Part shown: positions 1-64,000 of the stretch, piece by piece
Layout: every line of letters starts with the position of its first letter
How positions within the stretch are numbered: position 1 is the first letter of the stretch
DNA from: a virus
IMG/VR virus record: IMGVR_UViG_3300045988_160639
Direction: 5' to 3' (one strand)
Length of the DNA: 64,000 bases
The notes under the pieces: model-generated
The model's database searches: none
The model's input: the letters and a program-made list of their open reading frames with translations, nothing else
Told to the model about the DNA's origin: nothing
Program-made: the position numbers and the translations under genes

Positions 1-560
1 TTGATTTGAGATACTTCTGATATATTAAATATAGGTTTGATCTTTGATACTTTTGATTGATTTTTATAGTATTCGGAGAAAATTTAGAATTTATCGGTGT
101 TTGAGCGATTTAGATTTTGTGTTAATTTTTGAAGTGTTTGACATGTGATTTGAAGTGAATAGGTTGTATTTTGGGTTTAGAGTTGAGTGCAAATGAAGTA
201 TTGTGTATTATTCTTGAGATACTTGTATTAGGCTCTGTGATTAGATTTGAGAGGCATTTGTGTGGGTAGGATAATTTGTTGTTTGAAATGGTAAAGTGAG
301 TGTAGAGTGTTCTGTGGTTTGTCTGAGAGTGCAGTGTGAGTATGGATTTTGAGTTCTTGAGATAGATATGTTTTGAGGTTGTTATTGTTGGTCTGTAAGT
401 GAGATAAATAGGGGAGTCAGCCGAAGAATAGTATCGAATGATTTTTGAGATATTTTTGGAATATTTTTTTGGATTATGAGAATGGATCATGAGAAAAAGA
501 AATTATGGATGAGTGTCAATTTGGATTTTTAGACGTGTGAGTTGAGTGGAACTACTATAC
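1..560. other. C-depleted, G+T-rich non-coding tract; TTGAGATA recurs at 6, 214, 357 and 445
   Basis: Hand count gives about 26 C in the first 540 nt. The plus strand is saturated with stops, and the only ORF is a low-complexity minus-strand artefact. Confidence 0.6.
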
Positions 561-679
561 TCTTCTAAGCAAATATTAACAAACTTTTAAATGTAAACAC
601 ACCCCCCCTGTACTGCCGATTCTATGTTATTTTTGTCCCAAAAGCAACATAGACAGTAATATTTTAGAAATATTTCTAC

Positions 680-724
680 TAACATTTCTTAATGAATTTT
701 AAAGCTAATTTTATTAACATTTCT
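680..724 (+). repeat. Direct repeat pair TAACATTTCTT (680-690 and 714-724)
   Basis: Identical 11-mers with similar flanks in non-coding DNA. Confidence 0.5.
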
Positions 725-762
725 TGAATTTTTTATATAAATATTGTTGCCGGTAGCATTGA

Positions 763-812
763 AAATAATGACTAACGGTCACTTTTTCAAATAATGACTA
801 ATGGTTACTTTT
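763..812 (+). repeat. Two 24-nt iteron-like direct repeats AAATAATGACTAAYGGTYACTTTT (763-786 and 789-812)
   Basis: 22 of 24 positions identical; start-to-start spacing is 26 nt. Confidence 0.7.
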
Positions 813-935
813 AGTGGTTCGCTAACGTTGTTAATTTATTTAACACTGTTAAATAATTAAAACCAAATTAAAGCATAATAAAGAAAACAAGAGAAAATAA
901 GAGAAAACAAAAGCTTACAAGAGATATTTTAAAAA

Positions 936-973
936 ATACATCATAATACATCATAATATATCATAATACATAA
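936..973 (+). repeat. 10-nt tandem repeat ATACATCATA, about 3.5 copies
   Basis: Read directly from the sequence; lies in a G-poor non-coding tract. Confidence 0.7.
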
Positions 974-1548
974 GCCTATTTCTCTAATCGCCAATCCATA
1001 ACAGCATTAAACTATACCACATTACTATAAATTACACCACATAACCATATATAACCACACCTAAACAGTACATAAATAACCATCTTCAAATCTGCTCTGC
1101 TCTTCAGGTAAGCTCAACCTCTTCCGCTCAGGCACTTTCATATTTTGCAAAATAGCCAAATTTCACGTCCCAAAACTATGCAATGTCACAACATAAATAT
1201 ATCTAACAAATCACATAATTATTACTAAATTATAAACGTCAATTATTGATTATCAATAACAAAATATCAATTCGCAATAAAATTATATCAAATAACAATA
1301 AATCACGCACACGCCATTTTAACGCACCTGTTAGGGTAATTATACCACTATAAACAAAACGTCATACAGCGCATTGTAGCAGCATTTACGACGATTTTAT
1401 CCGCTTCCAGTCTGATTATACAATATGCACAATACACTGCCGTTATATTTATATATTATACCTATTGACATTTCAATATTGCACGTTCTAATTGCATTTG
1501 GCTATTAGCTCCGACGCTTATACAAATACTTTATTGCGTTAAAATATA

Positions 1549-1752
1549 TCAATTAAGTATATTATTATCAATACAGTATGTTATCATCGTTTCAATAGCT
1601 TCTTTTTTTGTAATATCATTTTGTTTACAGTAGTTAATAAATAATTCATATATTTCATTACTTATTGTAATGTTTAATTGTTTGTTTTTATTATAATAAT
1701 TTGTTAATGCTTTTTTCACACTTTCTTTCATATCTAAATCAGCCCCCCTCAA
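1549..1752 (-). CDS. Ribbon-helix-helix (CopG/Arc-like) DNA-binding protein; probable start at the internal MKESVKK (1731)
   Basis: Small protein with an LNITISNEIYELF...KKEAIETMI pattern. It is divergent from an operator-rich promoter region. Confidence 0.4.
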   Translation of the reverse strand: MRGADLDMKESVKKALTNYYNKNKQLNITISNEIYELFINYCKQNDITKKEAIETMITYCIDNNILN

Positions 1753-1762
1753 TTATAATATT

Positions 1763-1930
1763 TGTGCATTATTATATGCTATTTTTCAAAATTTGTGATT
1801 GTATTTCCTCAATTTGTGCAATATCACAACAAATATACACTATATACAGTATATTCAACTATTTATACGCTGTTTAATACTCATATTTCATTGTCATTTT
1901 GCACAAATTCCGTTATATTGCACAAATTGA
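1763..1930. promoter_or_regulatory. Operator array: five copies of AATTTGTGCAA-like sites, three direct and two inverted
   Basis: ATTTGTGCA near 1764, AATTTGTGA near 1790, AATTTGTGCAA near 1811, TTGCACAAATT near 1900 and near 1918. Confidence 0.5.
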
Positions 1931-1936
1931 CTCGCT

Positions 1937-1964
1937 TTACATATTGCTAGGTATATGTTATAAT
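1937..1964 (+). promoter_or_regulatory. Candidate early promoter TTACAT-N16-TATAAT
   Basis: Hexamers at 1937-1942 and 1959-1964, directly after the operator array. Confidence 0.4.
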
Positions 1965-2316
1965 ATAATCAAGATAAGGGAAGGGAAAACAAAAGAAAAC
2001 AAAATTCCCAACCTAAATAATATCATAAACCAACAAAAATGTCAAGCATATTTTTCAACTTGACAAAATCGAAAGGAAGTTATAAAATGACTACAATAAA
2101 AGCAACGTTCATTCAAGTGCTCTGTTTTAGGCTTTCCGAATTTTTCAGAAGGTCGCACAAAAAGCAGGTTACAAGAGCCTGCACAATGGAATCAATTTAA
2201 AAGTAACGGCTTCAACGGCTGAACCAATAAATCAGCCGTCAATATCACGACAAAAAGGTAAATCCCTTCAAGCCGTGCCAAAGATAAGCAAATAATAATT
2301 ATGGAGGTTAAAACAT

Positions 2317-2691
2317 ATGAAAAGTTATATGGAAATAATGCAGACTCTTAAAAGTCAAAAAGCCCATTCAGCTTGGGAAAAGGGAGTAATAAACACAGCT
2401 ATTGACCTTCTTGAAAACATTTCAGATTATGAAGTCAATGAAATTTCCAATTCTTCACTTCTTAAAAAGGCACTTTTGAACGGTGCTTCAAATTGGAGTG
2501 AATACAGTTGGGGAGGCTGTTATTTAATTTACAATAGCGATATTGCTGAAATGTTCTGTACACCTTCAGAGTTGAAGAAAACACATAACGGTGAACGCAA
2601 GCCAAATAAAAATGAAGAATGGCTTGACGTTCAGGCAAGAGCATTAAATCAAGCTGCAAAAATGATTATAACAATAGCTTTTGAAGGATAA
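2317..2691 (+). CDS. Hypothetical early protein
   Basis: SD GGAGG upstream of the ATG; followed by a hairpin at 2704-2741. Confidence 0.6.
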   Translation: MKSYMEIMQTLKSQKAHSAWEKGVINTAIDLLENISDYEVNEISNSSLLKKALLNGASNWSEYSWGGCYLIYNSDIAEMFCTPSELKKTHNGERKPNKNEEWLDVQARALNQAAKMIITIAFEG

Positions 2692-3011
2692 ACATTTTTC
2701 AAGCTGTCAAACACAAGTAAATAATAAAATCTGTTTGACAGTTTCATAAAGTGCTTTATCTGCACAAATTAAAAAAATTTTGGGAGGTTAAAACAATTTT
2801 GAATTTGGTGCGTATGCGGTAGCAGAACATTAAACACGTCAGGGCGTGTATAAAAAGGCATTTAGGCTCTGAGCGTTTACGGGGATTTTTCCCCGTAAGG
2901 TATGCACAATAAGCATAACAGCACGGTTAAACGGCTGTAAGCCGTTAGTCTCTCGCAATAGTGGGAGACAGCTAAATAAATAAAACGTGTATTTGATAGG
3001 AGGGTTTTAAA

Positions 3012-3305
3012 ATGGATATAACCGTAAAATATAACCGCAAAAATTTTTTCAACTTAGAAGATTATACAGAGGATATAAAGAAAAATGCAGATTTTAATGA
3101 TCTGAAAAAAGCGTTTTCAGCACTTAAAAAAGACCGTAATTTTGCAATTCAGATTGATAATTACTGCCTAATCTGGGATACAATAGCAGACTTTGAACAC
3201 GGTTCATTGACTTGCTATGAATACGAAGCTGCCAACAGTCGTAAAGAATATTTGTGGAGTTTTGAGAGCTGTAAAAAGCACTTTTATTCAATGTTTAAAG
3301 ATTAA
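3012..3305 (+). CDS. Hypothetical early protein
   Basis: SD AGGAGGG 8 nt upstream of the ATG. Confidence 0.55.
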   Translation: MDITVKYNRKNFFNLEDYTEDIKKNADFNDLKKAFSALKKDRNFAIQIDNYCLIWDTIADFEHGSLTCYEYEAANSRKEYLWSFESCKKHFYSMFKD

Positions 3306-3411
3306 TTGCAGAGCATTGCAGGCGGTGCAATTCCGCTTGTAATAATGCAGCTTAACGGAAACGTTAAAAGGTTGCAAGCCCTTAAAAATTGAATTGATGG
3401 AGGTTTTAAAT

Positions 3412-3693
3412 ATGGGAAATGTGGAAAAAGTAACATATAAAGAATTTTATTGCAGATTAATACCTGTGTTGATATGGGATGAACAATTACAAACAGCAAA
3501 ATCAAAAACCGCTGTTGATTTTTGCAGAATTAAGATAAATAATTCATTGGAGGAAAATAATATTGTAAATTTGCGCACAATGAACGGGAAATATTTTCCC
3601 CAAAAATTAACGGAGATTATGAAGAAAGTCTATTGTAACGAAGAGTGTTGGGAAACACTTGAAACTATTGCTAAAAAATATAATATTGATTAA
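3412..3693 (+). CDS. Hypothetical early protein
   Basis: SD GGAGG precedes the ATG at 3412, which is in frame with track ORF 3394. Confidence 0.55.
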   Translation: MGNVEKVTYKEFYCRLIPVLIWDEQLQTAKSKTAVDFCRIKINNSLEENNIVNLRTMNGKYFPQKLTEIMKKVYCNEECWETLETIAKKYNID

Positions 3694-3961
3694 TATTATA
3701 TTTTCAAATGTTTTTCAAGCTGCTGAAAGCTAAAGAGCGGATAATTTCAGCAGCTTCATAAAGCACTTGAACTATATAACAGCATATAGCAATGCAGAAA
3801 TTGAATTTATACCCAAACGCATTATATGGTAATTCAACCATATTAATATCAGCGTGAAGAATAACCGCTTCCGCTGGAATATCTCCCGATCATCTGCATG
3901 AGGGTATGAGGGAGAGCCAAACGCCACAAGCGGAATAATACATATTATGGAGGTTTAAGCT

Positions 3962-4459
3962 ATGGATAATAACATTTTATCGGTATTTAAAACAAACGTG
4001 CAAACACACGCTGAGGAAATCAGAACGGCGCAAAAAGCCTATATCACAGCAAAAGCAGCCGAGGAAGCTATAAAGGGAATTGCTGAGGATATACAGCGGA
4101 AAATTCTTGCTGAAAATGTTTACATTATATCACCTGAATTTCAGAACAAAAGGGGTATTGGTGAACGTGTCACAGAACCTAAACACACGTATTTAATGGA
4201 CGAAGAAATATTCATCAATGACTTTCTTGAAAAGTGCTATGCAGAATATCAGAAGGCAGGGATAGCAGACAGCCGAGGAAAAGAGTATGTTCCTGAAGCC
4301 GTTGCAAGAGACACAAGACTTGAAGCGGAAAAAGCATTGATACAGCTTGCTGTTAACATACTGCCTGACATTCCCGAAAAGGAAACGTTAAAGAAAGCAA
4401 CAACACATTGGAAATACAGAGACCAAATTCTTGATTTAATTTTGAGACTTGATGCTTGA
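3962..4459 (+). CDS. Hypothetical early protein
   Basis: SD GGAGG upstream of the ATG. Confidence 0.6.
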   Translation: MDNNILSVFKTNVQTHAEEIRTAQKAYITAKAAEEAIKGIAEDIQRKILAENVYIISPEFQNKRGIGERVTEPKHTYLMDEEIFINDFLEKCYAEYQKAGIADSRGKEYVPEAVARDTRLEAEKALIQLAVNILPDIPEKETLKKATTHWKYRDQILDLILRLDA

Positions 4460-4473
4460 GGAGGATTAAATAA

Positions 4474-4989
4474 ATGAATAAAACACAGATAAAAGAGCTT
4501 CAAAGAGCTATTGCACAAATGAATGCAACAGACAAAACAAAAAGCACATTTACTATTGAGGATAATTTTGTTTACTTTACACCAGAAGGTCATAGGGCAT
4601 ATAAAATAAATGTTAATGTTTTGTCGGAGACTGTAGAGGAAATTCCCAAAAGCAATTACAGCCGTTTAATTTCTGATGTATTCAATACAATAGCTACTTA
4701 CGGAATAAATCAGATAAATATAAATCAGTCTGATTTATTGCAGCTTGCAAGGCAGCACAAAAAGGAAAATTCAAAAACACCGTTTATATTTGAATATCAC
4801 GGTAAAAATTATGGCTTCCAGTCCAGATATATAATTGATGCTTTGAAAACTTTAGGCGCAAAAAGCAGGATATACATCAGCAATGAAAAATATTCAAAGC
4901 TATACATAGAATCAGAGATAGGAGCTATAATTATATTGCCTATGAGGTTAAACGCAAACAGCACTATAAAAGCCGATTATACGGAATAA
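4474..4989 (+). CDS. Truncated DnaN (beta sliding clamp)-like protein, 171 aa
   Basis: The C-terminus GFQSRYIIDALKTLGAKSRIYIS...GAIIILPMRL matches the C-terminal domain signature of bacterial beta clamps (F..Y..DALK.L ... LP.R). Confidence 0.5.
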   Translation: MNKTQIKELQRAIAQMNATDKTKSTFTIEDNFVYFTPEGHRAYKINVNVLSETVEEIPKSNYSRLISDVFNTIATYGINQININQSDLLQLARQHKKENSKTPFIFEYHGKNYGFQSRYIIDALKTLGAKSRIYISNEKYSKLYIESEIGAIIILPMRLNANSTIKADYTE

Positions 4990-5018
4990 AATAATTGTTT
5001 GATGAGGAGGATACAATA

Positions 5019-5174
5019 ATGAGCAAAGCGGAAAAAGCAATAGAAAAAGCCTATAAGGCTAAATGTAAACTCGCAACAGCATACAACGTTGAAATAACTT
5101 CTATAGTCTGGATGGGTGACAACAAGTTTATTATTGTTGATAATGGAAAAGAAATTGAAGTCAATGCGGAATAA
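5019..5174 (+). CDS. Small hypothetical protein (51 aa, below the track cutoff)
   Basis: SD GAGGAGG 8 nt upstream of the ATG. Confidence 0.45.
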   Translation: MSKAEKAIEKAYKAKCKLATAYNVEITSIVWMGDNKFIIVDNGKEIEVNAE

Positions 5175-5308
5175 AACAATACTTTGATGACTTTGATAAA
5201 AGGAGGAAAAATTCAATGTTCATAATAGTTTTAATGCTCTATCTTTTCGCAGGCGTATGTGAAGATATATGGCTTCAGATCAAAAAATAATACGGAGGAA
5301 AAAATAAA

Positions 5309-5491
5309 ATGAGAACAAAAGTAAGAACAACAAAACGGAATATAAATATTATAAACCTTGTAAGCACTGTAATATTATTGTATATCCTCGGAAGTTTTTT
5401 CGAGGTTAATATACATAATAAACTTGATGCTGATCCATTGGAAAATCCATATAACGCTTTTAGCCTGTTAAGTCAGGCTATGAGCGAATAA
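5309..5491 (+). CDS. Small protein with one predicted TM helix
   Basis: SD GGAGG; hydrophobic stretch LVSTVILLYILGSFF. Confidence 0.4.
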   Translation: MRTKVRTTKRNINIINLVSTVILLYILGSFFEVNIHNKLDADPLENPYNAFSLLSQAMSE

Positions 5492-5520
5492 ACAAGTTAA
5501 ACAAGTTGGAGGAAATTACT

Positions 5521-5799
5521 ATGAAAAATTACACTGTTGAAGTAAAGGTTAACAAGAATTTTTATAATGAACCGGATTATAACATTTGGGATTCTGATGC
5601 CTACCCTGAAGTGGATGCAGATACTGCGGAAGAAGCCATTTCAATGGCTATTGATAATTATCAGGATTCAATGATTTCTGATGACACTGTGGAAGATGTG
5701 GAAGATATTGACTGCGAGAATGATACAGTATATTATACTGAAAATGGGATTCCTTGTAGAGTGATGTTTAGAGCTATAGAAAGGGAAAAGGTGGTTTGA
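5521..5799 (+). CDS. Small acidic hypothetical protein
   Basis: SD GGAGG precedes the ATG at 5521. Confidence 0.5.
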   Translation: MKNYTVEVKVNKNFYNEPDYNIWDSDAYPEVDADTAEEAISMAIDNYQDSMISDDTVEDVEDIDCENDTVYYTENGIPCRVMFRAIEREKVV

Positions 5800-5800
5800 T

Positions 5801-5998
5801 ATGATTAACACATCGGAATTTTCAACTATTCTTACTGGATTATTCAGTGGGAATAGAGGAGAGGCACAACAAGCTGCGGAGATCATCCGATATGACAATA
5901 CATTTAGTCTAGAAGAATACGACAGAAGAAAACAGGATCGTTTAAATTATGAGGCGATGAAATTCAGCAAAAGCCTTGATTATCACTTTATAAAGTGA
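5801..5998 (+). CDS. Hypothetical protein
   Basis: The ATG overlaps the upstream stop (TGATATG). Confidence 0.4.
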   Translation: MINTSEFSTILTGLFSGNRGEAQQAAEIIRYDNTFSLEEYDRRKQDRLNYEAMKFSKSLDYHFIK

Positions 5999-6054
5999 TA
6001 TAATTAAATGTAGTAGTGTATGGATAAAATCACGATTTTGTAGGAGGAATAGCA

Positions 6055-6153
6055 ATGGAAATTCTTGAGGGCTTACAGCGTTTACAGGTAATAAAAGACT
6101 TTAAGCGGGATAAATTTGCAATAAACAATAACGCTAAAGACATCAATAAGTAA
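6055..6153 (+). CDS. 32-aa mini-ORF carrying a ParB/DUF262-type motif (ILEGLQRLQVIKDFKRDKFAI)
   Basis: Strong SD AGGAGG 7 nt upstream. The motif resembles DGxQR...F.....F of the DUF262 proteins in this window. Confidence 0.4.
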   Translation: MEILEGLQRLQVIKDFKRDKFAINNNAKDINK

Positions 6154-6181
6154 ACGAAAATACATTGTAGGAGGAAATATT

Positions 6182-6376
6182 GTGAATAAATCAGAAATGG
6201 AAAAGAAGCTTGTGGAATATTTAGACGAAAGATATTCTTTAACGCTTGATATCAATGAGTCTATGTCTGTAAGAAGTGCAAATATGATATTTTACAACGG
6301 AGCGTGTACTGCCATTGCTCAAATCGGCAGCTGGGAACGCAAAGAAAACGGAAAACACATTGTAAAACTGAATTGA
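6182..6376 (+). CDS. Hypothetical protein
   Basis: SD AGGAGG upstream of a GTG start. Confidence 0.45.
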   Translation: MNKSEMEKKLVEYLDERYSLTLDINESMSVRSANMIFYNGACTAIAQIGSWERKENGKHIVKLN

Positions 6377-6408
6377 GATAAAGATACATTTTATAGGAGG
6401 AATTTATT

Positions 6409-6603
6409 ATGACTATACAGGACTTTATGGAATTGCTTATTGACGGAGATTCACAACACTTCAATGTCTATGACAACGAAAAGGAGGAAATTATATTTGA
6501 CGGATCTGGAAGTGAAATACCCGATGAATTTCTGGATGAGGAAGTTTCTTCTATGGATAATGTTTATGGTGATAACGATATTATTACGTTAAACATCAAT
6601 TAA
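6409..6603 (+). CDS. Small acidic hypothetical protein
   Basis: SD AGGAGG upstream of the ATG. Confidence 0.5.
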   Translation: MTIQDFMELLIDGDSQHFNVYDNEKEEIIFDGSGSEIPDEFLDEEVSSMDNVYGDNDIITLNIN

Positions 6604-6771
6604 ACTTGGAGCGTTTGACATGGAGAAATTAATGTAAAGAGTATGAAATAAGCTATTCCGCAAGCGGAAGCACACAACTTCCGCATATGCTCCAAAGTCT
6701 GCATGATGACAGAGAAGCAACCAAACAATACATAAACACAAAACCGAAGGCACTAACAGGAGGAATTTATT

Positions 6772-6979
6772 ATGAAAACAAAACAGGAACTTTTACAGAT
6801 GCTTTTTTTCAAAGCTGGCTGAACTTCAAGACTTGAACAAAAAAGGGTTTACCACTAAAACGGTTTGGGAAACAGCAAATCTTACTGCTAAACTTCAGGC
6901 AGAAATTACTTTACTTTATGACATTCTCGGTGAGGACGTTCCCGAAGAATACTGGGAGCAGATAGAAGAAGTGATCTAA
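6772..6979 (+). pseudogene. Small ORF interrupted by a frameshift in a T7 homopolymer (6803-6809)
   Basis: SD AGGAGG and the ATG at 6772 open a frame that stops after 16 codons. The +1 frame continues with a plausible ORF to 6979. Confidence 0.4.
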
Positions 6980-7093
6980 AAAGTTGTCCGAGCAGCTATA
7001 AACAGTCCATTAAGCTCGGAGCGTTTGGCAGTCTGAGTAAGGCTGTCAAGGTTGGAAAAATCAAAGTAGGAAAGAATATGGAGGAAATAAATT

Positions 7094-7234
7094 ATGTACA
7101 GGGTACTATATAAAGGTTTTAATGGAAACTTTTCAATGTCAGACGAAATGTCATTAGAAAAAGCACAAGAGTACAAACAGAAACTCATTAACGCACATTA
7201 TCCAGTCGTTTATATAATTCAGATTGTAGAATAA
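7094..7234 (+). CDS. Small hypothetical protein (46 aa)
   Basis: SD GGAGGA upstream of the ATG. Confidence 0.4.
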   Translation: MYRVLYKGFNGNFSMSDEMSLEKAQEYKQKLINAHYPVVYIIQIVE

Positions 7235-7256
7235 TTTGAAAGTGAGGAAAATAATA

Positions 7257-7424
7257 ATGACTAACGAAGAATTTGTAAAGCTGTACAACATGAAATTACA
7301 GGAACTTAAAGAGGAATGCAAAGAGCAGGTAAAAGATGGAGAACTTACGGAAGAGGAAGCTGCATTTCGTTATGAAATGGTAAAGGATGAAATTTTATGG
7401 ACGATGCCTGACCCTGTAGAATGA
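7257..7424 (+). CDS. Small hypothetical protein
   Basis: SD GTGAGGA precedes the ATG at 7257. Confidence 0.45.
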   Translation: MTNEEFVKLYNMKLQELKEECKEQVKDGELTEEEAAFRYEMVKDEILWTMPDPVE

Positions 7425-7621
7425 AAACTTCGTTTTATCGGAAGAAAGGACGTGTAGGAATGGAAGGACTAGAGAAACTTACTGGTAAACAGATCATTGA
7501 TTATTTTACAAATAAAATAGCAGAAGAAAGAGGTATTCCAAAGCTGTTAGCACGGAAAATAGTTGTCATCGTTATGGCTAATGAAATTAATAAACGGCTC
7601 GGACTTTTTCACGGAATATAA
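7421..7621 (+). CDS. Hypothetical protein
   Basis: ATGA overlap with the upstream gene. Confidence 0.4.
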   Translation: MKTSFYRKKGRVGMEGLEKLTGKQIIDYFTNKIAEERGIPKLLARKIVVIVMANEINKRLGLFHGI

Positions 7622-7666
7622 AGGTGATGTGGAAATGAAATAGTTTAATGAAAGGCGTAAATAATT

Positions 7667-8164
7667 ATGGAAATAAAAGATTATATTAATTTAAAAAGTC
7701 GTTTGAATCATAATTTAACAAATGACGGAATTAACAATCGTGACTGGCACAAGAATGATGATGCTGTTTTATTTTTTGGACTTAAATGTTCAAAGTGCGG
7801 ACATACAGAAAAATTACAGTATCAAAACACTAAATCTAATGAAAATTTTGAAAAGGATTTTTCAGAACTTAAATATAAGGTTTCTTTATGGCTTTGTAGT
7901 GATGATGGAAAATTCCTTTGTCCTAAATGCTATAATGATTTTATGTTTAAAAAATCAGAAGAAAAAAGAAAACATTGTTGCTTATGGTGCGAATATAGTT
8001 GGATTGAAGAAGATATTTTAAAGTGTTATCTGCATCAAAAACAAGTTTCGTGTAGTGAATGCTGCGATGACTATATTAAAGCACATAGAGACAGAGATCC
8101 TGTAAAACAAGAAGAATTAAGAGAAAATTTTTATAAAGAATATTGTAATAAATCAGGTGAATGA
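7667..8164 (+). CDS. Cys-rich (multi CxxC) putative zinc-binding protein
   Basis: CSKCGH, CPKC, CLWC and CSECC motifs. Confidence 0.55.
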   Translation: MEIKDYINLKSRLNHNLTNDGINNRDWHKNDDAVLFFGLKCSKCGHTEKLQYQNTKSNENFEKDFSELKYKVSLWLCSDDGKFLCPKCYNDFMFKKSEEKRKHCCLWCEYSWIEEDILKCYLHQKQVSCSECCDDYIKAHRDRDPVKQEELRENFYKEYCNKSGE

Positions 8165-8224
8165 GGAACTATAATGGTAACTATCGTATTTATTAAATAT
8201 AGGGGATATTAAGGAGATGTTAAG

Positions 8225-8791
8225 ATGAACGAATATGAAACGTTACATATAGAATTTCATGCAGCTGGAGAATGTGATTCTTTAAATATCAATTTTAAAA
8301 ATTTAGGTTGGTTTTATGATACAAAAACTGGCATCGCAATATATAAGAAATATATTGAAGCTGATTTAAAGGTAGGTACAATATATGATTTTACATATGA
8401 AAACGAGGATGATTTAGTTATATACACTTATGTGGTTGTAAAGAAGGAAAATAATATCTATTATTTGGCTGAATATTATCATAATAAATTTTATAAACCA
8501 CAAGAAAATCATTTAGGAGAAAAGTGGATTAAGTGTGATGTAGAAAAGAAATTTGATATTAATTTAGAGAATTTTGTTGTAGAAGTTACAGAAAAAGCAC
8601 TTGATGGCGTGGAAATAACAGGTTATAATAAAGGAAAAATTGACGGAATAAAAGAACTTGTAAAAGAATTAAAACAACATTCTTGTTTTTATGATTTTAT
8701 AAATTATATAAGTTTTGAAGCTGTTGACATAGAAGCTATAGACGAAATAGCAGAAACGATGATAAAGAAAATTCGAGGTGAAAACAAATGA
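8225..8791 (+). CDS. Hypothetical protein, first gene of a three-gene operon
   Basis: Conserved RBS context AAGGAGATGTTAAG-ATG; ATGA overlap with the next gene. Confidence 0.6.
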   Translation: MNEYETLHIEFHAAGECDSLNINFKNLGWFYDTKTGIAIYKKYIEADLKVGTIYDFTYENEDDLVIYTYVVVKKENNIYYLAEYYHNKFYKPQENHLGEKWIKCDVEKKFDINLENFVVEVTEKALDGVEITGYNKGKIDGIKELVKELKQHSCFYDFINYISFEAVDIEAIDEIAETMIKKIRGENK

Positions 8792-9321
8792 CTGGAATAA
8801 AAAGATTTAGCGATATACCACAATTCACAAGAGACGGAGCGTGGGAATGCAACTTTGATATAGAAGGCATTGCCCGTTGGATAAAGCAAGAGCAGGAAGA
8901 ATTAGGCTTACAGCTTAATCCTAAATTTCAGAGAGGACACGTCTGGACAGAACAACAGCAAATAGCATTTCTCGAATATTTCTTTCGTGGTGGAAAATCA
9001 GGGTTGGTATGCTATTTCAATAAACCCGATTGGAATATTCACGTTCCCGATGAAGCATATAATGAGTATGTTTGCGTTGACGGATTACAACGAATTACAG
9101 CTTGTCTGAGGTTTGTCAATAACGAAATCCCTATCTTTGGACGTTATTATAAAGACTTCGAGGATAAACCAAGAATGAGACATACATTAAGGTTCAATGT
9201 CAATGATCTAAAAAACGAAAAGGAAGTTTTGCAATGGTATATTGATATGAACGCAGGTGGAACATCTCATACATCGGAAGAAATTGAACGTGTAAAAAAG
9301 ATGATTGAGGAACTGGAATAA
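8788..9321 (+). CDS. DUF262 (ParB/Srx-fold) domain protein with no nuclease domain
   Basis: FQRGHVW...VDGLQRITACLRF motifs. Confidence 0.7.
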   Translation: MTGIKRFSDIPQFTRDGAWECNFDIEGIARWIKQEQEELGLQLNPKFQRGHVWTEQQQIAFLEYFFRGGKSGLVCYFNKPDWNIHVPDEAYNEYVCVDGLQRITACLRFVNNEIPIFGRYYKDFEDKPRMRHTLRFNVNDLKNEKEVLQWYIDMNAGGTSHTSEEIERVKKMIEELE

Positions 9322-9344
9322 TTTAATGAAAGGTGGGTTTTATT

Positions 9345-9788
9345 ATGTCAAATGAAAATAGAGTATATCAAATATCGTGTCCAAATTGCCATCACGAGTG
9401 GAGTTATAGCGGAAACTATTATTCTCAGAAAATAAAACAATTAGGACATGACATTGAAGAAATAAATAATCAAATTTCAAAAAATAAAAAGCTTCCAGAA
9501 TGCAAAAGAAATAAGGAGTGGGAAAAAAGTGCTATTGAAGCAAAAAATATAAAACTTAAACAGTTAAAAGAACTTAAAGATATAAAATCTCAATATAATA
9601 TTGAAATGAATATGAATATCTATGAATGGTTCAAACAGCTTGTTAAGGATGAAATTGGAGAAAAACGTTATAAAGAACTTATTGAACAAGCTGATAAAGA
9701 AGCAAGAGCATATAGTATAAATACTATTGCAAGAACAACATATTCAAGAAAGGACGGAAAGAATATTATTTCAGTAACTAAGATATAA
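9345..9788 (+). CDS. Zinc-ribbon plus coiled-coil protein
   Basis: CPNCHH near the N-terminus, then a Lys/Glu-rich heptad-like region. Confidence 0.55.
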   Translation: MSNENRVYQISCPNCHHEWSYSGNYYSQKIKQLGHDIEEINNQISKNKKLPECKRNKEWEKSAIEAKNIKLKQLKELKDIKSQYNIEMNMNIYEWFKQLVKDEIGEKRYKELIEQADKEARAYSINTIARTTYSRKDGKNIISVTKI

Positions 9789-9841
9789 TAAAACGCAAGT
9801 TCTATGAATTTGCAAGTGAATAATAAAATAGAACTTTCCTC

Positions 9842-9870
9842 TTGACAAATTGGGAAAAGCGTGATAATAT
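9842..9870 (+). promoter_or_regulatory. Promoter TTGACA-N17-TAATAT with an extended -10 TG
   Basis: Hexamers at 9842-9847 and 9865-9870. Confidence 0.6.
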
Positions 9871-9909
9871 TAAATTATCATTACTTTTAATTTTGTCAGG
9901 AGGATTTTT

Positions 9910-10923
9910 ATGGATAAATTTAAAATGTACCAAAAAGGTATCAGCATTAAATCCCTTTACAATATGTACTATGAAGATGTTCCCGAGGTTGACTTCACGG
10001 ACGATATGCAGCGTGGAGAGGTGTGGAGTAATACCCGAAAATCTCTCTATATTCATTCAATCTTACTGAAGATTACCGATGCACAGTCCCCATTTATTGC
10101 AGGTGTAAGGGAACTTCCTAACGGAAATACTCTCCTGAAAATCTTTGACGGAAAGCAAAGAGGAACAACCATAATCCATTATATAGACGGAGATTTTGCC
10201 CTCACGGGACTGACAAACGAGCCTGATATATACCTCAACGGAGAACCCGTTAAGCTTCAGGGCAAGCGTTTTAAGCAGCTTCCTCCCAAACTCCAAAGCT
10301 GGATACTTGATACAACTCTGAACGTTTCTATAATAGAAAATGCTACACCCGAGCAGGAATCCCTTATTTTTCGCAGACTTAATAACGGAAAAACGGTTAG
10401 TAAGTTCGATATCGCCCGTTCCTATAAGCAGGGAATGGAAGATATCAAGGAGCTTACCAGCCACGAGCTGTTTAATGTAATGCTCACCTCAACGGAAAGA
10501 AAAGCCCTTAAACAGCAGGAAATCATAATCAGATCGTGGATAGCTCTCTTTGAGGAAGAACCAAACCTCACTCCAGCTCATGTCAACGAGGTTATGAAAG
10601 TCCTCAGTATTGATGCAGACGAAAGGGAACAGCTTAAGTCTTCATATGATTTTATATTTGAAGCATATAAGCTTATGGCAATAGAGAAGGAAAATTCAGA
10701 TATCATCAAACTGATGTTTAAACCAACTCATCTTATAGGATATCTGCCTTATCTGGAAAAATTTGATACCCCAGATCAGTTTGCAAAATGGACTGGAAAA
10801 TTCTTTGGTAATATGCCCGAAGAATATGCTTCTCTCGTCAGAGAACATACCACAAGCCCCACAAGCATAAAAGCAAGAAGAAATATTATAGAAAAATCTA
10901 TCAATGAATTTCTTGGAAAATAA
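9910..10923 (+). CDS. DUF262 (ParB/Srx-fold) domain protein
   Basis: MQRGEVW...FDGKQRGTTIIHY motifs; SD AGGAGG. Confidence 0.7.
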   Translation: MDKFKMYQKGISIKSLYNMYYEDVPEVDFTDDMQRGEVWSNTRKSLYIHSILLKITDAQSPFIAGVRELPNGNTLLKIFDGKQRGTTIIHYIDGDFALTGLTNEPDIYLNGEPVKLQGKRFKQLPPKLQSWILDTTLNVSIIENATPEQESLIFRRLNNGKTVSKFDIARSYKQGMEDIKELTSHELFNVMLTSTERKALKQQEIIIRSWIALFEEEPNLTPAHVNEVMKVLSIDADEREQLKSSYDFIFEAYKLMAIEKENSDIIKLMFKPTHLIGYLPYLEKFDTPDQFAKWTGKFFGNMPEEYASLVREHTTSPTSIKARRNIIEKSINEFLGK

Positions 10924-10939
10924 TTTTTCACAATAATAA

Positions 10940-10975
10940 AACCGTCACTCAATTAAGGGTGACGGTTATTTTTTA
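10940..10975. terminator. Bidirectional intrinsic terminator
   Basis: AACCGTCAC/GTGACGGTT stem followed by ATTTTTT. Confidence 0.7.
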
Positions 10976-11324
10976 TAAATTCGGAAAATTGGTTTAAGAC
11001 CGTTTGTTCATAAGAGGATGTGAAGAAATCATTCCGGTGATATAGTAATTCAAGTCGTCTGGAACGAATTTTAGCTGCCCTTTCAGGAATGTGACACATA
11101 TTTATGAGGTCTTCTATTTGATGAATATTACAAGCCCATAAAACGCACGCAGGAGCGAGAATATTTATTCCAAAATAATCTGCCTCGGTTTCATCTAAAG
11201 TTGGAATAATTATATGCCCAAACTCGTGAGCAATAATGAATCTTTGTTGATAAAACGGTTCAGAATCATCAACAATAATATAGTTTTTACTGGATTTGTT
11301 TAGGGTTGTAAAAGATTTCCCCAA
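10953..11324 (-). CDS. ImmA/IrrE-family zinc metalloprotease; homology seems to extend upstream to about 11501 without a canonical start
   Basis: HEFGH (HExxH) motif. The open frame upstream encodes an ImmA-like N-terminus and is stop-free to 11519. Confidence 0.7.
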   Translation of the reverse strand: MGKSFTTLNKSSKNYIIVDDSEPFYQQRFIIAHEFGHIIIPTLDETEADYFGINILAPACVLWACNIHQIEDLINMCHIPERAAKIRSRRLELLYHRNDFFTSSYEQTVLNQFSEFIKNNRHP

Positions 11325-11555
11325 CTCTAAAGGCTTTAGCTTGGCAAAATTATTGCTTGGAATATTGGAATTTTTTATAATGTCGGTGTTATAATTTACA
11401 CATAAGGGTATAAAATCTAAAGGTAAAGTTTTTATTTTGCAATCAATGAGGCATTGACAAGCTCTGTCTCTTGCACGTACATAATCTTTATACGGAGAAA
11501 TAAAATCACCCTTAGTTAGAATTTGTAACTAAGGGTGAAATATGTTTGGAAATAA

Positions 11556-12278
11556 TTATTTAGAAAAATCATTATTGGAAATAGGAAGAGAACTTAAAGA
11601 CTGAATGTCATTTGATGTAATCTTTCCAATAGTATTGTCAGGTGTCTTTGCAGCTTCCTGAATGATCTCATCAGAATTTTCATCATATGAGCCAACAACT
11701 TTTCCAAATACGGAAAATTTATCGGTATCGTAAACTTTAATAACTGGATAATCTGAATTTATTGAGTGTAAGCCATCATGTTCATATATTTTGAAATAAG
11801 GACTACCATTTAAAACAGCAATAACTTCATCACCATATTTGACCTCAGTAGTTTGTTTTACCCAAACGATGCTTCCGTGTGGATAATCTGGAGACATTGA
11901 ATCGCCGTTAATACGTATTCCGCAGTCAGCGTTTGACGGAATAATATCGTCTGGAAATTCTATTTCTTCAAAAGCATTATTTAAATAAAAATTAGTTGAT
12001 ATTCCTGCTCCAGCTGCAACTATAGCAATAGGAAATAATTTTTTATTACAAGATGTGCAAGTTATTTTGGAAATATCAGGGATATAACTGAGAATGTCTG
12101 ATATATCACATTTAAAATAATCGCACAACTTATTCAAGTTTTCAACAGAATAAGTTTTAGATTTGCCAGTTTCCATATCAGAAATCGTTTGTTTTCTAAT
12201 TTTAATGCTTTTGGATAATTCTTCTTGAGATAATTCATTATGGTTAAATCTCAGTGTTTTTAAATTACATTTAATCAT
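11556..12278 (-). CDS. CI/LexA-like repressor (N-terminal XRE HTH plus C-terminal S24 peptidase)
   Basis: HTH segment QEELSKSIKIRKQTISDMETG; S24 motif GDSMSP with a downstream Lys. Confidence 0.8.
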   Translation of the reverse strand: MIKCNLKTLRFNHNELSQEELSKSIKIRKQTISDMETGKSKTYSVENLNKLCDYFKCDISDILSYIPDISKITCTSCNKKLFPIAIVAAGAGISTNFYLNNAFEEIEFPDDIIPSNADCGIRINGDSMSPDYPHGSIVWVKQTTEVKYGDEVIAVLNGSPYFKIYEHDGLHSINSDYPVIKVYDTDKFSVFGKVVGSYDENSDEIIQEAAKTPDNTIGKITSNDIQSLSSLPISNNDFSK

Positions 12279-12348
12279 AGTGTTACACCTCTTGTATAAA
12301 ATGGATAAATTGTTATGGATAACTTTATATATTATTTATCCCAAAATA

Positions 12349-12390
12349 CACGAAATTCGTATTGACATTATGCGAATTTCGTGATATACT
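12349..12390 (+). promoter_or_regulatory. Promoter TTGACA-N17-TATACT embedded in an 11-bp inverted-repeat operator
   Basis: CACGAAATTCG (12349-12359) pairs with CGAATTTCGTG (12373-12383). The -35 is at 12362-12367 and the -10 at 12385-12390. Confidence 0.6.
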
Positions 12391-12534
12391 TAATACATAC
12401 CAAAGAGATGCAGAGATGCAAATCCTTAGTATTACATAATAACATATTTCAATAAAAAAGTCAAGTAGTAAGAAAGGAAGACAACGATGTGATATTATAA
12501 TTTACATAATAATAGGAAATCGCACTAAATCGAC

Positions 12535-12563
12535 TTGATTTATTATCTGCATTGCAGTATAAT
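12535..12563 (+). promoter_or_regulatory. Promoter TTGATT-N17-TATAAT for a candidate antisense RNA
   Basis: Hexamers at 12535-12540 and 12558-12563. No coding ORF lies downstream on this strand. Confidence 0.5.
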
Positions 12564-12602
12564 AGATATAGTAGGTAATCTGATACATAATCAAAAGCAA
12601 AA

Positions 12603-12628
12603 GCTCCCACTACCCATAACGTGAGAGC
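12603..12628 (-). terminator. Minus-strand intrinsic terminator downstream of the small membrane ORF
   Basis: On the minus strand, a GCTCTCAC/GTGGGAGC stem is followed by TTTTGCTTTTG. Confidence 0.45.
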
Positions 12629-12651
12629 CACCCATACTAACGCTCTGGGTG

Positions 12652-12810
12652 TTAATCTATCGGTCTAATATCGACCTTGAATCCATTCTTTCCGAGACGA
12701 ATGGAGAAACGATGTTTCTTGTCATTCAGGCACATTTTCACGATAATTACGAGCGTTATTGGAATAACGATTGTGCCGAGTATGGACAGCAACGCAATCA
12801 AAACCTCTAT
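12652..12810 (-). CDS. Small hydrophobic peptide (49-52 aa), type I toxin-like; start ATA at 12810 or TTG at 12801
   Basis: EVLIALLSILGTIVIPITLVIIV is followed by the basic tail KMCLNDKKHRFSIRLGKNGFK. SD GGAGG lies 8 nt upstream of the ATA. Too short for the ORF track. Confidence 0.4.
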   Translation of the reverse strand: MEVLIALLSILGTIVIPITLVIIVKMCLNDKKHRFSIRLGKNGFKVDIRPID

Positions 12811-12892
12811 ACAAATCCCCTCCTCTGTAGGTAGTCAAACTGCCGTAAGTAATACGGGGAAAAGGGGTATATGGGTCTTCCAACTACTTTTG

Positions 12893-12921
12893 ATTATACC
12901 AGATTATCTACAAAAAAGCAA
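12893..12921 (-). promoter_or_regulatory. Minus-strand promoter TTGCTT-N17-(TGg)TATAAT for the small membrane ORF
   Basis: Reverse complement of 12893-12898 and 12916-12921. Confidence 0.45.
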
Positions 12922-12927
12922 GAAAAT

Positions 12928-12970
12928 AGTGCGGTTTGATAGAAAAATTGTCAGACCGCACTATTTTTAT
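12928..12970. terminator. Bidirectional terminator
   Basis: AGTGCGGT/ACCGCACT stem with T-runs on both strands. Confidence 0.6.
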
Positions 12971-12974
12971 TGTA

Positions 12975-13205
12975 TTATTTGTTAATTTTGTCAAGATTTG
13001 ATTTATCAGGTATATACTCCATTAAATCCGAGGGCTGGCAATTAAATAAAGCACACAACTTGTTTATGGTCTTAGCATCTAAACCTTTTGTTCCATTCTT
13101 TAATCCATAATAAGTTGCTTGTCCAATAAGACCTGTTTCTCGAATTTTTGTTGCCGTATAACCATGTTCTGTTAAAAGTTTAAAAAGTTTATCATAATTA
13201 AGCAT
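12975..13205 (-). CDS. XRE/Cro-C1-type HTH repressor (76 aa)
   Basis: ATKIRETGLIGQATYYGLKNG HTH. Its C-terminus DLMEYIPD is paralogous to that of the repressor at 11556-12278. Confidence 0.75.
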   Translation of the reverse strand: MLNYDKLFKLLTEHGYTATKIRETGLIGQATYYGLKNGTKGLDAKTINKLCALFNCQPSDLMEYIPDKSNLDKINK

Positions 13206-13215
13206 TTAATACACC

Positions 13216-13303
13216 TCACTCAAATGAGTGAAAAATCACCATAAAAATTCACTTAATTTTGTGAAATGTGTGTATTGAAATTCACTTAATTAAGTGATAT
13301 ACT
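13216..13303 (+). promoter_or_regulatory. Three TCACT-N6-AGTGA operators plus promoter TTGAAA-N17-TATACT
   Basis: Operators at 13216-13231, 13249-13264 and 13282-13297; -35 at 13275-13280 and -10 at 13298-13303. Confidence 0.6.
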
Positions 13304-13435
13304 TATATCAAGGTCAAATCATAAAGGATTCAAACCTTAGTCTTATATAATAACATATGTTCTGAGATTTGTCAAGCACCTTTCAGAAAATATGTTATTA
13401 TATAAGTAAGTAAAAATTCAAAGGAGGATATACAT

Positions 13436-14794
13436 ATGGCAAAGACAGCAAAGAAAAAAGATTACAATTCTATTGAAATCAATGGAACTGCTTATACCAT
13501 TGCAGAGCGTGTGAGAGAAGAATCTGATGTGCGGATGATTCCTTATTCAGTAAAAATGTATGTTGAAGAAGTTGACGATGGAGAGATTTGTCGTGATCCA
13601 CTTATACAGAGAACGGATGACCAGTGGACAAAAAAGCAGAAGTCTAAGTTGATTGAAGCTGTTTTACATAATAGACCTATCGGAAGTATGGCACTTGCCA
13701 AGGGTAGAGCTGAGAGTAAAAGTTATTCAATCACATCTCTCGTAGATGGATTGCAGAGAACCACAACACTTGTAGACTTTTATCACGATAAATTTGCTTT
13801 GGATAAAAGAGCATTACCTGTTGTGTGTAGATGTGTTGACGAAAATGGCAATGAACAAAAAGTTGAAATTGATATTGCAGGGAAAAAATATTCTCAGCTT
13901 TCTGATGCGATAAAGACATTCTTTAATAAATATAGTCTTACCACATATATGCACGAGGGCTTTTCTGATGAAGAATTGGACGACATTGTATTCTGTATGA
14001 ATAACGGAAAGTCTCCAAATGCTTATCAGAAAATACGTTTTGCTCTCGGTTCAACAATTATGCGTTCTTTGCAGCCAATTTGTGATAGCACACTTTGGGA
14101 AGATGTTAATGGTTGCAAGGCAAAAAATGACAGTATCCTTTGTTGTATAGTAAGAACTCTTATGATGATGACATTTTACAATTATAATAATCTTGGCTCT
14201 GCAACGATGACTAAGTTTGTAGATGATTTTGATGATTATGTAAAAGCATCGGATATCGCTAATCTATCTATACTCGTAGAGGAACTTGCGGAAATTAAGA
14301 TGAATCTGTCGGAAGAAGAATCTACAAGATTAGATTCTGTGACTATTCCACATTATATAATGAGTCTTAATTCGTTTAAGAGAAAGAACAAAACAGCCAC
14401 TGATTACAGAAACTTTCTCAATAAATTCTGGAGCAGTGATAATTTTGAACTGCTTACATCAAGCTGTGAATCTAATGGTAGCGGAAGTTCTCTGTATTCT
14501 GCTGAAATGGTAGAAGACAGACAGTATGCTATAGATGATTATATGGACGAATATCTTGATGAGAATGAGGGTGAAATAAATGGCGAAGAAAACGGCACTG
14601 ACGAAAGCGGAGCAACAGGAAATACTAACAACGGAGATAATGGAACTGAAACAGACATTATCTCAGACGTGTTTGACACTGAAATTGTGTCAGAGGATAG
14701 TGGAACTGGCAACTCGTCAAGTGGAATTGAATCCGAAGTCAATGAAGATGGAAACGTCCTACAGGGAAGTGGGCAAAGCTTTAGGTCAGCCTGA
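13436..14794 (+). CDS. DUF262 (ParB/Srx-fold) protein with a long acidic low-complexity tail
   Basis: IQRTDDQW...VDGLQRTTTLVDF motifs; tail rich in E, N, G, D, S and T. Confidence 0.7.
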   Translation: MAKTAKKKDYNSIEINGTAYTIAERVREESDVRMIPYSVKMYVEEVDDGEICRDPLIQRTDDQWTKKQKSKLIEAVLHNRPIGSMALAKGRAESKSYSITSLVDGLQRTTTLVDFYHDKFALDKRALPVVCRCVDENGNEQKVEIDIAGKKYSQLSDAIKTFFNKYSLTTYMHEGFSDEELDDIVFCMNNGKSPNAYQKIRFALGSTIMRSLQPICDSTLWEDVNGCKAKNDSILCCIVRTLMMMTFYNYNNLGSATMTKFVDDFDDYVKASDIANLSILVEELAEIKMNLSEEESTRLDSVTIPHYIMSLNSFKRKNKTATDYRNFLNKFWSSDNFELLTSSCESNGSGSSLYSAEMVEDRQYAIDDYMDEYLDENEGEINGEENGTDESGATGNTNNGDNGTETDIISDVFDTEIVSEDSGTGNSSSGIESEVNEDGNVLQGSGQSFRSA

Positions 14795-15311
14795 CAGAAC
14801 TGCAAGAGATTGTAAATGTGTCTTATCTTGTTATGATAAGCTTATCAAAAGTGAAATAAATGACAAGTGCGTCAATAAAGTTTTATCGGAAAATTCAACA
14901 TCTCAAGCTACAAAAGTAATTTCCGCTTTAAATTATTGCAGTGACGAAGATAAAACACTTTATCTCGACAACGAAATAAGTTCAACGGGACTTTATAAAC
15001 GCAAAGGGAATGTTGTTATTGTCGGTACTAAAGCAACAGATACAATGTTGGATAGAGCCAAGCGAATGAAGGACGATTCAGAAGAATCCCTTACGTTTGC
15101 AATGATAACAAGTATGTTCAAATCAGAAACTAAAAATTACATCGAATCTCTTAAAGATTATATTGAAATGGTGGATAGAGTTTCTGATAAGCAATATACC
15201 AAAAAAGAAGCCATAGCTGATATAACACTTACATTAAGTACAGTGGTAAATACAATAACTTCCTTAAAAGAAGCAATTATAGAAAAGTCTAATATAATAA
15301 TGGAGGAATAA
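14742..15311 (+). CDS. Hypothetical protein; the open frame extends back to 14580 and overlaps the previous gene
   Basis: ATGs at 14742 and 14748; no recognisable motif. Confidence 0.45.
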   Translation: MKMETSYREVGKALGQPDRTARDCKCVLSCYDKLIKSEINDKCVNKVLSENSTSQATKVISALNYCSDEDKTLYLDNEISSTGLYKRKGNVVIVGTKATDTMLDRAKRMKDDSEESLTFAMITSMFKSETKNYIESLKDYIEMVDRVSDKQYTKKEAIADITLTLSTVVNTITSLKEAIIEKSNIIMEE

Positions 15312-15405
15312 AATTATGGAATTTTCAGCACAGCCCAGTTGGACAACAAGAACGATCAACTCATCTCAGCTTAAAAGCAAACAGCCATATTAGCGTAAAA
15401 TTGAT

Positions 15406-16098
15406 ATGAAATTTATTGCTAAATGTGTTAAAGATTTCAATCTTAATAAGGTTGACCCTGTTCACGTTTCTTATCGAGACGGAAAGTATTACGTAATTGA
15501 TGGACAGCATACAGTCATTATTCTCGAAGCTGTTAACGAAAATAAGCCTGTGGATATTCAGTGTATTGTACATAAGGGAATGACCTATACTGATGAAGCT
15601 GATTATTATGTTGACCAGTATGAAAAGAAACATCGACATACATTTAATGAAATGACACTTGCTTCTTATGAAGCCGGCAGAGAACTTCCTTGTGAGCTTG
15701 CATTAAAAGTTTCTCGTGTTGGTGGTAGATTACCTTATGATAAAAAGACCACTACCGGAATGAGAATCAATGCAGTTAAAAAGGTGGAAATGCTATATAA
15801 GAAGGATTCTGATGATACTATTCTTGCCATAAAGTGTCTTGTTGAAGCGTATAACGGAAGAGAATCCAGTTTGCAGGGCGATATCATAGCAGGAACAACA
15901 GAGTTTCTCAAACTTTACGGAAATAATATCGTCACATCAAGACTTGTCAATGCACTTGCAAAATACACTCCTCAGATGCTCACAAATACAGCCAAGAACC
16001 TCAAGATGTCCTATCCTATTAACTGGACGGAAACTCTTAGAGACAAGTATAACGAGGTATCCAAGCGTGGTAAGATAAAGCCGATATACGGAATTTGA
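15406..16098 (+). CDS. ParB-like DGQHR-type domain protein; the gene probably begins at 15316, with an in-frame TAG at 15391
   Basis: VHVSYRDGKYYVIDGQHT motif. A strong SD GGAGGA and an ATG sit at 15316 in the same frame. Confidence 0.6.
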   Translation: MKFIAKCVKDFNLNKVDPVHVSYRDGKYYVIDGQHTVIILEAVNENKPVDIQCIVHKGMTYTDEADYYVDQYEKKHRHTFNEMTLASYEAGRELPCELALKVSRVGGRLPYDKKTTTGMRINAVKKVEMLYKKDSDDTILAIKCLVEAYNGRESSLQGDIIAGTTEFLKLYGNNIVTSRLVNALAKYTPQMLTNTAKNLKMSYPINWTETLRDKYNEVSKRGKIKPIYGI

Positions 16099-16138
16099 TT
16101 ATATAAATATAATACTTCTAAATGAAAGGATAATCACT

Positions 16139-16981
16139 ATGAACGCAGCTATAGCTTATAATTCAACAACAGCTAATATCATTGATATGTCGGGCAGAAA
16201 AAGCAGACGTAAGATATCTCAGAGACAAGTTGTTGTTACTGAGGTGGAAGCTCCTACTAATCATTCTGCCGATGCGTTTATGTGCGAAAATGATATCAAC
16301 GCTGTTATTCGTCAGTGTTTCAAAGAAAGAGCATATCATAAAATGGTAATGTTCATCTTCGGAATAAACACAGGCTATCGCTGTGGTGATATTCTTTCGT
16401 TTAAAGTAAAAGATGTAACAGATGAAAACGGAAACATTCTTGATGTTAAGTATATTTCTGAGCAGAAAACAGGCAAGGCAAGACCTGTGTATTTTAATAG
16501 GGCTGTAAAAACGGCTCTTAAATATCTTATTGATCGTAAGGGATTAACTTCTAAAAATTATCTTTTTAGAGGTGATGGAAACCGTAGAGCATATTTCGAT
16601 AAATTTATCTATGATAAATGCGGAGAAATTACAGATGTAATTACGACAGGGGAGAGGTACGATGAAAATGGCAATGAAAGAGAAATTGCTCCTATGACCG
16701 TATCGTCAGTGAGCAGATGGCTTAAAACAATAACACAAAAACTTAACATAGTGGGACATTATAGTTCTCACGCTATGCGAAAAACTTTCTGTGAGTTTAT
16801 CTCACGGAATTGGAATGATAATAGGAATGTAATGGTTGCTTGTGTGGCTGTAGCTCACGCCGATGTTGATACAACAATGAATCATTATATGACGGTAAAT
16901 CCATTGAAACTTCGTCAAAAATGGCTTGACCTTAATCTTGGACTGGAAGAATTTGAAAAGCTGTCTGGATATAAAATTTGA
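16139..16981 (+). CDS. Tyrosine recombinase (second one in the window)
   Basis: Candidate catalytic residues in GYRCGD, HAMRKTF, VAHAD and MNHYM. Confidence 0.8.
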   Translation: MNAAIAYNSTTANIIDMSGRKSRRKISQRQVVVTEVEAPTNHSADAFMCENDINAVIRQCFKERAYHKMVMFIFGINTGYRCGDILSFKVKDVTDENGNILDVKYISEQKTGKARPVYFNRAVKTALKYLIDRKGLTSKNYLFRGDGNRRAYFDKFIYDKCGEITDVITTGERYDENGNEREIAPMTVSSVSRWLKTITQKLNIVGHYSSHAMRKTFCEFISRNWNDNRNVMVACVAVAHADVDTTMNHYMTVNPLKLRQKWLDLNLGLEEFEKLSGYKI

Positions 16982-16995
16982 AAGGAATGATATAA

Positions 16996-17550
16996 ATGAC
17001 CGTTAAAGAATTTAGAGCATTGGCTCGGAAAAGTGGAAAAATAAGAAAGATACCGGTATCAATGATAAGAATGATAGAGAAGGTTCATTATAATAGCGAC
17101 CTCTCCCAGATACCTAGTCTTAACAAAGACAAAAATAAACTGTTGATAATATTACATGATAATAAGGACTGTACTTATAACCTTATCACGGGTTGGAAAG
17201 ACTATACTATTGCAATCAGAGATGGCATAAAGACTATAAATGCTGTTTTGGTAGATTCTGTCACCAGAGATAAATTTTATGCTGAATTGTCGGATAGTAC
17301 GGAATGGGTAACTCTTCCTGAAATAATAATTCCGTCCTCATTTAAGAAAAGTCCACCAAAAGAAGAAAAGTTACATAACACAATTATGAATATGAAAGAA
17401 GCATTGAGAACTAATACTATTTCAGAATATCTTGATACAAAGCCAATAACGATATCCAAAAATAACACACTTGTAGATGGATATACAAGATATTTGGCTC
17501 TCAAATTTATAAGATATCAGGGTAAATTTCCAGTAATAAGAAAGGATTGA
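16996..17550 (+). CDS. Protein with two ParB/Srx-like halves (IbrB-like)
   Basis: YNLITGWKDYTIAIRDG in the first half and TLVDGYTRYLALKFI in the second. Confidence 0.55.
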   Translation: MTVKEFRALARKSGKIRKIPVSMIRMIEKVHYNSDLSQIPSLNKDKNKLLIILHDNKDCTYNLITGWKDYTIAIRDGIKTINAVLVDSVTRDKFYAELSDSTEWVTLPEIIIPSSFKKSPPKEEKLHNTIMNMKEALRTNTISEYLDTKPITISKNNTLVDGYTRYLALKFIRYQGKFPVIRKD

Positions 17551-17552
17551 TA

Positions 17553-17807
17553 ATGGTGTTGCAGATAGGTAAATACAAGGTCAGCGATGACCTCAAGACA
17601 AAGCAGAAAGAAAATCCCATACTTGCAAAAGATGTTGCGACAGCTTTATATGCTCATATAACTGGAATGTGGGCTGAAAATGCAGCCGGACATTATGAGC
17701 AGGCGAAGAACGGTGAGAGAGTAACAGCTATATTTCCTACTGTCTGCGGAAATATCGTCATTGATACCCTTGCAGATCGTACACAAACAACAATTTCAAT
17801 GGAATAG
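17553..17807 (+). CDS. Hypothetical protein (ends in TAG)
   Basis: ORF follows a TGATAATG junction. Confidence 0.4.
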   Translation: MVLQIGKYKVSDDLKTKQKENPILAKDVATALYAHITGMWAENAAGHYEQAKNGERVTAIFPTVCGNIVIDTLADRTQTTISME

Positions 17808-17817
17808 GGATGTATGT

Positions 17818-18249
17818 ATGGAAATTGTAATAGGTATTATTATTGGTACTGTTTTAAACAGCATCATAAATGTTATAGTGCTGAAGAATGAGGAAGATTT
17901 ATTGTTTCAAATTTTTGCTTTTGTAATATTTTTTATTTACGATGCAATTCGTACAGTCATGTACAAAATTAAGAAAATCTTTACCTCTCCTTTGTATTGC
18001 TATTTGCGATATGATAGGATAAATAAGACTACTTATTATGTCCCATATTTAAAGATAAAAAGATTTGATAAAAAATATAGGGATAAATACACTGTTATTG
18101 AAAACGATAAAGTCTTGAATAGAAAACTTGAAGAATTTTGGGGTCACGCACTTACGGCGTATGATGTAGAAAGAATAAGGACTGCAAGGTTTAAAATAAA
18201 AGAGGTTGAACAATGCGGTATAAAAATTGCACCAGAATTATTAAAATAA
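17818..18249 (+). CDS. Membrane protein with two N-terminal TM helices
   Basis: MEIVIGIIIGTVLNSIINVIVL and LFQIFAFVIFFIY. Confidence 0.45.
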   Translation: MEIVIGIIIGTVLNSIINVIVLKNEEDLLFQIFAFVIFFIYDAIRTVMYKIKKIFTSPLYCYLRYDRINKTTYYVPYLKIKRFDKKYRDKYTVIENDKVLNRKLEEFWGHALTAYDVERIRTARFKIKEVEQCGIKIAPELLK

Positions 18250-18263
18250 TGGAGGAAAATCAA

Positions 18264-18644
18264 ATGAATATGTATGATGAAATACTCAACAAATACGCTC
18301 AGTTTCTCGGATATGATGGGAAGGTAAAAGCAGACGAAAAGTATCTGCTCAGTGAGAGAGATAAGCTCGAAAGACTTATTAGGCTTAATGATGAACTTGA
18401 CTCGATAGATAAACATAGCAAGGCAAAGAATTATGGCAGGACAATTTTGGCTTGTTATGAAAGTAACTTTGCATATAAATCCGAAGGTGAACCTGCTTGT
18501 CAAGAACCAGACCCTGAAATGATAATTTTTAAGATTTGTTATGCTAAAAAAGTTCCTTGTATTTGTTTTGAAATTGATGTCAGGGGCAATACATATAGAG
18601 AAATAACCTTTAAAGAAGTAACAGATATTCTGCATCTGAGGTAA
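18264..18644 (+). CDS. Hypothetical protein
   Basis: SD GGAGG 8 nt upstream of the ATG at 18264. Confidence 0.45.
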   Translation: MNMYDEILNKYAQFLGYDGKVKADEKYLLSERDKLERLIRLNDELDSIDKHSKAKNYGRTILACYESNFAYKSEGEPACQEPDPEMIIFKICYAKKVPCICFEIDVRGNTYREITFKEVTDILHLR

Positions 18645-18648
18645 TACT

Positions 18649-18825
18649 ATGGATATAAGGAAGTTTCTTACAATGCTAACGGATAATGGCTTCACATTTC
18701 TCCGAAACGGCAGCGGAAGTCATCAAATATGGATAAATGCCAATGGGAATGTTTTCTCGTTCCTATACGGCAAGTCCGTATATAAGGGAATTGTGTGGCA
18801 ATTCAGACGAAGATTTTGTAAATGA
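18649..18825 (+). CDS. HicA-like toxin (58 aa, below the track cutoff)
   Basis: RKFLTMLTDNGFTFLRNGSGSHQIW matches the YcfA/HicA N-terminal signature, including GSH. Confidence 0.5.
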   Translation: MDIRKFLTMLTDNGFTFLRNGSGSHQIWINANGNVFSFLYGKSVYKGIVWQFRRRFCK

Positions 18826-18844
18826 CACGAAAGGATTGATGAAA

Positions 18845-19264
18845 ATGAGTATAGAAGGTATAAAAAATCAGTTGTCCCAATGTTTTAAAAACGGAAAAAT
18901 CGAATTTCTCACATTTATAGATGGTAGTAAAGTCAAACGCATATACACAAATATAAAAGATATTGATACCGACACCAGCGAAGAAACTCATCTCAATATC
19001 ACACCTCACAAAGAGAAGGTGGAATTTGAATTGATGAAAGGTAATAATATAGTATATATTATAGAAGATACATATGATAATATCCTTGGAATAGCCTTTA
19101 CACAGTGGTTCAAGCCAATTTTAAGAAATATTGTCAAAGATAAATACGAACTGGAAGGGAAGATAAGATCCGATGAATTAACAGGAACAGATTATTGTCA
19201 GATCAGAGAAGACGGAATATTGCTTTTTAACAATCTCTCTGAAATAATAGAATTTGCAATTTAG
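18845..19264 (+). CDS. Hypothetical protein in the hicB position, with no recognisable HicB motifs
   Basis: ATG 20 nt after the HicA-like stop; ends in TAG. Confidence 0.45.
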   Translation: MSIEGIKNQLSQCFKNGKIEFLTFIDGSKVKRIYTNIKDIDTDTSEETHLNITPHKEKVEFELMKGNNIVYIIEDTYDNILGIAFTQWFKPILRNIVKDKYELEGKIRSDELTGTDYCQIREDGILLFNNLSEIIEFAI

Positions 19265-19369
19265 ACACAAAATATAGTATAAATAAAAATATGTAAATGA
19301 TAAAATATAGATAATAAAACGTAGAACAACGGATTTACTGCTAATCTGAATGAAAGGAGAAAATAAAAA

Positions 19370-19795
19370 ATGATTGCTAATAGCTCAACTGATTTTAGAC
19401 ATTATGATAATAAGTATCATTCAACTGTGATGGAATATCACCGTGGCGATATTGTCTGGGTCGATTTTGGAAATACGGTCGGCTCAGAACAAGGTGATAT
19501 CCGTCCAGCCGTAATAATACAAAATGAAGTAGGAAATAAACACTCACCATGCCTTATAGTGGCTATCATGACCAGTAAGGAGAAAAAGCCAATGGTAACG
19601 CACGTAAGTATAAATCCATCTGTAGAGACCGGATTAACAAAGCCTACTACTGTAATGACAGAACAGATAAGAACTATTGATAAGAGCCGAGTTCTGAGCT
19701 GGGCAGGAAAGCTTGGTGAAAGAATGATGACTTGTATTGATAGAGCCATCGCTGCAAGCTTTGGTCTGGAAAATAATTCTGCGTATTCTGTATAA
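19370..19795 (+). CDS. MazF/PemK-family endoribonuclease toxin with no adjacent antitoxin ORF
   Basis: GDIVWVDFGNTVGSEQGDIRPAVIIQN...TVMTEQIRTIDKSR. Confidence 0.8.
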   Translation: MIANSSTDFRHYDNKYHSTVMEYHRGDIVWVDFGNTVGSEQGDIRPAVIIQNEVGNKHSPCLIVAIMTSKEKKPMVTHVSINPSVETGLTKPTTVMTEQIRTIDKSRVLSWAGKLGERMMTCIDRAIAASFGLENNSAYSV

Positions 19796-19801
19796 TTTAT
19801 C

Positions 19802-19830
19802 TTGACAAATCAGAAAGAAGATGATAAAAT
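19802..19830 (+). promoter_or_regulatory. Promoter TTGACA-N17-TAAAAT with an extended -10
   Basis: Hexamers at 19802-19807 and 19825-19830. Confidence 0.6.
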
Positions 19831-19860
19831 TGATTTAGTGAATATAGAAAGGACGATTAT

Positions 19861-20832
19861 ATGGTACCATACTTTGAAGAATATTGTCAGCATATTATTG
19901 AAAAGAATCCCAGTTTTGGTAATTACGCACTGAGGATATCGTGTTTAAACAAAGTAGAGAAAAATATATTTGATATGTCAGCCGAGGAAATTGCTGATGC
20001 TGTAGAAGCTGATAAAAAGAAAATTACTACTTTAAATGCTTTATACGGCGTTTTGTGTGACTATTACAGATGGGTAAATAAGACTTATGATTTATCCATA
20101 AAGGATAGTTTTTACGAAATCAATAGACTTAAAAGTATAGTATCCGATATAAAAACCGAAAGCGGTAAAGATGAATACTTTACTACTTTTTCAGAATTGA
20201 AACAGGCTTTAACTCAGGCAGAAGAGGATTATCTTATTCTGCAAGAATCTGAATTATCCGAAAAAATGTATGAAAGTTTAGTTGTGCGACAAAAGAAATT
20301 CAATGTATTTAATGTATTTCTTTGGGAGCAACTTACAACAGATGATATGATTTCTATTACATTGTCTGATGCAAGGAATATAATCAGTACCAAACAGCTG
20401 ACCGTCAACGGAAAGTCTATTGAACTTTCAGATGAGGAAATTCAGTTTATTGATGACCTGTATTCGGAAATATTAGAATTGCAAGCACAGGATGAGCAAA
20501 ATAGCGTAAAAAGACAGTATAAAAGAAAAACAAAGAATTGGACATATGATAATTTATTTAATTCCGAAAAGAAATCAAGTTTCGTAAATTTAAAGTGGAA
20601 CGCAATGGGGGCATTTATACAGGATGTGCGACTGGAAGCTCCCAATGTTAAAAAAGCAGGTATGTTCAATAAAATGTATCAGTATGAAAGAAAAAATGAT
20701 TATGTCTTTTCTGGAGACATGAATAGTGCAGAAACATATGCTCGGACATTCAATACTTCAGTGACCAAAGCATATCGTATGGTGAGCGAATACAATAAGT
20801 TCAGACAGAGTATTGAGAATGCAGAAAATTAA
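19861..20832 (+). CDS. Hypothetical protein (323 aa)
   Basis: SD AAAGGA; no confident motif. Confidence 0.6.
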   Translation: MVPYFEEYCQHIIEKNPSFGNYALRISCLNKVEKNIFDMSAEEIADAVEADKKKITTLNALYGVLCDYYRWVNKTYDLSIKDSFYEINRLKSIVSDIKTESGKDEYFTTFSELKQALTQAEEDYLILQESELSEKMYESLVVRQKKFNVFNVFLWEQLTTDDMISITLSDARNIISTKQLTVNGKSIELSDEEIQFIDDLYSEILELQAQDEQNSVKRQYKRKTKNWTYDNLFNSEKKSSFVNLKWNAMGAFIQDVRLEAPNVKKAGMFNKMYQYERKNDYVFSGDMNSAETYARTFNTSVTKAYRMVSEYNKFRQSIENAEN

Positions 20833-20903
20833 GAGAAATATGGAAGTGAAAATCACTTCCAATACATAAAGCAAAGCAAATAATAAAATATTTGCAAAAG
20901 CAC

Positions 20904-20932
20904 TTGACAAGTGCAGGGTTATCGAGTATAAT
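20904..20932 (+). promoter_or_regulatory. Promoter TTGACA-N17-TATAAT upstream of the tRNA cluster
   Basis: Hexamers at 20904-20909 and 20927-20932. Confidence 0.6.
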
Positions 20933-20988
20933 ATATATGTAGTCAAATGATAAGCAAGTAATAAGATTTAGTATCAAAATAAATATAT

Positions 20989-21063
20989 TTGGGATTAGTA
21001 TAATGAGAAGTACATCAGCCTTTGACACTGATAGTTTCGGGGCAGAGCCGAAATCCCAAACCA
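20989..21063 (+). tRNA. tRNA-Gln(UUG)-like with a non-canonical T loop
   Basis: Hand-folded cloverleaf. Acceptor TTGGGAT/ATCCCAA, D stem GTAT/GTAC, anticodon stem TCAGC/ACTGA with one C-A mismatch, loop CTTTGAC, T stem TTCGG/CCGAA, encoded A-CCA. The T loop is GGCAGAG and the D loop has no GG. Confidence 0.55.
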
Positions 21064-21133
21064 AATGTTAGTTTTATTCTGGCATAGCCTCCCTACGGTT
21101 TCTCTGACTTCCGTATAAAAAAGTCAGGAATAA

Positions 21134-21207
21134 GCACCATTAGTTCAATAGTAGAACAAACGACTTTTAATCGTTAAACATCGGGGCAGAACCGATATGG
21201 TGTACCA
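21134..21207 (+). tRNA. tRNA-Lys(UUU)-like with a non-canonical T loop
   Basis: All four stems pair: GCACCAT/ATGGTGT, GTTC/GAAC, AACGA/TCGTT and ATCGG/CCGAT. Anticodon loop CTTTTAA and encoded A-CCA. The T loop is GGCAGAA and the D loop AATAGTA. Confidence 0.6.
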
Positions 21208-21457
21208 TTGGTGGTTGATTGATACTGTCAAGGTATCTTCAATCTAATACATATTTTGTCTGATGCTCTGCAAAGCTCAGACATACTTATAAAAGATATC
21301 GCAATATTTTTTATAAGTATTTCATTAAAATATGTGTTAAGTGTCTAAACAGCAATAACAAGTCGTATTCTGTTGGCACTAAAAATCGAATATGAGGTTT
21401 CATATTAACAAATAGCGACTTTGAACGGATGAAAAACCTGCTAAGTGGTTTAAATAT

Positions 21458-21534
21458 CTCCCAATAGTCCAATCGGCAGAGACACAGAACTTAAAATTCT
21501 GACAGTGTGGATTCGAGTTCCACTTGGGAGACCA
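21458..21534 (+). tRNA. Class I (short variable arm) tRNA with anticodon UAA, nominally Leu
   Basis: Acceptor CTCCCAA/TTGGGAG, D loop with GG, anticodon stem CAGAA/TTCTG, loop CTTAAAA, variable region ACAGT, T arm GTGGA-TTCGAGT-TCCAC, A73 and encoded CCA. Confidence 0.7.
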
Positions 21535-21692
21535 AATCTGAAATTGGAAAAAACAGCAACATTAGGGTTGTTTGTAGAACAAGAGTAGGCGAGTAGTTCA
21601 CGAAACGAATAGCAACTTTGTGGTTTTAGCGGATGAGGATAACTTTAGAATGAACCGCCCAAAAGCCTGTGAGGATAATCAGGCACTCATCT

Positions 21693-21777
21693 GCTCCTAT
21701 GGTGGAATTGCAAGACACGCTTGACTCAAAATCAAGTACCGAAAGGTGTGACGGTTGGAATCCGTCTGGGAGTACCA
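21693..21777 (+). tRNA. tRNA-Leu(CAA), class II
   Basis: Acceptor GCTCCTA/TGGGAGT, anticodon stem CTTGA/TCAAG, loop CTCAAAA, 13-nt variable arm TACCGAAAGGTGT, T arm GACGG-TTGGAAT-CCGTC, A-CCA. Confidence 0.7.
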
Positions 21778-21817
21778 AAACAGATAAGACAAACAAAATA
21801 GTTTTATTATAGTTATG

Positions 21818-22027
21818 TTATTTTTCATTGTAACTCTTATCAATAGTTATAGCACCTGCATCATATAATCCTCTTATAGCTGTTCCAACATTACTTTCGT
21901 CCATGCCAAGATTATCAGCTATTGTTTCATACGTTACATTTGTGTTATTCTGAAGATTTCTTATCAGACACAAGTAAACTAAGTATTCTGTTGAGGATAT
22001 TATTTTATTTATCGTCTTATCTGTTAT
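21818..22027 (-). CDS. Winged-helix/HTH-like small protein lacking a canonical start (possible ATA at 22027)
   Basis: Open frame 22063-21818 encodes ...YLVYLCLIRNLQNNTNVTYETIADNLGMDESNVGTAIRGLYDAGAITIDK. The first ATG, GTG or TTG would truncate the fold. Confidence 0.35.
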   Translation of the reverse strand: MTDKTINKIISSTEYLVYLCLIRNLQNNTNVTYETIADNLGMDESNVGTAIRGLYDAGAITIDKSYNEK

Positions 22028-22074
22028 TTTTGCGGAACGCCTGATGCTAAAGTTGAGATTACATCAAAACTTAT

Positions 22075-22380
22075 GTGGTTCATCACCACACTTCCGCTCC
22101 AACTAAACTTAAATTTTATTGTGTATCAAAGGAGATGTTAAAAACGGAAGTGAAAGTGAAATATAAATTCTATGTCAGTAGAATAGATAATTCTCCTATT
22201 CTTAAATTTTCTTTTACATATTATGGTCATTGGTTTTATAGAAATATGAATTTAAGATGGGATGAAGAATGGGAAGAATATTTATTTAAGAAGTTTAACA
22301 ATGACCAAGTAGGAATTGAAGAAAAGGATTTTTTAAAATCAATAAAATATAAAAATGGGATTATATGGCTTGTCAATTGA
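22075..22380 (+). CDS. Hypothetical protein (start uncertain, possibly 22133)
   Basis: The conserved AAGGAGATGTTAAA context lies inside the ORF. Confidence 0.4.
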   Translation: MVHHHTSAPTKLKFYCVSKEMLKTEVKVKYKFYVSRIDNSPILKFSFTYYGHWFYRNMNLRWDEEWEEYLFKKFNNDQVGIEEKDFLKSIKYKNGIIWLVN

Positions 22381-22570
22381 AGATATAATTTTTGTTTTTG
22401 ATAGACTAAACTTAGAAACAATAATAAGGGATTTGGTCATTGGCATAATTGAATCTTACAATGAAAAACATCAATCAAAAATAAAGCATAAAAAAGATAT
22501 ATTGCATCTGAAAAATTTAGCTACAAAAGATTATAAAATATTAAGTATTACCGAGGAGATGTTAAAATGA
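22355..22570 (+). CDS. Hypothetical protein
   Basis: Overlaps its neighbours in an operon-like arrangement. Confidence 0.4.
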   Translation: MGLYGLSIEDIIFVFDRLNLETIIRDLVIGIIESYNEKHQSKIKHKKDILHLKNLATKDYKILSITEEMLK

Positions 22571-22839
22571 ACGTTGTAGTTGTAATAGTTAAACACGAAA
22601 ATTGTGGAGCAAAGTATGTATTTCTTGTTCCTGAAGACAAAACGCTCAAAACTGGGGATTTAGTCAAGGTAAATACAAAGCGTGGCGAAACACTTGCAAC
22701 CTGTCTGTGTGATAGTTTTACAATAGATACAACAGATAAGGAAAAGATGAAGAGTATTTTCAATGCTTTTGGTGTAGATGAACCGACTGCTTATGTTTTT
22801 GGTAAATTTACATATGACGAATGGAAAAGAATAGAATAA
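22567..22839 (+). CDS. Hypothetical protein
   Basis: GAGGAGATGTTAAA-ATG context. Confidence 0.55.
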   Translation: MNVVVVIVKHENCGAKYVFLVPEDKTLKTGDLVKVNTKRGETLATCLCDSFTIDTTDKEKMKSIFNAFGVDEPTAYVFGKFTYDEWKRIE

Positions 22840-22869
22840 AATTCTGATTTTGTGAAAGGAAATATACAT

Positions 22870-22986
22870 ATGTTTTGGATAGGAATTGCAATAGGATTTA
22901 TAATCGGAATAATCACACTCACGGCAATATCTTGTGTAATAGCATCTGGTGAGGTAGAAAAGAATGAGAATAAGACAGATTATTGA
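22870..22986 (+). CDS. 38-aa single-TM peptide
   Basis: SD AAAGGA; MFWIGIAIGFIIGIITLTAISCVIA. Confidence 0.4.
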   Translation: MFWIGIAIGFIIGIITLTAISCVIASGEVEKNENKTDY

Positions 22987-23128
22987 TAGAATAACGTTTA
23001 TTCCTTGGTGTTGGTTTGAGGTTACTATATTGCATAATAACATCAACATAGATAGATGTTATAAATACGGTTATTGTTCTAAATTGCAGTATAAGTTATG
23101 TAAATTTATGATAAGAAGGTGATGAAAT

Positions 23129-23332
23129 ATGGGACAGCATAAACATAATCCAATAGCAATTAAAGTCAAAAATGGTGAAATTAAGCCTAAAGAAAAAGGT
23201 ATGAGTGAAGCTGAGTCTTGGAGAAGAGTACAAGATGCTTGTCGTTCATATTTTAAAGAAACTTTTCCAATATATACACCAGCTTATTATGATGCTTATG
23301 ATGATGAATTTTGGAAATTACTTGGAGGATAA
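23129..23332 (+). CDS. Hypothetical protein, paralogue of 44974-45144
   Basis: Shared N-terminus MGQHKHNPxAIKxKNGEIKxKEKG. Confidence 0.5.
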   Translation: MGQHKHNPIAIKVKNGEIKPKEKGMSEAESWRRVQDACRSYFKETFPIYTPAYYDAYDDEFWKLLGG

Positions 23333-23337
23333 AGATA

Positions 23338-23652
23338 ATGGAACTTAATTCTAATGGTGTAAACAAAGTTACTAAAGCACAAATCAAGAGTAAGATACAT
23401 AAAGTTTGCGTGAATAGATTTCCCGTGTATGACAGTGACGGAAGAGTTCAACTTTATAGACGACCAGACCTGTCTGAATGGGCAGCGAAAGCAGCTGCTG
23501 ATGGTGAAAGATACTTCTATATTGAGGCTATAAACCCCAATATCAATGGCGGTAAGCTTAGATTATGCTGTCCTAAATACGAGTACAGAGTTGATAGTCT
23601 CACGCAGGAAGAATATAATGCCCTGAAAGAATTATTAAATGGAGATGATTAA
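23338..23652 (+). CDS. Hypothetical protein
   Basis: SD GGAGGA precedes the ATG at 23338. Confidence 0.5.
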   Translation: MELNSNGVNKVTKAQIKSKIHKVCVNRFPVYDSDGRVQLYRRPDLSEWAAKAAADGERYFYIEAINPNINGGKLRLCCPKYEYRVDSLTQEEYNALKELLNGDD

Positions 23653-23654
23653 TT

Positions 23655-24164
23655 ATGACAACAGAAGAAAAAATCGCAGAACTTGAAACCAGCTGTAAGG
23701 CAATGACAGAGAAAATCGAAAGACTCAAAGCTGAACTTGTTGAGAAAAATGAAACAGTGTGGCTGCCTAAAAGCGGAGATGGTTATTCTTGTATCCAAGG
23801 TGATGGCAATATTTTGATTGGCCTTTATAGATCAATTAGTTCCTATGATTTGGGATTAATTAATATGAACGCTGCGTTTAAACCAGACACTGAAACTCAA
23901 AGACATCTTCGGTGGTATCGTGACAACGTTCTCCGTGTTCAGAATAAGCTGATGCAGCTTCACGAGTTGCTGTGTCCTGATTATTTTCCTGATTGGGAAG
24001 ATGATGAACGCAAATGTTATATTTATTATCATTATAAAAAGAATGAGTGGTGTTGCGATAATATACAAAGTATGAAAGAATTTATTGTTTATTTCAATGC
24101 GAAAGCAGCAAAAAAGGCTTGCGAAATTCTCAACAGAGAAAAGTTTATGATGGAAAGTATATAA
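23655..24164 (+). CDS. Hypothetical protein
   Basis: Tightly packed after the previous stop. Confidence 0.55.
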   Translation: MTTEEKIAELETSCKAMTEKIERLKAELVEKNETVWLPKSGDGYSCIQGDGNILIGLYRSISSYDLGLINMNAAFKPDTETQRHLRWYRDNVLRVQNKLMQLHELLCPDYFPDWEDDERKCYIYYHYKKNEWCCDNIQSMKEFIVYFNAKAAKKACEILNREKFMMESI

Positions 24165-24295
24165 TATAATAAAAGAAATGTTTTGTGGTGGATTTATATA
24201 AACGAAAAGCGACCACCATTGTAATAAACAGTGATCGCTACATAGCTGATTCCTCGGTATTAGACATTGGGATTCGTCCCTTCTCTATTAATTTG

Positions 24296-24598
24296 TTACC
24301 TAATAAGACCTATAAAATACACCAGCACGCTTACCGAAATGATCATTATTCCGAATGATACGCCTATAGAAATAATAATTTTCGCAAAAGCCTTCAGCTG
24401 TGGAGGAGAAAAGTTTGACACAACATTGACTTTGGGGTTTCCACTTTTTACAATAGAGTTTTTTGTAGGTCTATACTGATCACCTTTAAGCTTCTTGCTT
24501 TTTTGTTTCTTGCAGGTTGTCTGAGATTTTGATTTTTCCTGAGTATTTACGTTGGTGTTTAACTGTGGTCTTATGCCGAGATGCCCTCCTGATTCCAT
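24296..24598 (-). CDS. C-terminally membrane-anchored basic protein (lone minus-strand gene)
   Basis: SD GGAGG 8 nt upstream on the minus strand; C-terminal TM IIISIGVSFGIMIISVSVLVYFIGLI. Confidence 0.5.
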   Translation of the reverse strand: MESGGHLGIRPQLNTNVNTQEKSKSQTTCKKQKSKKLKGDQYRPTKNSIVKSGNPKVNVVSNFSPPQLKAFAKIIISIGVSFGIMIISVSVLVYFIGLIR

Positions 24599-24896
24599 TT
24601 GATAGACCTCCTTATATTTAATAATTTTCTAAGGCGTCTCGGACTATTTTTCGCACAATTAATTACTAATTGTGAACGCATCCTATAATATAACATGTTT
24701 TAATGTAAAAGTCAAGTACCAATTTGCATAATTATTGAGCATATATTGTGTGTAAATATCACAAAAAGGAAAATAATGTCACGAAATGTATAAAAAACAA
24801 TCAATCAGCTCTAAGCTGTTTATATAGATTTTACCTTAATTCCGTCCGAAAGGACGTTTATATAGATATTCTTATTTTGTAAAAGGAGTGGTTGAA

Positions 24897-25220
24897 ATGG
24901 CTAAGACAAAGCCGATTAAGGTATTTATTTCTCAGGTAATGAGAGATAAGACAGAGGAAGAAATTCTTACAGAAAGAAATCTTGCTATTGATAAGGTCAA
25001 GAAGATTTTCCCTGACAGAGAAGTTGAGGTTATTGATAGTTATTTTGAGGACTATAACCCAACGGGTGGAAGTGTTCCTCTAAAGTATCTTTCCAAGGCT
25101 ATTGAACTTCTTGCAGATGCTGACATTGCTTATTTTTGCTTTGGTTGGGATACGGCAAGAGGTTGTAAGATAGAACACCAGTGTACTGTTGAATATGGAA
25201 TAAATAGAATTTATGGGTAA
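24897..25220 (+). CDS. DUF4406 / nucleoside 2-deoxyribosyltransferase-like protein
   Basis: KVFISQVM...LADADIAYFCFGWDTARGCKIEHQ pattern. Weak call made by eye. Confidence 0.35.
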   Translation: MAKTKPIKVFISQVMRDKTEEEILTERNLAIDKVKKIFPDREVEVIDSYFEDYNPTGGSVPLKYLSKAIELLADADIAYFCFGWDTARGCKIEHQCTVEYGINRIYG

Positions 25221-25546
25221 TGCTAAAGAACTGAGGAACGATTGAATCAAATCAGTCTGAAAAAGAATATAATAACGGCATTTGTTCTGAATGTGGCGGT
25301 CATTATAAATTTGTAAGCTCTTCTCACATTAGGAATAGTAGTGATGAATATTATTACTCTTGCGAAGATTGTGGCTATACAATAATGACACACATATTTT
25401 ATCGAGGAGGGAATTGAGCTGTGGGTTATAGGGCGAGAGACAGAACACGACTAAACCAAGATTTTATTGGATTTTAAAAATGTAAGTAAATAATAATATA
25501 AGCGTTAAAATTATTAAATTATACATATTGAAAGGATTTTGAATTT

Positions 25547-26515
25547 ATGAGTATGAAGAAGTTTGAAAACACAATTACAATGGCTGGTATTCTTGTTAAG
25601 CATACACTTGAAGAAGCTACATACGGAACTAACAATGATATTGAGTGTATTCGTGGTGAAGTAATTATCAGAACAGCCGATGAAGGCGAACACTCGGTTA
25701 GATTCTTTGCTAATAAGTATAAGAAGGATGCGAATGGTAACTTTACATCGGAAGAAAATAAGATTTATAAGTCGCTCAGTACAGTTATGAATGAGTACAG
25801 AACTCTGGAAGAATATCCTGATGACCCTGATTATGTCGAGATTACATCTGCTTCATTTGGTGTAATGGACTATGTGTCTAAGAATACAAATGAGCTTGTA
25901 ACGATCAATACTATTTCTTCTAACTTCATCAACAGAATTACTAAGGAAAAGTATGAAGCATCTTCTCCTACAGCGACATTTGAGGTTGCCGGTGTAATAG
26001 CAAGTATTAAGGATGAAATTATTAAGGAAACTCCTACTGGAAATCTGATTGTTATTATGAATGTAATCAATCAGATTAAGAAGGGCAACGGTAAGGATGC
26101 TACATTTGACGTTAAGGATATGTTTCCTCTTAGACTGACTATTCCTGCCGATCTTGCAGACACTTTTAGAAGTATGTATTCTGAGGGTGTATTTACTAAG
26201 GTTTGTGGAGATGTAATTAATAGAACAGAAACCACAACAAAGACTGAAAAGGCAGCTTTCGGTAAGGATATTGTAAAGACATTCACAAATACAGTAAGAA
26301 AGAATGAAGTAACGAGTGGCGTAGAGCCTGTAGATATTTATTCCGTTGGTCTCACCGATGAAATTTGTTCTCAGCTCATTTCGAGAAGAAATGCAACTAT
26401 TGCAGAAGTAAAGAATGGCAAGAAGAATAGTTCATCGTCAAACACAACAACTGAAAACACAGTGTCAGCTTCTACATCTAATCCTTTTGCTTCAAAGAAC
26501 CCTTTTGCTAAGTAA
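25547..26515 (+). CDS. Putative ssDNA-binding (OB-fold-like) protein at the head of the replication module
   Basis: Position next to the ATPase, helicase, primase and polymerase, plus an N-terminal beta-rich pattern. No firm motif. Confidence 0.3.
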   Translation: MSMKKFENTITMAGILVKHTLEEATYGTNNDIECIRGEVIIRTADEGEHSVRFFANKYKKDANGNFTSEENKIYKSLSTVMNEYRTLEEYPDDPDYVEITSASFGVMDYVSKNTNELVTINTISSNFINRITKEKYEASSPTATFEVAGVIASIKDEIIKETPTGNLIVIMNVINQIKKGNGKDATFDVKDMFPLRLTIPADLADTFRSMYSEGVFTKVCGDVINRTETTTKTEKAAFGKDIVKTFTNTVRKNEVTSGVEPVDIYSVGLTDEICSQLISRRNATIAEVKNGKKNSSSSNTTTENTVSASTSNPFASKNPFAK

Positions 26516-26577
26516 TTGTATATAAATAACTGTCTATTTAAATTTGTAATTGTGATATTGAAAGGAAATAATAATAT

Positions 26578-27576
26578 ATGATTAACCTTATGACACTTGA
26601 AGAAAATAAGATTAGTACAGATTTTAGTGGTTATCCTGTTGTATTTATGGGTGAGACAGGAGACGGAAAGACAGATTCACTCAATCGTTTCCTCCGCTCT
26701 GTTGCTCCTGAAGGCAAAGTTCCTCTGTTTGTAATGTTTGAGGATAGATATAAAACTATTCAGAACATTATGGCTGTCAGAGTACATTCTATTCCTGATG
26801 TACTTGCTGTTGCTTCCCAGCTCAAGAATCCAAAGACAAGAGAACGTTTCTCTTGTGTAGTTTTTGATACAGCCGATAAGTTTGAGGAAATGGCAAGTAG
26901 ATATATAGCTTCAAATAAGGAAACGGAGATTATTGAAGATATTGGTTTTGCTCGTGGTAAGAAGTATCTTTCGTCTGTAATGGGTATTGTAGGCGAAATC
27001 AGAAATCTCGGACTTCCTGTCCATTTTGCAGTGCAGTCCTATAAGATAACTGATTTCAAGACAGGCGCAATTACATACAAGTGTAAGCTGAATGAGGCTA
27101 CTAAGAATCAGATTTTCCACGATGCTTTCCTTGTCGGAATGGTTTCTATTGACCCAAAGGCAAAGGGTAATGTAAATGCAGACAGACTTATTACATTTAA
27201 GAAGACTTCCGAATATATTGAACTCAAGGATACTTGGGGACTGCCTGACAAGATGTATGTATCTGAAATTAAGAGCAATCTTGAAAAGCTGTTTAATGCC
27301 AAGTATGATAGGACTGAGCTTGTAGATGTTCCTGCACTGGAAGAAATCAAGGACGAGGTTTCTTTTGATGAAGTAAAGTCAAGAGGTATGGAACTTGGTT
27401 CAATTCTTGCTGAAAATGGTTATCTTAATGAAGCAATGAATGTACTCAAGACTACAATAGGTCAGAATGAGGACGGTTCTGCTAAGATGTTTGATGATAT
27501 TCTTCCTACTCAGATTGACCTTGCGCAGGTAGTAGTTATGAAGCTTGAAGAACTCAAGACATCTAAGGGTATCTGA
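26578..27576 (+). CDS. P-loop ATPase (AAA_24 / Sak4-like)
   Basis: Walker A GETGDGKT; Walker B VVFDTAD. Confidence 0.5.
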   Translation: MINLMTLEENKISTDFSGYPVVFMGETGDGKTDSLNRFLRSVAPEGKVPLFVMFEDRYKTIQNIMAVRVHSIPDVLAVASQLKNPKTRERFSCVVFDTADKFEEMASRYIASNKETEIIEDIGFARGKKYLSSVMGIVGEIRNLGLPVHFAVQSYKITDFKTGAITYKCKLNEATKNQIFHDAFLVGMVSIDPKAKGNVNADRLITFKKTSEYIELKDTWGLPDKMYVSEIKSNLEKLFNAKYDRTELVDVPALEEIKDEVSFDEVKSRGMELGSILAENGYLNEAMNVLKTTIGQNEDGSAKMFDDILPTQIDLAQVVVMKLEELKTSKGI

Positions 27577-27604
27577 TAATACAATTAAACAGATAACAAA
27601 AAAG

Positions 27605-27640
27605 GGCGGTGGGTGGATAGCCTACCGTCTGTTTTGTCTA
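27605..27640 (+). terminator. Intrinsic terminator
   Basis: GGCGGTGGG/CCTACCGTC stem followed by TGTTTTGT. Confidence 0.55.
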
Positions 27641-27656
27641 TTCAGGAAGTGATTAT

Positions 27657-28130
27657 ATAAGCAGACCTGCACACTGCAAATGTTGCAATAAAGAAATCCG
27701 AGGAGAAGAAATATTCAAACATAATAACAAGTCATATTGCAAGCAATGTTATGAAATAATACACTCTGAAAGTGAAGATTATAAAACGCTTATATCTATG
27801 ATTTGTGAGTATTTTGAATGTGATGAACCCACCGGAATGATAATGACACAGATAAAAAATTACAAAAAAGACTATGATTTAAGTTACGCTGCTATTGGAT
27901 ATACACTTTGGTATATCAAAAACATTATCGGAGATAAATTCAATATAAAATACGGCATCTTTCAAGTTAAAAATGAATATAAAAACGCTGAAAAATATTT
28001 TAAGGAACAGCAGTTGATCAGTGAAAAGGCTTATAATTTCGAAGAAAAAGAACGGATAGTAAAATTAAAGCCTAAATCAAAGAAAAATAATTACCTTATA
28101 GATTTAGATAAATTTGTAGAAGGGGAGTGA
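27657..28130 (+). CDS. Zinc-ribbon protein; conserved N-terminus lies upstream of the track ATG (27798), probable ATA start
   Basis: The frame is open from 27621 and encodes CKCCNKEIRGEE...YCKQCYE. AGGAAGTGA-ttat-ATA mirrors the RBS contexts at 32632 and 53512. Confidence 0.45.
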   Translation: MSRPAHCKCCNKEIRGEEIFKHNNKSYCKQCYEIIHSESEDYKTLISMICEYFECDEPTGMIMTQIKNYKKDYDLSYAAIGYTLWYIKNIIGDKFNIKYGIFQVKNEYKNAEKYFKEQQLISEKAYNFEEKERIVKLKPKSKKNNYLIDLDKFVEGE

Positions 28131-29752
28131 CTACTGAGTTGGACGTTAAAGGTCTTGTTGATAAAAGAAATATATTCCTGCTTTTAGGTTGTTATTGCAA
28201 TAATCCTAAAATGATATTTGATGAAAAGTATGAAACAAACGCTTATGATTATTCAGAAACGTTTCATAAAACAATTTGGGGAGCTATTGTTAATATCGCT
28301 AAAAAGGGAAATATACAAAAAATTTCACCTGTTGAAATAGAAAATGAAATTGCTCAGTTCCCAAGTGCGACTACTGTTTGGAAGAATAATGACGGTTGGA
28401 ATTACATAGATAAGGCTATTGCAGAATCCGCAGATAAGCTTTTAAACGCTGGATTTTACAGAGATACAGTGCGTAAATATTCAATTATTAGAAATGCGAT
28501 TGAATCTTTAAAGTTGGACATATCATTTTTGTATGATGAAGAGGACGAGGTTAAGCTTGATAAATTCAATAGTATGACAAGTACAGACGTGCTTAATGAA
28601 ATATGCTGTAAATTCAGTGATTTTAAAAATCTTTGGAAAAGTGCTTTTGGAGATAATTATTCTTTTCACGCAGGCGATGATATTAAAAATCGAATATCTG
28701 AATATAAAAATCAGACAAATACATATGGCTATCCCTTTCAAAGCGGTTATCTCACTACAGTATATCGTGGAATGAGAAGCAAAAAGATGATTATTCGCAG
28801 TTCCATCTCAGGCGGTGGTAAATCTCGTTCAAGTATGGCTGATGCTGTAAATATAGCTTGTGATAAGATTTATGACTGGCAAAAGAAAGAGTGGATAGCA
28901 ACAGGTGAAAAAAGACCGGTGTTATTCATATCAACAGAGCTAACAAAGGAAGAAATTCAAGACTGTTTGCTTGCACATATCAGTGGAATTGAACAGGACA
29001 GACTTGAAGAATGGAAAGATATAACTCCTGAAGAAGAAAAAGTTCTCGATAAATCCGCTGAAATTGTAGAAGAATCACTGCTATATGGAGAATATCAACC
29101 CGACTTTACCATTGATACTATCTGCGAAACCATAGAACAATACATAATAAATCAGAAAATAGAATATGTTTTCTTTGATTATATCAATGACAGTCCTTCT
29201 CTTTATGCTTATTACTTTGAAAAAACCAAAACACGACTTAGAACAGACCAGATTTTGTTCCTGTTTAGTGCAGCTTTAAAATCAGCTTGTAATAAGTACG
29301 ATGTTTTCTTAGGAACATCTACTCAGCTAAATGATACATATAAAGATGATATAAATAAGGATTCGGGAGCATTGAAAGGTTCAAAGAGTATTATTGAAAA
29401 AGCTGACGGTGGTATGCTTGCATTACCTGTTACAACTAAAGACCTTAAAAAGCTTAAGCCAATACTTGAAGCACGAGGAAACTTTAATCCTACTGTTCCC
29501 AATATGGCATATTGGATATTCAAAAATCGTGGAGGAAAGTGGAAAGCTATCGTTATCTGGACTAAAATCAATCTTGGTACAATGCGAGAGATGGATTGTT
29601 TTGTCACTGATTATAATTATGAGCTTATAGATGATATTGAAAAAACGATTATTGAATTTGAATTTGACGATGTTGGTAACGCCGAAATGCTTGATACAAC
29701 AGTAGATGTTGATGCTGTGAAGGTCATTGATAACATTCTGAATCCAAATTAA
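28127..29752 (+). CDS. DnaB-family replicative helicase
   Basis: Walker A SGGGKS, Walker B VFFDYIND, DnaB-like N-terminal domain. Confidence 0.7.
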   Translation: MTTELDVKGLVDKRNIFLLLGCYCNNPKMIFDEKYETNAYDYSETFHKTIWGAIVNIAKKGNIQKISPVEIENEIAQFPSATTVWKNNDGWNYIDKAIAESADKLLNAGFYRDTVRKYSIIRNAIESLKLDISFLYDEEDEVKLDKFNSMTSTDVLNEICCKFSDFKNLWKSAFGDNYSFHAGDDIKNRISEYKNQTNTYGYPFQSGYLTTVYRGMRSKKMIIRSSISGGGKSRSSMADAVNIACDKIYDWQKKEWIATGEKRPVLFISTELTKEEIQDCLLAHISGIEQDRLEEWKDITPEEEKVLDKSAEIVEESLLYGEYQPDFTIDTICETIEQYIINQKIEYVFFDYINDSPSLYAYYFEKTKTRLRTDQILFLFSAALKSACNKYDVFLGTSTQLNDTYKDDINKDSGALKGSKSIIEKADGGMLALPVTTKDLKKLKPILEARGNFNPTVPNMAYWIFKNRGGKWKAIVIWTKINLGTMREMDCFVTDYNYELIDDIEKTIIEFEFDDVGNAEMLDTTVDVDAVKVIDNILNPN

Positions 29753-29764
29753 GGCGGTGAATAA

Positions 29765-30829
29765 ATGACTGCCGAAGAACTCAAATCAGCTTTAACTACT
29801 GAAAATATAAAGACTTTGATGGAAATTCTCGGTGGAACAGTATATACAGATAATGATGATTATATGATATATGATACTATTTGCCATTGCGGTACAAGTC
29901 ATAAACTTTATTACTACAAATCATCTAAATCTTTTTACTGTTATACCGAATGTGGAAGTCTTGATATTATTGAAATAGTGAAAAGACTGAAAAAATATAA
30001 TCTTCCAGAAGCTATTACTTGGATTTCAAATCAGTGCCATATTGATGAAAGACGAGGCTTCGGAAACAGTTATATCTCCGATTGGTCTTTTATAAAGGAT
30101 TACGATAAATCCAAATCAAAGCAAACGATCATCAAAGACCTTGATAGTTATGACAGTAAAATTCTAAATGTTTTTCAGAACAAATACTATCAAGGTTGGA
30201 TTGATGAGGGCATTTCCATAGAAAGTATGCAGAAATATAACATTAAGTATTCTCCTTACTTACGCCAGATAATTATTCCTCATTATGATATAACAAATCG
30301 TTTAGTTGGAATACGAGGACGAATGATGACAGAGGAAGATGAAGAACGCTATGGAAAATATTCTCCCATTAAAGTAGGAGATATAATGTACAAGCATTGC
30401 CTTTCTTATAACTTTTACGGCATCAATCAAAACCTAAACACAATAAAAAACAAACACAAAGTTATGCTTGTAGAAGCTGAGAAATCAGTTCTGCAAGCAG
30501 ACACACTGTTTGGAGAGAATAATTTCACGTTGGCTGTTTGCGGAAGTGCATTTCATTCTTATCAGCGAGATATGTTGATTATGCTCGGAGTAAAAGAAGT
30601 GATAATTGCACTTGATAAACAGTATGAAACAGCCGATTCACAAGAAGCTATGGATTGGCAAAATCATATAATAAAGCAGTTTATAAAGCCTTTGTCTCCA
30701 TATTTTGCGGTTTATGTACTTTGGGATACAGAAAATTTGCTTGATTATAAGCAATCTCCTACCGATAAAGGTAAAGAAACGTTGTTAAAGCTTATGAAAA
30801 ATAAAATTTATGTTCCGTCTTATGATTAA
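29765..30829 (+). CDS. DNA primase (zinc finger plus Toprim)
   Basis: CHCGTSHK...CYTECG zinc motif; Toprim MLVEAEKSV and IIALDKQ. Confidence 0.7.
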   Translation: MTAEELKSALTTENIKTLMEILGGTVYTDNDDYMIYDTICHCGTSHKLYYYKSSKSFYCYTECGSLDIIEIVKRLKKYNLPEAITWISNQCHIDERRGFGNSYISDWSFIKDYDKSKSKQTIIKDLDSYDSKILNVFQNKYYQGWIDEGISIESMQKYNIKYSPYLRQIIIPHYDITNRLVGIRGRMMTEEDEERYGKYSPIKVGDIMYKHCLSYNFYGINQNLNTIKNKHKVMLVEAEKSVLQADTLFGENNFTLAVCGSAFHSYQRDMLIMLGVKEVIIALDKQYETADSQEAMDWQNHIIKQFIKPLSPYFAVYVLWDTENLLDYKQSPTDKGKETLLKLMKNKIYVPSYD

Positions 30830-30843
30830 ACGAGGTGAATTAA

Positions 30844-32619
30844 GTGACTTTTGAATATCAAACACGAGGAAGTATTGGAATAGGTAATCCTGTTACAAAA
30901 ATTCTTGAAAATCGGGGAATAAAAAATGTTCCTATGTTTTTAAATCCTACAAAATCCTGTTTAGAGGATAATCACCTGTTAGATAATATTGATTTGTCAG
31001 TTGATATTTTTCTTAAACATATGAATAATAACAGTAAAGTTGTAGTGTTGCAGGATTGTGACTGTGACGGTGTGACTTCCGCAGCTTTAATGATACAGTA
31101 TATAAATGATAATTTTCCGTCAATTTCAGTGGATTATATTATACACGACAATAAAGAACACGGTCTTGATAATAAATCTATGCTTGAGATTGAACCGAAA
31201 AAGCCTGATTTGCTTATTATTCCAGATGCCGGAAGTAATGATTTGAGACAGTTGAAAACATTAAAATCTGTCGGTATTGATGTCATTGTTCTCGATCATC
31301 ACGATGAATCGGAAAAGGTTACACGATTAAAGTCTATATATAGGCTTAATAATCTTAATGATTTCGCAGTGATAGTAAATAATCAGATGTCATCAAAAGT
31401 AAATGACAAGTCAATGACAGGCGTAGGAATAGTCTATAAGTTTTGTTCTGTTGTTGATGAAAGACTAAAGCGTGATACAGTTAATAAATATCTTGATTTG
31501 GTAGCCCTCGGAATGATAGCTGATTCGTGTGATTTGTCACAGTTGCAGACACGATATTTAGTTCTCGAAGGCATTAAACAGATACAAAACGAGACAAATC
31601 ATAATAAATTCATTTCGGAATTAGTCAAGTCTCAGGCTTATTCATTACATAGTAAAGCAACCATTTTAGGTATAAGCTTTTATATTGCACCTCTTGTAAA
31701 TGCTCTGATCCGACTTGGTACAAAAGACGGCAAAGAAATAATGCTTAAAGCATTTCTCAATTCATCGGAAAAAGCGATTGTTAAAATTCGTGGTAAAGGT
31801 GAAATTGAGGTTTCAATTCAGGAACAAGCGAGAAGATTATGCGAAAGTTATAAACGCAAACAGCAGAAAATAACAAGTGATTACACAGAAGTCCTTAAAG
31901 AGCAAATAAATGAATTTGGATTGAACGAATATCCTGTAATCTGTTGTAAAGCCGATAAGTCATTTGAAAAAACATTTACAGGTCTGATTGCAAATAAACT
32001 TACATCTATGTATAATAAGCCGTGTCTGCTTCTGAGAGATTATAATGATATTCTTATGGGAAGTGCAAGGGGATTCGATAAATCTCATATTAAAGACATT
32101 AAGGATTTCTGCTTGCAGACAAAATTGTTTGATTTGGCAGAGGGACATCCTAACGCTTGCGGTGTAACTATTAAAAAGGATAATATTTCAAAGTTTTACG
32201 ATTATCTTTCTCAGCAAAATTTTGATAATACTTTAAATTATACCGTGGATGCAGTTTTTGACGAAAAATCACTCACCGCAGAGGTAATTCAGTCAATTTT
32301 TGCACTTTCTGACGTTTGGGGAACAAATATTGAAGAACCTCTATTTTTATTAAAATTGAAATGCCCTACTGATGGGGGTTTCACGGTGCTTGGAAATGAA
32401 AAAAACACAATAAAATTGACATTTCATAATATTGAGATTATTAAGTTTCGTTCCTCTGAAAATGAGTACAATGAGATAAAAACTCTTGGTAAAATGGTTG
32501 AATTTACAATAGTGGGCAAGTTTTCAGTCAATGAATATAACGGAAAGAAAACTCCACAGGTCATAGTGGAAAACTGGATGTATAAACCTTGTACCGAAAA
32601 GCCTAAATTCAGATTTTAA
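30844..32619 (+). CDS. RecJ-like DHH/DHHA1 phosphoesterase (ssDNA exonuclease)
   Basis: DCDCDGVTS, IPDAGSND, VLDHHD and GHPNACG motifs. Confidence 0.75.
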   Translation: MTFEYQTRGSIGIGNPVTKILENRGIKNVPMFLNPTKSCLEDNHLLDNIDLSVDIFLKHMNNNSKVVVLQDCDCDGVTSAALMIQYINDNFPSISVDYIIHDNKEHGLDNKSMLEIEPKKPDLLIIPDAGSNDLRQLKTLKSVGIDVIVLDHHDESEKVTRLKSIYRLNNLNDFAVIVNNQMSSKVNDKSMTGVGIVYKFCSVVDERLKRDTVNKYLDLVALGMIADSCDLSQLQTRYLVLEGIKQIQNETNHNKFISELVKSQAYSLHSKATILGISFYIAPLVNALIRLGTKDGKEIMLKAFLNSSEKAIVKIRGKGEIEVSIQEQARRLCESYKRKQQKITSDYTEVLKEQINEFGLNEYPVICCKADKSFEKTFTGLIANKLTSMYNKPCLLLRDYNDILMGSARGFDKSHIKDIKDFCLQTKLFDLAEGHPNACGVTIKKDNISKFYDYLSQQNFDNTLNYTVDAVFDEKSLTAEVIQSIFALSDVWGTNIEEPLFLLKLKCPTDGGFTVLGNEKNTIKLTFHNIEIIKFRSSENEYNEIKTLGKMVEFTIVGKFSVNEYNGKKTPQVIVENWMYKPCTEKPKFRF

Positions 32620-32631
32620 GGAAGTGATAAA

Positions 32632-35181
32632 GTGGATTACAATATCTTTGGTTACGATTTTGAAGTTTTTAAGTACGATTGGCTTGTTGTATTTGTTAAT
32701 AAGAATACATCTGAAAGAACAGTAATCGTTAATGACAGACAAGCTTTAAAGGATTTTTATAATACGAATAAAGACGCTATTTTTGTAGGATATAATTCAA
32801 GAAATTACGACCAGTTCGTTTTTAAAGGCATCTCGTGTAATATGAATCCAGCAATTATCAATGAAGAATTGATTGTTAAAGGGAAATCGGGCTATCAGAT
32901 TGTGAAAAAAGCAAAGGACATTCCTTTTAATAATTATGATGTTTCGGATATTCAGCATAGTTTAAAGCAGCTTGAAGCTTTTATGGGTCACGATATTAAA
33001 GAGTCGGAGGTTGATTTTACAATAGATAGACCTCTGACACAAGCCGAAATCGAAGAAACAATTAAGTATTGTACTCACGATGTAACGGAGTGTTTGGCTG
33101 TTCTCGATTATAAAATCGGTGATTTCGATGCTCAATTTAGTCTAATTGAAGCATTTGATTTACCTTTTGAGATGTTTAATAAGACTAAAGCACAGCTTTC
33201 AGCTCATATTCTCGGTGCAGTAAAACAGCACACAATGGACGATGAATTTGAATTTACAATTCCTCCGACTTTAAAATTGGGCAAAAAGTATCAGTTTGTA
33301 GTCGATTGGTTTAAAAATCCTGTGAATAAAGCTTATAAGACGGCAACTTATTCATATGAAAATCAGCACAAACGTGAATTAGATTGTATGATAGCAGGTG
33401 TTCCTCATATTTTTGCTTATGGTGGAGTACATGGTGCTATCCCTAACTATCACGCAAAAGGAATAATATTGTGCCTGGATGTTGCCAGCCTTTATCCGTC
33501 AATTATGATTGAATATGGTTATCTCAGCCGTAAACTCAAGAATCCTCAAAAGTACAAAGAGATTCGAGACGAAAGACTTAGACTTAAAAAGTTAAAGGAT
33601 AAACGTCAGCAACCTATGAAAATCGTACTTAATTCCACATATGGAATACTCAAAGATAAAAATAATCCACTTTATGACCCTCTTATGAGCAATAACGTTT
33701 GTGTTACAGGTCAACTTTTGCTTCTTGATTTGATTGAAAAGGTAGAGCCGTATTGTCAGTTGATTCAAAGTAATACAGATGGTATCTATATGCTTGTTAA
33801 AGATATGGAGACAGTAAAAATAATTGAAGATATTGCTCACGAATGGGAGACAAGAACAAGGCTCTCGCTCGAATTTGATATTTACAATGAGATTTATCAA
33901 AAAGATGTAAATAACTATATCATCATCTCCGAAGACGGACATTATAAATCAAAAGGAGCTTATCTTAAAAAACTAAGTCCCATTGATAATGACTTGCCTA
34001 TAATCAATACTGCTTTGATTGAATATTTTGTACATCAAACTCCTATTGCAGATACAATAAATAAATCGAATAAGTTGATTGATTTTCAAAAGGTTGTCAA
34101 GCTCACAAGTCTTTATAAGGGTGTTGTTTATGGAGAATGTGTTACAGAAACAATAGATGGTAAGTCAAAAGTTGTTGTTAAAAATGGAGAACATCTCAGA
34201 GAAAAAGTGCATAGAGTATTTGCCTCAACCAATCCTCACGCAAAAGCGCTGTATAAAACTAAAACAGAAAAGGGGGAACAGGTTTATGAAAAGATAGCTT
34301 ATACTCCTGACCATTGTTTTATCAATAACGATAATATCTTAGATGTTCCTGTCCCCGAAGAACTTGACCGTCAATATTATATCAATATGGCAACTGATAG
34401 ATTGAATCAGTTTCTTGAAGTCACTGAGGAAAAACACGATGTCATTCCAGAAATTTTGTATGATAATATGCTCAAAACAAATAATTTTTATGAATTTCTG
34501 GAATTATGCACACAGACCTTGCCTATTAAAATCAGCAATAAGATATTTACTAATTACATAATTGCTGATTGCTGTTTTAAATACGGTAAAACAAAGCATT
34601 TACTTGATTTTATCAAATGGTTTGACTTATTGTATGGAAAAGACAAATTAACAGTAAAACAGGCAGAAACTAAATTTGATAATGTTAAATCTATAATTGA
34701 TAAATATTCAGAACTAAGTGCAACAGGTAAAACTCTTATTATAGACAGCAAGAAAATCTTAATTGAACTATTTGATAATATTCCAGATGAAGATTTATAT
34801 TTACCTGAAATATTGGAGATGCAGATAAAACTATTTGAAAATTTAAGATATGTAAATTCAGAAATGAATGAAAATTACTATTATGTTCTCAATACCAGAA
34901 ATGAAATAAAGCCCAATTTAATAATTTATCAGCTTAGTACGGGTAATATTCTTAATGTTAAAGTTGATAAACAGATGTTTGATATTCTCTTTATACAAGA
35001 TGGTGACATCGTTCAAGTCAATAAATCTGAGTATAGATATGGAGTTAAAATCATCGGTAAAGACGAAGACGGAGTAAACATCACCGATGCAGATTATAAT
35101 AAGCAGTATTTATACTTGCTTGGATATGATATTCTGTACAGAGATTACTCAAAGTCCAATAAATCATTGGTGGAGGAATAA
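32632..35181 (+). CDS. Family B DNA polymerase with 3'-5' exonuclease
   Basis: Exo motifs FGYDFEVF, GYNSRNYDQ and YCTHDV; Pol motifs DVASLYPSIM, KIVLNSTYG and SNTDGIYM. Confidence 0.85.
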   Translation: MDYNIFGYDFEVFKYDWLVVFVNKNTSERTVIVNDRQALKDFYNTNKDAIFVGYNSRNYDQFVFKGISCNMNPAIINEELIVKGKSGYQIVKKAKDIPFNNYDVSDIQHSLKQLEAFMGHDIKESEVDFTIDRPLTQAEIEETIKYCTHDVTECLAVLDYKIGDFDAQFSLIEAFDLPFEMFNKTKAQLSAHILGAVKQHTMDDEFEFTIPPTLKLGKKYQFVVDWFKNPVNKAYKTATYSYENQHKRELDCMIAGVPHIFAYGGVHGAIPNYHAKGIILCLDVASLYPSIMIEYGYLSRKLKNPQKYKEIRDERLRLKKLKDKRQQPMKIVLNSTYGILKDKNNPLYDPLMSNNVCVTGQLLLLDLIEKVEPYCQLIQSNTDGIYMLVKDMETVKIIEDIAHEWETRTRLSLEFDIYNEIYQKDVNNYIIISEDGHYKSKGAYLKKLSPIDNDLPIINTALIEYFVHQTPIADTINKSNKLIDFQKVVKLTSLYKGVVYGECVTETIDGKSKVVVKNGEHLREKVHRVFASTNPHAKALYKTKTEKGEQVYEKIAYTPDHCFINNDNILDVPVPEELDRQYYINMATDRLNQFLEVTEEKHDVIPEILYDNMLKTNNFYEFLELCTQTLPIKISNKIFTNYIIADCCFKYGKTKHLLDFIKWFDLLYGKDKLTVKQAETKFDNVKSIIDKYSELSATGKTLIIDSKKILIELFDNIPDEDLYLPEILEMQIKLFENLRYVNSEMNENYYYVLNTRNEIKPNLIIYQLSTGNILNVKVDKQMFDILFIQDGDIVQVNKSEYRYGVKIIGKDEDGVNITDADYNKQYLYLLGYDILYRDYSKSNKSLVEE

Positions 35182-35185
35182 TATA

Positions 35186-37540
35186 ATGTTTGAAAATGAC
35201 GAGTCAATCATAAAATGCGAAATAAAATTAAGCAGAATATTTTATCCTAAGAATGTGAAATCTGTAGAAACAGGGGAATATGCAATATTTGCAGGCACAG
35301 TAGTTGTTCCTATTGAGAACTGCTACTTAGATGATGTCATCAAATTCAAGGGTAATGTTCCTGTTCTTGAATATGGAACATCATATAAGGTCACAGCTTC
35401 TCTCGCCGATCATCACGAAATTTATGGTGATACTTATGAAATTCTCTATATGAGTAAGAAAATAAATATCTCAAATAAAGAAAGTCAAAAGGAATTATTA
35501 AGTACAATTTTACCTGAAAAGACAGTAGAAAATTTGTTTAATACCTATGATGACATTGTTTCATTACTTGAAAAGAGAAATACAGAAGCACTGTGTAAAG
35601 TTAAAGGCATTACGGAATCCAATGTTGATAGACTGTACAGAGCTTATGACGATACAAAAGATTATAGTCAAATTTTTGTAGAACTTAGTAGGTCTGGACT
35701 GTCAGGAAATCTCATTAAGAAAATAACTGATTATTATAAATCTCCCGAAAAGGCATTAGACGTAATCAGAAAAACACCATATAAACTTGTAACAGTTGAT
35801 GGTATTGGTTTTAAAAAAGCAGATGAAATTGCTCTTAAAATGGGAGTAGATAAATTTGATTGTCAGAGAATTAAGGGATATTTAATTCACGTTTTGCTTG
35901 AACAAGCAGAATTAGGCAGAAGTTATCTTCATTATTCTGAGCTTATGAAAATGTTATATGATACCTTGGGTTTTGTGCCTGAAGAAATAGTCAATAAGAC
36001 AGCTCAGATAATGATAGATGATGGAAAAATACATATATCTGAAAATGGTGAAAACATAGGTCTTACAAGATATTATAATCTTGAAAAAGATATTTGCAAT
36101 GAAATTGTGAGACTTATGATTGGTTCATCTAAAGACAATGTTGATACTGATAAAAATTCTGTTCCTAAATATATTCCCAAAGATTTTAATATCTTTAATC
36201 CTGAAAATGTAATAGCGAAAGTTGAAGATGAACAAGGCTTTGAATTTACAGACGAACAGAAAAGTGCGATATATACTTGCTTAAACAACAGGGTTATTGC
36301 TATTACAGGTGGTGCAGGCGTTGGAAAGACTTCAACAGCAAACGGCATTTGTAAAATGTTTAATGGTTATTCAGTTTATGCAGTGGCACTTTCCGGTAAA
36401 GCAGCTTTGAGAATAACAGAAGCAACAGGACTTCCGGCAAGTACAATACATAAAGCGTTAGGGTGGTTCAAGGGACATTTTATTCATTGTAAGGAAAATC
36501 CTCTCGAAGCTGATATTGTCCTTATAGACGAAGCAACTATGATAAATGGCTCATTATTTAGAGATTTGCTTGAAGCCATTCCAACAGGGGCGAAAGTAAT
36601 AATAATGGGCGATGTACAGCAGTTGACACCAATAGGAAGTTGTCAGGTGTTTGCTGATATGTTAAACAGTGGTGTAGTTCCAACAGTGAGACTGACTAAA
36701 CTTCATAGACAAGCTTTGAATAGTGGTATCATTCCTACATCTATTAAGGTAACAAACCAAGAACAGTTGTTTTCAAACACATATCAGGGTTCAGAAATCA
36801 TTGGTGAATTGCAAGATATGGAGTTAAATATTACTACTGAAAAATGTAATTTATCTGATTATGTAGTTGAAAAGTTTAAGCAAGAATATGAAAAATTCAA
36901 AGATATAAATGAAGTTCAGGTTGTATCAGCTATGAAAACAAGAGGCGATCTGAGTTGTTATAACTTAAATACCAAAATTCAAGAAGTATATAATCCCATT
37001 TCAGAGGACGATATTTTCATTGAAATTAAGCTTTCTGAAAAGAAGGGTAAGACAACAGATATATCTTCTGTCAAGAAATACAGGATTAAGGTTGGTGATA
37101 AAGTAATCAATACTAAGAATAACTACACCTGTACTGATTTAGATGGTAATGTTTGCCCTGTATTTAACGGTAATATAGGTACAGTCACCAATGTAACACA
37201 AAACGGTATCACTATTGATTTCATCGGTATTGGAGAAGTGTGGTTTGGCAGAGACAAATTCAAAAATCTTGAATTAGGATATTGTATTACAACTCATAAA
37301 TCACAAGGCTCGGGTTTTAAATCGACTATAATAGCTTTAGATGGTAGTAGCTATATAATGAATAATGCAGAATTGCTCTATACAGCTATCACAAGAGCAA
37401 AGAAATATTGTATCCTTGTGGCAACAAATTCTGCTGTCAGAAGTGCTATAAGTCATAAGGAAGTTAATAACAAACAAACATATCTCAAGGATATGCTTAT
37501 TAATAATGAAGACCTGAAAGGAGACTTTACAAATGAATGA
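35186..37540 (+). CDS. RecD-like (RecD2/SF1B) DNA helicase
   Basis: Walker A GGAGVGKTS, Walker B VLIDEATM, TTHKSQGSGF, YTAITRAKK. SD GGAGGA precedes the ATG at 35186. Confidence 0.8.
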   Translation: MFENDESIIKCEIKLSRIFYPKNVKSVETGEYAIFAGTVVVPIENCYLDDVIKFKGNVPVLEYGTSYKVTASLADHHEIYGDTYEILYMSKKINISNKESQKELLSTILPEKTVENLFNTYDDIVSLLEKRNTEALCKVKGITESNVDRLYRAYDDTKDYSQIFVELSRSGLSGNLIKKITDYYKSPEKALDVIRKTPYKLVTVDGIGFKKADEIALKMGVDKFDCQRIKGYLIHVLLEQAELGRSYLHYSELMKMLYDTLGFVPEEIVNKTAQIMIDDGKIHISENGENIGLTRYYNLEKDICNEIVRLMIGSSKDNVDTDKNSVPKYIPKDFNIFNPENVIAKVEDEQGFEFTDEQKSAIYTCLNNRVIAITGGAGVGKTSTANGICKMFNGYSVYAVALSGKAALRITEATGLPASTIHKALGWFKGHFIHCKENPLEADIVLIDEATMINGSLFRDLLEAIPTGAKVIIMGDVQQLTPIGSCQVFADMLNSGVVPTVRLTKLHRQALNSGIIPTSIKVTNQEQLFSNTYQGSEIIGELQDMELNITTEKCNLSDYVVEKFKQEYEKFKDINEVQVVSAMKTRGDLSCYNLNTKIQEVYNPISEDDIFIEIKLSEKKGKTTDISSVKKYRIKVGDKVINTKNNYTCTDLDGNVCPVFNGNIGTVTNVTQNGITIDFIGIGEVWFGRDKFKNLELGYCITTHKSQGSGFKSTIIALDGSSYIMNNAELLYTAITRAKKYCILVATNSAVRSAISHKEVNNKQTYLKDMLINNEDLKGDFTNE

Positions 37541-37646
37541 GATGACTAACGTATTCAAGATATTCAATCAGCTCCAGTCAACAAGCAAAAAATTTGAAAA
37601 GATTGAAATTCTGAAAGCTAATGAAAGAAACATTTTATCGTTTTAA
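37533..37646 (+). pseudogene. 37-aa relic of a DNA ligase 5' end
   Basis: MTNVFKIFNQLQSTSKKFEKIEILKANE compared with MNNVFKIFNQLQSTSKKNEKITILKVNE, the ligase N-terminus at 38695. Confidence 0.6.
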
Positions 37647-37662
37647 AAGAGGAGAACTGCAA

Positions 37663-38679
37663 ATGAATAACAATACTTCAACTACGAATTTACCACAAAT
37701 GTTATGTATAAAAACAGATAAAGGTTGTTTTATATCTGATTGTCTTACTGTAAATGGTTACGATTATGAGTATCATAGAACTGAAATTGATAATCTTCTG
37801 TTTGATGGTAAAAAAGCTGTAGGAGCGCATTGTAAGAATTGGTATTACATTGATAAATATCCAACACTTATCCAAAGAAAAGAATCAGGAGAGAGTATCA
37901 ATAGAAGATATGAGATTAAAAATGAATCTTTGATCTCAGATAGCCTACCAGCTGTTATTCCTTATGAAGAAGCCGAAAATTATGATAGTGATGTTGTTGA
38001 TGCTTTATATTTTTATAAGTGGGATCAAGAGCCACCACATTTAAAAGAAATAATTTATGATATTCAAGTAATTTGTGAGATAGAAAATTATAACTTCCCT
38101 CCTAAAATTGAATATAAGGGCTTTCATCATAATCGCAGTAGTTGCTCTGACGAGCGATATATTATTACAAATGCAAATGTTCAGCATCAAATGTTAGACA
38201 AAATAATATTTCCAGAAGTAACACTTCATGAATATCCTTGCAAATTTACATCTAAGCAAATGTACGATATTACAAGACAGTACATTATTGAACACATTGA
38301 TAATTCGGTTGCAAAAATTACTTCCAACTACGATTTTTGTTTTGAAGTAAGAAAAATTATACCAATGATTGAACCTGAAACCGTTACATATACAAATATT
38401 TTTGCAAAAACTAAACGTGAAAGAAATAAGATACATACAGTTATAAAAGAATACGATGAAAAGAAAATTTTTTCTATGACACATAAAAATGAACAATATA
38501 AAGGTTATCCTATTATACCCGAGATGTGTGCAAACAACGAAGCTGAGTTAAAAGAAAAAGTTGATATGTGGTTAGAAAACTTAATCAAACTGATTAATGA
38601 ACCTTTATACCAGTGTCCGCAATGTAAGGGTCTTGGTTATGTTAATAACGTTTCTGAGATTGGTTTTGATTATGAATGA
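37663..38679 (+). CDS. Hypothetical protein (inserted cassette), C-terminal CPQCKGLG
   Basis: SD GAGGAG precedes the ATG at 37663. The gene lies between the ligase relic and the intact ligase. Confidence 0.55.
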   Translation: MNNNTSTTNLPQMLCIKTDKGCFISDCLTVNGYDYEYHRTEIDNLLFDGKKAVGAHCKNWYYIDKYPTLIQRKESGESINRRYEIKNESLISDSLPAVIPYEEAENYDSDVVDALYFYKWDQEPPHLKEIIYDIQVICEIENYNFPPKIEYKGFHHNRSSCSDERYIITNANVQHQMLDKIIFPEVTLHEYPCKFTSKQMYDITRQYIIEHIDNSVAKITSNYDFCFEVRKIIPMIEPETVTYTNIFAKTKRERNKIHTVIKEYDEKKIFSMTHKNEQYKGYPIIPEMCANNEAELKEKVDMWLENLIKLINEPLYQCPQCKGLGYVNNVSEIGFDYE

Positions 38680-38694
38680 TAAAGGAGAACACAG

Positions 38695-39966
38695 ATGAAT
38701 AATGTTTTTAAAATTTTCAATCAACTTCAATCTACGTCAAAGAAAAATGAAAAAATAACAATTCTTAAAGTTAATGAGAGTAATAGTCTTTTTACTGATA
38801 CATTAAAATGGCTTTTAAATCCGTTTGTGATAACAGGAATCAGCACCAAAAAGCTTAACAAATCAGTTAAGTATGATACGACTCCAATTCAGACTTGGCG
38901 AGATATGATGATATATCTTGAAGCAAACAATACAGGCAGAGATACAGATATAGCTATTGTGCAAGGTTTTATCAGTCTACAGCCCGAAGAGTATAAGGAA
39001 TATTACAGACAGCTTGTAACGAAGTCTCTGAAGCTTGGTATAGATGCTAAGACAGTAAATAGTATATATGGTAAAGGATTTATTCCTGTGTTTGATGTGC
39101 AACTTGGCACTCCTATTGATAAGGTTAAGCTTAAAGGTGATGAATATATTTACATAAGTCAAAAAATGAACGGAACAAGATGTGTTTATTATAATGGTAG
39201 GCTATATAGTCGTTCAGGTAAAGAATTTACAGGTCTTGACCATATAATTTCCGATATTCAGAAATTCAATCTTCCTGACCTTGTATTTGACGGTGAACTT
39301 ATTCGTAAAAATACAGACGGTAAATCAGACAGCGAAAACTTTCAAATAGGTACAGGAATTGCAAATAGTAAAGATATAGATAAGTCTTGCCTTGAATATG
39401 TGATTTTTGACTGCCTTCCTAAAAATGAGTTTATGGCTGGTGAGAGCCTATTAAAATATGGAGAACGTAAGAAGTATCTTACTGATATAATCGCAAAAAA
39501 GATAAAGAACAACGATATTAAAAATCTTAGAATCGTTCCAATGTGGTATGAGGGTACAGACCATTTGCAGATACAGAAATGGCTTGAATATGCCGAAAGC
39601 ACAGATAAGGAAGGTTGTATGGTTCAGTTTGATACTACATATAAATGTAAGAGAACCAAGGAACTCATTAAGGTCAAGTGCTTCTATGACTGCGATTTAA
39701 AGTGTATTGATATTGAGCAGGGAACAGGCAAGAACATAAATACTCTTGGCTCAATCCTCTGCGAGTATAAAAACAACATTGTAAAAGTTGGTTCTGGGTT
39801 TACCGATGAGCAGAGAAATTATTATTGGGATAATCCTGATGAAATCATCGGTAAGATAGTCACAGTTAAGTATAAGGAAGAAACTAAGAATAAAGATGGT
39901 AGTTATTCTTTACAGTTTCCAGTGTTTCAGACAGTAAGATTCGATAAAACCGAGCCAAATGTATAA
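38695..39966 (+). CDS. ATP-dependent DNA ligase
   Basis: Adenylation motif I KMNGTR; EGCMV and LIKVK motifs. Confidence 0.8.
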   Translation: MNNVFKIFNQLQSTSKKNEKITILKVNESNSLFTDTLKWLLNPFVITGISTKKLNKSVKYDTTPIQTWRDMMIYLEANNTGRDTDIAIVQGFISLQPEEYKEYYRQLVTKSLKLGIDAKTVNSIYGKGFIPVFDVQLGTPIDKVKLKGDEYIYISQKMNGTRCVYYNGRLYSRSGKEFTGLDHIISDIQKFNLPDLVFDGELIRKNTDGKSDSENFQIGTGIANSKDIDKSCLEYVIFDCLPKNEFMAGESLLKYGERKKYLTDIIAKKIKNNDIKNLRIVPMWYEGTDHLQIQKWLEYAESTDKEGCMVQFDTTYKCKRTKELIKVKCFYDCDLKCIDIEQGTGKNINTLGSILCEYKNNIVKVGSGFTDEQRNYYWDNPDEIIGKIVTVKYKEETKNKDGSYSLQFPVFQTVRFDKTEPNV

Positions 39967-39986
39967 TTATAAGTAAATAATAAAAA
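39965..39986 (+). repeat. Copy of the dispersed motif AATTATAAGTAAATAATAAAAA
   Basis: The core AATTATAAGTAAATAATAA is identical at 40053-40071, and the full 22-mer recurs at 52293-52314. The shorter core AAGTAAATAATAA is at 2715, 25484 and 43396. Confidence 0.7.
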
Positions 39987-40011
39987 TGAGCAAAATAATT
40001 TGAAAAACCAC

Positions 40012-40039
40012 TTGACATTTCTGTTAGATATGGTATAAT
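40012..40039 (+). promoter_or_regulatory. Promoter TTGACA-N16-TATAAT
   Basis: Hexamers at 40012-40017 and 40034-40039, flanked by two copies of the dispersed motif. Confidence 0.6.
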
Positions 40040-40052
40040 AAGTATGTAATCA

Positions 40053-40072
40053 AATTATAAGTAAATAATAAT
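40053..40072 (+). repeat. Second copy of the AATTATAAGTAAATAATAA motif, just downstream of the -10
   Basis: 19 nt identical to 39965-39983. Confidence 0.7.
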
Positions 40073-40112
40073 ATGGTTACGCAAAATATAATAATTAAAG
40101 GAGAATATAAAA

Positions 40113-40688
40113 ATGTATACAGCAACGGAGAATGTAAAAACGTATACGTCAACAGCAGCAGCAACAACAATGAGATATGATGAAACTATACCAGTACGAT
40201 GCTCAGATGAAGCGTATTCAAGGTTCATGACTAATATTGCACATGGACTTCCTATTAGTCATGCTGTCAACTATGCAGTATCTAATTGTGAAATACAGCA
40301 GTTCACTAAGTATGATACTACATACATAAGAACAGTGCTTACTTTTGCAGACGGTTCAAAGGAATCGGTGGAGTGTCCTGCTAACAAGGCAGATGCTTAT
40401 TATGGTTTCACAACTTGTTATGCAAAGCATATAGCAAAGAAGTTCCTCGGTAAGAATATCTCGAATATGGCTGATTACTGGCTCATCACTAAGCCTAAGA
40501 GAGAAGCCGAGGAATGTGCAAAGGCTGATGCTCAGAGAGCAGAAGAACAGAGACTTGCGGAACGTGATAAGAAGAGACGTGAAAAGTATAGAATCCGTAT
40601 GGAAGCAATTAGACGTAAGGAAGCTTACGAGGCATCTAAACTTGCTGAAGAAAAGTATGGAGTGCCAGCTGATTGGTCTGAAAAGTAA
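40113..40688 (+). CDS. Hypothetical protein with a charged helical C-terminus
   Basis: SD AAAGGAG; the C-terminus is rich in E, K and R. Confidence 0.55.
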   Translation: MYTATENVKTYTSTAAATTMRYDETIPVRCSDEAYSRFMTNIAHGLPISHAVNYAVSNCEIQQFTKYDTTYIRTVLTFADGSKESVECPANKADAYYGFTTCYAKHIAKKFLGKNISNMADYWLITKPKREAEECAKADAQRAEEQRLAERDKKRREKYRIRMEAIRRKEAYEASKLAEEKYGVPADWSEK

Positions 40689-40707
40689 TATCTAAGGAGA
40701 TATTAAA

Positions 40708-41046
40708 ATGAGAGTAATGACGTTTGCAATAATAGTAAATGCGATAATCTTTGTTGCGAATATGACCTATATGGATTGTATCAGCAAAGAAGTATATAAA
40801 AATCTCAAAAGATTTGCAAAGTTTAAGTGTTTGACCAAAGAATTTGAGGAATATGACACTTTAAATAGTAAATATTGTGGTGGATTTTTTACTTATCTTA
40901 TGTTTGCTGTTCCTGTTATAAATGTTATTACTCTCTTTATATCCTGTTTCGACTATGATAACATGGTTTCAGAAATTCAAGAAACAGCCAATGATAAGTT
41001 TATGAACTGGGTTGAAAGCAGAAAGGGTGAGATAAATGTCAAATAA
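40708..41046 (+). CDS. Membrane protein
   Basis: Two hydrophobic helices; AAGGAGATATTAAA-ATG context. Confidence 0.5.
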   Translation: MRVMTFAIIVNAIIFVANMTYMDCISKEVYKNLKRFAKFKCLTKEFEEYDTLNSKYCGGFFTYLMFAVPVINVITLFISCFDYDNMVSEIQETANDKFMNWVESRKGEINVK

Positions 41047-41242
41047 AGATTCAAATAATAATTCTAACTTTACATTTGGTGAACGTCTTGTATTTTTATT
41101 GTTTTTTGGAATACTTACGCTTATGCTAATATCTATTATTTTGAAGCTCTGTGATATTATTCATTGGGATTGGGAATACATACTTGCTCCGATCTGGCTT
41201 CCAATAATTTCGTTTGCGCTAATTATTATTGCTTCTGAATAA
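41036..41242 (+). CDS. Small membrane protein
   Basis: Two TM helices. Confidence 0.5.
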   Translation: MSNKDSNNNSNFTFGERLVFLLFFGILTLMLISIILKLCDIIHWDWEYILAPIWLPIISFALIIIASE

Positions 41243-41300
41243 TTGTTAGTGTGATTTTATTTAATACAATAAAGATTGATTTTATAAAGGAGATGTTAAA

Positions 41301-42209
41301 ATGATACATAAGAAATTTATGAATATTCAAAGAATTAAGCCTGAATACGCTGATGGTTTTAACGTTGGTGATTACATAGTTATTCAAGAAAAGATTGACG
41401 GTGTAAACGCAGCAATCAGATATGATGCTGAAACTGATACAATAGTCGCTCAGTCAAGAAAGAATATTCTCGGCATCGGTAATAATCTTAGAGGATTTTA
41501 TGAGTGGTCACAGACACTTGATAAAGAGATTGTAAAATCTGTTCTCGGTGACAATCTTATATTGTTTATGGAATGGCTTGTACCTCACACTTTGCCCCAT
41601 CCAGAAGAGCGTTATAATCATACTTATTGTTATGACGTGTATGATAATAATACAGAAAAGTATCTTCCTCAGAGTACAGTTCAAGCTATTGTAAGCAAAC
41701 TTAATCTTACTTATGTTCCTACATTTTATGAGGGTAAATTTATTTCTTGGGAACATTGTATAAGTTTTGTGGGTAAAACTGAGCTTGGTGGTGAACACGG
41801 CGAAGGAATTGTAATTAAAAATCAGACAATGCTTAACAATCCTAATGCCCGTCAGCCGTTCTACATCAAGATTGTAGCTGAAAAATTTCAGGAAACACAT
41901 ACTCATAAAGAAGCAAGAGTTGTTGACCCAATGACGATGAAAAAGAGAGAAGAAGTCCAGAAGCTTGCCGAAACTATCGTTACAGAAGCAAGAGTAAGGA
42001 AACTTCTTAATAAGTTTGTTGATGAAGGTATTCTCCCTGAGAATTGGTCTTTAGAGGAAATGCCTATTATTGTAAAGAACTTAACTAAGGCTGTTTACGA
42101 GGATTGTGTTAAGGAAGAATCTGAGACAGTAAAGCAGATTGATAATTTCGGCAAGGTTGCTAATGGCATCGCTATGAAATTAGCAAGAAATATTGCAAGT
42201 GAAAGATAA
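41301..42209 (+). CDS. ATP-dependent RNA ligase (nucleotidyltransferase superfamily)
   Basis: Motif I EKIDGVNA, motif IV GEGIVIKN, motif V YIKIV. Confidence 0.65.
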   Translation: MIHKKFMNIQRIKPEYADGFNVGDYIVIQEKIDGVNAAIRYDAETDTIVAQSRKNILGIGNNLRGFYEWSQTLDKEIVKSVLGDNLILFMEWLVPHTLPHPEERYNHTYCYDVYDNNTEKYLPQSTVQAIVSKLNLTYVPTFYEGKFISWEHCISFVGKTELGGEHGEGIVIKNQTMLNNPNARQPFYIKIVAEKFQETHTHKEARVVDPMTMKKREEVQKLAETIVTEARVRKLLNKFVDEGILPENWSLEEMPIIVKNLTKAVYEDCVKEESETVKQIDNFGKVANGIAMKLARNIASER

Positions 42210-42221
42210 GGAGATAATAAT

Positions 42222-42419
42222 ATGCCCTATGTAAATCAGGAACAGTACAATAAACAACGTAATCTCAGAGATATGATTGATGGATTGCTAAATCGTATTG
42301 CTGTTACACATGATTTGGAAGAAATTGATAAAAGGGTTAACTGTTTACATGGTAGTATTTTGAGATATGCTCAAATGCACCGTGATCGCATAAATGGTGT
42401 TTATAAGGAGAATATTTAA
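42222..42419 (+). CDS. Hypothetical protein
   Basis: SD AAGGAG. Confidence 0.45.
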   Translation: MPYVNQEQYNKQRNLRDMIDGLLNRIAVTHDLEEIDKRVNCLHGSILRYAQMHRDRINGVYKENI

Positions 42420-42440
42420 ATGAGAAGGAGATATTAAAAA

Positions 42441-42701
42441 ATGAATACTTCATATATAAGAAATATGAAAAACATAGAGTCTAATTCAGTAGATTCTTGG
42501 TATAATGTATGTTACTGTGTACCATTTAGGCATATGGATTTTAAGGAAACAAGATGTGATACGACAAGATTTGCATATAATAAGCTAAGATTGGACAGTC
42601 TTGGTGGTTGGGGACTATATTTTGTTAATGACAAAGACCAGCTTGTGGTGCTTGATTGGAGACAGATAATTAGTATGATTCCTATTCCAATAAAGGAATG
42701 A
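42441..42701 (+). CDS. Hypothetical protein
   Basis: AAGGAGATATTAAAAA-ATG context. Confidence 0.5.
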   Translation: MNTSYIRNMKNIESNSVDSWYNVCYCVPFRHMDFKETRCDTTRFAYNKLRLDSLGGWGLYFVNDKDQLVVLDWRQIISMIPIPIKE

Positions 42702-42709
42702 AAGTGAAA

Positions 42710-42792
42710 TTTTGTGATAAGTTTTAGTCTAAAATAATTCCATTTTAGACTAAAGACAGAATCATTGAACTATCACAAAACAGATTTTTTAT
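42710..42792 (+). terminator. Nested long hairpin followed by a T-run
   Basis: Outer stem TTTTGTGATA/TATCACAAAA, inner 13-bp stem TTTAGTCTAAAAT/ATTTTAGACTAAA, then TTTTTT. Confidence 0.5.
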
Positions 42793-42814
42793 TAAGTAAA
42801 AGGAGGTAATAATA

Positions 42815-42994
42815 ATGAACGAATATAGTAAGTGTAGATTTTGCAAATGTAATGATGAACATTATGGCTGTGGAGCAATATGTTGGAACTGGAGTGGCTA
42901 TGAGCCTGATACCAATAAGTTAATTGAAAAGGCAAAGGAAAAGGAAATAAGTGTTACAGACGTAATAACTTTGATAGACTTAGAAAGTAGGTAA
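42815..42994 (+). CDS. Cys-rich small protein (59 aa)
   Basis: SD AAGGAGG; CRFCKC...GCGAIC. Confidence 0.45.
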   Translation: MNEYSKCRFCKCNDEHYGCGAICWNWSGYEPDTNKLIEKAKEKEISVTDVITLIDLESR

Positions 42995-43000
42995 TAATAT

Positions 43001-43366
43001 ATGAATAATAATTCAACAATTCTCAATGCACACATTACAAGTACATCTCTCGGCTACGAAGACCACGGTATATTGACATTCGGTCTTGGTCTTGATATAG
43101 CTGACGGAACAAGTTGTGTGTTTGGTGGTTATGCTCTTGACAAATACAATGAGGAAACGAAGAAGCGTTATTGTCCACCTTACAGTATGGGACTGATAAC
43201 TCGAATAATGAAAGTAGTCGGTGTGAGCAAATGGGAAGATTGTAAGGGTGAATACATCAGAGTTGTTTCAAATGGTTGGGGCAGGTCAATTACAAAGATA
43301 GGAAATCTTATGAAAGACGAATGGCTGGATATACTAGAGTTTTTCAAAGAATATGGAATTGAGTAA
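43001..43366 (+). CDS. Hypothetical protein
   Basis: ORF packed closely after its neighbour. Confidence 0.5.
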   Translation: MNNNSTILNAHITSTSLGYEDHGILTFGLGLDIADGTSCVFGGYALDKYNEETKKRYCPPYSMGLITRIMKVVGVSKWEDCKGEYIRVVSNGWGRSITKIGNLMKDEWLDILEFFKEYGIE

Positions 43367-43444
43367 TGTGATAAAAAATTGCTTTTATAATATCTAAGTA
43401 AATAATAAGATAGGAGTGATAATTTGAATAAAGAGAAATTAACA

Positions 43445-44770
43445 ATGAACGTTTTATTTTCAGGAATTGGTTGTCAAGAAAGAGGTTTTGAAAACTCAAA
43501 TTTGTTTGATGTTGAAGTAGTAAATACATCAGAAATCAATAAAGAAGCAGTTCTTTCTTACGCAGTTATTCATTGTGGACTAACACAGGAAATGGTTGAT
43601 ACATATACTGAATATCCTTCAAGAGAAGAAATGGTAAGACAGCTTAAAGAAATCAATCTTGGTTATGAGCCTGAAAAGAATAAATATTATGATTGGGACA
43701 AGCTTGCAAGGCGTAAAACCAATGATATTGAAAAATATTGGCTTGCTTGTAAGCTAAGTGGCAATTTAGGGGATATAAGCAAAATAACAGAAATGCCTTA
43801 TGCTGATTTATGGACGTGCAGCTTTCCTTGTACCGATGTTTCTGTCGCCGGTAAAATGAAAGGCTTATCTCCAGATACATCAACAAGAAGTTCTCTTCTT
43901 TGGGAGAATATAAGACTTCTCAAAAGAGCAAAAGATGATGGAACGCTTCCAAAGTATCTTATGTTTGAAAATGTTAAGAATCTTGTAAGTAAGAAATTTA
44001 TTGATGACTTTAACAATCTGCTTGAAGTTCTTGATGAACTCAGTTTTAATTCCTATTGGAGAGTTCTCAATGCAAAGGATTGTGGAATACCTCAAAATAG
44101 AGAGCGTGTGTTTGTAATCAGTATTCGTAAAGATATTGATAATGGTACATATGATTTTCCAAAGCCTTTTGATACAGGTATTAGACTTAAAGATGTTCTT
44201 GATAAAGAAGTTGATGAGAAATATTATTTGAGCAACGAAACAATTTCACGATTTATTACAACTGAAAATTCAAGAAAAGCAATACTTTATGATGGTTGTC
44301 AATGTAAAAGAGAAGGCAAAAGTAGAGAATATAATGATTTTGCACCTTCCTTAACAGCACGAGACTATAAAGACCCACGAATGATAAATACAAATGTTGT
44401 AAACCAAGTAGGCAATTACAGACCCGATAGTAATAATTTTTCTAATCCACAAACGGGGAGAATTTATTCGTCTGATTATATTTCTCCTACACTTAATACA
44501 ATGCAGGGTGGGGATCGGCAGCCAAAAGTAACTGATTTTGCAGATAATAATTTTCGTGTCCGTAAGCTAACACCAAATGAGTGTTGGAAACTGATGGGTC
44601 TTACAGAAGAAGATTGTGCTAACGCTAAAAATATTGGTGTTGCTGATAGTCAGCTTTATAAGCAAGCAGGAAACGGAATAGTTACTAACTGTGTAGAACA
44701 GCTTGCAGAACATCTGTATAAGGCACAATATGATAATACATATAAGTGTACTGATGAAAATTTTATATAA
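43445..44770 (+). CDS. DNA (cytosine-5) methyltransferase
   Basis: Motif I FSGIGCQ, IV SFPCTDVS, VI FENVKN, VIII QNRERVF, X AGNGIV. Confidence 0.85.
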   Translation: MNVLFSGIGCQERGFENSNLFDVEVVNTSEINKEAVLSYAVIHCGLTQEMVDTYTEYPSREEMVRQLKEINLGYEPEKNKYYDWDKLARRKTNDIEKYWLACKLSGNLGDISKITEMPYADLWTCSFPCTDVSVAGKMKGLSPDTSTRSSLLWENIRLLKRAKDDGTLPKYLMFENVKNLVSKKFIDDFNNLLEVLDELSFNSYWRVLNAKDCGIPQNRERVFVISIRKDIDNGTYDFPKPFDTGIRLKDVLDKEVDEKYYLSNETISRFITTENSRKAILYDGCQCKREGKSREYNDFAPSLTARDYKDPRMINTNVVNQVGNYRPDSNNFSNPQTGRIYSSDYISPTLNTMQGGDRQPKVTDFADNNFRVRKLTPNECWKLMGLTEEDCANAKNIGVADSQLYKQAGNGIVTNCVEQLAEHLYKAQYDNTYKCTDENFI

Positions 44771-44940
44771 CCGCAGATGAACTTGACTGCGGAAATAAAT
44801 TAATTCAAGTTGCTGAAATTGATAAACCTGAATGGAGAGAAAGTAGACGTAGAGTTTATTCTATCGAAGGATTGTCTCCGACTTTGCACGGTATAGGTTG
44901 TGGTGGGAATACAGAACCTAAGATAATAGTAATACAATAA
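44758..44940 (+). pseudogene. Relic of a second C5-methyltransferase (target-recognition region only)
   Basis: RRVYSIEGLSPTLHGIGCGGNTEPKII parallels RIYSSDYISPTLNTMQGGDRQPKV of the intact enzyme. It has no start codon and no catalytic motifs. Confidence 0.5.
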
Positions 44941-44973
44941 AAATTTCATTTGATGATAGATAGGAGAGTTAAA

Positions 44974-45144
44974 ATGGGACAGCACAAACATAATCCGACC
45001 GCTATAAAAGCTAAGAACGGAGAGATTAAGTCAAAGGAAAAGGGCTTAACAAAATCACAATCGAAAAGGTTTATTGAAGCTACTGTCAAGACAGCGGTAG
45101 AAAGTATATGTCCTTTTCCATTCGTTACAAAATATATGGATTAA
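44974..45144 (+). CDS. Hypothetical protein, paralogue of 23129-23332
   Basis: Shared MGQHKHNP... N-terminus; SD AGGAG. Confidence 0.5.
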   Translation: MGQHKHNPTAIKAKNGEIKSKEKGLTKSQSKRFIEATVKTAVESICPFPFVTKYMD

Positions 45145-45183
45145 AAGGGCAAGAAAAAATGCGTAAAAGGAGTGATAAAGTAA

Positions 45184-45369
45184 GTGTTTGTAGATTTTGA
45201 CGAGGCTTGTCTTGATGAACCTTATCGCAAACTATTAGTAACCGTTCCTAAAGATTGTCCTTGTAGAAAATGTGATATGCCTAAATACATTCTAAATAAT
45301 TCAAATTATTATGATGAAATCTGTATGAGCTGTATCGAATATAAAGAATGGAGGAAATGTAATGGTTGA
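45184..45369 (+). CDS. Cys-rich small protein
   Basis: CPCRKCDMP...CMSC. Confidence 0.4.
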   Translation: MFVDFDEACLDEPYRKLLVTVPKDCPCRKCDMPKYILNNSNYYDEICMSCIEYKEWRKCNG

Positions 45370-45634
45370 ATATAAGCTGAAGCCTTGTCCGTTCTGCGGT
45401 GGCGATATGCTTGAAATTGACAGCAAGCGAACATCTACAGAAAGGAGAGTTGATACAGAAAAGGAAATCAGAAATGAAGCAATAAAAGAGTTTGCGGAAA
45501 GGCTGAAAAATACTATATTCAAATTGGAGGGTAATTCTCTAAATAAGGTTTATGAAACAGCAATGAATGATATGCTATTCTATTATATGCCTAAAATTAT
45601 AGATGATGTTGTAGAAGAAATGACGGAGGGCTGA
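45362..45634 (+). CDS. Lar-family restriction-alleviation-like protein
   Basis: N-terminal KLKPCPFCGG signature. Confidence 0.45.
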   Translation: MVEYKLKPCPFCGGDMLEIDSKRTSTERRVDTEKEIRNEAIKEFAERLKNTIFKLEGNSLNKVYETAMNDMLFYYMPKIIDDVVEEMTEG

Positions 45635-45636
45635 CA

Positions 45637-45990
45637 ATGACTGAAAAAGAATACATAAGTCTTGATACGGCTTATGACATAGGCACGCTTGAAGATTGGT
45701 ATATCAATTCAGTATCACAGGACGATACTCCAGTATGGACGGAGGAGCATCTTGAAGAATTATTTAATGATTTTTATGTTATTCCTAAAGATACGCTTAT
45801 CGCCGATGTCACACCTATTCGCCACGGACATTGGATAGACAAGCCATACCCCAACTATCCAGCACACGATATAAGATATTGTAGCGAGTGCGGTTGGAAT
45901 ATCCACAAATCAAAATTAAGAAATAGCGACTTGAATTGGAGTTACTGCCCTAATTGTGGAGCTGATATAAGAGGTGATAATACTGAATGA
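45637..45990 (+). CDS. Hypothetical zinc-ribbon protein
   Basis: CSECG...CPNCG. Confidence 0.5.
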   Translation: MTEKEYISLDTAYDIGTLEDWYINSVSQDDTPVWTEEHLEELFNDFYVIPKDTLIADVTPIRHGHWIDKPYPNYPAHDIRYCSECGWNIHKSKLRNSDLNWSYCPNCGADIRGDNTE

Positions 45991-46286
45991 TTTGGAACAT
46001 ATTTTACCACAACTGTAATACTGACAAAATCGAACCATTTAATATATTCAGACACGGTAGGTTTAGAGAAGATGTAATTAATGCACTTAATCATTATAAA
46101 GACAAGGACTCATTTGACAATTCGATAAGGGCTTCATTGTTCTATTATTTTTGTAGTAAGGCAGAATACGAAGTAATTATCAAAGCTTGGGTGGGTGGCG
46201 ATGCCGAAATTAAGATAGACATTTATGAACAGATTATGATGAACTGGGATAGGTTTTTAGATTATGTGTGGAGTTGTAAGGAGTGA
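45987..46286 (+). CDS. Hypothetical protein
   Basis: ATGA overlap with the upstream gene. Confidence 0.5.
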   Translation: MIWNIFYHNCNTDKIEPFNIFRHGRFREDVINALNHYKDKDSFDNSIRASLFYYFCSKAEYEVIIKAWVGGDAEIKIDIYEQIMMNWDRFLDYVWSCKE

Positions 46287-46290
46287 TTAA

Positions 46291-46485
46291 GTGAAGATTA
46301 CAGTTGATTACTTTATTAAGGTTAAGAAGGAAGTTGAAGTAACTCCAGAGGAATATTGCAAGCTTTATGCAGACTGTCATTCAAGACCTGATATATTTCC
46401 TGAAAACGCTTTTGATTGCAATATGTCATATGACACAAAAGGACTTAAAGAACTTGAAGATTTTTATGAAAAGCAAGCTAACTAA
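46291..46485 (+). CDS. Hypothetical protein
   Basis: GTG start after SD AAGGAG. Confidence 0.4.
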   Translation: MKITVDYFIKVKKEVEVTPEEYCKLYADCHSRPDIFPENAFDCNMSYDTKGLKELEDFYEKQAN

Positions 46486-46517
46486 ATCACAGTTTTATTG
46501 TAAAGTTGAAAATTATA

Positions 46518-47129
46518 TTAAGATTTTGGAATCATTTCAAAAATTTCAAGAGCAGTTTTGGCGATAGTAAGTAAAGCAATTAAAAAGGCTGTCACTATAC
46601 CAGCACCAGTGAAAAAACACTTAAACATAGTGATAATGCTACCATTGTGATTTTTGGCAGCATTTGTTTTAATTGTATTGACAATCATAGAAATTACTTT
46701 AAATAAAGGAGAAAACGTTATGTAGAAGAAGATAACTAATAGTATAGATGTCACGATGGAAAGCCAAATAGTGATTTCTTCGTTTGATAAATCAGCAAGC
46801 CAATAAATTGTTGCGAGCGCAGTAATAAAGGTATAACCCATATAAGATAAAAAATTTGCTATTCCGTCCATAATTTTGGTTTTGTCAGCGTATGGAAAAC
46901 AAAATATCGCAGATATCATACAAATAGACGTAATAATGGTTATAGCAAATGAATCTACTTTTGTCAATATTTCTATTATCCCAAAAAACATTCCTACTAT
47001 AAAGAGAGATAAGCTTAATCGAAACATATCGCTCTTATTTTTAGGTATGTAAGATTTTAGTTTGCTTTTAATTTTTTTAATATCTTTTTCTGCTTCGGTT
47101 GACATTACAATCTTCCTTTCATTTGTCAA
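46518..47129 (-). CDS. Polytopic membrane protein (moron-like, opposite strand)
   Basis: At least four hydrophobic helices; SD AAGGAAG on the minus strand. Confidence 0.6.
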   Translation of the reverse strand: MTNERKIVMSTEAEKDIKKIKSKLKSYIPKNKSDMFRLSLSLFIVGMFFGIIEILTKVDSFAITIITSICMISAIFCFPYADKTKIMDGIANFLSYMGYTFITALATIYWLADLSNEEITIWLSIVTSILLVIFFYITFSPLFKVISMIVNTIKTNAAKNHNGSIITMFKCFFTGAGIVTAFLIALLTIAKTALEIFEMIPKS

Positions 47130-47230
47130 TGATTTAATTATAACACAGATATTGGAAAATGTATATTAAAATACAATTAAAATTTAAATTAAAGTGTCCT
47201 AACGGAAACTGGGAAGGAGATGATACATAA

Positions 47231-47728
47231 ATGCTTGAACCTGCAATGTTACACAAAGAAGCCGTTCTTAATGGCTTAAAGAAACATATATACGATGACG
47301 AAATGACTTATTATTCGGGTTGGAATGGTTTTGAACTTCCAGAAATACCTGATAAGTTCGATGGTTGGGATTATAGATATGCTATCCTTGATGATAATGA
47401 TAACAACAAAGTCATCGGTTACTTTTGCTATACATATGATATGCACAATAGAAGTGTCAGCAACTTTGGTTTATATTCGTTTGATAAAAATAACTCCACT
47501 ATCGGCAAAGACGTTCTGCGAGAAATAAGACATATTATCAAAGACTATAAACCTCATCGTATTGAATGGCGAATGGTCGGTGGCAATCCTGTAGAAAAGC
47601 ATTATGATAAGTTTTGTGACCGATATAACGGTAAAAAGTTTATTTTTACAGATGCCTACAGGGACAGATATGGGAAATATCACAATGATGTAATGTACGA
47701 AATTATATTTAAGGACGGCGGTACTTAA
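47231..47728 (+). CDS. Hypothetical protein (possibly GNAT-like)
   Basis: SD GGAAGGAG; only weak resemblance. Confidence 0.45.
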   Translation: MLEPAMLHKEAVLNGLKKHIYDDEMTYYSGWNGFELPEIPDKFDGWDYRYAILDDNDNNKVIGYFCYTYDMHNRSVSNFGLYSFDKNNSTIGKDVLREIRHIIKDYKPHRIEWRMVGGNPVEKHYDKFCDRYNGKKFIFTDAYRDRYGKYHNDVMYEIIFKDGGT

Positions 47729-48084
47729 TGAACTACAATATATCTTTTAAAGTTAAAGTCGAAGGTATAGACAAGTATATAGAAGTTGGTAACTGTGATG
47801 CTAACATTGTTTGGGGTGTCCGTCGAATCATAACGCTTGTTACAGGACTGGACTGGAAGTATGATGCAAACAATGGACGATGTATCAATATTATACCTTA
47901 CATTAAAAAGGGGCTTTGTGAACTTCAGGAAAATCCAAATAGATATAGACAATATGAGGATGCTGAATACGGAAAAGTAGAAGATATAATTAAATTTTTT
48001 CAAAGAATCCTTAATGCTTGGCTTGAGTTTCGTATGGAAGAAGACCCTGAAATAGTAAGTGTTGCGACGTTTTGGATTGAGTAA
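47728..48084 (+). CDS. Hypothetical protein
   Basis: TAATG coupling to the upstream gene. Confidence 0.5.
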   Translation: MNYNISFKVKVEGIDKYIEVGNCDANIVWGVRRIITLVTGLDWKYDANNGRCINIIPYIKKGLCELQENPNRYRQYEDAEYGKVEDIIKFFQRILNAWLEFRMEEDPEIVSVATFWIE

Positions 48085-48092
48085 GAAAGAGA

Positions 48093-48428
48093 GTGATAAG
48101 AATGACTTGTAATGATTGTATACATAAAGATGTGTGCTATAAAATTGAACATTATGGCAGAGATTTAGAAGGTGAAGAGCCTTGCAAAGACTTTGTCAGT
48201 AAAATGATTTATCTCAACCATATTGATGAAGCAATACGTAAGTTCAATGATTTGGTTATAAAAAATGAGAAAGTTCAGTTATCCAATGACGAAATAAACT
48301 ATGTTGTTTTATTCAATCTTTATTTTGCAGAAGGAATAATAAATGATATGTCTGTTTCTGACGTAAAAGCTCTTACTCAAACACTTTTAGCTGAAAGTAC
48401 AAAAAATGATAGTCCTCAAACCACGTAA
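48093..48428 (+). CDS. Hypothetical protein
   Basis: ORF with SD GAGAG. Confidence 0.45.
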   Translation: MIRMTCNDCIHKDVCYKIEHYGRDLEGEEPCKDFVSKMIYLNHIDEAIRKFNDLVIKNEKVQLSNDEINYVVLFNLYFAEGIINDMSVSDVKALTQTLLAESTKNDSPQTT

Positions 48429-48486
48429 ATACGTCATTATTTTATTATAAAACAAAAATTTCATTGACAGAAGGAGATGTTAAAAT

Positions 48487-49140
48487 TTGAGTAATAATAA
48501 AGATTGGACAGGTAATAAGAAAACAACATTCGTTACACTTGGTGCAAGTAATCATACAGACCACGATAGAGCTGAACACGATTATTATGCAACAGAACCT
48601 AAAGCCGTTGAAGAACTAATGAAAGTAGAAAAATTCAATGGCTCTATCTGGGAAAATTGTTGTGGTGGGGGTCATTTGTCAGAGCCTATGATTAAAGCTG
48701 GCTATGATGTTGTAAGCACGGATTTAGTTGATAGAGGTTATGGAGAAGGTAATATTGATTTCTTCAAATGCAATAAATCTCTTGCTGACAATATAGTTAC
48801 TAACCCACCCTATTCAACAGCATTAGAGTGGACGGAACATTCGCTTGACTTGCTTGAAAGCGGTAAGAAACTTGCACTATTTCTTCCGATACAATTCCTT
48901 GAAAGTGATAAAAGAGCAAGACTTTTTAAGACAAGACCACCTGTAAGAGTGTGGGTAGCTGCTAACAGACTACTTTGTGGAATGAACGGTGATTTCAGTG
49001 CAAAAGATAAAGACGGTAATACTCTTTACAATAAAGACGGAACAGAAAAAAGAATGTCATCTGCAAAGTGCTATGCTTGGTTTGTCTGGGAAATAGGCAA
49101 TTATAATAACGCACCTGTTATCGGATGGATAAATACATAA
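48487..49140 (+). CDS. SAM-dependent DNA methyltransferase (N6-adenine or N4-cytosine type)
   Basis: Motif I ENCCGGGHLS; motif IV TNPPYS. Confidence 0.7.
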   Translation: MSNNKDWTGNKKTTFVTLGASNHTDHDRAEHDYYATEPKAVEELMKVEKFNGSIWENCCGGGHLSEPMIKAGYDVVSTDLVDRGYGEGNIDFFKCNKSLADNIVTNPPYSTALEWTEHSLDLLESGKKLALFLPIQFLESDKRARLFKTRPPVRVWVAANRLLCGMNGDFSAKDKDGNTLYNKDGTEKRMSSAKCYAWFVWEIGNYNNAPVIGWINT

Positions 49141-49155
49141 TGTAAAAGGATAAAA

Positions 49156-49332
49156 ATGAAATATATAATACAGGTATCAGAGTTGCTTGCAAGTAGACTT
49201 GAAATTGAAGCTGAAACTTCAGAGGAAGCAATTCAAAAGGTAAAGGATAAGTATTACGATGGTGATATTGTTCTTGAAGCAGATGATTATGTTGATGGCT
49301 CAGTTCAATTTGAAGTGGTTAACGAAATTTAA
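49156..49332 (+). CDS. DpnD/PcfM-like small protein (58 aa)
   Basis: IEAETSEEAIQKVKDKYYDGDIVLEADDYV pattern. Confidence 0.4.
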   Translation: MKYIIQVSELLASRLEIEAETSEEAIQKVKDKYYDGDIVLEADDYVDGSVQFEVVNEI

Positions 49333-49428
49333 GATACTATATATGGTACTTTATGCTCAAAATATTACTATATGTAGTCAAAATTATACAATGAAAAACA
49401 GTATTTAATGAAAGGAGGGTATGTTAAT

Positions 49429-49776
49429 ATGAAACCATATTGGAAATATCAATGGGAAAGTGAACGTGATTGGGATGGAGGACATACAAACCGTTCTTGG
49501 TATGAATGTAGCAACTGTGGACATATAGAACAATACTCCACTAAAGATATATGTCCTTCTTGTAATTCATATATGCGTTATCATACAACTTTAACAGTTG
49601 GCGAACTTAAAGCAATTTTAAAAAAATACAACGATAATGACAAAGTTTGTATTGCAGAAAACAATCATAATTTTTCTGTAGAAGCAACTACAACTATTGA
49701 TAAAAGCTTTATTAAACAGTATTTTGGCGATGATTGCATGGGTGTTCTTTTAAATATAAAATCAGAAATTAAATAA
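49429..49776 (+). CDS. Zinc-ribbon protein
   Basis: SD GGAGGG; CSNCGH...CPSC. Confidence 0.5.
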   Translation: MKPYWKYQWESERDWDGGHTNRSWYECSNCGHIEQYSTKDICPSCNSYMRYHTTLTVGELKAILKKYNDNDKVCIAENNHNFSVEATTTIDKSFIKQYFGDDCMGVLLNIKSEIK

Positions 49777-49805
49777 CATAAATGACTCGTTTTATTGTAT
49801 AAATT

Positions 49806-50036
49806 GTGGAAAAGGAGCTGATAGTAGTGTACAATATAAAAATTGGTGATAAAGTCGTTATGAACGATCACTATTATGTAAGCAATCAAAATAAAGAGAA
49901 GGTTTGGACAGTATGTTCTGAGCCTTGGATGTGTTGTGGTACACTTGTGGTAAAGCTTGAGGGTAAATCAGGCGGTTATGCAGTTGACGGATTGGACGTT
50001 GTAAATATAAGTGTAACTCATGAAAGGAAGTGTTAA
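49806..50036 (+). CDS. Hypothetical protein
   Basis: ORF; start uncertain, with an alternative GTG at 49827. Confidence 0.4.
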   Translation: MEKELIVVYNIKIGDKVVMNDHYYVSNQNKEKVWTVCSEPWMCCGTLVVKLEGKSGGYAVDGLDVVNISVTHERKC

Positions 50037-50037
50037 A

Positions 50038-50409
50038 ATGAATCTAAAAGTAAACATATCTGTTGATGAAAATACTGATATTGAAGATATTCAAAATCAG
50101 ATTATTCACGAAGTAGCAATCCAAATGCTAAATGAAGTAATGCGTAATCAAGACCATTATGGTAGGAGTTTTAAAGATAAACTTACAGAAACTGTTATCA
50201 AGATGATTGGCAATGCTCTTGATGACGACATGAAAAAAGAAATTACAGAACGTGTTAAATCTGATGTTTCTAATAAATATATAAGAACCAAACAATATAA
50301 AGAACTCAAAGACGAGTTTGATATTGTCACCGATAAGGAAATTGAGTCTGGATTACAGAAAATTATTTCTAAGTTGGTTAAATCAGAAATGCAGAAAATG
50401 TTTAAGTGA
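50038..50409 (+). CDS. Hypothetical protein
   Basis: AGGAAGTGTTAAA-ATG context. Confidence 0.5.
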   Translation: MNLKVNISVDENTDIEDIQNQIIHEVAIQMLNEVMRNQDHYGRSFKDKLTETVIKMIGNALDDDMKKEITERVKSDVSNKYIRTKQYKELKDEFDIVTDKEIESGLQKIISKLVKSEMQKMFK

Positions 50410-50435
50410 TATTATGTAGGAAGGATTGAAATAAT

Positions 50436-50804
50436 ATGTATATGAATAAGTCGCTCAACCTATCAAAAAGTTCAGACAAACTAAAACAACTTATCGCAGA
50501 AAATCCAGACTTGCCTATTGTAGTTCTTGTAGGTCAGTATGCAGCTTTGGATGATTATGGGTACACATATTGTACTAAAATTCATTTTAGTGTTGATGAA
50601 ATCCTTGATTGTACATTGCCATTTAGCGATGATTATGTATATAACGACCGAGATGATTTTAAAGATGCTCTATTAAATTACTTAGCTGAATGTGAAGAAT
50701 ACGAAAATCTATCTGATGAAGAATTTCAAACCTTATTAATCAAAGAACTCAGCAAGTATGAACCTTATTGGAAGAAAGTAATCGCTATAACAGGTGATAA
50801 TTGA
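50436..50804 (+). CDS. Hypothetical acidic protein
   Basis: SD AGGAAGGA. Confidence 0.5.
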   Translation: MYMNKSLNLSKSSDKLKQLIAENPDLPIVVLVGQYAALDDYGYTYCTKIHFSVDEILDCTLPFSDDYVYNDRDDFKDALLNYLAECEEYENLSDEEFQTLLIKELSKYEPYWKKVIAITGDN

Positions 50805-50816
50805 AAGGAGAATATA

Positions 50817-51260
50817 ATGAGTACATATGTAAGAGAAAAGGTGTTAAGAATACCTTTTGAAAAACTGTTTAAAATATGTTCTATTTCAGATTGGTTTACC
50901 AGCGATGATTTAGACGATATGTCTTGGTTGCTTGAAAAGAAGTTCCCAAATGAATTTGAATATGCAACGGTTGGTAAATTTCAAATATCACCAGCAGAAG
51001 ATGAGTTTATTGACTTTGTTCTTGAGTATGAATGGGACAGTTTCTGTGGAGATTTCGGTAAAGTCAGAGACTTATATAACATCGAGAAAGAAAATTTCCT
51101 ACCCGTTTTTCAACGTCTTAACCCTGACTTCACTCTTGAAAATATGGACAATGTTAAGGTTGTAGAGTTCTGTTGGTATAATTGTTGTGAAGCTCCAAAT
51201 TATTATGATGTTGAAGATGATGATTTTTACAAGGAAATAAAGAGGGAGGATATAAAATGA
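50817..51260 (+). CDS. Hypothetical acidic protein
   Basis: SD AAAGGAG. Confidence 0.5.
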   Translation: MSTYVREKVLRIPFEKLFKICSISDWFTSDDLDDMSWLLEKKFPNEFEYATVGKFQISPAEDEFIDFVLEYEWDSFCGDFGKVRDLYNIEKENFLPVFQRLNPDFTLENMDNVKVVEFCWYNCCEAPNYYDVEDDDFYKEIKREDIK

Positions 51261-51502
51261 AAATTCATAAATGTGACCTGTGTGGTAAAGACTTCAACAC
51301 TCTTGATGAACAAGAACATTTCGGATTGCATTATAACAATGTTGGTTATGGCAGTATATATGATGGGTGCCACATTGACATAGATATGTGTTGTGATTGT
51401 TTTGATAAAATGATGACTGAATACATAGTGCCAAAGTTAAAGTTTAAGGATTCAGCTATTATGGATTATGAAGATTTTGTTGTAAAACATTATCCAACAT
51501 AA
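51257..51502 (+). CDS. Cys-rich small protein
   Basis: CDLCGK...CCDC; ATGA overlap with the upstream gene. Confidence 0.5.
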   Translation: MKIHKCDLCGKDFNTLDEQEHFGLHYNNVGYGSIYDGCHIDIDMCCDCFDKMMTEYIVPKLKFKDSAIMDYEDFVVKHYPT

Positions 51503-51518
51503 TAATATAGCATAATGA

Positions 51519-51534
51519 AAATCCACTTTTATTG
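51519..51534. repeat. Left arm of a perfect 16-bp inverted repeat, AAATCCACTTTTATTG
   Basis: Exact reverse complement of 51812-51827. Confidence 0.9.
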
Positions 51535-51800
51535 GACTTTATATCATCATAAAGTTCTTTAGTCATATGTATGTTAAGTGGATTCCAACCTTGCTGAAGT
51601 GCTTGCCAAAAGGCGATTAAGTATTCATTACTGTCATTTGCTTGTTTATTCTCACACTTAATTTTATCAATTACGTTACAACCACCAGCAAAAGGCTCAA
51701 TATATGTTGTGATGTTATTATTATCTATATACTTCTGGATAATCGGTACAATGTCCTTTGCTATACGGCTTTTACTTCCCATATACTTAATTTCAATCAT
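51535..51800 (-). CDS. N-terminal segment of a Dam (D12-class) N6-adenine methyltransferase, inverted relative to the rest of the gene
   Basis: YMGSKSRIAKDIVP...YIEPFAGGCNV (SAM motif I). The frame runs through the repeat into a nonsense tail. Confidence 0.75.
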
Positions 51801-51811
51801 CTCCTTTTATA

Positions 51812-51827
51812 CAATAAAAGTGGATTT
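51812..51827. repeat. Right arm of the inverted repeat, CAATAAAAGTGGATTT
   Basis: Exact reverse complement of 51519-51534. Confidence 0.9.
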
Positions 51828-52265
51828 CTAAAACAGGAGGTTGCTTTAGCAGGATTGTGTGCCACATATAACGCTAAATGGTTTGGTGGATATGCTGGAA
51901 TAGTACATACAAAAATAGGCACAAAGCGTAATTATTATGATGAAGCAGTAAGAAACGTACTCAAACAAGTGCCTATGCTTAAAGACGTAACGTTTACTTG
52001 TGGTGATTATCTCAGTATTATACCATACAATGCAGTAGTCTATTGTGATCCACCATATCAGGGAACTACGAAATATAAAGACGAGCTGAATTATGATACA
52101 TATTGGAATTGGGTCAGAGAAATAAGTAAAGATAATATTGTTTTATGTAGCGAATACAACGCTCCATCGGATTTTGAGTGCATATGGAGCAAGGAATTGA
52201 CTACTACATTAAATAATGCAAGCAGAAGCAAGGCGGTTGAAAAATTATTTACATACAAAAATTGA
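51828..52265 (+). CDS. C-terminal two-thirds of the Dam (D12-class) methyltransferase, with no start of its own
   Basis: LAGLCATYNAKWFGGYAG...VVYCDPPYQGT (motif IV DPPY). Confidence 0.75.
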   Translation, partial: LKQEVALAGLCATYNAKWFGGYAGIVHTKIGTKRNYYDEAVRNVLKQVPMLKDVTFTCGDYLSIIPYNAVVYCDPPYQGTTKYKDELNYDTYWNWVREISKDNIVLCSEYNAPSDFECIWSKELTTTLNNASRSKAVEKLFTYKN

Positions 52266-52330
52266 CCCTACAATAAAATTTTTCTTTTGTTAAATTATAA
52301 GTAAATAATAAAAAACGCATTAAAAATCAC

Positions 52331-52358
52331 TTGACAGAATTTCTCAAAGTGGTATAAT
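52331..52358 (+). promoter_or_regulatory. Promoter TTGACA-N16-TATAAT, preceded by the dispersed motif at 52293-52314
   Basis: Hexamers at 52331-52336 and 52353-52358; context nearly identical to the promoter at 40012. Confidence 0.6.
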
Positions 52359-52379
52359 AATAGTATCATAATTAAGGAG

Positions 52380-52604
52380 GTGATGAAACGAATGATAAAA
52401 TTTCAAAATGATTGCTGTGATTGTGCATTACATTGTCGAGGAAGCACTTGCAGAAACAGAAATGTTCCTCACTTTTATTGTGATGAGTGTGAAGATGAGG
52501 TAGAAGAGCTGTTTGAATATGACGGAGAACAAATTTGCCAAGATTGTCTTATTTCAACAGTGCCTAAAATTAAATTAGAAGATTACATAGAAAGTGATTA
52601 TTGA
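52380..52604 (+). CDS. Cys-rich small protein
   Basis: SD AAGGAGG; multiple CxxC. Confidence 0.5.
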   Translation: MMKRMIKFQNDCCDCALHCRGSTCRNRNVPHFYCDECEDEVEELFEYDGEQICQDCLISTVPKIKLEDYIESDY

Positions 52605-52619
52605 AAGGAAACGTGAATA

Positions 52620-53300
52620 ATGTATAATGAGAGAAAAACAAAGGGTACGTCCACCCTGACAGGTTTTATGGCTTTAAGTATTATCGTTCAGGCAACCGGT
52701 TTTTATTCTTTAACTTCTGCTTTAAACGAAATAGAAGTGAATAATAATATGAAAAACAAAAATTCAAGTATAACATACACCGCTGAAAATCTTGCTAAAT
52801 CAAGCAGCATTACTAATACATATTATGAAGTCCCTATGGAGATACCAATAGAAACATTAGATATTCCAACTTGCAATACTGAATTTAAAACCTACATGGA
52901 TTACCGTTGTATTACTGATAAAACTTCTGCTCAGTATGAACTTCAACAGTTTGCTTGGACTGATGAAGACGGTTTTCGCAGAATAGGTGATGATTACATA
53001 GTTGCAATGGGAACATATTATGCTGAAAATGTTGGGGACAGATTTAAGATAACTCTTGATACAGATAATGAAATAACAGTCATAATAGGGGATATTAAGC
53101 AGGACGTACACACAGATTATTTCAATCAGTACACACCTATTTATGATGAAAACGGCATCTTCTTTAGTGGTAACGTGCTTGAATTTATAGTTGACACGGA
53201 TGTTTTACCTAAAGTACCGAGAAGATTAGGAACAGTAAGCTATTTTAATTATTTAAAAGGAAATATAAAATCTATAGAAAGGATTGAAACAGAAGAATGA
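52620..53300 (+). CDS. Membrane-anchored or secreted hypothetical protein
   Basis: N-terminal hydrophobic helix LTGFMALSIIVQATGFYSL. Confidence 0.5.
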   Translation: MYNERKTKGTSTLTGFMALSIIVQATGFYSLTSALNEIEVNNNMKNKNSSITYTAENLAKSSSITNTYYEVPMEIPIETLDIPTCNTEFKTYMDYRCITDKTSAQYELQQFAWTDEDGFRRIGDDYIVAMGTYYAENVGDRFKITLDTDNEITVIIGDIKQDVHTDYFNQYTPIYDENGIFFSGNVLEFIVDTDVLPKVPRRLGTVSYFNYLKGNIKSIERIETEE

Positions 53301-53497
53301 CCCAAGCACAGTGGGATAGAAATGCGAGGTGTTTAAAGCATTTTAGACATTATATGAATAAGATGACTAAGGAGTATGAGCTAATTAACTCAGAAGCACC
53401 TACTAAAGTACATAAAGCAACTAATGAGGAAACCGAATATTACATGAGTATTCTTGATAAACGTAAGACAAGATATTTTAATCCGCTGTTAAATTGA
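53297..53497 (+). CDS. Hypothetical protein
   Basis: ATGA overlap with the upstream gene. Confidence 0.45.
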   Translation: MTQAQWDRNARCLKHFRHYMNKMTKEYELINSEAPTKVHKATNEETEYYMSILDKRKTRYFNPLLN

Positions 53498-53511
53498 AAG
53501 GAAGTGATAAA

Positions 53512-53796
53512 ATGAGCGATAAAATTGAAAGTATAAATATGAGTGTGGCTGTTTTTTCAGCAAATCTTGTAACTGTTAAAGATGTAGAAGAATTTGTCAG
53601 AGTAGCAAGTAGCTGTCCTAAAGGTACAGATATAAGTGTTCAGCACGGCAAGTTTATTACGGACGGTAAGTCTCTTATGGGTATTCTTTCTCTTAATCTG
53701 AGCGAACCTGTAGAGGTAGAAATCAAGTCAGATAAGAGTAGCGAAGTAATGAGTAAGATACTTAGTCAGTTTGATAAGTGGAGGGTTGAGGATTGA
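53512..53796 (+). CDS. HPr-fold-like protein lacking the phospho-His motif
   Basis: FVRVASSCPKGTDISVQHGKFITDGKSLMGILSLNLSEPVEVEI resembles the HPr core (…vdaKSimgimsL…), but there is no GxHARPA. Confidence 0.4.
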   Translation: MSDKIESINMSVAVFSANLVTVKDVEEFVRVASSCPKGTDISVQHGKFITDGKSLMGILSLNLSEPVEVEIKSDKSSEVMSKILSQFDKWRVED

Positions 53797-54455
53797 AAGT
53801 AGAACTTGTAAGATACACAAACGAACCTATTCTTGCAATGGAATCTGCTGCAAGCAACTGCTATAACAGTAAACCCTCATCTACTGGCAAGATTGTGAGA
53901 CAGTGCTATAATTCAGGGCATTTGTCAGTAATGGAATTTGCTCAGTTTCATTTTCACATCGAGGGTGTTTCAAGGGCTTTACTTGCACAGATAACACGTC
54001 ACAGGACAGGTAAATTTGAAGTAAGAAGTCAGAGATATTGTATAGAAGACGGTTTTGAATATGTAATTCCTAAGACTATTGCCAATAATCAATCGGCAGA
54101 TACAATTTATAAGAATATTATGGAACGTATTCAAACATCTTACAACGATCTGATTTCAATGGGTGTTCCTGCTGAAGATGCAAGAATGATATTGCCTAAT
54201 GCTTGTTGCACAGTTATTGACTGTTCTTTTGATTTTAGAAATTTAATGCACTTCTTTAATGAAAGACTTTGTACTCGTGCGCAGTGGGAAATAAGAGAAC
54301 TTGCACAGAAAATGAGACAATGTGTAATTGATACTTGTCCTGAACTTGCACCTTATTGCGTTCCCAAGTGTGAAGCTAATAAGATTTCATTCTGCCCTGA
54401 AAATAAGAGTTGCGGTAAATATAAAAGATTAGAGGAGATGATAATGATTGAGTAA
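53793..54455 (+). CDS. thyX: Flavin-dependent thymidylate synthase
   Basis: ThyX motif QITRHRTGKFEVRSQRY. Confidence 0.85.
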   Translation: MKVELVRYTNEPILAMESAASNCYNSKPSSTGKIVRQCYNSGHLSVMEFAQFHFHIEGVSRALLAQITRHRTGKFEVRSQRYCIEDGFEYVIPKTIANNQSADTIYKNIMERIQTSYNDLISMGVPAEDARMILPNACCTVIDCSFDFRNLMHFFNERLCTRAQWEIRELAQKMRQCVIDTCPELAPYCVPKCEANKISFCPENKSCGKYKRLEEMIMIE

Positions 54456-54990
54456 AAGAATATTTATTCTTAATGGTGTACATACATCTGGCAAAGATAC
54501 GTTTGTAAAATACATAAATGAATACGGTATTGATGTTGTTCATTACTCTTATGTGGACTTTACAAGTGATATGCTTGAAAGTAAGGGCATTAACATTAAG
54601 GACAAGTCAAATAAACTTAGAAAACTCCTTTGTGATGTAAATAATGCTCTTGAAGAGTATAATGATATTCCTTTTAAGGATTGTCTTAATATCGCTGATA
54701 ACTTTCATCAGAACTGGCTGGAAGGAGATTGGCTGTTCATTGATTGCAGAGAACCTAAGAAGATTGAACGTCTGAAACAGGCACTTAATGCAAAGACAGT
54801 ATTTGTTAAATCCAATAAGACAATTACAGCCGATAATTCGGCAGACAAGGCAGCAGCAGAGAATTATGAGTATGATTATATTGTTCAGAACACAGGTTCT
54901 CTTGATGACCTTAGAAATAACACGATAGACTTTATAAAGGACGTGATAAATATAAAGGACGTGATAAATATAAAGGACGTGATAAAGTGA
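54448..54990 (+). CDS. Deoxynucleoside monophosphate kinase (T4 gp1-like)
   Basis: P-loop ILNGVHTSGKDTF. Confidence 0.6.
   Translation: MSKRIFILNGVHTSGKDTFVKYINEYGIDVVHYSYVDFTSDMLESKGINIKDKSNKLRKLLCDVNNALEEYNDIPFKDCLNIADNFHQNWLEGDWLFIDCREPKKIERLKQALNAKTVFVKSNKTITADNSADKAAAENYEYDYIVQNTGSLDDLRNNTIDFIKDVINIKDVINIKDVIK
54934..54987 (+). repeat. 18-nt tandem repeat, three copies (ATAAAGGACGTGATAAAT), encoding IKDVIN repeats
   Basis: Two perfect copies and a third differing at the last base. It spans the gene junction and the GTG start of the next gene. Confidence 0.85.
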
Positions 54991-55523
54991 TTATAGGTGT
55001 TGACTGTGATAATGTCCTAAACAATCTCACCGAGAGCGTTCTTAAAGTCTATAACGAAGACTATAATGACAATCTTACACCAGATGATATTACTGATTAC
55101 TACATCGAAAACTTTGTTAAGCCTGAGTGTAAAGATAATTTCTATAAGCTTTTCACTGATAAAAGAGTATGGAAAGGAATTTCTGTAATTGACGGCTGTG
55201 TAGATGTGCTTAAAAAGTGGAACGATTTAGGTCATACAATTTATATTGTAACATCTACCGAGCCTGCAAATATGCTTAAAAAGGCTAATTGGTTGCAGAG
55301 AATACTTCCATTTCTGAATATTCGCAAGAGACTTATTTGTATTCAGAAGAAACAGCTGCTCAGTGAAATAGATGTTCTTATTGATGATTGTTATGATAAT
55401 CTCATAGGTGGTAAATACAGTAAGATTGTACTTGACTATCCTTGGAATAGAAATCATGATGATGAAGAACATTCTGTATGCAGATGTAAAGACTGGTCTG
55501 AGATTGAAAGGGTGATTAAATGA
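54987..55523 (+). CDS. 5'(3')-deoxyribonucleotidase (HAD superfamily, NT5C-like)
   Basis: N-terminal IIGVDCDNVLNN (DxDxV) motif. Confidence 0.6.
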   Translation: MIIGVDCDNVLNNLTESVLKVYNEDYNDNLTPDDITDYYIENFVKPECKDNFYKLFTDKRVWKGISVIDGCVDVLKKWNDLGHTIYIVTSTEPANMLKKANWLQRILPFLNIRKRLICIQKKQLLSEIDVLIDDCYDNLIGGKYSKIVLDYPWNRNHDDEEHSVCRCKDWSEIERVIK

Positions 55524-56716
55524 TAGTTATAAAAAGAAATGGGGATAAAGTTCCATTTGACAAGAGTAAGATTTATAATGCTGTGTTGAAAGCTTATGAG
55601 GAAGTTTATCCTAATTATAAGACGAATCAAAAAGATGCTGAAACAATAACTGATTTTGTTTTAAATAAGATACAACTTATGAATGAGATTACTGTTGAAC
55701 AGATACAGGACATTGTTGAAAATGCTCTCATTGAATATGATGGTATAGTTGCAAAGGCTTATATTACATATAGATATAAGAGAATGCTGGCAAGAAAAAT
55801 GAATAATACCGATGATACCATTCTTTCACTCATTGACTGTGCTAACGAAGAAGTTAAAGAAGAAAATTCAAACAAAAACCCTACATTACTTCCTACTCAA
55901 AGAGATTATATGGCTGGCACGGTTTCAAAGGATTTAACAAATAGAGTTCTTCTTCCAGATGATATTGTTAAGGCACATAATGATGGACTTATCCATTTCC
56001 ACGACTCTGACTATTTCGTTCAACATATGTCGAATTGTTGCCTTGTAAATCTTGGTAATATGCTTCAGAACGGCACAGTAATTTCAGGCACAATGATTGA
56101 AAAGCCTCATAGCTTTGCAACTGCTTGTACTATTACAACACAAATTATTGCACAAGTAGCAAGTAATCAGTATGGTGGTCAGAGTATTTCCTTATCAGCT
56201 CTTGCTCCCTTTGTTGATATTTCAAGAAAGAAAATAAGAAAGCAGGTAGAAGATGAGGTTAATCTTGTAAATGGTAAGACAATGGGACTTGATAATTATA
56301 CAATTGATAGGATAGTTGAAAATCGTGTTCTTGATGAGGTTAAACGTGGTGTTCAAACGATTCAGTATCAGATAGTAACTCTTATGACAACAAATGGTCA
56401 GTCCCCATTCGTAACCGTATTTATGTATTTGGGGGAAGTACAGGATAAGCAAACAAAACACGATCTTGCTCTGATTATTGAAGAAGTGCTTAAACAGCGT
56501 TATCAGGGAGTTAAGAATGAAGTAGGCGTTTGGATAACACCTGCTTTTCCGAAACTTATTTATGTCCTTGAAGAAGATAATATCCACGAGAACTCACCTT
56601 ATTATTATCTTACCAAACTTGCTGCAAAGTGTACTGCAAAAAGGCTTGTTCCAGATTACATTAGTGAAAAGGTAATGAAACAGCTTAAAGATGGTCATTG
56701 CTTTACAAGTATGGGT
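55520..56716 (+). CDS. nrdD: Anaerobic ribonucleoside-triphosphate reductase, exon 1
   Basis: ATP-cone N-terminus VIKRNGDKVPFDKSKI; ends ...CFTSMG, immediately before the conserved CRSFL. Confidence 0.85.
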
Positions 56717-57514
56717 TGACTATACAGCTCATATAAAACTCCGTGAACACATATTAAAGTGGTGTACATTTTACGTTTAGGAATCGTAGGAAATGACGAT
56801 TAGAAAATGTGCTGACAGGGAATGTCTTAAAAAAGAAGAATCCTGTGCTAAGACGCATACTTACAAATGCCTATGGGAGGTATTTGTATAGAAGAATACG
56901 ATGGATTTTTAGTAGATGAATACTTTAACATATTTAGCAAGCGAACTGGTAGAAAATTAACACCCTATATCGGAACTGATGGATATATGCACGTTCAATA
57001 TAAAATAGATAAATATAAATCTCATCGTAATAGGGTTCATGTTATTTTGGCTCATTGCTTTATTCCAAATCCAAATGGCTATAAATATGTTAACCATATT
57101 GACAGTAATAAACTTAATAATAGCTTAGAAAATTTAGAATGGTGTACTAATTCATATAACGTTAAACACGGTTGGGATAGTGGAAATAGAACTCATAAAA
57201 ATAATACAAGTGTTTCTGTGTTTGATTTGAAAAATAATTATGTTAATACATATAAATCAATTAGAAAATGTGGTGAATCACTTAATGTTGACAGACATAA
57301 GATAGCCAGAGTTTTAAAAGGCGAATTAAAAGAAGATTATTTAGGCTATTTGTTTAAGTATGCGTAAAGTTAAGAGACTACCGAAAACATAACACAGACA
57401 GTTCTGTGCGAAGAAGCGAGTAGGGTACATTCGAGTTTAATACGAATGGAAGTGCGGAGTATTAACCAACGTAGTGGTTAATAAAGATATAGTCCAGTGG
57501 TCGAAAGACCATTG
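56717..57514 (+). mobile_element. Group I-like intron 1 in nrdD, carrying an HNH homing endonuclease
   Basis: The exon ends in U and the intron ends in G. Joining the exons restores the conserved SMG-CRSFL sequence of class III RNRs. Confidence 0.7.
56867..57367 (+). CDS. HNH homing endonuclease (intron 1 ORF)
   Basis: VNHIDSNKLNNSLENLEWCTNSYNVKHG. Confidence 0.75.
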   Translation: MPMGGICIEEYDGFLVDEYFNIFSKRTGRKLTPYIGTDGYMHVQYKIDKYKSHRNRVHVILAHCFIPNPNGYKYVNHIDSNKLNNSLENLEWCTNSYNVKHGWDSGNRTHKNNTSVSVFDLKNNYVNTYKSIRKCGESLNVDRHKIARVLKGELKEDYLGYLFKYA

Positions 57515-58433
57515 TGCAGAAGCTTTCTTTCTCCTTGGAAAGATGAAAACGGAAATTATAAATTCTATGGCAGATTTAACAAAGGTGTTGTAACAATTAA
57601 CCTTGTTGATGTTGCGCTTACAGCAAAGAAGAATAACCCAAATGATATAATGACAGAATTTTGGAAGATATTTGATGAACGTCTGGAGCTTTGCCATAGA
57701 GCTTTAATTTGTAGATATGAAAGGCTTAAAGGTACACCATCAGATGTTGCGCCTATTCTTTGGCAGTATGGAGCATTAACAAGACTTAAAAAGGGTGAAG
57801 TAATTGATAAATACCTTACAGGTGGTTATTCAAGTATTTCTCTTGGCTATGCAGGTCTTTGGGAATGTGTTTATGCTTTAACTGGTCATAAACTTACCGA
57901 AAAAATAGGTCAGGATATTGGTAAGAAGATAATGCAGTATATGAACGATAAGTGTAACGATTGGAATAAAGACCTTAATCTCGGATTTTCAATTTATGGT
58001 ACACCTCTTGAATCGACAACATATAAGTTTGCCAAGTGTTTACAGAAGCGTTTCGGTATTATAAAGGGTGTAACTGATAAGAATTACATAACCAATAGTT
58101 ATCATATACACGTTACAGAACCTATTGATGCTTTCACAAAGCTTTCTATAGAATCTGAATTTCAGTCTCTTTCAACAGGAGGGGCAATATCTTATGTGGA
58201 GACCTCTAATTTAAGTAACAATATTGAAGCTGTGCTTGAAGTAATCAAGTTTATCTATGACCACATAATGTACGCTGAACTTAATACAAAATCTGATTAT
58301 TGTCAGGTGTGCGGATTTGACGGTGAGATACAGGTTATTGAAGATAAAGATACAGGCAAGCTCGTCTGGGAATGTCCTAATTGTGGTAATAGAGACGAAA
58401 AGAAGCTTAATGTTGCGAGAAGAACTTGTGGAT
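57515..58433 (+). CDS. nrdD: Anaerobic ribonucleotide reductase, exon 2
   Basis: CRSFLSPW...ISLGYAGLWE...GVTDKNYITNSYH...CQVCGF...CPNCG...ARRTCG, collinear with E. coli NrdD as I recall it. Confidence 0.85.
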
Positions 58434-59208
58434 TGAATTGATGTAGTCCACATTAAATAGGTTAAATTGCGGGGAAGTCCCCATAACCCTAATTCACCAC
58501 AACAGAACTGGAAACGGTAAATGTGATGGTGGTATGAATTTTTAATTCAACAGTCCGACAGGATAGAAACCATAAAAAGTAATTAGGATAGGGATAACCG
58601 AGTGTGCAAGTCACTCAAACGCATCGAAACTCCTTAACACATAATGGTGATGGAGGACGTTCAACGACTATAATACCTACTAATAACAAATAAAATTGCT
58701 AATAAAATTTATAAAAATAGAGGAAGAAATAATATAGAAGATATTAAACCTATACCTGATTTTAAAGGATATTATATAAGCAATGCTGGCAAAGTATATT
58801 GTAATCTTGGGAAAGGAAATAGAAATAAAAACAATACAGTTGACTTATATGAGATAAAACCAAGATTAACAAATGAGGGATATGCGAGAATATATGCTCG
58901 TCAAACATCAACTGATAAAAGAAAAGATTTATATATACATAGGTTAGTTGCACAAATGTTTATTGATAATCCCGATAATAAAAAATATGTAAATCATATT
59001 AATTGTGTTAGAAATGATAATAGAGTTGAAAACCTTGAATGGTGTACAGCTAAAGAAAATACATATCAAACAGAAAGATTAAAGCATGTAATACGAGACG
59101 ATACTGGTAAGTTTATTAGCAATTTTTCTTATCCAGCATAAAGACAAAAAGTTATTAGATTGTATAGTCTACTCCCTTTTAAATATTACGAAAGTAAGGG
59201 TATAAAGG
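58434..59208 (+). mobile_element. Group I-like intron 2 in nrdD, carrying an HNH/NUMOD4-type endonuclease
   Basis: The exon ends GGA-T and the intron ends in G. Joining the exons gives RRTCG-YIGSNFWNQG, the glycyl-radical motif. Confidence 0.7.
58674..59141 (+). CDS. HNH homing endonuclease (intron 2 ORF); conserved N-terminus has no canonical start, possible ATA at 58734
   Basis: IPDFKGYYISNAGKVY (NUMOD4-like) and VNHINCVRNDNRVENLEWCTAKEN (HNH). The first ATG, at 58956, would delete the N-terminal domain. Confidence 0.6.
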   Translation, partial: YLLITNKIANKIYKNRGRNNIEDIKPIPDFKGYYISNAGKVYCNLGKGNRNKNNTVDLYEIKPRLTNEGYARIYARQTSTDKRKDLYIHRLVAQMFIDNPDNKKYVNHINCVRNDNRVENLEWCTAKENTYQTERLKHVIRDDTGKFISNFSYPA

Positions 59209-59288
59209 ACATTGGTTCAAATTTTTGGAATCAGGGGCGAACTCAAGAAATAAAGGAAAGAGTTATACATCTTGGTGATGACGAATGA
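59209..59288 (+). CDS. nrdD: Anaerobic ribonucleotide reductase, exon 3 (C-terminal 26 codons)
   Basis: (Y)IGSNFWNQGRTQEIKERVIHLGDDE matches the conserved NrdD C-terminal tail. The stop overlaps the nrdG start (ATGA). Confidence 0.75.
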
Positions 59289-59776
59289 ATTACATAAAAA
59301 TCAGTAAGTGTGATACTGCTAACGGCACAGGCATAGGAGTTGTACTCTGGATATCGGGGTGCAACTGCCATTGCCACGGCTGTCATAATCCTCAAACTTG
59401 GGATTTCAACGCAGGGCAACCCTTTACAGAGGATACAATGCAGGAAATTCTCGAAGCGCTTGACAAGCCTTATATCTCTCGGCTAACTTTTTCGGGTGGA
59501 CATCCTCTTGACCCTAAAAATATAGACACTGTTACTAAAATTTCGCAAGAAGTATATGATAGATTTCCAACTATCAAGCAATGGCTATATACAGGGTATG
59601 AATGGAACTATATATTGTGTTTTGACGTTCTAAAAACACTACATATAGTAGTTGATGGGGCATATTTGCACGATAAAAGAGATATTTCATTAGCTTGGCG
59701 AGGAAGCTCAAATCAAAGAGTCATTGACGTTCAAGAAAGTCTTAAACAAAATAAAGTAGTCCTTTATTGTGAATGA
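59285..59776 (+). CDS. nrdG: Anaerobic RNR activating protein (radical SAM)
   Basis: GCNCHCHGCHNPQTW cluster motif; position directly after nrdD. Confidence 0.85.
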   Translation: MNYIKISKCDTANGTGIGVVLWISGCNCHCHGCHNPQTWDFNAGQPFTEDTMQEILEALDKPYISRLTFSGGHPLDPKNIDTVTKISQEVYDRFPTIKQWLYTGYEWNYILCFDVLKTLHIVVDGAYLHDKRDISLAWRGSSNQRVIDVQESLKQNKVVLYCE

Positions 59777-59839
59777 AACTAAACCGTAAAAAATAGGCTC
59801 TTGCCAAAATTAAAGACAAGAGCCTAAAAGGAGGGCGAA

Positions 59840-60085
59840 ATGTCAAGACCTAAGAAAACAGATGTTGAAACAGAAAATGCTAAATCACAATTAAGTAAAA
59901 CACCATTCAGTAAAGGTGAGACTGTCTGCTTGACCTATAAAACTGATGGTAAACCTAAATACTACATAACATCTACTGTACTCAGAGATGTTTATTACTT
60001 GTATGAAGTTACAAACGATACAATTATAAAAACTAAACACAAAGCCGATAATCCAACCGATTTATATAAACTTATGAGGGAGTGA
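59840..60085 (+). CDS. Hypothetical protein
   Basis: SD AAGGAGGG. Confidence 0.5.
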   Translation: MSRPKKTDVETENAKSQLSKTPFSKGETVCLTYKTDGKPKYYITSTVLRDVYYLYEVTNDTIIKTKHKADNPTDLYKLMRE

Positions 60086-61167
60086 TAATTATTAACAAAC
60101 CAATTTATCTTGATAACGCTGCTACTACACCAATAACCAAGCCAGTTCTTGATGCTATGATGCCGTATCTTACAGAGCAGTATGGTAATCCATCATCGTT
60201 ATATTCTCTTGGCAGAACAGCACACAAGGCTGTAGAAACAGCGAGAAACCAAATTGCAAAGGCTATTAACGCAGAACCCAATCAGATATTTTTTACATCA
60301 GGAGCTACAGAGAGCAATAATTGGGTGTGTTCAAACTTTAAGAGTATACTTTGTTCACCATATGAACATCATTCAATTCTCAAAAGACCACATACGACAG
60401 AAATGAGAACCTCTGCACCTCTCGCTAATGATATCTTTAGATGTTCTGCTGATTTGGTCTCCCATATGTTTGTTAATAACGAAATTGGACAGATATATGA
60501 CATTGCAAATATGGCAAAAATATCTCACGAAATGGGGGTTTTGTTTCATTCTGACGGAACTCAAGCTTTCAATCACGTCCCAATAGACGTTAAAGAACTT
60601 GACTGTGATTTTCTAAGTCTTAGTGGGCATAAATTCCATAGTCCGAAAGGCATAGGCATATTATACATAAAAGAATCTGACAAGTTTAAGCCACTTCTTT
60701 ATGGCGGTCAGCAAGAAGCGAACCATAGGGCAGGAACGGAAAACGTAGCATCTATTGTAGGAATAGGTAAAGCTGCTGAACTTTATAATTATTCTCTTGA
60801 AAGAGATAAGCATTGCAGAGAAATACAGCAGAAATTCTATAATGCCTTTGGTCATTTTAAAGACGTATATTTCAATACCGTAATAGCTGACAGTATATCA
60901 TCAACACTTAACGTAGCTTTTAAAAATGTAGAATCTGAATCACTTATGCTCCTCCTCGATATGGACGGTATCTGTGTATCGGCAGGTTCAGCTTGTAACT
61001 CAGCAAGCTTAGAACCGTCACACGTTTTAAAAGCTATAGGTACACCAGAGGATTACATATACAACAGTATTAGGTTATCTTGGGACGATACACTTACAGA
61101 TGAAGAAGTCGATTATGTTATTGAAAGTATTAAAAAGAATGTAATGAAAGTGAGATGTTATATATGA
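60082..61167 (+). CDS. Cysteine desulfurase (NifS/IscS-like, class V aminotransferase)
   Basis: LDNAATTP, PLP-Lys SGHKFHSPKGIG, GTENV, active-site SAGSAC. Confidence 0.8.
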   Translation: MIIINKPIYLDNAATTPITKPVLDAMMPYLTEQYGNPSSLYSLGRTAHKAVETARNQIAKAINAEPNQIFFTSGATESNNWVCSNFKSILCSPYEHHSILKRPHTTEMRTSAPLANDIFRCSADLVSHMFVNNEIGQIYDIANMAKISHEMGVLFHSDGTQAFNHVPIDVKELDCDFLSLSGHKFHSPKGIGILYIKESDKFKPLLYGGQQEANHRAGTENVASIVGIGKAAELYNYSLERDKHCREIQQKFYNAFGHFKDVYFNTVIADSISSTLNVAFKNVESESLMLLLDMDGICVSAGSACNSASLEPSHVLKAIGTPEDYIYNSIRLSWDDTLTDEEVDYVIESIKKNVMKVRCYI

Positions 61168-61670
61168 TAACTTCTTATTATATTATAGCTGGTATAATTG
61201 GTATTCTCATTTGGCAAGTAATAACGATAATATTTTATGGTGTTGCAAAATTACTTAGTGAAAGATTTCTACAAGAACCAGAAGACTCAGCTTTGAAATT
61301 TGCGATATGTGTTCCATATTTTATATTAACCAGCATTGACCATATTATTGGAAAATGTCTCACGCTGCTTTTAATATCTTGGTGTAGAAAAAATCTTTAT
61401 AGATATTGTCTTTGCCGTAAGGTTCATCTTCAAGGCTCTGAATCTGAATTTATAACGAAAAATGTCAGATTTTTTGCAACGAAGAAAATGGTTGAAAAAC
61501 TATCTTTTGACAATACAAGAAATGATTATGTAGAATTTATAAGCGATTGCACAAATATGGAGGGTGTTCCCTATGGTTATTATATTTATAGAGGACAAGA
61601 CACATTTCACGGCGAAGATATGAATTTATTTAGAAAAGAAATTAAAGTTAAAGAAAAGGAGAATGTGTAA
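61155..61670 (+). CDS. Membrane protein
   Basis: N-terminal TM helices. Confidence 0.45.
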   Translation: MLYMITSYYIIAGIIGILIWQVITIIFYGVAKLLSERFLQEPEDSALKFAICVPYFILTSIDHIIGKCLTLLLISWCRKNLYRYCLCRKVHLQGSESEFITKNVRFFATKKMVEKLSFDNTRNDYVEFISDCTNMEGVPYGYYIYRGQDTFHGEDMNLFRKEIKVKEKENV

Positions 61671-62170
61671 TGAACACAACAGTTAAATTTGCTAAAGTAA
61701 GACCTACAGCGGTTATACCCACAAAGAGAGATGAGGACGCAGGATTTGATATCTATGCTGACTTTGAAGATGATTTTATTATCATTGACCCACATACAAC
61801 TACATTGATACCAACAGGCATTGCTTCTGCGTGCGATGTAGATTATTGTTTTATTCTCAAAGAGAGAGGGTCAACAGGTAGTAAGGGTATTGCTCAGAGG
61901 TGTGGTGTAATCGACAGTGGCTACCGTAACGAGTGGTTTGTTCCCATTACCAATACAACAAATAAAAAGATAGCTATTGTTAAAAAAGATGCCGATTATA
62001 TATTTATGAAAAACACAAGTGGTTATACTATTTATCCCTATGAAAAAGCAATAGCACAGGTTCTTGTAGTTCCTGTTCCAAAGGTTAAGGTTGAAGAACT
62101 TACATATAATGAACTTAAAGAAATAGCATCTGATAGGGGAATGGGTGCATTAGGAAGTAGTGGTAAGTAA
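61670..62170 (+). CDS. dut: dUTP diphosphatase
   Basis: AGFDIYA, GVIDSGYRNEW, RGMGALGSSG motifs. Confidence 0.85.
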   Translation: MNTTVKFAKVRPTAVIPTKRDEDAGFDIYADFEDDFIIIDPHTTTLIPTGIASACDVDYCFILKERGSTGSKGIAQRCGVIDSGYRNEWFVPITNTTNKKIAIVKKDADYIFMKNTSGYTIYPYEKAIAQVLVVPVPKVKVEELTYNELKEIASDRGMGALGSSGK

Positions 62171-62414
62171 TATGAACAATACAATTCTTCCAAATCTTGT
62201 TTTTACCGTTGCTGAAGTGGCTTCAATATTAAAAATAAATAAAAATGCAGTATATGATTTAATCAACAATGGCATTCTCAAAAGTATTAAATTAGGTAGC
62301 TGTAAAATAACAGCTAAATCATTAAATGATTTTTTAGAGGCTTATGACGGTTATGATTTAAGTGATTTAACTGATATTAAGCTTCTTCATCAATATAAAA
62401 TAGCAAATAACTAA
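62160..62414 (+). CDS. xis: Excisionase / MerR-type HTH DNA-binding protein
   Basis: FTVAEVASILKINKNAVYDLINNGILKSIKLG; lies next to the integrase. Confidence 0.7.
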   Translation: MVSNMNNTILPNLVFTVAEVASILKINKNAVYDLINNGILKSIKLGSCKITAKSLNDFLEAYDGYDLSDLTDIKLLHQYKIANN

Positions 62415-62471
62415 AAATATCCCGCTCAATAATATGATTTATTTCATACTATTTGAGCGGGATATTTTTAG
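62411..62471. terminator. Bidirectional terminator (19-bp perfect stem)
   Basis: CTAAAAATATCCCGCTCAA pairs with TTGAGCGGGATATTTTTAG. Confidence 0.75.
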
Positions 62472-63638
62472 TTATTTTAGAATATTATCCATAATATTTG
62501 CAACTTCTTCATCCATTTTATCAGTGATATGGGTGTAATATCTAAGAGTGGTTTCTAATTTACTATGCCCTAAGCGCTTCTGTACGTACTTAGGATTTAC
62601 ACCCGATTCAGCCAACATAGTGGTATGAGTGTGTCTAAGATTATGATACTTGAAGTCTATATTGAGGTCGTCTTTAAATATGCGTCTCATAAACTTAATG
62701 CTATTTGGAGTAAGCATTTCTCCGTTTGGCTTAACATTTATAAAGTCATCAACGATAATTCTTTGCGTTTTGTCATTTCTTCTATCGGTAACAAAATTTA
62801 TAGCATATCCATCGCCGTATTCTTGTTTATTTTTTTCATGCTGTGCTTGTAGCTCTTTGAGGTAATTGGTAAATTCATCACCCATTTTTATAGTTCTTAC
62901 ACTACTTACTGTTTTGGGTGGTATAAAAGACCATTGTTTATCTTGAAAATATAATTGCTTGTTTATTCGTATAGTCTTTTTATTCCAATCAATATCAGAA
63001 AATCTTAATCCAAAACATTCACTAACTCTAAGACCAAGGTTAATTCCTATTTTAAAGGCTGGAGTTAAATTTGTTGTAGCACATCTTTGTTCCATTAACT
63101 CTAATTCTTTTTTAGTGTAAGTTTGTATTTCACCGTATGCACGATAACTTGCTGGTGGGACAACTCCGATAGTAGGATTGGTTCTGATGTACTTCCTTTT
63201 AACAGCATACCTAAATAATACAAGTAAAAAATTGTAAATACTTCTAATGTATTCGTCACTCAGATTTTCGCTTCTTTTACTATTAATATATTCTTGTAAT
63301 TTTTGTGCCGAAAAATTACCAATATAGTTGTAACCTATTTCATTACATATATGATTTCTATATAAAGAATTATATCTTGTAACGGTTGAATGCTTACGGG
63401 TGGTATTAGCTTCATTATCGATAAATTCCTGATAAACCTCATTAAGAGTTATCTTTTTGTTCTCGACAATCTCACCATTGTTATTATACTCGTCTATATA
63501 CTTGGCTAACATAGCTTGAGCTTCTTTTTCAGTAGCAAAACCACTACGTTCAATTTGTTTACGTTTTCCATTCTCTTGTTTGCCCAGATCAAGACGGAAA
63601 GACCAAGTAGCTCCTTTTTTTCTTACGCTGCCTTTCAT
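62472..63638 (-). CDS. int: Tyrosine integrase
   Basis: HNLRHTHTTMLAESG...LGHSKLETTLRYYTH. Confidence 0.9.
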   Translation of the reverse strand: MKGSVRKKGATWSFRLDLGKQENGKRKQIERSGFATEKEAQAMLAKYIDEYNNNGEIVENKKITLNEVYQEFIDNEANTTRKHSTVTRYNSLYRNHICNEIGYNYIGNFSAQKLQEYINSKRSENLSDEYIRSIYNFLLVLFRYAVKRKYIRTNPTIGVVPPASYRAYGEIQTYTKKELELMEQRCATTNLTPAFKIGINLGLRVSECFGLRFSDIDWNKKTIRINKQLYFQDKQWSFIPPKTVSSVRTIKMGDEFTNYLKELQAQHEKNKQEYGDGYAINFVTDRRNDKTQRIIVDDFINVKPNGEMLTPNSIKFMRRIFKDDLNIDFKYHNLRHTHTTMLAESGVNPKYVQKRLGHSKLETTLRYYTHITDKMDEEVANIMDNILK

Positions 63639-63702
63639 TTATATCACCTCAATATCTATTATACAATTCTTGTTTATATATGTCAATACGAAAAAATTGA
63701 GT

Positions 63703-63822
63703 TTCCCACCAATCTATTATAAATATTAGATATTTCGGCTTAAATACGTTGTTTGCAAGATGTTTGTGGGAAAAGACAAAAAGTATCACTGCTACACATC
63801 AAATTCCCACCATATTCCCACA
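63703..63822. repeat. Four TTCCCAC(C/A) repeats (63703, 63764 inverted, 63804, 63815), candidate integrase arm-type sites
   Basis: Read directly from the sequence, immediately upstream of int. Confidence 0.5.
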
Positions 63823-63832
63823 AAACAAAAAA

Positions 63833-63870
63833 ATATGGTATAAGATGTTTTGATACATCTCATACCATAT
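63833..63870. repeat. 16-bp inverted repeat with one mismatch (ATATGGTATAAGATGT / ACATCTCATACCATAT)
   Basis: Read directly from the sequence. It could be a terminator or a core-type site. Confidence 0.5.
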
Positions 63871-64000
63871 AATTACTATAGTGCAAAGAACTGTGCATAT
63901 TGCCCTGTACATGGGCGTATCTATTTGTATATATTTGTATTTTATTTTACTTGAAGTAACGGTTGAGGAGACCCTGGAATGCCTTGCCGTGTCTTGCCTC

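Follow-up and report, generated by a model that had tools for sequence, protein, structure and literature searches.

Five nuclease-free ParB/sulfiredoxin-fold genes and a DUF262 relic around the lysis-lysogeny control region of a temperate phage of gut Clostridia

The stretch of DNA analysed here (64,000 nt, in the following called the window; IMG/VR record IMGVR_UViG_3300045988_160639) belongs to a temperate phage of 100-135 kb that infects gut Clostridia (Oscillospiraceae-type hosts) and whose immunity and early-control region is described here. Five genuine nuclease-free ParB/sulfiredoxin-fold genes (ORF2 to ORF6) and one DUF262 relic of 32 aa (ORF1) were found around its lysis-lysogeny control region. 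The original prediction had listed six ORFs of this fold; Pfam profiles and AlphaFold/Foldseek comparisons placed five of them in the ParB/DUF262 superfamily, while ORF1 turned out to be a relic fragment. The prediction that these ORFs have neither a fused or adjacent nuclease nor a ParA-type ATPase beside them was borne out by profile searches, which revealed no DUF1524 and no ParA/CbiA domain among the window ORFs scanned. Two HNH_3 matches were obtained, both outside the cluster at 8.2-21 kb, and NUMOD domains, which are typical of homing endonucleases, scored in the same scan.

Three genes on the + strand encode proteins scoring above the Pfam cut-off of GmrSD_N/DUF262 (PF03235; 33.2 bits). 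ORF2 (8788-9321) encodes a minimal DUF262 protein of 177 aa (48.5 bits; PHROG 1583, 4e-27), ORF3 (9910-10923) a 337-aa NsnA-like protein consisting of DUF262 and a helical ParBDB-type domain (36.2 bits; PADLOC NsnA, 1.2e-27; PHROG 2598, 7e-29), and ORF4 (13436-14794) a 452-aa NsnA-like protein with DUF262, a helical domain and a disordered acidic tail (54.2 bits; NsnA, 1.6e-26). Of the PADLOC defence models, NsnA scored best with ORF3 and ORF4, over both domains; the two proteins share the architecture (DUF262 plus helical domain) of this sensor of the Menshen system. Inspected by eye, all three proteins retained the DUF262 motifs described in PMC12065111, namely I (QRxxxW), II (DGxQR) and III (FxxxN), motif I of ORF4 being one residue longer. 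The motif residues were found among the invariant columns of the ORF4 family alignment, and the six-frame translation contained exactly three instances of DG.QR (0.2 expected). Conservation of the nucleotide-binding motif residues ranks among the highest in the alignments; the pocket is therefore under selection, a point against dead decoys. In the AF2 model of ORF4, residues 379-452 were disordered, forming a 74-residue tail with 17 D+E and one K+R, and the best Foldseek match of the model was BrxU (2e-4). PF03235 was the only domain in all 147 ORF4 homologues save one, which showed an added PF12632 match. Relatives also encode ORF4-type proteins of 750-765 aa, which carry an N-terminal extension with sub-threshold similarity to sigma-70/ECF factors. 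ORF3-type and ORF4-type genes occurred together in four related loci (L006, L007, L011 and L016).

The two ORFs flanking ORF2 on the + strand are not conserved partners of this gene. The upstream ORF (8225-8791, 188 aa), which showed no known domain in profile searches and whose 3′ end overlaps the start of ORF2 by 4 nt, accompanied ORF2-type genes in only two of the 58 loci found among IMG/VR phages of 80-200 kb. The downstream ORF (9333-9788, 151 aa) was present in three of the 58; it gave weak matches but no domain above threshold, and its layout might be read as a zinc ribbon with a coiled coil. The ORF2 cassette was missing from L004, and its presence or absence varies among near-identical genomes. 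ORF3 is predicted to be a separate transcription unit, with a promoter-like site of its own (9842-9870, +; TTGACA-17-TAATAT with TG, a consensus match only, the spacer lacking a palindrome) and a predicted terminator-like hairpin directly 3′ of the gene (10940-10967, +). The promoter-like site is 74% identical to the one 5′ of the 323-aa gene described below (family D10).

ORF5 had been described as one frame at 15316-16098. Its assignment to the ParB fold was upheld, the family being DUF6551, but the frame is not open: the N-terminal 25 codons (15316-15393, +) end at an in-frame TAG (15391-15393), and the open remainder (15406-16098, +) encodes 230 aa of a 260-aa protein with a DGQHT motif (DUF6551, 100.5 bits; PHROG 1033 'ParB-like', 1e-8). 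Because the TAG takes the place of the invariant Gln in the YQR motif of the DUF6551 family, ORF5 has probably been inactivated in this lineage. The TAG allele was limited to this lineage, and CAG was present in 16 other loci. Phage ParB-CTPase-DUF6551 proteins are reported to bind CTP or ATP (PMC12704722). ORF6 (16996-17550, +), a 184-aa ParB/Srx-fold protein with GWKDY and DGYTRY motifs, had no Pfam match. Its AlphaFold model (pLDDT 86) matched structures of the ParB/Srx fold only, both in the PDB (sulfiredoxin, ParB, Noc, KorB and pNOB8 ParB-N) and in a viral structure library. ORF6 probably consists of two tandem ParB/Srx modules; of the two ParB-like halves seen originally, the C-terminal one is solid, whereas the N-terminal one showed sub-threshold ParB_N matches in five relatives, and the similarity of the halves to each other was not significant. 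In remote proteins, the ORF6 module is joined to several XRE-type HTH domains and to a cold-shock domain. ORF6 adjoins the recombinase gene both in the window and in L011.

Three genes of the immunity region are encoded on the − strand: an ImmA/IrrE-type metallopeptidase-like gene (10953-11324; Peptidase_M78, 26.3 bits), a CI/LexA-like repressor gene with HTH and S24 autopeptidase domains (11556-12278; Peptidase_S24, HTH_26; PHROG 4) and the gene of a 76-aa XRE-type repressor (12975-13205; HTH_26, 48.6 bits). Both this divergent XRE protein and three TCACT-N6-AGTGA operators had been noticed before and were recovered here; the operators (13216-13297) start at 13216, 13249 (one mismatch) and 13282, with a spacing of 33 bp, and are presumptive binding sites of the XRE repressor. 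Within the rightward promoter-like site of the ORF4 operon (13275-13303, +; TTGAAA-17-TATACT with TG, a consensus match), the spacer is taken up by the third operator. A paralogue of this promoter, but with another palindrome, lies divergent from the S24 repressor gene (12362-12390, +; promoter match, family D17). The leader of ORF4 contains a 24-nt inverted repeat (13342-13406; repeat I20) with arms 96% complementary and 17 nt apart, and a leftward promoter-like site (13375-13347) lies within it. ORF4 is the first gene of a long early operon beside the immunity repressors, in relatives as well, and no + strand terminator was predicted between 13.4 and 20.8 kb. What is said here on expression timing is deduced solely from consensus matches to promoters, operators and terminators.

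The operators had been interpreted as a dedicated repressor switch. They belong, however, to the two-repressor immunity region of the phage, and the same operator-in-spacer cassette also lies 5′ of ORF1. This second cassette (5976-6004, +) is composed of TTGATT, 1 nt, the 16-bp palindrome TCACTTTATAAAGTGA and TATAAT, a layout identical to that at 13275-13303, and its palindrome is a fourth, perfect operator (5983-5998) that the original prediction had not mentioned. ORF1 (6055-6153, +; 32 aa) is the first ORF 3′ of the cassette, is preceded by an AGGAGG ribosome-binding site and was also called in L001-L004. No match was obtained in a Pfam profile search; pairwise alignment to ORF4 gave 44% identity with residues 102-126, in the motif II region (E 3e-5 pairwise, 5e-4 against the window). 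By this alignment, ORF1 is to be regarded as a relic fragment of an ORF4-type gene and not as a ParB-fold protein. In relatives, the ORF4-type gene came first in every case, divergent from a repressor whose type varied: an S24 repressor was found in L006 and L016, whereas L091 and L097 have a different small XRE protein, alone or together with a ribbon-helix-helix-like ORF. Two GAAC-N4-GTTC palindromes, the only ones in 21 kb (0.18 expected), are located 5′ of the ORF4-type gene of L011, one of them within the promoter spacer; they match the core of the Gram-positive LexA box, and LexA might bind there.

The remaining genes of the module are also encoded on the + strand. Gene X (14742-15311, about 189 aa) overlaps the end of ORF4 and is conserved 3′ of ORF4-type genes, with homologues in L007, L016 and L091-L105; profile searches gave no family match, and its N-terminus looks helix-turn-helix-like by eye. 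The tyrosine recombinase reported earlier was confirmed (16139-16981, 280 aa; Phage_integrase, 53.4 bits). Judged by this match and by an alignment to XerA (5hxy), it is devoid of the N-terminal core-binding domain, and its catalytic residues R, K, HxxR, H and Y are complete. Of the two toxins proposed, the MazF-like one is well founded (19370-19795; PemK_toxin, 103.9 bits). The HicA-like ORF (18649-18825, 58 aa) matched with its N-terminal part alone and stayed below the Pfam threshold (22.3 vs 27 bits), a weak case; it matched PHROG 353 'toxin' at 9e-7, and the gene calls of the metagenome records do not include it. A conserved 175-aa protein encoded 5′ of PemK (18737-19264) has weak family links to proteins upstream of PemK in L006, L011 and L016, co-varies with PemK and the 323-aa protein, and is a candidate antitoxin or regulator. 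The last gene of the module (19861-20832) has its own promoter-like site (19802-19830) and encodes a conserved 323-aa protein with family members in L006, L011 and L016, for which no Pfam, PHROG, PADLOC, NCBIfam or PDB match was found.

The neighbourhood is conserved in other genomes. The gene set is shared by a clade of dozens of gut phages of 80-200 kb, with PemK and the tyrosine recombinase without core-binding domain as companions. When 56 IMG/VR loci from gut phages of this size were surveyed within 5 kb of an ORF2-type gene, a further ORF3/4-type DUF262 gene was found in 23, the recombinase family in 42 and PemK in 41. The density of nuclease-less paralogues, previously judged unusual, is thus a trait of the clade and not peculiar to this genome. 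The minimal conserved set, in L006, comprises DUF262, a 235-aa protein, PemK and a 294-aa protein. Alleles of 42-63% identity were swapped between near-identical phage backbones, and some relatives were embedded in bacterial contigs of 290-334 kb. The window also contains a full integrase with arm-binding domain and an HTH_17 excisionase-like gene, and counter-defence genes carried by the phage include Gad1 (1e-55) and an orphan C5 methylase.

Several functions might be considered for this module. It is possible, but rather unlikely, that it mediates exclusion or abortive infection, the NsnA-like DUF262 proteins sensing foreign or modified DNA and, for want of a fused nuclease, signalling to the RNase toxins of the operon (PemK/MazF and HicA-like), which would shut down the cell or competing phages. 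The NsnA matches of ORF3 and ORF4 over both domains (1e-27 and 2e-26) would fit such a Menshen-like logic, here lacking NsnB and NsnC, as would the moron-like ORF3, with its own promoter and terminator beside immunity genes. Conflict genes typically show the kind of allelic shuffling, decay and presence/absence polymorphism seen here, and both the PemK linkage (41/56 phage loci) and the minimal L006 set join DUF262 with PemK. Menshen effectors are mostly RNases (PMC12065111), and the nuclease-less GmrS1 functions with GmrSD2 in E. coli (PMC12373910). However, the operon yielded no match to NsnB, NsnC or other PADLOC components, and the PemK linkage may reflect mere shared synteny in one clade. 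ORF4, ORF5 and ORF6 lie behind repressor-controlled promoters (in L011 apparently under LexA) and are therefore expected to be silent in the lysogen, the state in which prophage defence normally operates. To our knowledge, no DUF262 protein has been linked functionally to a MazF toxin.

Counter-defence appears improbable. Nuclease-free DUF262/ParB-fold proteins made early might act as decoys or dominant-negative partners against GmrSD/BrxU, SspE, Menshen or Dnd systems, or might coat phage DNA, aided by the DNA-mimic-like acidic tail of ORF4. The first position in an operon is common for anti-defence genes, and ORF4 heads the operon of induction or infection; its disordered tail, the presence of Gad1 and the methylase, and an allelic diversification that fits an arms race are also in favour, and anti-defence roles have been suggested for phage ParB-fold fusion proteins (PMC12704722). 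A passive decoy, however, would not need strictly conserved nucleotide-binding motifs. The nearest relatives in bacterial genomes were just 23-32% identical and lay beside XRE or S24 repressors, i.e. in prophage-like contexts; no close host target was evident, and no inhibitor of this kind is described in the literature searched. Plasmid-like maintenance of an extrachromosomal prophage, in which the ParB-fold proteins would bind a centromere, the recombinase would resolve dimers and the toxins PemK and HicA would ensure addiction, is very improbable. Phage-plasmids are common among large Firmicute phages, and one operon does combine ParB-fold genes and toxins with a recombinase whose catalytic residues are all present. 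Yet no ParA-type (CbiA/AAA_31) ATPase was found in the ORFs scanned, the targeted search covering this type of partition NTPase; no module protein reached the threshold of the canonical ParB_N model, no repeated parS-like palindrome was found, and ORF5 is dispensable in this lineage. Given the full integrase and the lack of ParA, partition is the least likely of the roles originally proposed; the excisionase-like gene and the relatives within bacterial contigs also argue against maintenance.

We tentatively favour the reading that the ParB-fold proteins serve the phage programme as NTP-gated regulators that bind DNA, or as handlers of DNA. The analysis shows their folds and motifs, the lack of nuclease and ParA, the order of genes, the layout of promoters and operators and the conservation of the set; from these we infer DNA binding, NTP gating, expression timing and regulatory output. 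One operator-in-spacer cassette is common to ORF1 and ORF4, and the module partners appear to be of DNA-binding types, namely the recombinase beside ORF6, the HTH fusions of the ORF6 module and the sub-threshold sigma-like extension. The module can be likened to yopP-yopQ-yopR of SPβ (PMC8612738, PMC10516654), in which the ParB-fold YopQ, scoring as Pfam DndB at 7e-16, is flanked by proteins of the recombinase fold, YopP on one side and the master repressor MrpR on the other; the resemblance is confined to architecture, the window proteins having no sequence similarity to YopP, YopQ or YopR. KorB, VirB and DndB, transcriptional regulators of the ParB fold, offer a further parallel. Regulators with this fold, as well as orphan ParB-fold proteins of phages, DUF6551 among them, have been described (PMC12704722). 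Against a regulatory role stand traits of accessory conflict genes (the ORF5 nonsense allele, ORF2 presence/absence, ORF1 decay and allele swapping), the defence sensor NsnA as best PADLOC match of ORF3 and ORF4, and the PemK and HicA-like toxins in the same operon; cognate DNA sites were identified for none of the ParB-fold proteins of the module. As NTP-gated switches, the proteins would bind DNA without cutting it and form part of the developmental circuitry of the phage. Lifting of the small XRE repressor, upstream of which the S24 repressor would act, would fire the two identical operator-in-spacer promoters. ORF4 would be the first product, with X, ORF5, the recombinase lacking the core-binding domain and ORF6 as partners, and ORF3 would be a paralogue expressed separately. 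ORF4 and its partners would then bind specific sites in phage DNA and act on early transcription, on the commitment to lysis or lysogeny and on handling of the excised or replicating genome. On balance, the evidence inclines towards proteins that act when induction begins, either as DNA-binding regulators or in the handling of DNA.

The three DUF262 genes predicted in the cluster, ORF2 (8788-9321), ORF3 (9910-10923) and ORF4 (13436-14794), all exceeded the Pfam threshold for GmrSD_N/DUF262 (PF03235), with 48.5, 36.2 and 54.2 bits, respectively, against a cut-off of 33.2, and were thus upheld as members of this family. The motifs defined for DUF262, QRxxxW, DGxQR and FxxxN (PMC12065111), were read in the translations as FQRGHVW, DGLQR and YIDMN in ORF2, as MQRGEVW, DGKQR and FRRLN in ORF3, and as IQRTDDQW (with one extra residue), DGLQR and FCMNN in ORF4. 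The motif residues were invariant columns of the ORF4 family alignment, and across all six frames of the window DG.QR was confined to these three ORFs. ORF1 (6055-6153), which had been counted among the signature ORFs, gave no DUF262 match; its 32 aa are the remnant of a gene, with homology to ORF4 around motif II. ORF2 is a bare DUF262 domain of 177 aa, and the ORFs flanking it were not conserved together with it. ORF3 and ORF4 both matched PHROG 2598 and the PADLOC profile NsnA, with 95.1 bits (1e-27) and 91.5 bits (2e-26), respectively, at profile positions 41-311 of 385, so that both domains of the model were covered. The AF2 model of ORF4 was folded up to residue 378 and disordered beyond, the disordered tail containing 17 acidic residues versus 1 basic residue. 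In the PDB it resembled BrxU most closely, with ParB proteins and SspE ranking next, and no extra folded domain and no nuclease domain followed the helical domain in the model. DUF1524 and HNH were unmatched in ORF2-ORF6 and their neighbours, in agreement with the predicted lack of a fused or adjacent nuclease; no nuclease lay next to the cluster, DUF1524 was found nowhere in the window, and a C-terminal DUF1524/HNH nuclease was absent elsewhere in the window at E <= 1e-4.

ORF6 (16996-17550) had only 18 close relatives, while a profile search retrieved 206 representative clusters, mostly of 165-210 aa. Its AF2 model (pLDDT 86) matched solely structures of the ParB/Srx fold, with 6ky4, 7bm8, 7ol9, 7nfu and 5k5d (rmsd 2.5 Å over 84 columns) at the top, and all matches in the viral structure library were ParB/Srx proteins as well, which bears out the placement of ORF6 in this superfamily. 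The family profile aligned with 5k5d in the DGYTRY segment (E 0.015). Of the two ParB-like halves that had been proposed, the C-terminal DGYTRY module is secure, while the N-terminal GWKDY half reached only sub-threshold ParB_N scores in five relatives; hhalign of the two halves against each other gave no significant support for an internal duplication. Single-sequence phmmer searches of ORF4, ORF5 and ORF6 against the PDB gave nothing useful.

ORF5 (15316-16098) matched DUF6551 (PF20188) with 100.5 bits against a cut-off of 26.8, and DGQH was present; its subfamily has DGQHT, compared with DGQHR in distant members of the family. The predicted interval is not open, being interrupted by a TAG codon at 15391-15393 and continuing from 15406. 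A Gln-Arg pair is invariant at this position in a 27-member alignment; CAG was present in two sibling genomes and in 14 more distant ones, and TAG only in the lineage of the window. Among the loci compared (L001-L005, L007 and L091-L105), the C-to-T change was common to the window, L001, L002 and L004, and was not seen in 16 other loci. ORF5 thus belongs to DUF6551 but is probably disrupted in the window, most simply as a recent knockout. Recoding of TAG to Gln was unsupported, because TAG is seldom used as a stop (it terminates 2 of the 78 ORFs that reach 80 aa), none of the four tRNAs of the window has a CUA anticodon, so that no suppressor tRNA was found, no further long ORF was rescued by read-through, and the allele is limited to one lineage. 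DndB (PF14072) was matched by no ORF of the window, nor was any Dnd-family Pfam domain. An extra short DUF6551-N-like ORF was observed at 9339-9560 in L097, L098 and L105.

The three predicted TCACT-N6-AGTGA operators upstream of ORF4 (13216, 13249 and 13282) proved to be real, the third exactly occupying the 17-nt spacer of a TTGAAA/TATACT site (13275-13303). A fourth perfect palindrome (5983) occupies the spacer of a TTGATT/TATAAT site (5976-6004) immediately before ORF1. Two identical cassettes therefore each lead into a DUF262-type first ORF (ORF1 and ORF4). Facing the S24 repressor (11556-12278, minus strand), a paralogous promoter-like site at 12362 carries another palindrome. For ORF3, a separate promoter-like site and a separate terminator were identified. 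Promoters, operators and terminators are consensus matches here, and from these we infer binding and timing. The inverted repeat CACGAAATTCG...CGAATTTCGTG spans the 12362 site (window 12280-12970). The approximately 570 nt after this site contain no convincing gene and show conservation among siblings. Two small hydrophobic minus-strand ORFs (12461-12631 and 12652-12801) overlap this stretch, which ends at a bidirectional terminator (12922-12968). An Rfam search of the conserved non-coding 12.4-13.0 kb returned no family. The 13-mer AAGTAAATAATAA occurred 11 times in the window with one mismatch at most (2286, 2715, 9814, 20874, 25484, 26562, 39971, 40059, 43396, 52299 and 52735), versus about one expected occurrence. 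All copies lie on the plus strand in intergenic gaps, one of them just upstream of the ORF3 promoter, and the element is a possible promoter or regulator site specific to the phage, a notion that parallels the SPBRE of SPβ.

The neighbourhood was found to be conserved elsewhere, with the gene order around ORF4-type genes recurring in relatives. At 36-52% identity, the ORF4-type gene likewise headed its series of genes, with a repressor in divergent orientation, and was followed on its 3′ side by subsets of X (the ~189-aa ORF at 14742-15311 in the window), a DUF6551 gene, the recombinase with an ORF6-like gene, the protein preceding PemK (175 aa, 18737-19264 in the window), PemK (window 19370-19795) and a 290-323-aa protein (323 aa, 19861-20832 in the window); ORF3-type genes also occurred near ORF4-type genes. 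ORF2-type loci of other 80-200 kb gut phages (n=56) contained the recombinase in 42 cases, PemK in 41, a small XRE/CI-type repressor in 35 and a further DUF262 gene in 23. Heteroimmune siblings carried different small repressors in the position of the 76-aa XRE repressor (12975-13205, minus strand). The loci examined in heteroimmune relatives do not include the counterpart of the ORF1 promoter operator. In the related locus L011, an ORF3-type gene sits divergently where other relatives have the repressor. Its 21 kb contain only two GAAC-N4-GTTC palindromes (9761-9814), one in the TTGACA/TATAAT spacer upstream of the ORF4-type gene and both within this spacer and the next 30 bp. These palindromes are LexA-box-like and presumably fit direct LexA control.

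Near-identical genomes were found to reassort alleles of ORF4 (~60% identity), ORF6 (~55%) and the block of 175-aa protein, PemK and 323-aa protein (62, 73 and 42%), and per-gene identity between L091-L105 and the window was mosaic. Compared with window 13436-20832, L102 showed 95% identity in ORF4, 99% in the recombinase, 57% in ORF6, 73% in PemK and 42% in the 323-aa protein, while L091 showed 63% in ORF4, 99% in ORF6 and 100% in PemK. Other related phages encode ORF4-type DUF262 proteins of 750-765 aa with an N-terminal extension of ~240 aa; an acidic linker is also present, as is an additional domain at the C-terminus (L018 9335-11587 and L143 8236-10506; also L110, L114, L115, L145, L149, L157-L159 and L163). 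A sigma-factor identity of the extension is a lead only, Sigma70_ECF scoring 19.6 bits, below the threshold of 21.1, and profile matches to LuxR-type HTH proteins and SigA in the PDB having E 0.1-0.3. The idea that X is a terminal domain, from either end, detached from these long proteins was rejected (hhalign probability <1%).

The 280-aa recombinase (16139-16981; Phage_integrase, 53.4 bits) aligned with XerA (5hxy) in the catalytic motifs TGYRCGD, KTGKAR, HAMRKTF and AHADVDTTMNHY, and the complete R-K-HxxR-H/W-Y set was present. An N-terminal core-binding (SAM-like) domain was not detected, the catalytic match beginning at residue 49. Streptococcal phage 'integrase' proteins matching the recombinase had no ParB-like neighbours. 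PemK scored 103.9 bits, while the HicA-like ORF (18649-18825) scored 22.3 bits, below the threshold of 27, and no neighbouring ORF matched a MazE or HicB family. ParA, CbiA and AAA_31 were not found in the window, as had been predicted for the surroundings of the ParB-fold ORFs, and no window protein reached the ParB_N threshold. The 323-aa protein had been considered as an MrpR-like degenerate recombinase from its length and position only; this idea was dropped because its family profile gave no significant PDB match.

The window has a G+C content of 33% and is coded almost wholly on the plus strand. Its products include AAA_24, a DnaB-like helicase, RecJ, family B polymerase, RecD2, an ATP-dependent ligase, NrdD, ThyX, dUTPase, NT5C and a dNMP kinase. 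The replication region also has a homologue of the anti-Gabija protein Gad1 (37621-38679), with a Pfam E-value of 1e-55, and an orphan C5 cytosine methylase (43424-44770; 2e-54). Window 59000-64000 encodes a complete integrase, in which arm-binding, SAM-like and catalytic domains are all represented, together with an HTH_17 excisionase-like gene, probably at 62472-63638 on the minus strand. A flip of the GC skew at about 62 kb suggests a prophage end there, and a perfect 25-nt inverted repeat was observed at 62405-62477. NrdD and HNH_3 each scored in two ORFs of 59000-64000, where NUMOD domains scored as well; this combination suggests a homing endonuclease inserted in nrdD. Contigs encoding exactly this ORF4 protein, most of them 50-200 kb long, occurred in 88 blocks of the metagenome collection, the same locus was found within IMG/VR viral genomes of 100-135 kb, and relatives were located in Oscillospiraceae and Clostridia MAGs of animal guts. 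Megablast of window 8000-20900 gave no DNA-level match in phage and plasmid collections. Features reminiscent of SPβ-type phages are a YorF-family gene and the set of genes for nucleotide metabolism. The element is therefore a large temperate phage.

Two Pistol ribozymes (67.5 and 55.6 bits; 2834-2905 and 6982-7056) and one type-P5 twister (39.6 bits; 3307-3383), all above the Rfam gathering score, lie on the plus strand in intergenic gaps of the run of small genes to the left of the cluster; one of the Pistol copies is located between ORF1 and ORF2. On the right, four tRNAs (20989, 21134, 21458 and 21693; window 20904-21774, plus strand), of which ARAGORN found just two, come after a promoter-like site with a perfect TTGACA-17-TATAAT. 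By anticodon loop these are Gln-UUG, Lys-UUU, a 74-nt UAA tRNA without a long variable arm, and Leu-CAA.

From the fold, the intact pockets, the lack of a nuclease, the DNA-binding partners and the first place after the switch, the proteins may be NTP-gated DNA binders acting at induction, and a regulatory or DNA-handling role is the reading we tentatively favour, at somewhat less than even probability. The nearest analogues would be YopP/YopQ/MrpR of SPβ and ParB-fold regulators. SPβ is likewise a large temperate Firmicute phage; in its yopP-yopQ-yopR (MrpR) region, YopQ lies between two tyrosine-recombinase-fold proteins and beside XRE regulators, and the true integrase is separate (PMC8612738, PMC10516654). 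YopQ has the ParB/Srx fold and matches Pfam DndB. Lysogeny does not require it (bioRxiv 10.1101/2021.11.22.469490), and ORF5 likewise appears to be dispensable here. BLASTP, tblastn and hhalign detected no sequence similarity to YopP, YopQ or YopR, and neither the recombinase nor the 323-aa protein matched MrpR_N_CB or MrpR_C_cat. The window recombinase retains all catalytic residues without a core-binding domain, whereas MrpR has lost catalysis and kept the domain, and the window genes lie behind, not before, the divergent small repressor. KorB, VirB, Noc, DndB and the orphan phage ParB-CTPase proteins, which include DUF6551 fusions (PMC12704722) and hence the family of ORF5, share the fold, the nucleotide-binding motifs and the absence of ParA with the window proteins, and ORF6 matched Noc and KorB structurally. 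Neither the HTH domain nor the parS-type sites that such proteins have were found here. With ParABS only the ParB/Srx fold of the N-terminal domain is shared, while the window lacks ParA and an above-threshold canonical ParB_N and the element has an integrase; a partition role is therefore very unlikely.

Two further roles compete with regulation: exclusion, with the proteins as sensors, which we consider unlikely, and service as decoys, which is less likely still. Both are kept alive by the gene turnover, the natural knockout, the NsnA similarity and the linked RNase toxins. The Menshen sensor NsnA, like ORF3 and ORF4, consists of DUF262 with motifs I-III and a helical ParBDB-type domain (PMC12065111), but no gene neighbouring ORF3 and ORF4 gave a PADLOC match, the NsnB transducer and NsnC effector included, ORF4 differs in its acidic disordered tail, and both genes lie in a phage early/immunity region rather than a bacterial defence island. 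GmrSD, BrxU and SspE have the DUF262 NTPase domain in common with ORF2-ORF4, but their nuclease half is missing in the window. A nuclease-less DUF262 protein is the required partner of another in the two-gene type IV system GmrS1/GmrSD2 of E. coli ECOR17 (PMC12373910); no such DUF262-nuclease partner was found in the window or in the related loci examined. A more far-reaching and unlikely reading is that a whole clade of 80-200 kb gut Clostridia phages would carry a nuclease-free DUF262/ParB multi-paralogue NTP-switch network, wired directly to the SOS/immunity switch and working together with a minimal tyrosine recombinase and with RNase toxins of the phage (PemK and HicA-like). NsnA-like sensors would then govern, as induction sets in, either the activity of the toxins or early transcription, and phages would have captured a Menshen-like sensing logic and run it without NsnB, NsnC or a nuclease.

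The protein families are known, but their arrangement was not described in the literature searched. Almost the only role known for DUF262, to our knowledge, is that of the sensing part in defence enzymes built around a nuclease. The locus is concrete, conserved and genetically tractable, offering several nuclease-free paralogues with intact pockets, first place in an induction operon and a shared operator. RNase toxins and the minimal recombinase accompany them, and nature has supplied allelic swaps as well as a knockout, the TAG allele of ORF5. Orphan phage ParB-fold proteins were catalogued in 2025 with no function assigned (PMC12704722). Solving the roles of the proteins would give PHROGs 1583 and 2598 and DUF6551 a function, would bear on the role of YopQ in SPβ, and would tell whether the ParB-fold switches of abundant gut phages are regulators, exclusion sensors or decoys.

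Follow-up and report, generated by a model that had tools for sequence, protein, structure and literature searches.

A candidate type I toxin-antitoxin-like cassette among the lysogeny genes of a temperate Bacillota phage

The window, a 64,000-nt stretch of viral DNA (IMG/VR record IMGVR_UViG_3300045988_160639), appears to contain a self-contained type I toxin-antitoxin-like cassette. The phage is a temperate one of (gut) Bacillota, and the cassette lies in its lysogeny region. We give this reading a probability of about 0.55. The minus strand encodes a small membrane peptide with its own promoter and terminator, and a promoter on the plus strand faces the 3' end of the peptide mRNA. Judged from sequence, it is a credible candidate for a new family of type I toxin-antitoxin systems, with a putative antisense RNA and putative toxicity.

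Extent, copies, and setting of the cassette

Comparison with related sequences showed that a unit of about 490 nt, at about 12992-12503 of the window, is conserved as one block. The search of related phages that the earlier note had recommended retrieved 30 cassette copies, 16 of them distinct, from human-gut phage and metagenome contigs with differing flanks. Because 16 distinct sequences with differing flanks all preserve the block as a unit, the features of the gap are taken as real. Promoter-like matches in this AT-rich gap are not above chance in number (12 versus 8.9 +/- 3.3 in shuffles). The promoters, Shine-Dalgarno (SD) sequence, frame, and terminators described earlier were all found, shifted by a few bases at most. 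In the alignment of cassette copies, 21 to 24% of columns are variable in the stretch after the peptide terminator and 86% past the cassette edge. The most variable part of the cassette is the 5' untranslated region (UTR), at 70%. The G+C content is 41 to 47% over 12590-12880 and about 27% in the flanks.

The setting is always a phage immunity region, beside S24 repressor, Bro-N/ANT, or GmrSD_N genes. In the window, two repressor genes of the immunity region flank the peptide gene. Its upstream neighbor is an HTH gene on the minus strand (12975-13205). These comparisons support a mobile cassette of the lysogeny region of temperate Bacillota phages. Two variants (L001 and L003) have lost the open reading frame (ORF). 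Such loss is compatible with a toxin and proves nothing.

A blastn search of 12280-13000 in 50,697 records of phages and 72,556 of plasmids gave no match. Neither a relative of the peptide nor the conserved terminator motif occurred in GTDB species genomes. The phage helicase shares 35% identity with the helicases of Geobacillus and Enterococcus phages. By sequence, the host is assignable only as far as a Bacillota-type phage.

The peptide gene and its product

The peptide gene is on the minus strand at 12652..12810. It contains 52 codons and a TAA stop (12654-12652), with an ATA start at 12810-12808. Variable columns of the frame are distributed 11/8/26 by codon position (p=6.5e-4) in the 16 distinct sequences, and the frame contains no indels. 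The dN/dS is 0.17 to 0.29, with 0.17 for the window type against the L034 type, both of which start with ATA. None of the 12 distinct ATA-type sequences has a frameshift or stop. By these substitution patterns, the minus-strand frame is a coding gene under purifying selection, which bears out the earlier proposal of a real gene here.

Three of the six sequence types (L038, L040, and L041) carry ATG in place of ATA, at the same distance from the same GGAGG. Because homologues carry ATG exactly there, the alignment indicates that ATA 12810-12808 is the start position of the gene. The earlier note had left the start between ATA and TTG, and ATA is the one that held. The distant L039 type retains ATA-GAG; its sole ATG lies 1 nt after the SD. 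Gene callers miss or shorten the ORF because of the ATA start. The gap had been called ORF-free, which is true of the full-length gene only: a protein database entry (P0002) is a 29-aa product of the window (MKMCLNDKK...), in the same minus frame, truncated, and with an internal GTG start. Two plus-strand ORFs (12649-12834 and 12677-12985) were rejected; the earlier note had also judged the plus-strand ORFs here implausible. They had no family matches, and the opposite-strand frame gains a stop in the L038 type.

The product is (M/I)EVLIALLSILGTIVIPITLVIIVKMCLNDKKHRFSIRLGKNGFKVDIRPID, 52 aa. It contains a transmembrane (TM) segment at residues 5 to 23 with a mean hydropathy of 2.77. The tail has 8 K/R, 3 D/E, and 1 H and is net positive. 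The AF2 model has a helix at residues 2 to 29 followed by a beta-hairpin, with a pLDDT of about 80. The ORF product is predicted to span the membrane once and to end in a net-positive C-terminal tail. The small size (<60 aa), the hydrophobic TM segment, and the charged C terminus match the definition of a type I toxin (PMC6563280). The tail motifs KMCLKDKKH and NK-GF are conserved. Its predicted beta-hairpin differs from the usual disordered Lys-rich tail and could indicate a specific protein function over crude membrane damage.

Homologues of the peptide include P0001 and P0003-P0006, and protein-level homologues with 39 to 48% identity were found. A profile search of 1.84 billion representative proteins retrieved only six clusters, unnamed or annotated as "hypothetical protein [Caudoviricetes sp.]." One cluster "member," the 588-aa P0008, is unlike the peptides and was discarded as a clustering artifact; by eye, it resembles an aspartate-oxidase-type flavoenzyme. 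Searches of Pfam, NCBIfam, PADLOC, and PHROG with seven family members, to E<=10, found no toxin family. The peptide did not match the TxpA/BsrG, BsrH/BsrE, YonT, Fst/Ldr, Hok, TisB, or other curated toxin profiles. A Foldseek search of the AF2 model against BFVD gave nothing at E<=0.001. A phage holin was considered and rejected, with no Pfam or PHROG holin match and with the gene in the immunity region, not the lysis module.

RNA elements and predicted opposing transcription

The peptide gene had been credited with its own promoter and terminator, and both are present and conserved in cassette copies. The promoter, TTGCTT-N17-TGgTATAAT with an extended -10, is on the minus strand at 12893..12921, with a predicted transcription start at about 12886. 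In the distant L039, L040, and L041 types, 12/12 consensus promoters occupy the same position. The leader is about 76 nt, and the 5' UTR upstream of the SD (12824..12886, minus) carries UUGGAAG, a conserved 5' motif. It also contains CCCAUA (12874-12869) and an anti-SD rich in C and U, CCCCUUUUC (12867-12859), that is predicted to pair with the SD. The SD is GGAGG (12819..12823, minus), inside AGAGGAGGGG, and lies 8 nt before ATA. It is kept in all six types.

In the window leader, the probability that the SD is unpaired is 0.006, compared with 0.32 in shuffled UTRs. SD sequestration is not significant in the other leaders (shuffles doing as well: L030, 0.46; L034, 0.97; L038, 0.18). It was rejected as a family-wide rule, being significant in the window-type leader only. 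Translation appears intrinsically restrained by an AUA start under purifying selection and, for the window leader only, by predicted SD pairing. The 5' end of the mRNA (UUGGAAG and ACCCAUA) is also predicted to pair with the 3' UTR and the U-tract after the terminator. Pairing of the 5' UTR with the terminator loop reaches nominal significance for the window, L030, and L039 types (0.012 to 0.046). It is not significant in L029, L038, and L040 (0.074 to 0.076) or in L034 and L041 (0.38 to 0.47). The z-score of the whole-mRNA fold is only -1.6.

The 3' UTR contains a conserved element, (UAA)CACCCA...GUUAGUAUGGGUG (12629..12651, minus), that is partly invariant across the six types and is able to form a small hairpin on either strand. 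The intrinsic terminator of the peptide mRNA follows (12592..12628, minus). Its stem is GCUCUCAC/GUGGGAGC (12628-12603), its loop is CGUUAUGGGUA, and its U-tract is UUUUGCUUUUG (12602-12592). One stem pair, a U.G wobble, can form only in the minus-strand RNA. This terminator is the best-conserved element of the family, with 81 to 96% identity to distant types, compared with 49 to 86% for the ORF.

A bidirectional intrinsic terminator is at 12922..12968, with a stem of 17 to 20 bp and A-runs and T-runs on both sides. All cassette copies keep it, and the conserved block has its left edge here; the bidirectional terminator found at the equivalent place in L039 is unrelated. From its position, it would end the HTH gene and insulate the peptide promoter. 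It is the sole strong terminator for plus-strand transcripts; the earlier note had named it as the next one.

The opposing promoter, TTGATT-N17-TATAAT, is of the sigma-70 type and is on the plus strand at 12535..12563, about 30 nt beyond the peptide terminator. It has a predicted start at about 12570 and is the candidate promoter of an antisense (antitoxin) RNA. Its spacer contains a palindrome, CTGCATTGCAG, in which compensatory changes were seen. Its own columns are 21% variable, and the promoter plus the stretch to the terminator is about as conserved as the ORF. Between the window and L038, whose ORFs differ by a dS of about 0.5, the post-terminator stretch is 94% identical. Cassette homology stops about 25 nt upstream of the -35 of this promoter, where the flanks differ. 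The promoter is retained in the ORF-deleted L001 and L003.

As a family feature, the promoter stands in part. It is conserved in window-, L034-, and L038-type cassettes, and L039 has a promoter-like TTGATT-N17-TGnTATACT at the same place within an unrelated flank. It is not adjacent in the remaining two types: the nearest opposing promoter in L040 is about 190 nt from the terminator, and L041 has none within 280 nt. Both have a same-strand promoter after the terminator instead. Global duplex energies were uninformative on whether these same-strand downstream RNAs could act as trans antitoxins.

The predicted antisense transcript (12570..12968, plus) would be complementary in its 5' part to the peptide terminator and 3' UTR. 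A 3'-overlapping layout had been proposed. The window has no good terminator before 12922-12968, so the antisense RNA is probably about 400 nt, running across the whole peptide mRNA and promoter to end at 12968; this length is a guess. A short antisense RNA with its own terminator is less likely for the window, where such a terminator is weak; the terminator is good in L039 (hairpin plus UUUUUUGU).

A second plus-strand promoter, TTGACA-N17-TATACT, is at 12362-12390. Its hexamers are invariant in five related loci. The inverted-repeat putative operator reported over it is present, with 14-nt arms that are 93% complementary (12349-12362 and 12370-12383), not the 11 bp first given. The S24 repressor promoter (12464-12436, minus) is face-to-face with it. 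Judged by position, RNA started from 12362-12390 would be a further antisense transcript across the cassette. The L012 counterpart of this promoter lies ahead of a genuine 131-aa ORF.

Proposed function, alternative readings, and known systems

If the cassette is type I toxin-antitoxin-like, the peptide mRNA would be made constitutively in lysogens and poorly translated, given its AUA start and, in this variant, an SD paired with CCCCUUUUC. Transcription from the facing promoter would yield an RNA with full complementarity to the peptide mRNA over its 3' UTR and terminator, probably extended in the window across the ORF and leader to an end at 12922-12968. RNA duplex formation, transcriptional collision, or both may hold the peptide off. 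Once derepressed, the repressor-controlled promoter at 12362-12390 would add antisense transcription. After prophage loss or a disturbance of the balance, the peptide would enter the membrane and arrest growth. Such arrest may serve prophage maintenance or abortive infection.

A fuller version of this model is rather improbable. It describes an undescribed prophage type I family of gut Bacillota, with an AUA-started toxin in several lineages, convergent antisense transcription, and the terminator hairpin as a sequence-specific regulatory element that forms a 5'-3' lock. Nothing in the family is more conserved than the terminator loop, CGYUAUGGGWA. It may mimic the start-codon context (UAUGGG) and compete with the start region for CCCAUA of the leader. 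In L039, CCCUAUA and UAUAGGG covary.

The main alternative, possible and somewhat on the unlikely side, is an ordinary prophage "moron." The gene would encode a small membrane protein of the lysogen (superinfection exclusion, abortive infection, modulation of a host membrane protein or holin) with no dedicated RNA antitoxin. The opposing promoter-like sequence would be incidental, would serve insulation or transcriptional interference, or would be a conserved protein-binding region. The peptide gene's own promoter and terminator and its place in a lysogeny module among other accessory genes fit this reading, as does the lack of an adjacent opposing promoter in L040 and L041. The conserved KMCLKDKKH and NK-GF motifs in a predicted beta-hairpin suggest a specific interaction, and the palindrome with compensatory changes could be a protein operator. 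However, the post-terminator segment is conserved like the ORF, the cassette boundary falls just past the -35 of the promoter, and nothing else lies downstream of the opposing promoter before the terminator at 12968. A weak AUA start behind a strong promoter, under purifying selection in three lineages, also fits a product kept very low. It is very unlikely that the cassette is a decaying remnant in which an ATG-to-ATA mutation silenced the toxin, leaving it untranslated, with only the RNA elements mattering. ATA is a very poor initiator, gene callers give only the 29-aa P0002, and ORF-deleted cassettes exist. Against decay are the dN/dS of 0.17 between the ATA-start window and L034 types, the intact frames of all 12 distinct ATA-type sequences, the SD at proper spacing, and ATA-GAG in distant L039. 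The least probable reading, already largely refuted, is a structured noncoding RNA or a plus-strand protein, with a fortuitous minus-strand ORF. The raised G+C content over 12590-12880, the two plus frames open in the window, and the lower conservation of the ORF relative to the terminator hairpin and 3' UTR point that way. The earlier note had likewise allowed for a longer structured RNA of another class. Rfam covariance models over 11000-14500 gave no family at E<=1 on either strand beyond four chance-level matches, to eukaryotic miRNA and snoRNA. The modest fold z-score, the stop in the L038 plus frame, and the absence of family matches for the plus-strand ORFs also argue against it. The third-position pattern, the homologue ATG and SD, and the 39 to 48% identical proteins all fit the minus frame.

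Published type I systems encode small TM toxins with charged C termini, often in prophages, and feature 3'-overlapping convergent antisense RNAs in Gram-positives, SD occlusion, and noncanonical start codons (PMC6563280, PMC8167048, PMC7699646). The cassette may be said to work like these systems. Membership is not claimable because the peptide shares no homology with TxpA, BsrG, Fst, or any curated family. The known type I antitoxin RNAs in Rfam (RatA, par RNA II/Fst antitoxin, and SprA1as) had no match on either strand.

The cassette resembles txpA/RatA and bsrG/SR4 of the Bacillus subtilis skin and SPbeta prophages in its prophage peptide with an N-terminal TM helix and in a toxin mRNA with its own promoter and terminator (PMC6563280, PMC8167048). 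It is also predicted to share an opposing promoter just past the toxin terminator that gives RNA complementary to the toxin 3' end, and a strong SD with translational attenuation (PMC6563280, PMC8167048). It differs in having no sequence similarity in peptide or RNA, an AUA start, a predicted beta-hairpin tail, and, in the window, no short-RNA terminator, so that an antisense RNA of about 400 nt may extend over the whole mRNA. The Clostridioides difficile phiCD630-1/-2 systems (CD0977.1-RCd11, CD0956.2-RCd10, and others) are likewise carried by prophages of gut Bacillota and help to maintain them (PMC7699646, PMC6563280). Their toxins are 34 to 59 aa with a hydrophobic N terminus and charged C terminus, and their convergent antisense RNAs have long complementary regions, as would the putative cassette RNA (PMC7699646, PMC6563280). 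Library searches gave no homology, the CD0956.2 and CD0977.1 toxins being compared by description only. Unlike those toxins, the window peptide has a Lys/Arg-mixed tail with conserved Cys, His, and Gly-Phe motifs that is not simply lysine rich, and the cassette has no riboswitch or CRISPR association.

The par system (Fst/RNA I-RNA II) of Enterococcus faecalis pAD1 resembles the cassette as predicted: its toxin and antitoxin units converge and use a bidirectional terminator, and its small TM toxin carries a charged tail (PMC8167048). The terminator that the two par genes share is between them, whereas the bidirectional one of the cassette is upstream of the toxin promoter and the toxin terminator is unidirectional. 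The cassette has no direct-repeat interaction motifs and no Fst family match. Long-distance 5'-3' pairing of the mRNA and SD occlusion by a leader anti-SD, both predicted here, recall hok/Sok and aapA1/IsoA1 (concept, PMC8167048). The predicted pairing is not consistently significant across variants, and the cassette is in a Gram-positive phage, with the putative antisense RNA convergent at the 3' end, not the 5' end.

Type I modules in such gut phages would be invisible to annotation, and "ORF-free" gaps of phage immunity regions merit comparative checks. C. difficile systems have already been turned into tools for counterselection or stabilization (PMC7699646). If confirmed, this compact, portable cassette (terminator, promoter, toxin, terminator, opposing promoter) would be usable in the same way. 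It would also provide a natural AUA-initiated toxin kept under purifying selection. The peptides would be a new toxin family for type I systems, extending these to large temperate phages of uncultured human-gut Bacillota.

Layout of the locus

The gap is flanked by an S24/HTH repressor gene (Peptidase_S24 plus HTH; 11556-12278, minus strand) and a 76-aa Cro/C1-type HTH gene (12975-13205, minus strand). The earlier note described promoters, a Shine-Dalgarno sequence (SD), a frame, hairpins, and terminators between these genes, and all of them are present. The minus strand contains a peptide promoter (TTGCTT-N17-TGgTATAAT, 12921-12893) and a GGAGG (12823-12819), with an ATA 8 nt further on (12810-12808). 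The frame from this ATA is open to a TAA at 12654-12652. The mRNA terminator hairpin (12628-12603) is followed by UUUUGCUUUUG. The plus strand contains an opposing promoter (TTGATT-N17-TATAAT, 12535-12563) and a second promoter (TTGACA-N17-TATACT, 12362-12390) overlain by a 14-nt inverted repeat. At 12922-12968, a terminator of 17-20 bp has A-runs and T-runs on both sides. The G+C content of 12590-12880 is 41-47%, up from ~27%. Promoter-like hexamers by themselves were not significant (12 observed vs 8.9 +/- 3.3 in shuffles), and the case therefore depends on comparative evidence.

A conserved mobile cassette and its peptide

Searches for the peptide in other sequences, a check called for in the earlier note, found relatives. 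The translated frame retrieved 6 IMG/VR contigs and 11 human-gut metagenome contigs, and a homologue (P0001) led to further contigs in ENA and Logan. When the window region was compared by BLAST with every retrieved locus, a single common block emerged, the cassette (~12992-12503), with 78-99% identity and unlike flanks. Its upstream neighbour is an HTH gene in some contigs and another gene in others, and 0 to ~2 kb of other genes lie between it and the S24 repressor's promoter region. Of 30 copies, 16 were distinct. Variable columns made up 29% of the upstream (bidirectional) terminator, 32% of the peptide promoter, 70% of the 5' UTR (rich in indels, with three or four unrelated versions), 19% of the TM-coding and 39% of the tail-coding half of the ORF, 15% of the mRNA terminator, 24% of the stretch from terminator to opposing -10, and 21% of the opposing promoter. 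The figure outside the cassette edge was 86%. Contigs L001 (815-1180) and L003 (1481-1860) carry a natural deletion variant. It keeps both converging promoters intact, and 31 nt (TCGCACCCCATGTGGGGCGTG...) stand in place of the terminator and of the ORF beyond codon 6.

A ~30-nt direct repeat (2270-2300 and 2723-2755) brackets the cassette of contig L040 and contains the start region of a Bro-N/ANT gene. It looks like a footprint of cassette insertion or recombination. In the window, GmrSD_N/DUF262 (ParB-like nuclease domain) paralogues (9910-10923 and 13436-14794) bracket the immunity region, and this pairing is also found beside the cassette in L018-L021 and L039. A short ImmA/IrrE-type metalloprotease gene (123 aa, TTG start; 10953-11324, minus strand) lies immediately downstream of the gene for the autocleaving S24 repressor; thus, two different repressor-inactivation devices are encoded together. 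The phage also encodes two tRNA-Leu genes (21458-21534 and 21693-21777, plus strand; anticodons TAA and CAA).

The minus-strand frame has no indel or stop in the 16 distinct sequences, whose variable columns by codon position number 11/8/26 (p=6.5e-4). Six cassette types were compared (window, L034, L038/L018, and the distant L039, L040, and L041). Nei-Gojobori dN/dS was 0.17 for the window vs L034 type, 0.29 for the window vs L038 type, and 0.17 for L034 vs L038, with dS of 0.5-1.0. The L038/L018 type (GGAGGGATTAAT-ATG-GGG-GTT-TTG) aligns base for base with the window (GGAGGGGATTTGT-ATA-GAG-GTT-TTG). Its ATG falls at exactly the position of the ATA, which the earlier note had listed as a start option and which therefore sits at the start position. 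L040 and L041 have ATG with unchanged SD spacing. L039 retains ATA-GAG, and its sole ATG is 1 nt past the GGAGG. By this comparison, ATA is therefore used in three of the six types. The database call for the window (P0002) is a 29-aa fragment from an internal GTG, an example of annotation failing at the peptide locus.

The peptide is 52 aa long with a single hydrophobic segment (residues 5-23, mean Kyte-Doolittle 2.77) and a 28-aa tail containing 8 K/R, 3 D/E, and 1 H. The whole family shares the motifs ITL(I/V)(I/V), KMCLKDKKH, and (N/D)K-GF. AlphaFold2 with a two-sequence alignment predicted a helix (2-29) and a beta-hairpin (33-40/43-50) at a mean pLDDT of 80, and Foldseek of this model against BFVD gave no match. 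None of 7 members matched a family in Pfam, PHROG, NCBIfam, or PADLOC, even at E<=10. The sole name across sources was 'hypothetical protein [Caudoviricetes sp.]'. Among 1.84 billion representative proteins, a profile search detected just 6 clusters, 3 of them distant (P0004, P0005, and P0006; 39-48% identity), and 185,579 GTDB species genomes contained no member. The peptide family is new and very rare.

Peptide mRNA and opposing transcripts

All six types have a near-consensus peptide promoter (12/12 in L039-L041), and all their leaders share the 5' motif (A/U)UUGGAAG, along with a stretch rich in C/U. The CCCCUUUUC stretch (12867-12859) of the window's leader is predicted to pair with the SD, with P(unpaired) of 0.006 vs 0.32 in shuffled leaders (1.3% of shuffles equal it). 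SD pairing in the L030, L034, and L038 leaders does not hold against shuffles. The best-conserved element of the family is the terminator hairpin CUCUCAC-GYUAUGGGWA-GUGRGAG, which is 81-96% identical to the distant types vs 49-86% for the ORF. Its stem in the window contains a U.G wobble, paired only on minus-strand RNA. The leader CCCAUA is complementary to the terminator loop UAUGGG, and L039 has the counterpart pair CCCUAUA/UAUAGGG. This complementarity is nominally significant in the window, L030, and L039 types only and is an unexplained lead.

The opposing promoter lies 30 nt past the U-tract of the peptide mRNA, and in several independent flanks cassette homology reaches no further than ~25 nt upstream of its -35. 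The L034 type keeps TTGGTT-N16-TTTAAT despite a 2-nt deletion. In L039, whose flank does not align, TTGATT-N17-TGnTATACT stands at the equivalent place. Nothing coding lies downstream of the promoter in the window. An antisense RNA there would most likely be ~400 nt and complementary to the whole peptide mRNA and its promoter, because a relaxed scan found no convincing plus-strand terminator short of 12922-12968. In L039, a good hairpin and UUUUUUGU give a predicted RNA of ~80 nt. A palindrome (CTGCATTGCAG, 12548-12558, plus strand) lies in the promoter's spacer. The L034 type has CCGCTTTGCGG here, with changes in both arms, and the L038 type has CTGCTTTGCAG. The palindrome may act as an operator for a protein or form an RNA hairpin.

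Two distant types weigh against a general rule. No opposing promoter occurs within 280 nt in L041, and the closest in L040 is ~190 nt off. Both have same-strand promoters beyond the terminator, of consensus type and ~45 nt after it (within 2748-2969 of L041; 2762-2790 of L040). That of L041 gives a predicted ORF-less RNA of ~185 nt with a terminator at 2946-2969. Such a downstream RNA may be a partner RNA of another kind; simple duplex tests gave no informative result.

The hexamers of the second promoter are invariant across related immunity regions. It stands face-to-face with the S24 repressor gene's promoter (TTGACT-N17-TATTAT, 12464-12436, minus strand). This pair (12349-12464) would have overlapping transcripts, and the inverted repeat covers the plus-strand -35, a geometry like that of the coliphage 186/P2 switch. 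RNA from the second promoter of the window would run antisense across the cassette as far as 12968. The equivalent promoter in contig L012 precedes a real 131-aa ORF. A strong SD (AAAGGAAG) and a start-stop mini-ORF (ATG-TGA) lie at 12474-12492 (plus strand). Several related loci have an equivalent ATG-TGA or ATG-TAA beside the cassette; L012 has its 131-aa ORF instead.

Interpretation

By analogy, the mechanism is probably type I toxin-antitoxin-like (probability approximately 0.55). According to reviews (PMC6563280, PMC8167048), typical Gram-positive type I systems lie in prophages and pair a small TM toxin, charged at its C-terminus, with an antisense RNA that is transcribed convergently and complements the 3' end. 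Translation is restrained, either because the SD is occluded or because the start codon is non-canonical. The predicted layout of the locus fits this pattern. The main rival is a small membrane protein that is expressed in the lysogen, serves some other function, and lacks an RNA antitoxin. We consider it a distinctly less probable explanation, favored by the lack of an adjacent opposing promoter in L040 and L041, the predicted structured tail, and the compensatory changes in the spacer palindrome. Between two lineages with ATA, dN/dS is low, which speaks for continued production of the peptide, and a silenced remnant is improbable. The opposite-strand frame, open in the window, contains a stop codon in the L038 type, and plus-strand ORFs were rejected as genes with no family match. 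A non-coding or plus-strand reading is the least credible and, like the remnant, poorly supported.

The type I-like reading agrees in part with the earlier note, which likened the locus to txpA/RatA, bsrG/SR4, and C. difficile prophage systems. As a candidate judged by layout, it would work like them; it belongs to none of the curated toxin and antitoxin-RNA families. The C. difficile type I systems have a demonstrated role in prophage maintenance (PMC7699646). On sequence grounds, the family is new, and in anatomy it appears to follow a known type of system. Specialists may be interested in the AUA start, which recurs under purifying selection, and in the hyper-conserved loop of the terminator.

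Follow-up and report, generated by a model that had tools for sequence, protein, structure and literature searches.

The 64,000-nt stretch of viral DNA analysed here (hereafter the window) very probably carries a programmed-inversion (inverton) ON/OFF switch acting on an orphan, predicted Dam-type methyltransferase in a large temperate phage of Huintestinicola butyrica. A first-pass annotation had proposed an invertible switch at this locus from the letters of the window, and that reading is now strongly supported, as the exact ON protein and the exact OFF fragment both occur in public assemblies. The same virus is thus found with the gene intact or split, which points to a recurrent genetic switch and not to a dead gene. 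The element itself is a large prophage, probably of about 130 kb; the last 600 bases of the window (63401-64000) are 100% identical to two public contigs (L053 and L055) across the junction between integrase and host. The features that make up the locus are as follows.

51519 to 51534: left inverted repeat (IR-L), AAATCCACTTTTATTG, in the 5' untranslated region, 17 nt past the stop codon of an upstream 81-aa gene.
51535 to 51811, minus strand: invertible 277-bp segment, OFF in this sequence, with a Shine-Dalgarno sequence, an ATG, codons 1-89 and SAM-binding motif I.
51812 to 51827: right inverted repeat (IR-R), CAATAAAAGTGGATTT, within the coding sequence, where it encodes N-K-S-G-F, residues 90-94.
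51459 to 51800, minus strand: OFF-state product, a truncated 113-aa ORF of 94 authentic residues and a 19-residue tail.
51828 to 52265, plus strand: 3' part of the methyltransferase gene, residues 95-239, with the target-recognition region and catalytic motif IV (DPPY).
52331 to 52358, plus strand: consensus sigma-70 promoter, TTGACA, a 16-nt spacer and TATAAT, with TG (12/12 matches).

The perfect 16-bp inverted repeat described in the first-pass annotation was confirmed in both arms and in their coordinates, with 277 nt separating the arms. The whole block measures 309 bp (two 16-bp repeats plus 277 bp) and carries the ribosome-binding site, the start codon and codons 1-94, 89 of which lie within the unique segment and five within the repeat. 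The signals on the minus strand of the segment are a GGAG Shine-Dalgarno sequence (51801-51804), an ATG (51798-51800) and EPFAGGCNV, the SAM-binding motif I. Both arms do read N-K-S-G-F, as had been noted, but because the arms are identical this shared reading is not independent evidence. The term "intragenic" was also only partly borne out: the architecture is invertible, but the left arm falls in the 5' untranslated region. Under current nomenclature the locus is a "partial intergenic" inverton carrying the ribosome-binding site, start codon and codons 1-89.

The 64-kb window was searched for further copies of the repeat. The 16-mer has no second match there at up to one mismatch (shuffled sequences yield 0.25 matches at up to two mismatches), and its two arms form one of just three perfect inverted repeats of at least 15 nt with arms no more than 5 kb apart. 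No second target bearing the same repeat was found within the window. When up to three mismatches were allowed, four extra sites appeared against 2.7 expected; these formed no pairs, all lay away from both recombinase genes and from the att junction, and they were rejected as further copies. A possible second inverton at the start of PolB, whose arms (32617-32639 and 33663-33685) have AAAGTGGATT in common with the repeat, was treated as chance; this region has the native arrangement in the flanks of 7/7 relatives recovered. Searches for a promoter or terminator within the invertible segment returned nothing beyond the level of shuffled sequence, and no Rfam family matched the region.

In silico inversion of 51535-51811 gives a single 239-aa ORF, the in-frame fusion anticipated in the first-pass annotation, which in the ON orientation is co-oriented with the upstream operon. 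The rebuilt ORF is preceded by AAAGGAG immediately 5' of the ATG. A ribosome-binding site that touches the ATG without spacing is unusual, and the Met/Val at codon 7 may be the true start. The Dam-class assignment also held: the ORF matches the Pfam model for D12 N6-adenine methyltransferases (PF02086; E=1.6e-18, 67.8 bits, cut-off 22) and PHROG 56, "DNA methyltransferase" (1.9e-38). Its score against the NCBIfam "dam" subfamily model, 61 bits, is below the cut-off of 115, and the protein is therefore a D12 family member and not a Dam equivalog. In the rebuilt ORF, EPFAGGCNV (residues 35-43) is N-terminal to CDPPYQ of motif IV (residues 167-172), and residues F37, G39, G40, D168, P169, P170 and Y171 are invariant across 69 homologues; in the window, motif I and motif IV lie on opposite strands. 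The homologue search returned 7197 proteins, the closest full-length one being 94% identical, and 227 GenBank phage records match the rebuilt protein collinearly over at least 80% of the query (98-100% among the 25 listed). The AlphaFold model built for P0001, an ON allele with 94% identity, reaches a pLDDT of 88.3 and a pTM of 0.86. Its top PDB matches in Foldseek are Mcbe1, E. coli Dam, DpnM and T4 Dam (E 5e-10 to 1e-6, TM ~0.6); sequence search of the PDB gave no significant match. From the family matches and the modelled structure, the rebuilt protein is a D12/Dam-type (alpha-group) enzyme with a Dam-like fold and a predicted N6-adenine methyltransferase.

In the window, the two halves of the gene are arranged as originally described. 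The minus-strand ORF runs from 51800 down to 51459 and encodes 113 aa (MIEIKYMGSKSRIAKDIVP...EPFAGGCNV...SNKSGF, then a 19-aa nonsense tail), the tail being an antisense read of the upstream gene. The plus-strand half runs on over 51828-52265 as LKQEVALAGLCATYNAKWFGG...CDPPYQGT...KN and a stop codon, and lacks its own start in the OFF state. The predicted SAM-binding half thereby faces away from the catalytic half, and just a 113-aa fragment can be made. Judged by these reading frames, orientation is predicted to decide whether the gene product can be made, as a 239-aa ORF versus a 113-aa fragment.

Searching a public assembly collection resulted in 19 index blocks with the exact rebuilt ON protein and 182 with the exact 113-aa OFF fragment (98 contigs in the cluster table). 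The OFF:ON ratio is about 10:1, counted on consensus contigs only, so that about 90% of this allele's consensus contigs are OFF. A 287-kb contig (L044) aligns to the window in two long blocks of 8838 bp (99.977% identity) and 10454 bp (99.962%), ~19 kb in all; in between, 51519-51827 is inverted and 100% identical, with the repeats as the breakpoints. The other difference is at the far left end, where the first 759 bp are just 95% identical and about 390 bp are unaligned. The same inversion of 51519-51827 is present in L045 and L047, and the invertible segment is inverted at 100% identity in L043-L052. Together with the window allele, three alleles are found in both orientations: for one of the two others, ON contigs (L017 and L019) and OFF contigs (L009-L015) have 0 mismatches across the segment and the 3' part, and for the second, L002 (ON) and L024 (OFF) have 0 mismatches within the segment. 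The ON state occurs on several flank haplotypes, and the contigs were drawn from many samples and from several kinds of assembly (SPAdes, MEGAHIT, Logan, scaffolded). The relatives thus do not show the single orientation with decaying halves that the first-pass annotation had set against a switch; three alleles are two-state and the halves are undecayed.

Both repeats are perfect in both states, and the inversion is therefore reversible. Reversibility within one clone is hinted at. In one circular SPAdes contig (136,129 bp; 55-nt overlap between its ends), the linear sequence is cut open precisely at the first base of IR-R, which is the assembly-graph branch point expected if both orientations were present; this contig is a hint that they coexist within one sample. 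The samples given for ON and OFF contigs do not overlap, but the listing is restricted to the longest contigs and the lack of overlap is therefore uninformative. No close relatives were found among GenBank phages (best DNA match, 71% identity over 184 bp). The repeat pattern had no exact match in 185,579 species-representative genomes, and no isolate lysogen was identified.

All eight alleles, including those seen only in the OFF orientation, retain intact ORFs with no frameshifts or stop codons, and synonymous differences exceed nonsynonymous ones ~1.2- to 4.6-fold in each half. This pattern suggests that selection on the gene is still acting, OFF-only alleles included. IR-L and IR-R are perfect in 32/32 fully spanning loci (eight alleles) while 19% of coding sites vary, and the repeats are also perfect in all other loci that reach them. 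Because most search patterns contained IR-R, the invariance of IR-L alone counts as independent evidence. The NKSGF pentapeptide is restricted to the cluster of at least 90% identity, the family consensus at that place being NKDKYP, and in the structural model the IR-R pentapeptide lies in a turn that connects one helix to the next. IR-L is also present in L058, the closest non-invertible homologue at 81% identity, which has 8/16 mismatches at the IR-R position. These comparisons indicate that the right repeat is derived; it would have arisen within the gene when a surface turn was recoded from NKDKY to NKSGF, copying a pre-existing upstream motif.

The IR-L motif is found in single copy ahead of other gene cassettes in related phages, and eight upstream contexts and eight downstream cassettes join exactly at the 16-bp motif. 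An integron-like model, with the motif at each cassette boundary, was rejected, as relatives without the inverton have a single copy of the motif and two recombinase-encoding relatives have none within 4 kb. Conservation of the motif through an upstream leader peptide (ATGAAAATCCAC... = MKIHFY...) was likewise rejected, the ATG being missing in three upstream contexts and the reading frame not being conserved. The prophage bears a hypervariable methyltransferase island.

Two tyrosine recombinases had been put forward as possible catalysts of the inversion, and both ORFs are indeed Phage_integrase-family proteins by Pfam.

16139 to 16981, plus strand: tyrosine recombinase of 280 aa, the candidate invertase, in the early operon and adjoining a ParB-like gene.
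62472 to 63638, minus strand: prophage integrase with an arm-binding domain (Pfam PF00589, PF14657 and PF14659), at the prophage-host junction.

The 280-aa protein matches PF00589 at 3.5e-14 (53.4 bits against a cut-off of 27.1) and PHROG "integrase" at 2e-27, and its residues R81, H211, R214, H240 and Y250 (R...HxxR...H...Y) are invariant in eight homologues of 76-99% identity. It scores far under the cut-offs of the models for Xer, integron-integrase and FimB/E-type invertases. Its gene shares contigs with the inverton, at a distance of 35 kb, and is also present in relatives without the inverton, which have a single motif or none within 4 kb; since the recombinase is equally present without the inverton, it does not co-vary specifically with the switch. 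The ParB-like neighbour suggests multimer resolution as its main job. We infer, with somewhat less than even confidence, that this phage-encoded recombinase, the leading candidate, may be the invertase. An enzyme from the host or from another region of the phage could also do the flipping, and the prophage integrase, near which no IR-like sequence was found, is less likely. No recombinase adjoining the inverton was found, and no serine recombinase was detected by Pfam scans of the window's ORFs of 100 aa or more (~54) or in precomputed annotations of related loci (covering the right-hand 10 kb of the window and 10 kb beyond its left end).

In the mechanism that we propose, a site-specific recombinase would swap strands within the repeat. 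The site can be read as CAATGAAA-ATCCAC-TTTTATTG, in which two putative 8-bp arms would flank an asymmetric 6-bp spacer, like the core sites of tyrosine recombinases. At the right-hand site, the outer arm poorly matches the putative recombinase-binding arm. The outcome would be a mixture of phage genomes or lysogens, some with this methylation and others without it. Such a mixture could balance the risk of restriction of unmethylated DNA against that of methylation-dependent restriction, or it could vary an epigenetic effect on the lysogen. A more far-reaching version, in which the 16-bp motif is the site of the ParB-linked recombinase and serves both as a joint at which phages exchange methyltransferase and accessory cassettes and, by way of the inverted second copy within one methylase gene, as a stochastic switch, strikes us as rather doubtful. 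In that version, methylated and unmethylated genomes would occur together in lysogens and bursts, as epigenetic bet-hedging by the phage against hosts with both classical restriction-modification and methylation-dependent restriction.

The inversions might also be real but unprogrammed, that is, rare illegitimate or template-switch events at a chance repeat that leave stable lineages in which OFF is a spreading null allele. The lack of a dedicated or adjacent invertase among the genes found would fit such events, as would a left repeat that already exists as a single-copy motif unrelated to inversion. A spreading null allele would accord with a dispensable methylase, the whole cassette being absent in some relatives, and with the ~10:1 excess of OFF among consensus contigs. 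Several observations make this explanation unlikely. At least three alleles are two-state, with zero substitutions over ~700 bp and 99.97% identity over 19 kb, and the zero substitutions between the two states imply that flipping is much faster than point mutation. OFF-only alleles are undecayed (dN<dS), the repeats are perfect in all 32 fully spanning loci, and the right repeat needed ~8 coordinated substitutions in a coding turn. Moreover, 16 bp is below the length required for efficient RecA recombination.

A programmed inversion could instead switch something other than the intact enzyme, by reassembling split halves, through a function of the 113-aa fragment or through orientation-dependent transcription of the neighbours. 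Split DNA methyltransferases are known, and an AGGAGG sequence lies shortly 3' of the right repeat, where gene callers place a TTG start for a 136-aa C-terminal fragment (P0124). The TTG, however, sits 14 nt from the AGGAGG, and in the OFF state the N-terminal half is antisense to all neighbouring genes. The tails of the OFF fragments are completely different between flank contexts, and hence there is no conserved alternative product. As to transcription, promoter-like sites in the region are at the level of shuffled sequence (13 vs 11), and the perfect sigma-70 promoter lies just downstream of the methyltransferase gene, so the downstream genes are insulated and probably independent of switch state. 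We consider such alternative outputs very improbable. An OFF arrangement due to misassembly or sequencing error, or to a pseudogene decaying in this one genome, would be compatible with the window alone, given that inverted repeats can mislead assemblers. This explanation is effectively refuted by identical OFF junctions in the 182 index blocks, which derive from many samples and several assemblers, identical ON junctions in the 19 blocks, the lack of a frameshift or stop codon in any allele, and a 16-bp repeat shorter than the k-mers of de Bruijn assemblers.

The preferred reading, an inversion switch on the methyltransferase gene itself, was compared with known systems. The locus resembles fimS-type promoter invertons in its ~300-bp element, short inverted repeats and candidate tyrosine recombinase. 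Those elements, which are served by FimB/FimE or, in Clostridioides difficile, by RecV, an enzyme able to act on distant sites, contain a promoter or a leader that forms a terminator, without any coding sequence, whereas the segment here is coding and its promoter-like sites occur at the frequency of shuffled sequence. Like the G segment of Mu (Gin) and the C segment of P1 (Cin), it would be an invertible segment of a temperate phage giving a heterogeneous population. In Mu and P1, serine invertases encoded beside the segment act at 26-bp sites with an enhancer and switch tail-fibre host range; here, the target is a DNA-modification gene, and no serine recombinase was found in the ORFs and annotations scanned. 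Phasevarions based on Type III mod genes and other methyltransferases would share with this locus the stochastic ON/OFF expression of a DNA methyltransferase. They are bacterial genes that vary by slipped-strand mispairing in a simple-sequence repeat tract, in contrast to inversion of a phage-borne gene.

The closest architectural parallels are with gene-altering, "partial intergenic" and intragenic invertons (Milman et al. 2023, PMC9881135; Chanin et al. 2024, preprint 10.1101/2023.03.11.532203). As in those, one arm of a short repeat lies outside and one inside the coding sequence, inversion alters the protein that can be made, and both orientations occur in natural populations. The validated inversions described there mostly exchange alternative C-terminal or specificity modules (shufflons), and strictly intragenic invertons recode or truncate a gene (PMC9881135; 10.1101/2023.03.11.532203); the words methyltransferase and methylase are absent from the text of the preprint (10.1101/2023.03.11.532203). 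The present locus differs in that the 5' end with ribosome-binding site and start codon is flipped off, giving plain ON/OFF with no alternative module, and in that the element is a prophage. Inversion between inverted repeats also changes methyltransferase genotype in epigenetic invertons and inverton-like methyltransferase phase variation (Huang et al. 2020, PMC7672463; Ni et al. 2025 preprint, PMC11741434). In these systems the methyltransferase genotype of a clonal population changes; they are enriched in host-associated and gut bacteria, mainly involve Type I hsdS shuffling or chromosomal Type I, II and III R-M loci, and usually switch specificity with an adjacent invertase (PMC7672463; PMC11741434). 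The gene studied here, by contrast, encodes a Dam-class orphan that lacks a restriction partner and belongs to a phage methylase island; it has no adjacent invertase, and the predicted activity of the enzyme, not its specificity, would be switched.

Gene-altering invertons and phase-variable methyltransferases are thus already known, and what would be new is an inversion switch on a phage-borne orphan Dam-like enzyme. Phase variation of methylation is a known bacterial strategy, and phage methylases are usually regarded as constitutive tools of anti-restriction. The locus offers a tractable case, with identical alleles in both states in hundreds of public gut metagenomes, a cultured host genus and a switch of 309 bp. 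It may also show how an inverton originates, with a surface turn of the enzyme recoded as a copy of an upstream motif. Since the OFF form is annotated as two fragments and ~90% of the contigs are OFF, such genes would be systematically missed or called pseudogenes. If the reading is true, a phage methylase toggled by inversion would allow a temperate phage to diversify its own epigenetic state and possibly that of its host, with relevance for host range, for escape from restriction and methylation-dependent defence, and for methylation-based linking of phages to hosts in metagenomes.

The perfect 16-bp inverted repeat reported in the first-pass annotation was confirmed at 51519-51534 (left repeat) and 51812-51827 (right repeat), with 277 nt between the arms. 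As described there, the 5' part of a Dam-type methyltransferase gene lies on the minus strand, as a 113-aa ORF from 51800 to 51459 (start MIEIKYMGSKSRIAKDIVP...EPFAGGCNV) that runs through ...DIKSNKSGF into 19 meaningless residues up to its end, and the remainder is on the plus strand, reading LKQEVALAGLCATYNAKWFGG...CDPPYQGT... from 51828 until the stop codon at 52265. In silico reversal of 51535-51811 restored the predicted single 239-aa ORF, preceded by AAAGGAG; this orientation is termed ON and the split gene of the window OFF. No further near-copy of the 16-mer was found within the window, where shuffles give 0.25 matches at two or fewer mismatches. The reading of both arms as NKSGF holds, but it is not separate evidence, as it follows automatically from the identity of the arms. 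The element is invertible as proposed, but its class differs: because the left arm lies in the 5' untranslated region, the element carries the ribosome binding site (RBS) and start codon and is "partial intergenic" rather than strictly intragenic.

The rebuilt ORF scored 67.8 bits (cut-off 22) against the Pfam family of D12 N6-adenine methyltransferases (PF02086). In 227 GenBank phage records, an annotated DNA adenine methylase is collinear with at least 80% of the length of the 239-aa protein (98-100% in the 25 records listed), and a large protein collection contains 7197 homologues, the closest full-length one being 94% identical. The structure model of this 94%-identical allele is confident (pLDDT 88), with Mcbe1, E. 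coli Dam, DpnM, and T4 Dam as top structural matches. The rebuilt 239-aa form is the normal form of the gene. As the break falls between SAM-binding motif I and the catalytic DPPY motif, the OFF arrangement is unable to yield active enzyme from one polypeptide.

The decisive result is that the same allele occurs in both orientations in nature, as emerged from the comparison with related elements that the first-pass annotation had suggested. By exact-sequence look-up, the rebuilt ON protein is present in public assemblies (19 index blocks) and the 113-aa OFF fragment appears unchanged in 182 index blocks. In each of the ten ON loci that were fetched, the flanking DNA on either side matches the window and 51519-51827 is reversed at 100% identity; the left alignment stops at the inner end of the left repeat (51534) and the right one begins at that of the right repeat (51812). 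The best case, the 286,767-bp contig L044, shares 99.977% identity with the window along 8838 bp of the left flank and 99.962% along 10454 bp of the right, with the first 759 bp at its far left end only 95% identical and about 390 bp unaligned. For a second allele, the ON loci L017 and L019 are identical to the OFF loci L009-L015 in the segment and the 3' part, and for a third, ON L002 is identical to OFF L024 in the segment. The 32 fully spanning loci comprise eight alleles, two of them sampled in both states, the L002/L024 pair falling outside this comparison as L024 extends too little beyond the right repeat. The 16-bp repeat is shorter than assembler k-mers, and the arrangement was obtained with different assemblers from many samples, so it is not a misassembly. 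A de Bruijn graph is expected to branch at the edge of the right repeat if both orientations are present, and a circular SPAdes contig (136,129 bp, 38x, 55-nt terminal overlap) opens precisely at this repeat's first base, an indirect hint of switching within one population.

Taken together, the locus is likely a recombinase-driven, reversible ON/OFF inverton of an orphan Dam-type methylase. Both repeats are regenerated intact in either state, making the reaction reversible in principle, and identical alleles exist in both states in backgrounds only a few substitutions apart in 19 kb, which would make flipping considerably faster than point mutation. All 32 loci have a perfect left repeat, although it was absent from most of the search patterns that recovered them; the alleles differ at about 19% of coding positions, and just 5% of 16-nt windows show no variation. 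That the inversions are instead unprogrammed and rare, and became fixed as lineages, is improbable if flipping is that fast. Still less credible is another function such as split-enzyme complementation. An artefact or pseudogene is effectively refuted: rather than one orientation with decaying halves, an outcome considered in the first-pass annotation, both states were found, all eight alleles (OFF-only alleles included) reconstruct an uninterrupted ORF (at least 239 codons, counting from the annotated start), and synonymous differences exceed nonsynonymous ones in both halves (23:5 and 28:11 in the most distant allele), so the gene shows no decay.

The window covers the right half of a large prophage. 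Bases 63401-64000, its last 600, match two related loci (L053 and L055) at 100% identity over the same integrase-to-host junction, the flanking host aminotransferase shares 99% identity with its Huintestinicola butyrica counterpart, and related viral contigs measure 120-136 kb. The following features were assigned:

Immunity module: CI-like repressor and ImmA-type peptidase
Partition and recombination module: ParB/GmrSD_N-like proteins and a 280-aa tyrosine recombinase (16139-16981, plus strand)
19370-19795, plus strand: toxin, MazF/PemK gene
Replication module: DnaB, RecJ, PolB, RecD2, DNA ligase, and RNA ligase
37621-38679, plus strand: anti-defence, Gad1 (anti-Gabija) homologue among the replication genes (Pfam E=1e-55)
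DNA modification: C5 methylase
Nucleotide metabolism: Thy1, NT5C, split NrdD, and dUTPase
Integration module: excisionase-like HTH protein and integrase (62472-63638, minus strand)

Several further elements were observed. Two Pistol ribozymes (2834-2905 and 6982-7056, plus strand; 67.5 and 55.6 bits, gathering score 34.5) and a Twister-P5 ribozyme (3307-3383, plus strand; 39.6 bits, gathering score 37.6) sit in an early region rich in small ORFs, and a tRNA cluster at 20989-21774 (plus strand) has four genes by Rfam, two of which ARAGORN calls tRNA-Leu. An HNH/NUMOD homing-endonuclease ORF (56867-57367) divides the nrdD gene (55520-58441) into parts of 399 and 314 aa; relatives (L004, L045, L053) have a LAGLIDADG-domain intein (959-aa NrdD) or a GIY-YIG ORF instead, and nrdD has thus been invaded by three different mobile elements. 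A 25-nt perfect inverted repeat enclosing a 23-nt loop (62405-62477), between the excisionase-like gene and the integrase 3' end, is probably a bidirectional terminator. The DNA directly left of the window (L251 11062-20358) encodes a Bro-N protein, another N6_N4 methylase, ClpP, PhoH, and an 891-aa ORF with a weak RdRP-family match, possibly a YonO-type RNA polymerase.

The switch sits in a hypervariable methyltransferase island, as the methylases (D12, N6_N4, MT-A70, and C5 types) between its flanking genes number from zero to several in relatives. The methyltransferase gene is followed by a perfect sigma-70 promoter, so downstream genes should be untouched by flipping. The methylases of the island are mosaics in their turn; L263 (2858-3601) encodes a different 247-aa D12 methylase whose first ~48 residues are almost the same as those of the invertible segment before diverging completely. 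In some related prophages (L054, L056, L057, L261, L262, L264, L268), the entire methylase cassette (equivalent to window 51534-52291) is missing and AAATCCACTTTTATT is directly joined to AAATTATAAG... (window 52292, the sequence after the gene), the junction falling within CTTTT(A/G)TT microhomology.

The left motif, single-copy in relatives without the inverton, immediately precedes the RBS of dissimilar cassettes across related phages. These 16 nt are a mosaic joint, at which eight upstream contexts connect exactly to eight downstream cassettes. The loci are window 51519-51534, L165, L058, L158, L209, L194, L168, L213, and L169; AyAATGA often stands in front, and among the cassettes are other D12 methylases, N6_N4 methylase operons, and unknown genes. 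The right-repeat pentapeptide NKSGF, at a turn between two helices in the model, is confined to a cluster of at least 90% identity, the family consensus there being NKDKYP. L058, the nearest non-invertible homologue (81% identity), has the left motif upstream and differs at 8 of 16 positions at the right-repeat equivalent. The left motif is therefore older and more widespread than the right repeat, suggesting that the inverton originated through evolution of an inverted copy of this pre-existing junction motif within the coding sequence. Around the PolB start, a perfect 13-nt inverted repeat (32617-32639, 33663-33685) shares AAAGTGGATT with the methylase repeat, but all seven relatives examined have the native arrangement, so this repeat is probably chance.

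Both tyrosine recombinases named earlier as possible catalysts are encoded in the window. No serine recombinase was detected by Pfam scans of about 54 window ORFs of at least 100 aa or in precomputed annotations of related loci (right-hand 10 kb; 10 kb beyond the left end), and the 10 kb left of the window (L251 11062-20358) contains no recombinase. The 280-aa enzyme, a candidate for the flip, has invariant catalytic residues and occurs on the same contigs as the switch. With its upstream bases, the left motif can be read as 8-bp arms (CAATGAAA and CAATAAAA, 7/8 symmetric) around an asymmetric 6-bp spacer, ATCCAC, a layout resembling tyrosine-recombinase core sites. Its candidacy is weakened by the ParB-like gene that the recombinase gene follows, which suggests multimer resolution, by the presence of the recombinase in relatives without the inverton or without the motif within 4 kb, and by the lack of a second target site with the repeat in the window. 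The att junction of the integrase has no repeat-like sequence. The flipping enzyme may instead come from the host or from the phage half outside the window. Three GmrSD_N/DUF262-type proteins and a DUF6551 ParB-like protein are also encoded (8788-9321, 9910-10923, 13436-14794, 15406-16098, plus strand). The ParB-like gene directly precedes that of the 280-aa recombinase in the early operon, which adjoins the CI/ImmA immunity region, and the arrangement resembles a partition and resolution module, here in a phage that integrates.

Invertible segments are a classical trait of the temperate phages Mu and P1. Gene-altering programmed inversions, including partial intergenic and intragenic invertons, are established (PMC9881135; 10.1101/2023.03.11.532203), as are methyltransferase genotype changes caused by inversion in the Type I, II, and III systems of gut and host-associated bacteria (PMC7672463; PMC11741434). 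A full-text literature search returned no description of an orphan Dam-class methylase, carried by a phage, whose 5' end inverts to switch it ON/OFF. Inversion would yield mixed methylation states among phage genomes and lysogens, which may be a form of bet-hedging against both restriction of unmethylated DNA and methylation-dependent restriction. The window strongly avoids short palindromes (observed/expected: GATC 44/176, GGCC 1/38, CGCG 0/20, CTAG 5/70, CATG 36/169, CCGG 16/56) and contains no GAATTC, a signature of heavy Type II restriction pressure. Together with the several methylases and the anti-Gabija gene, this avoidance marks an element under heavy restriction pressure, which such bet-hedging would fit.
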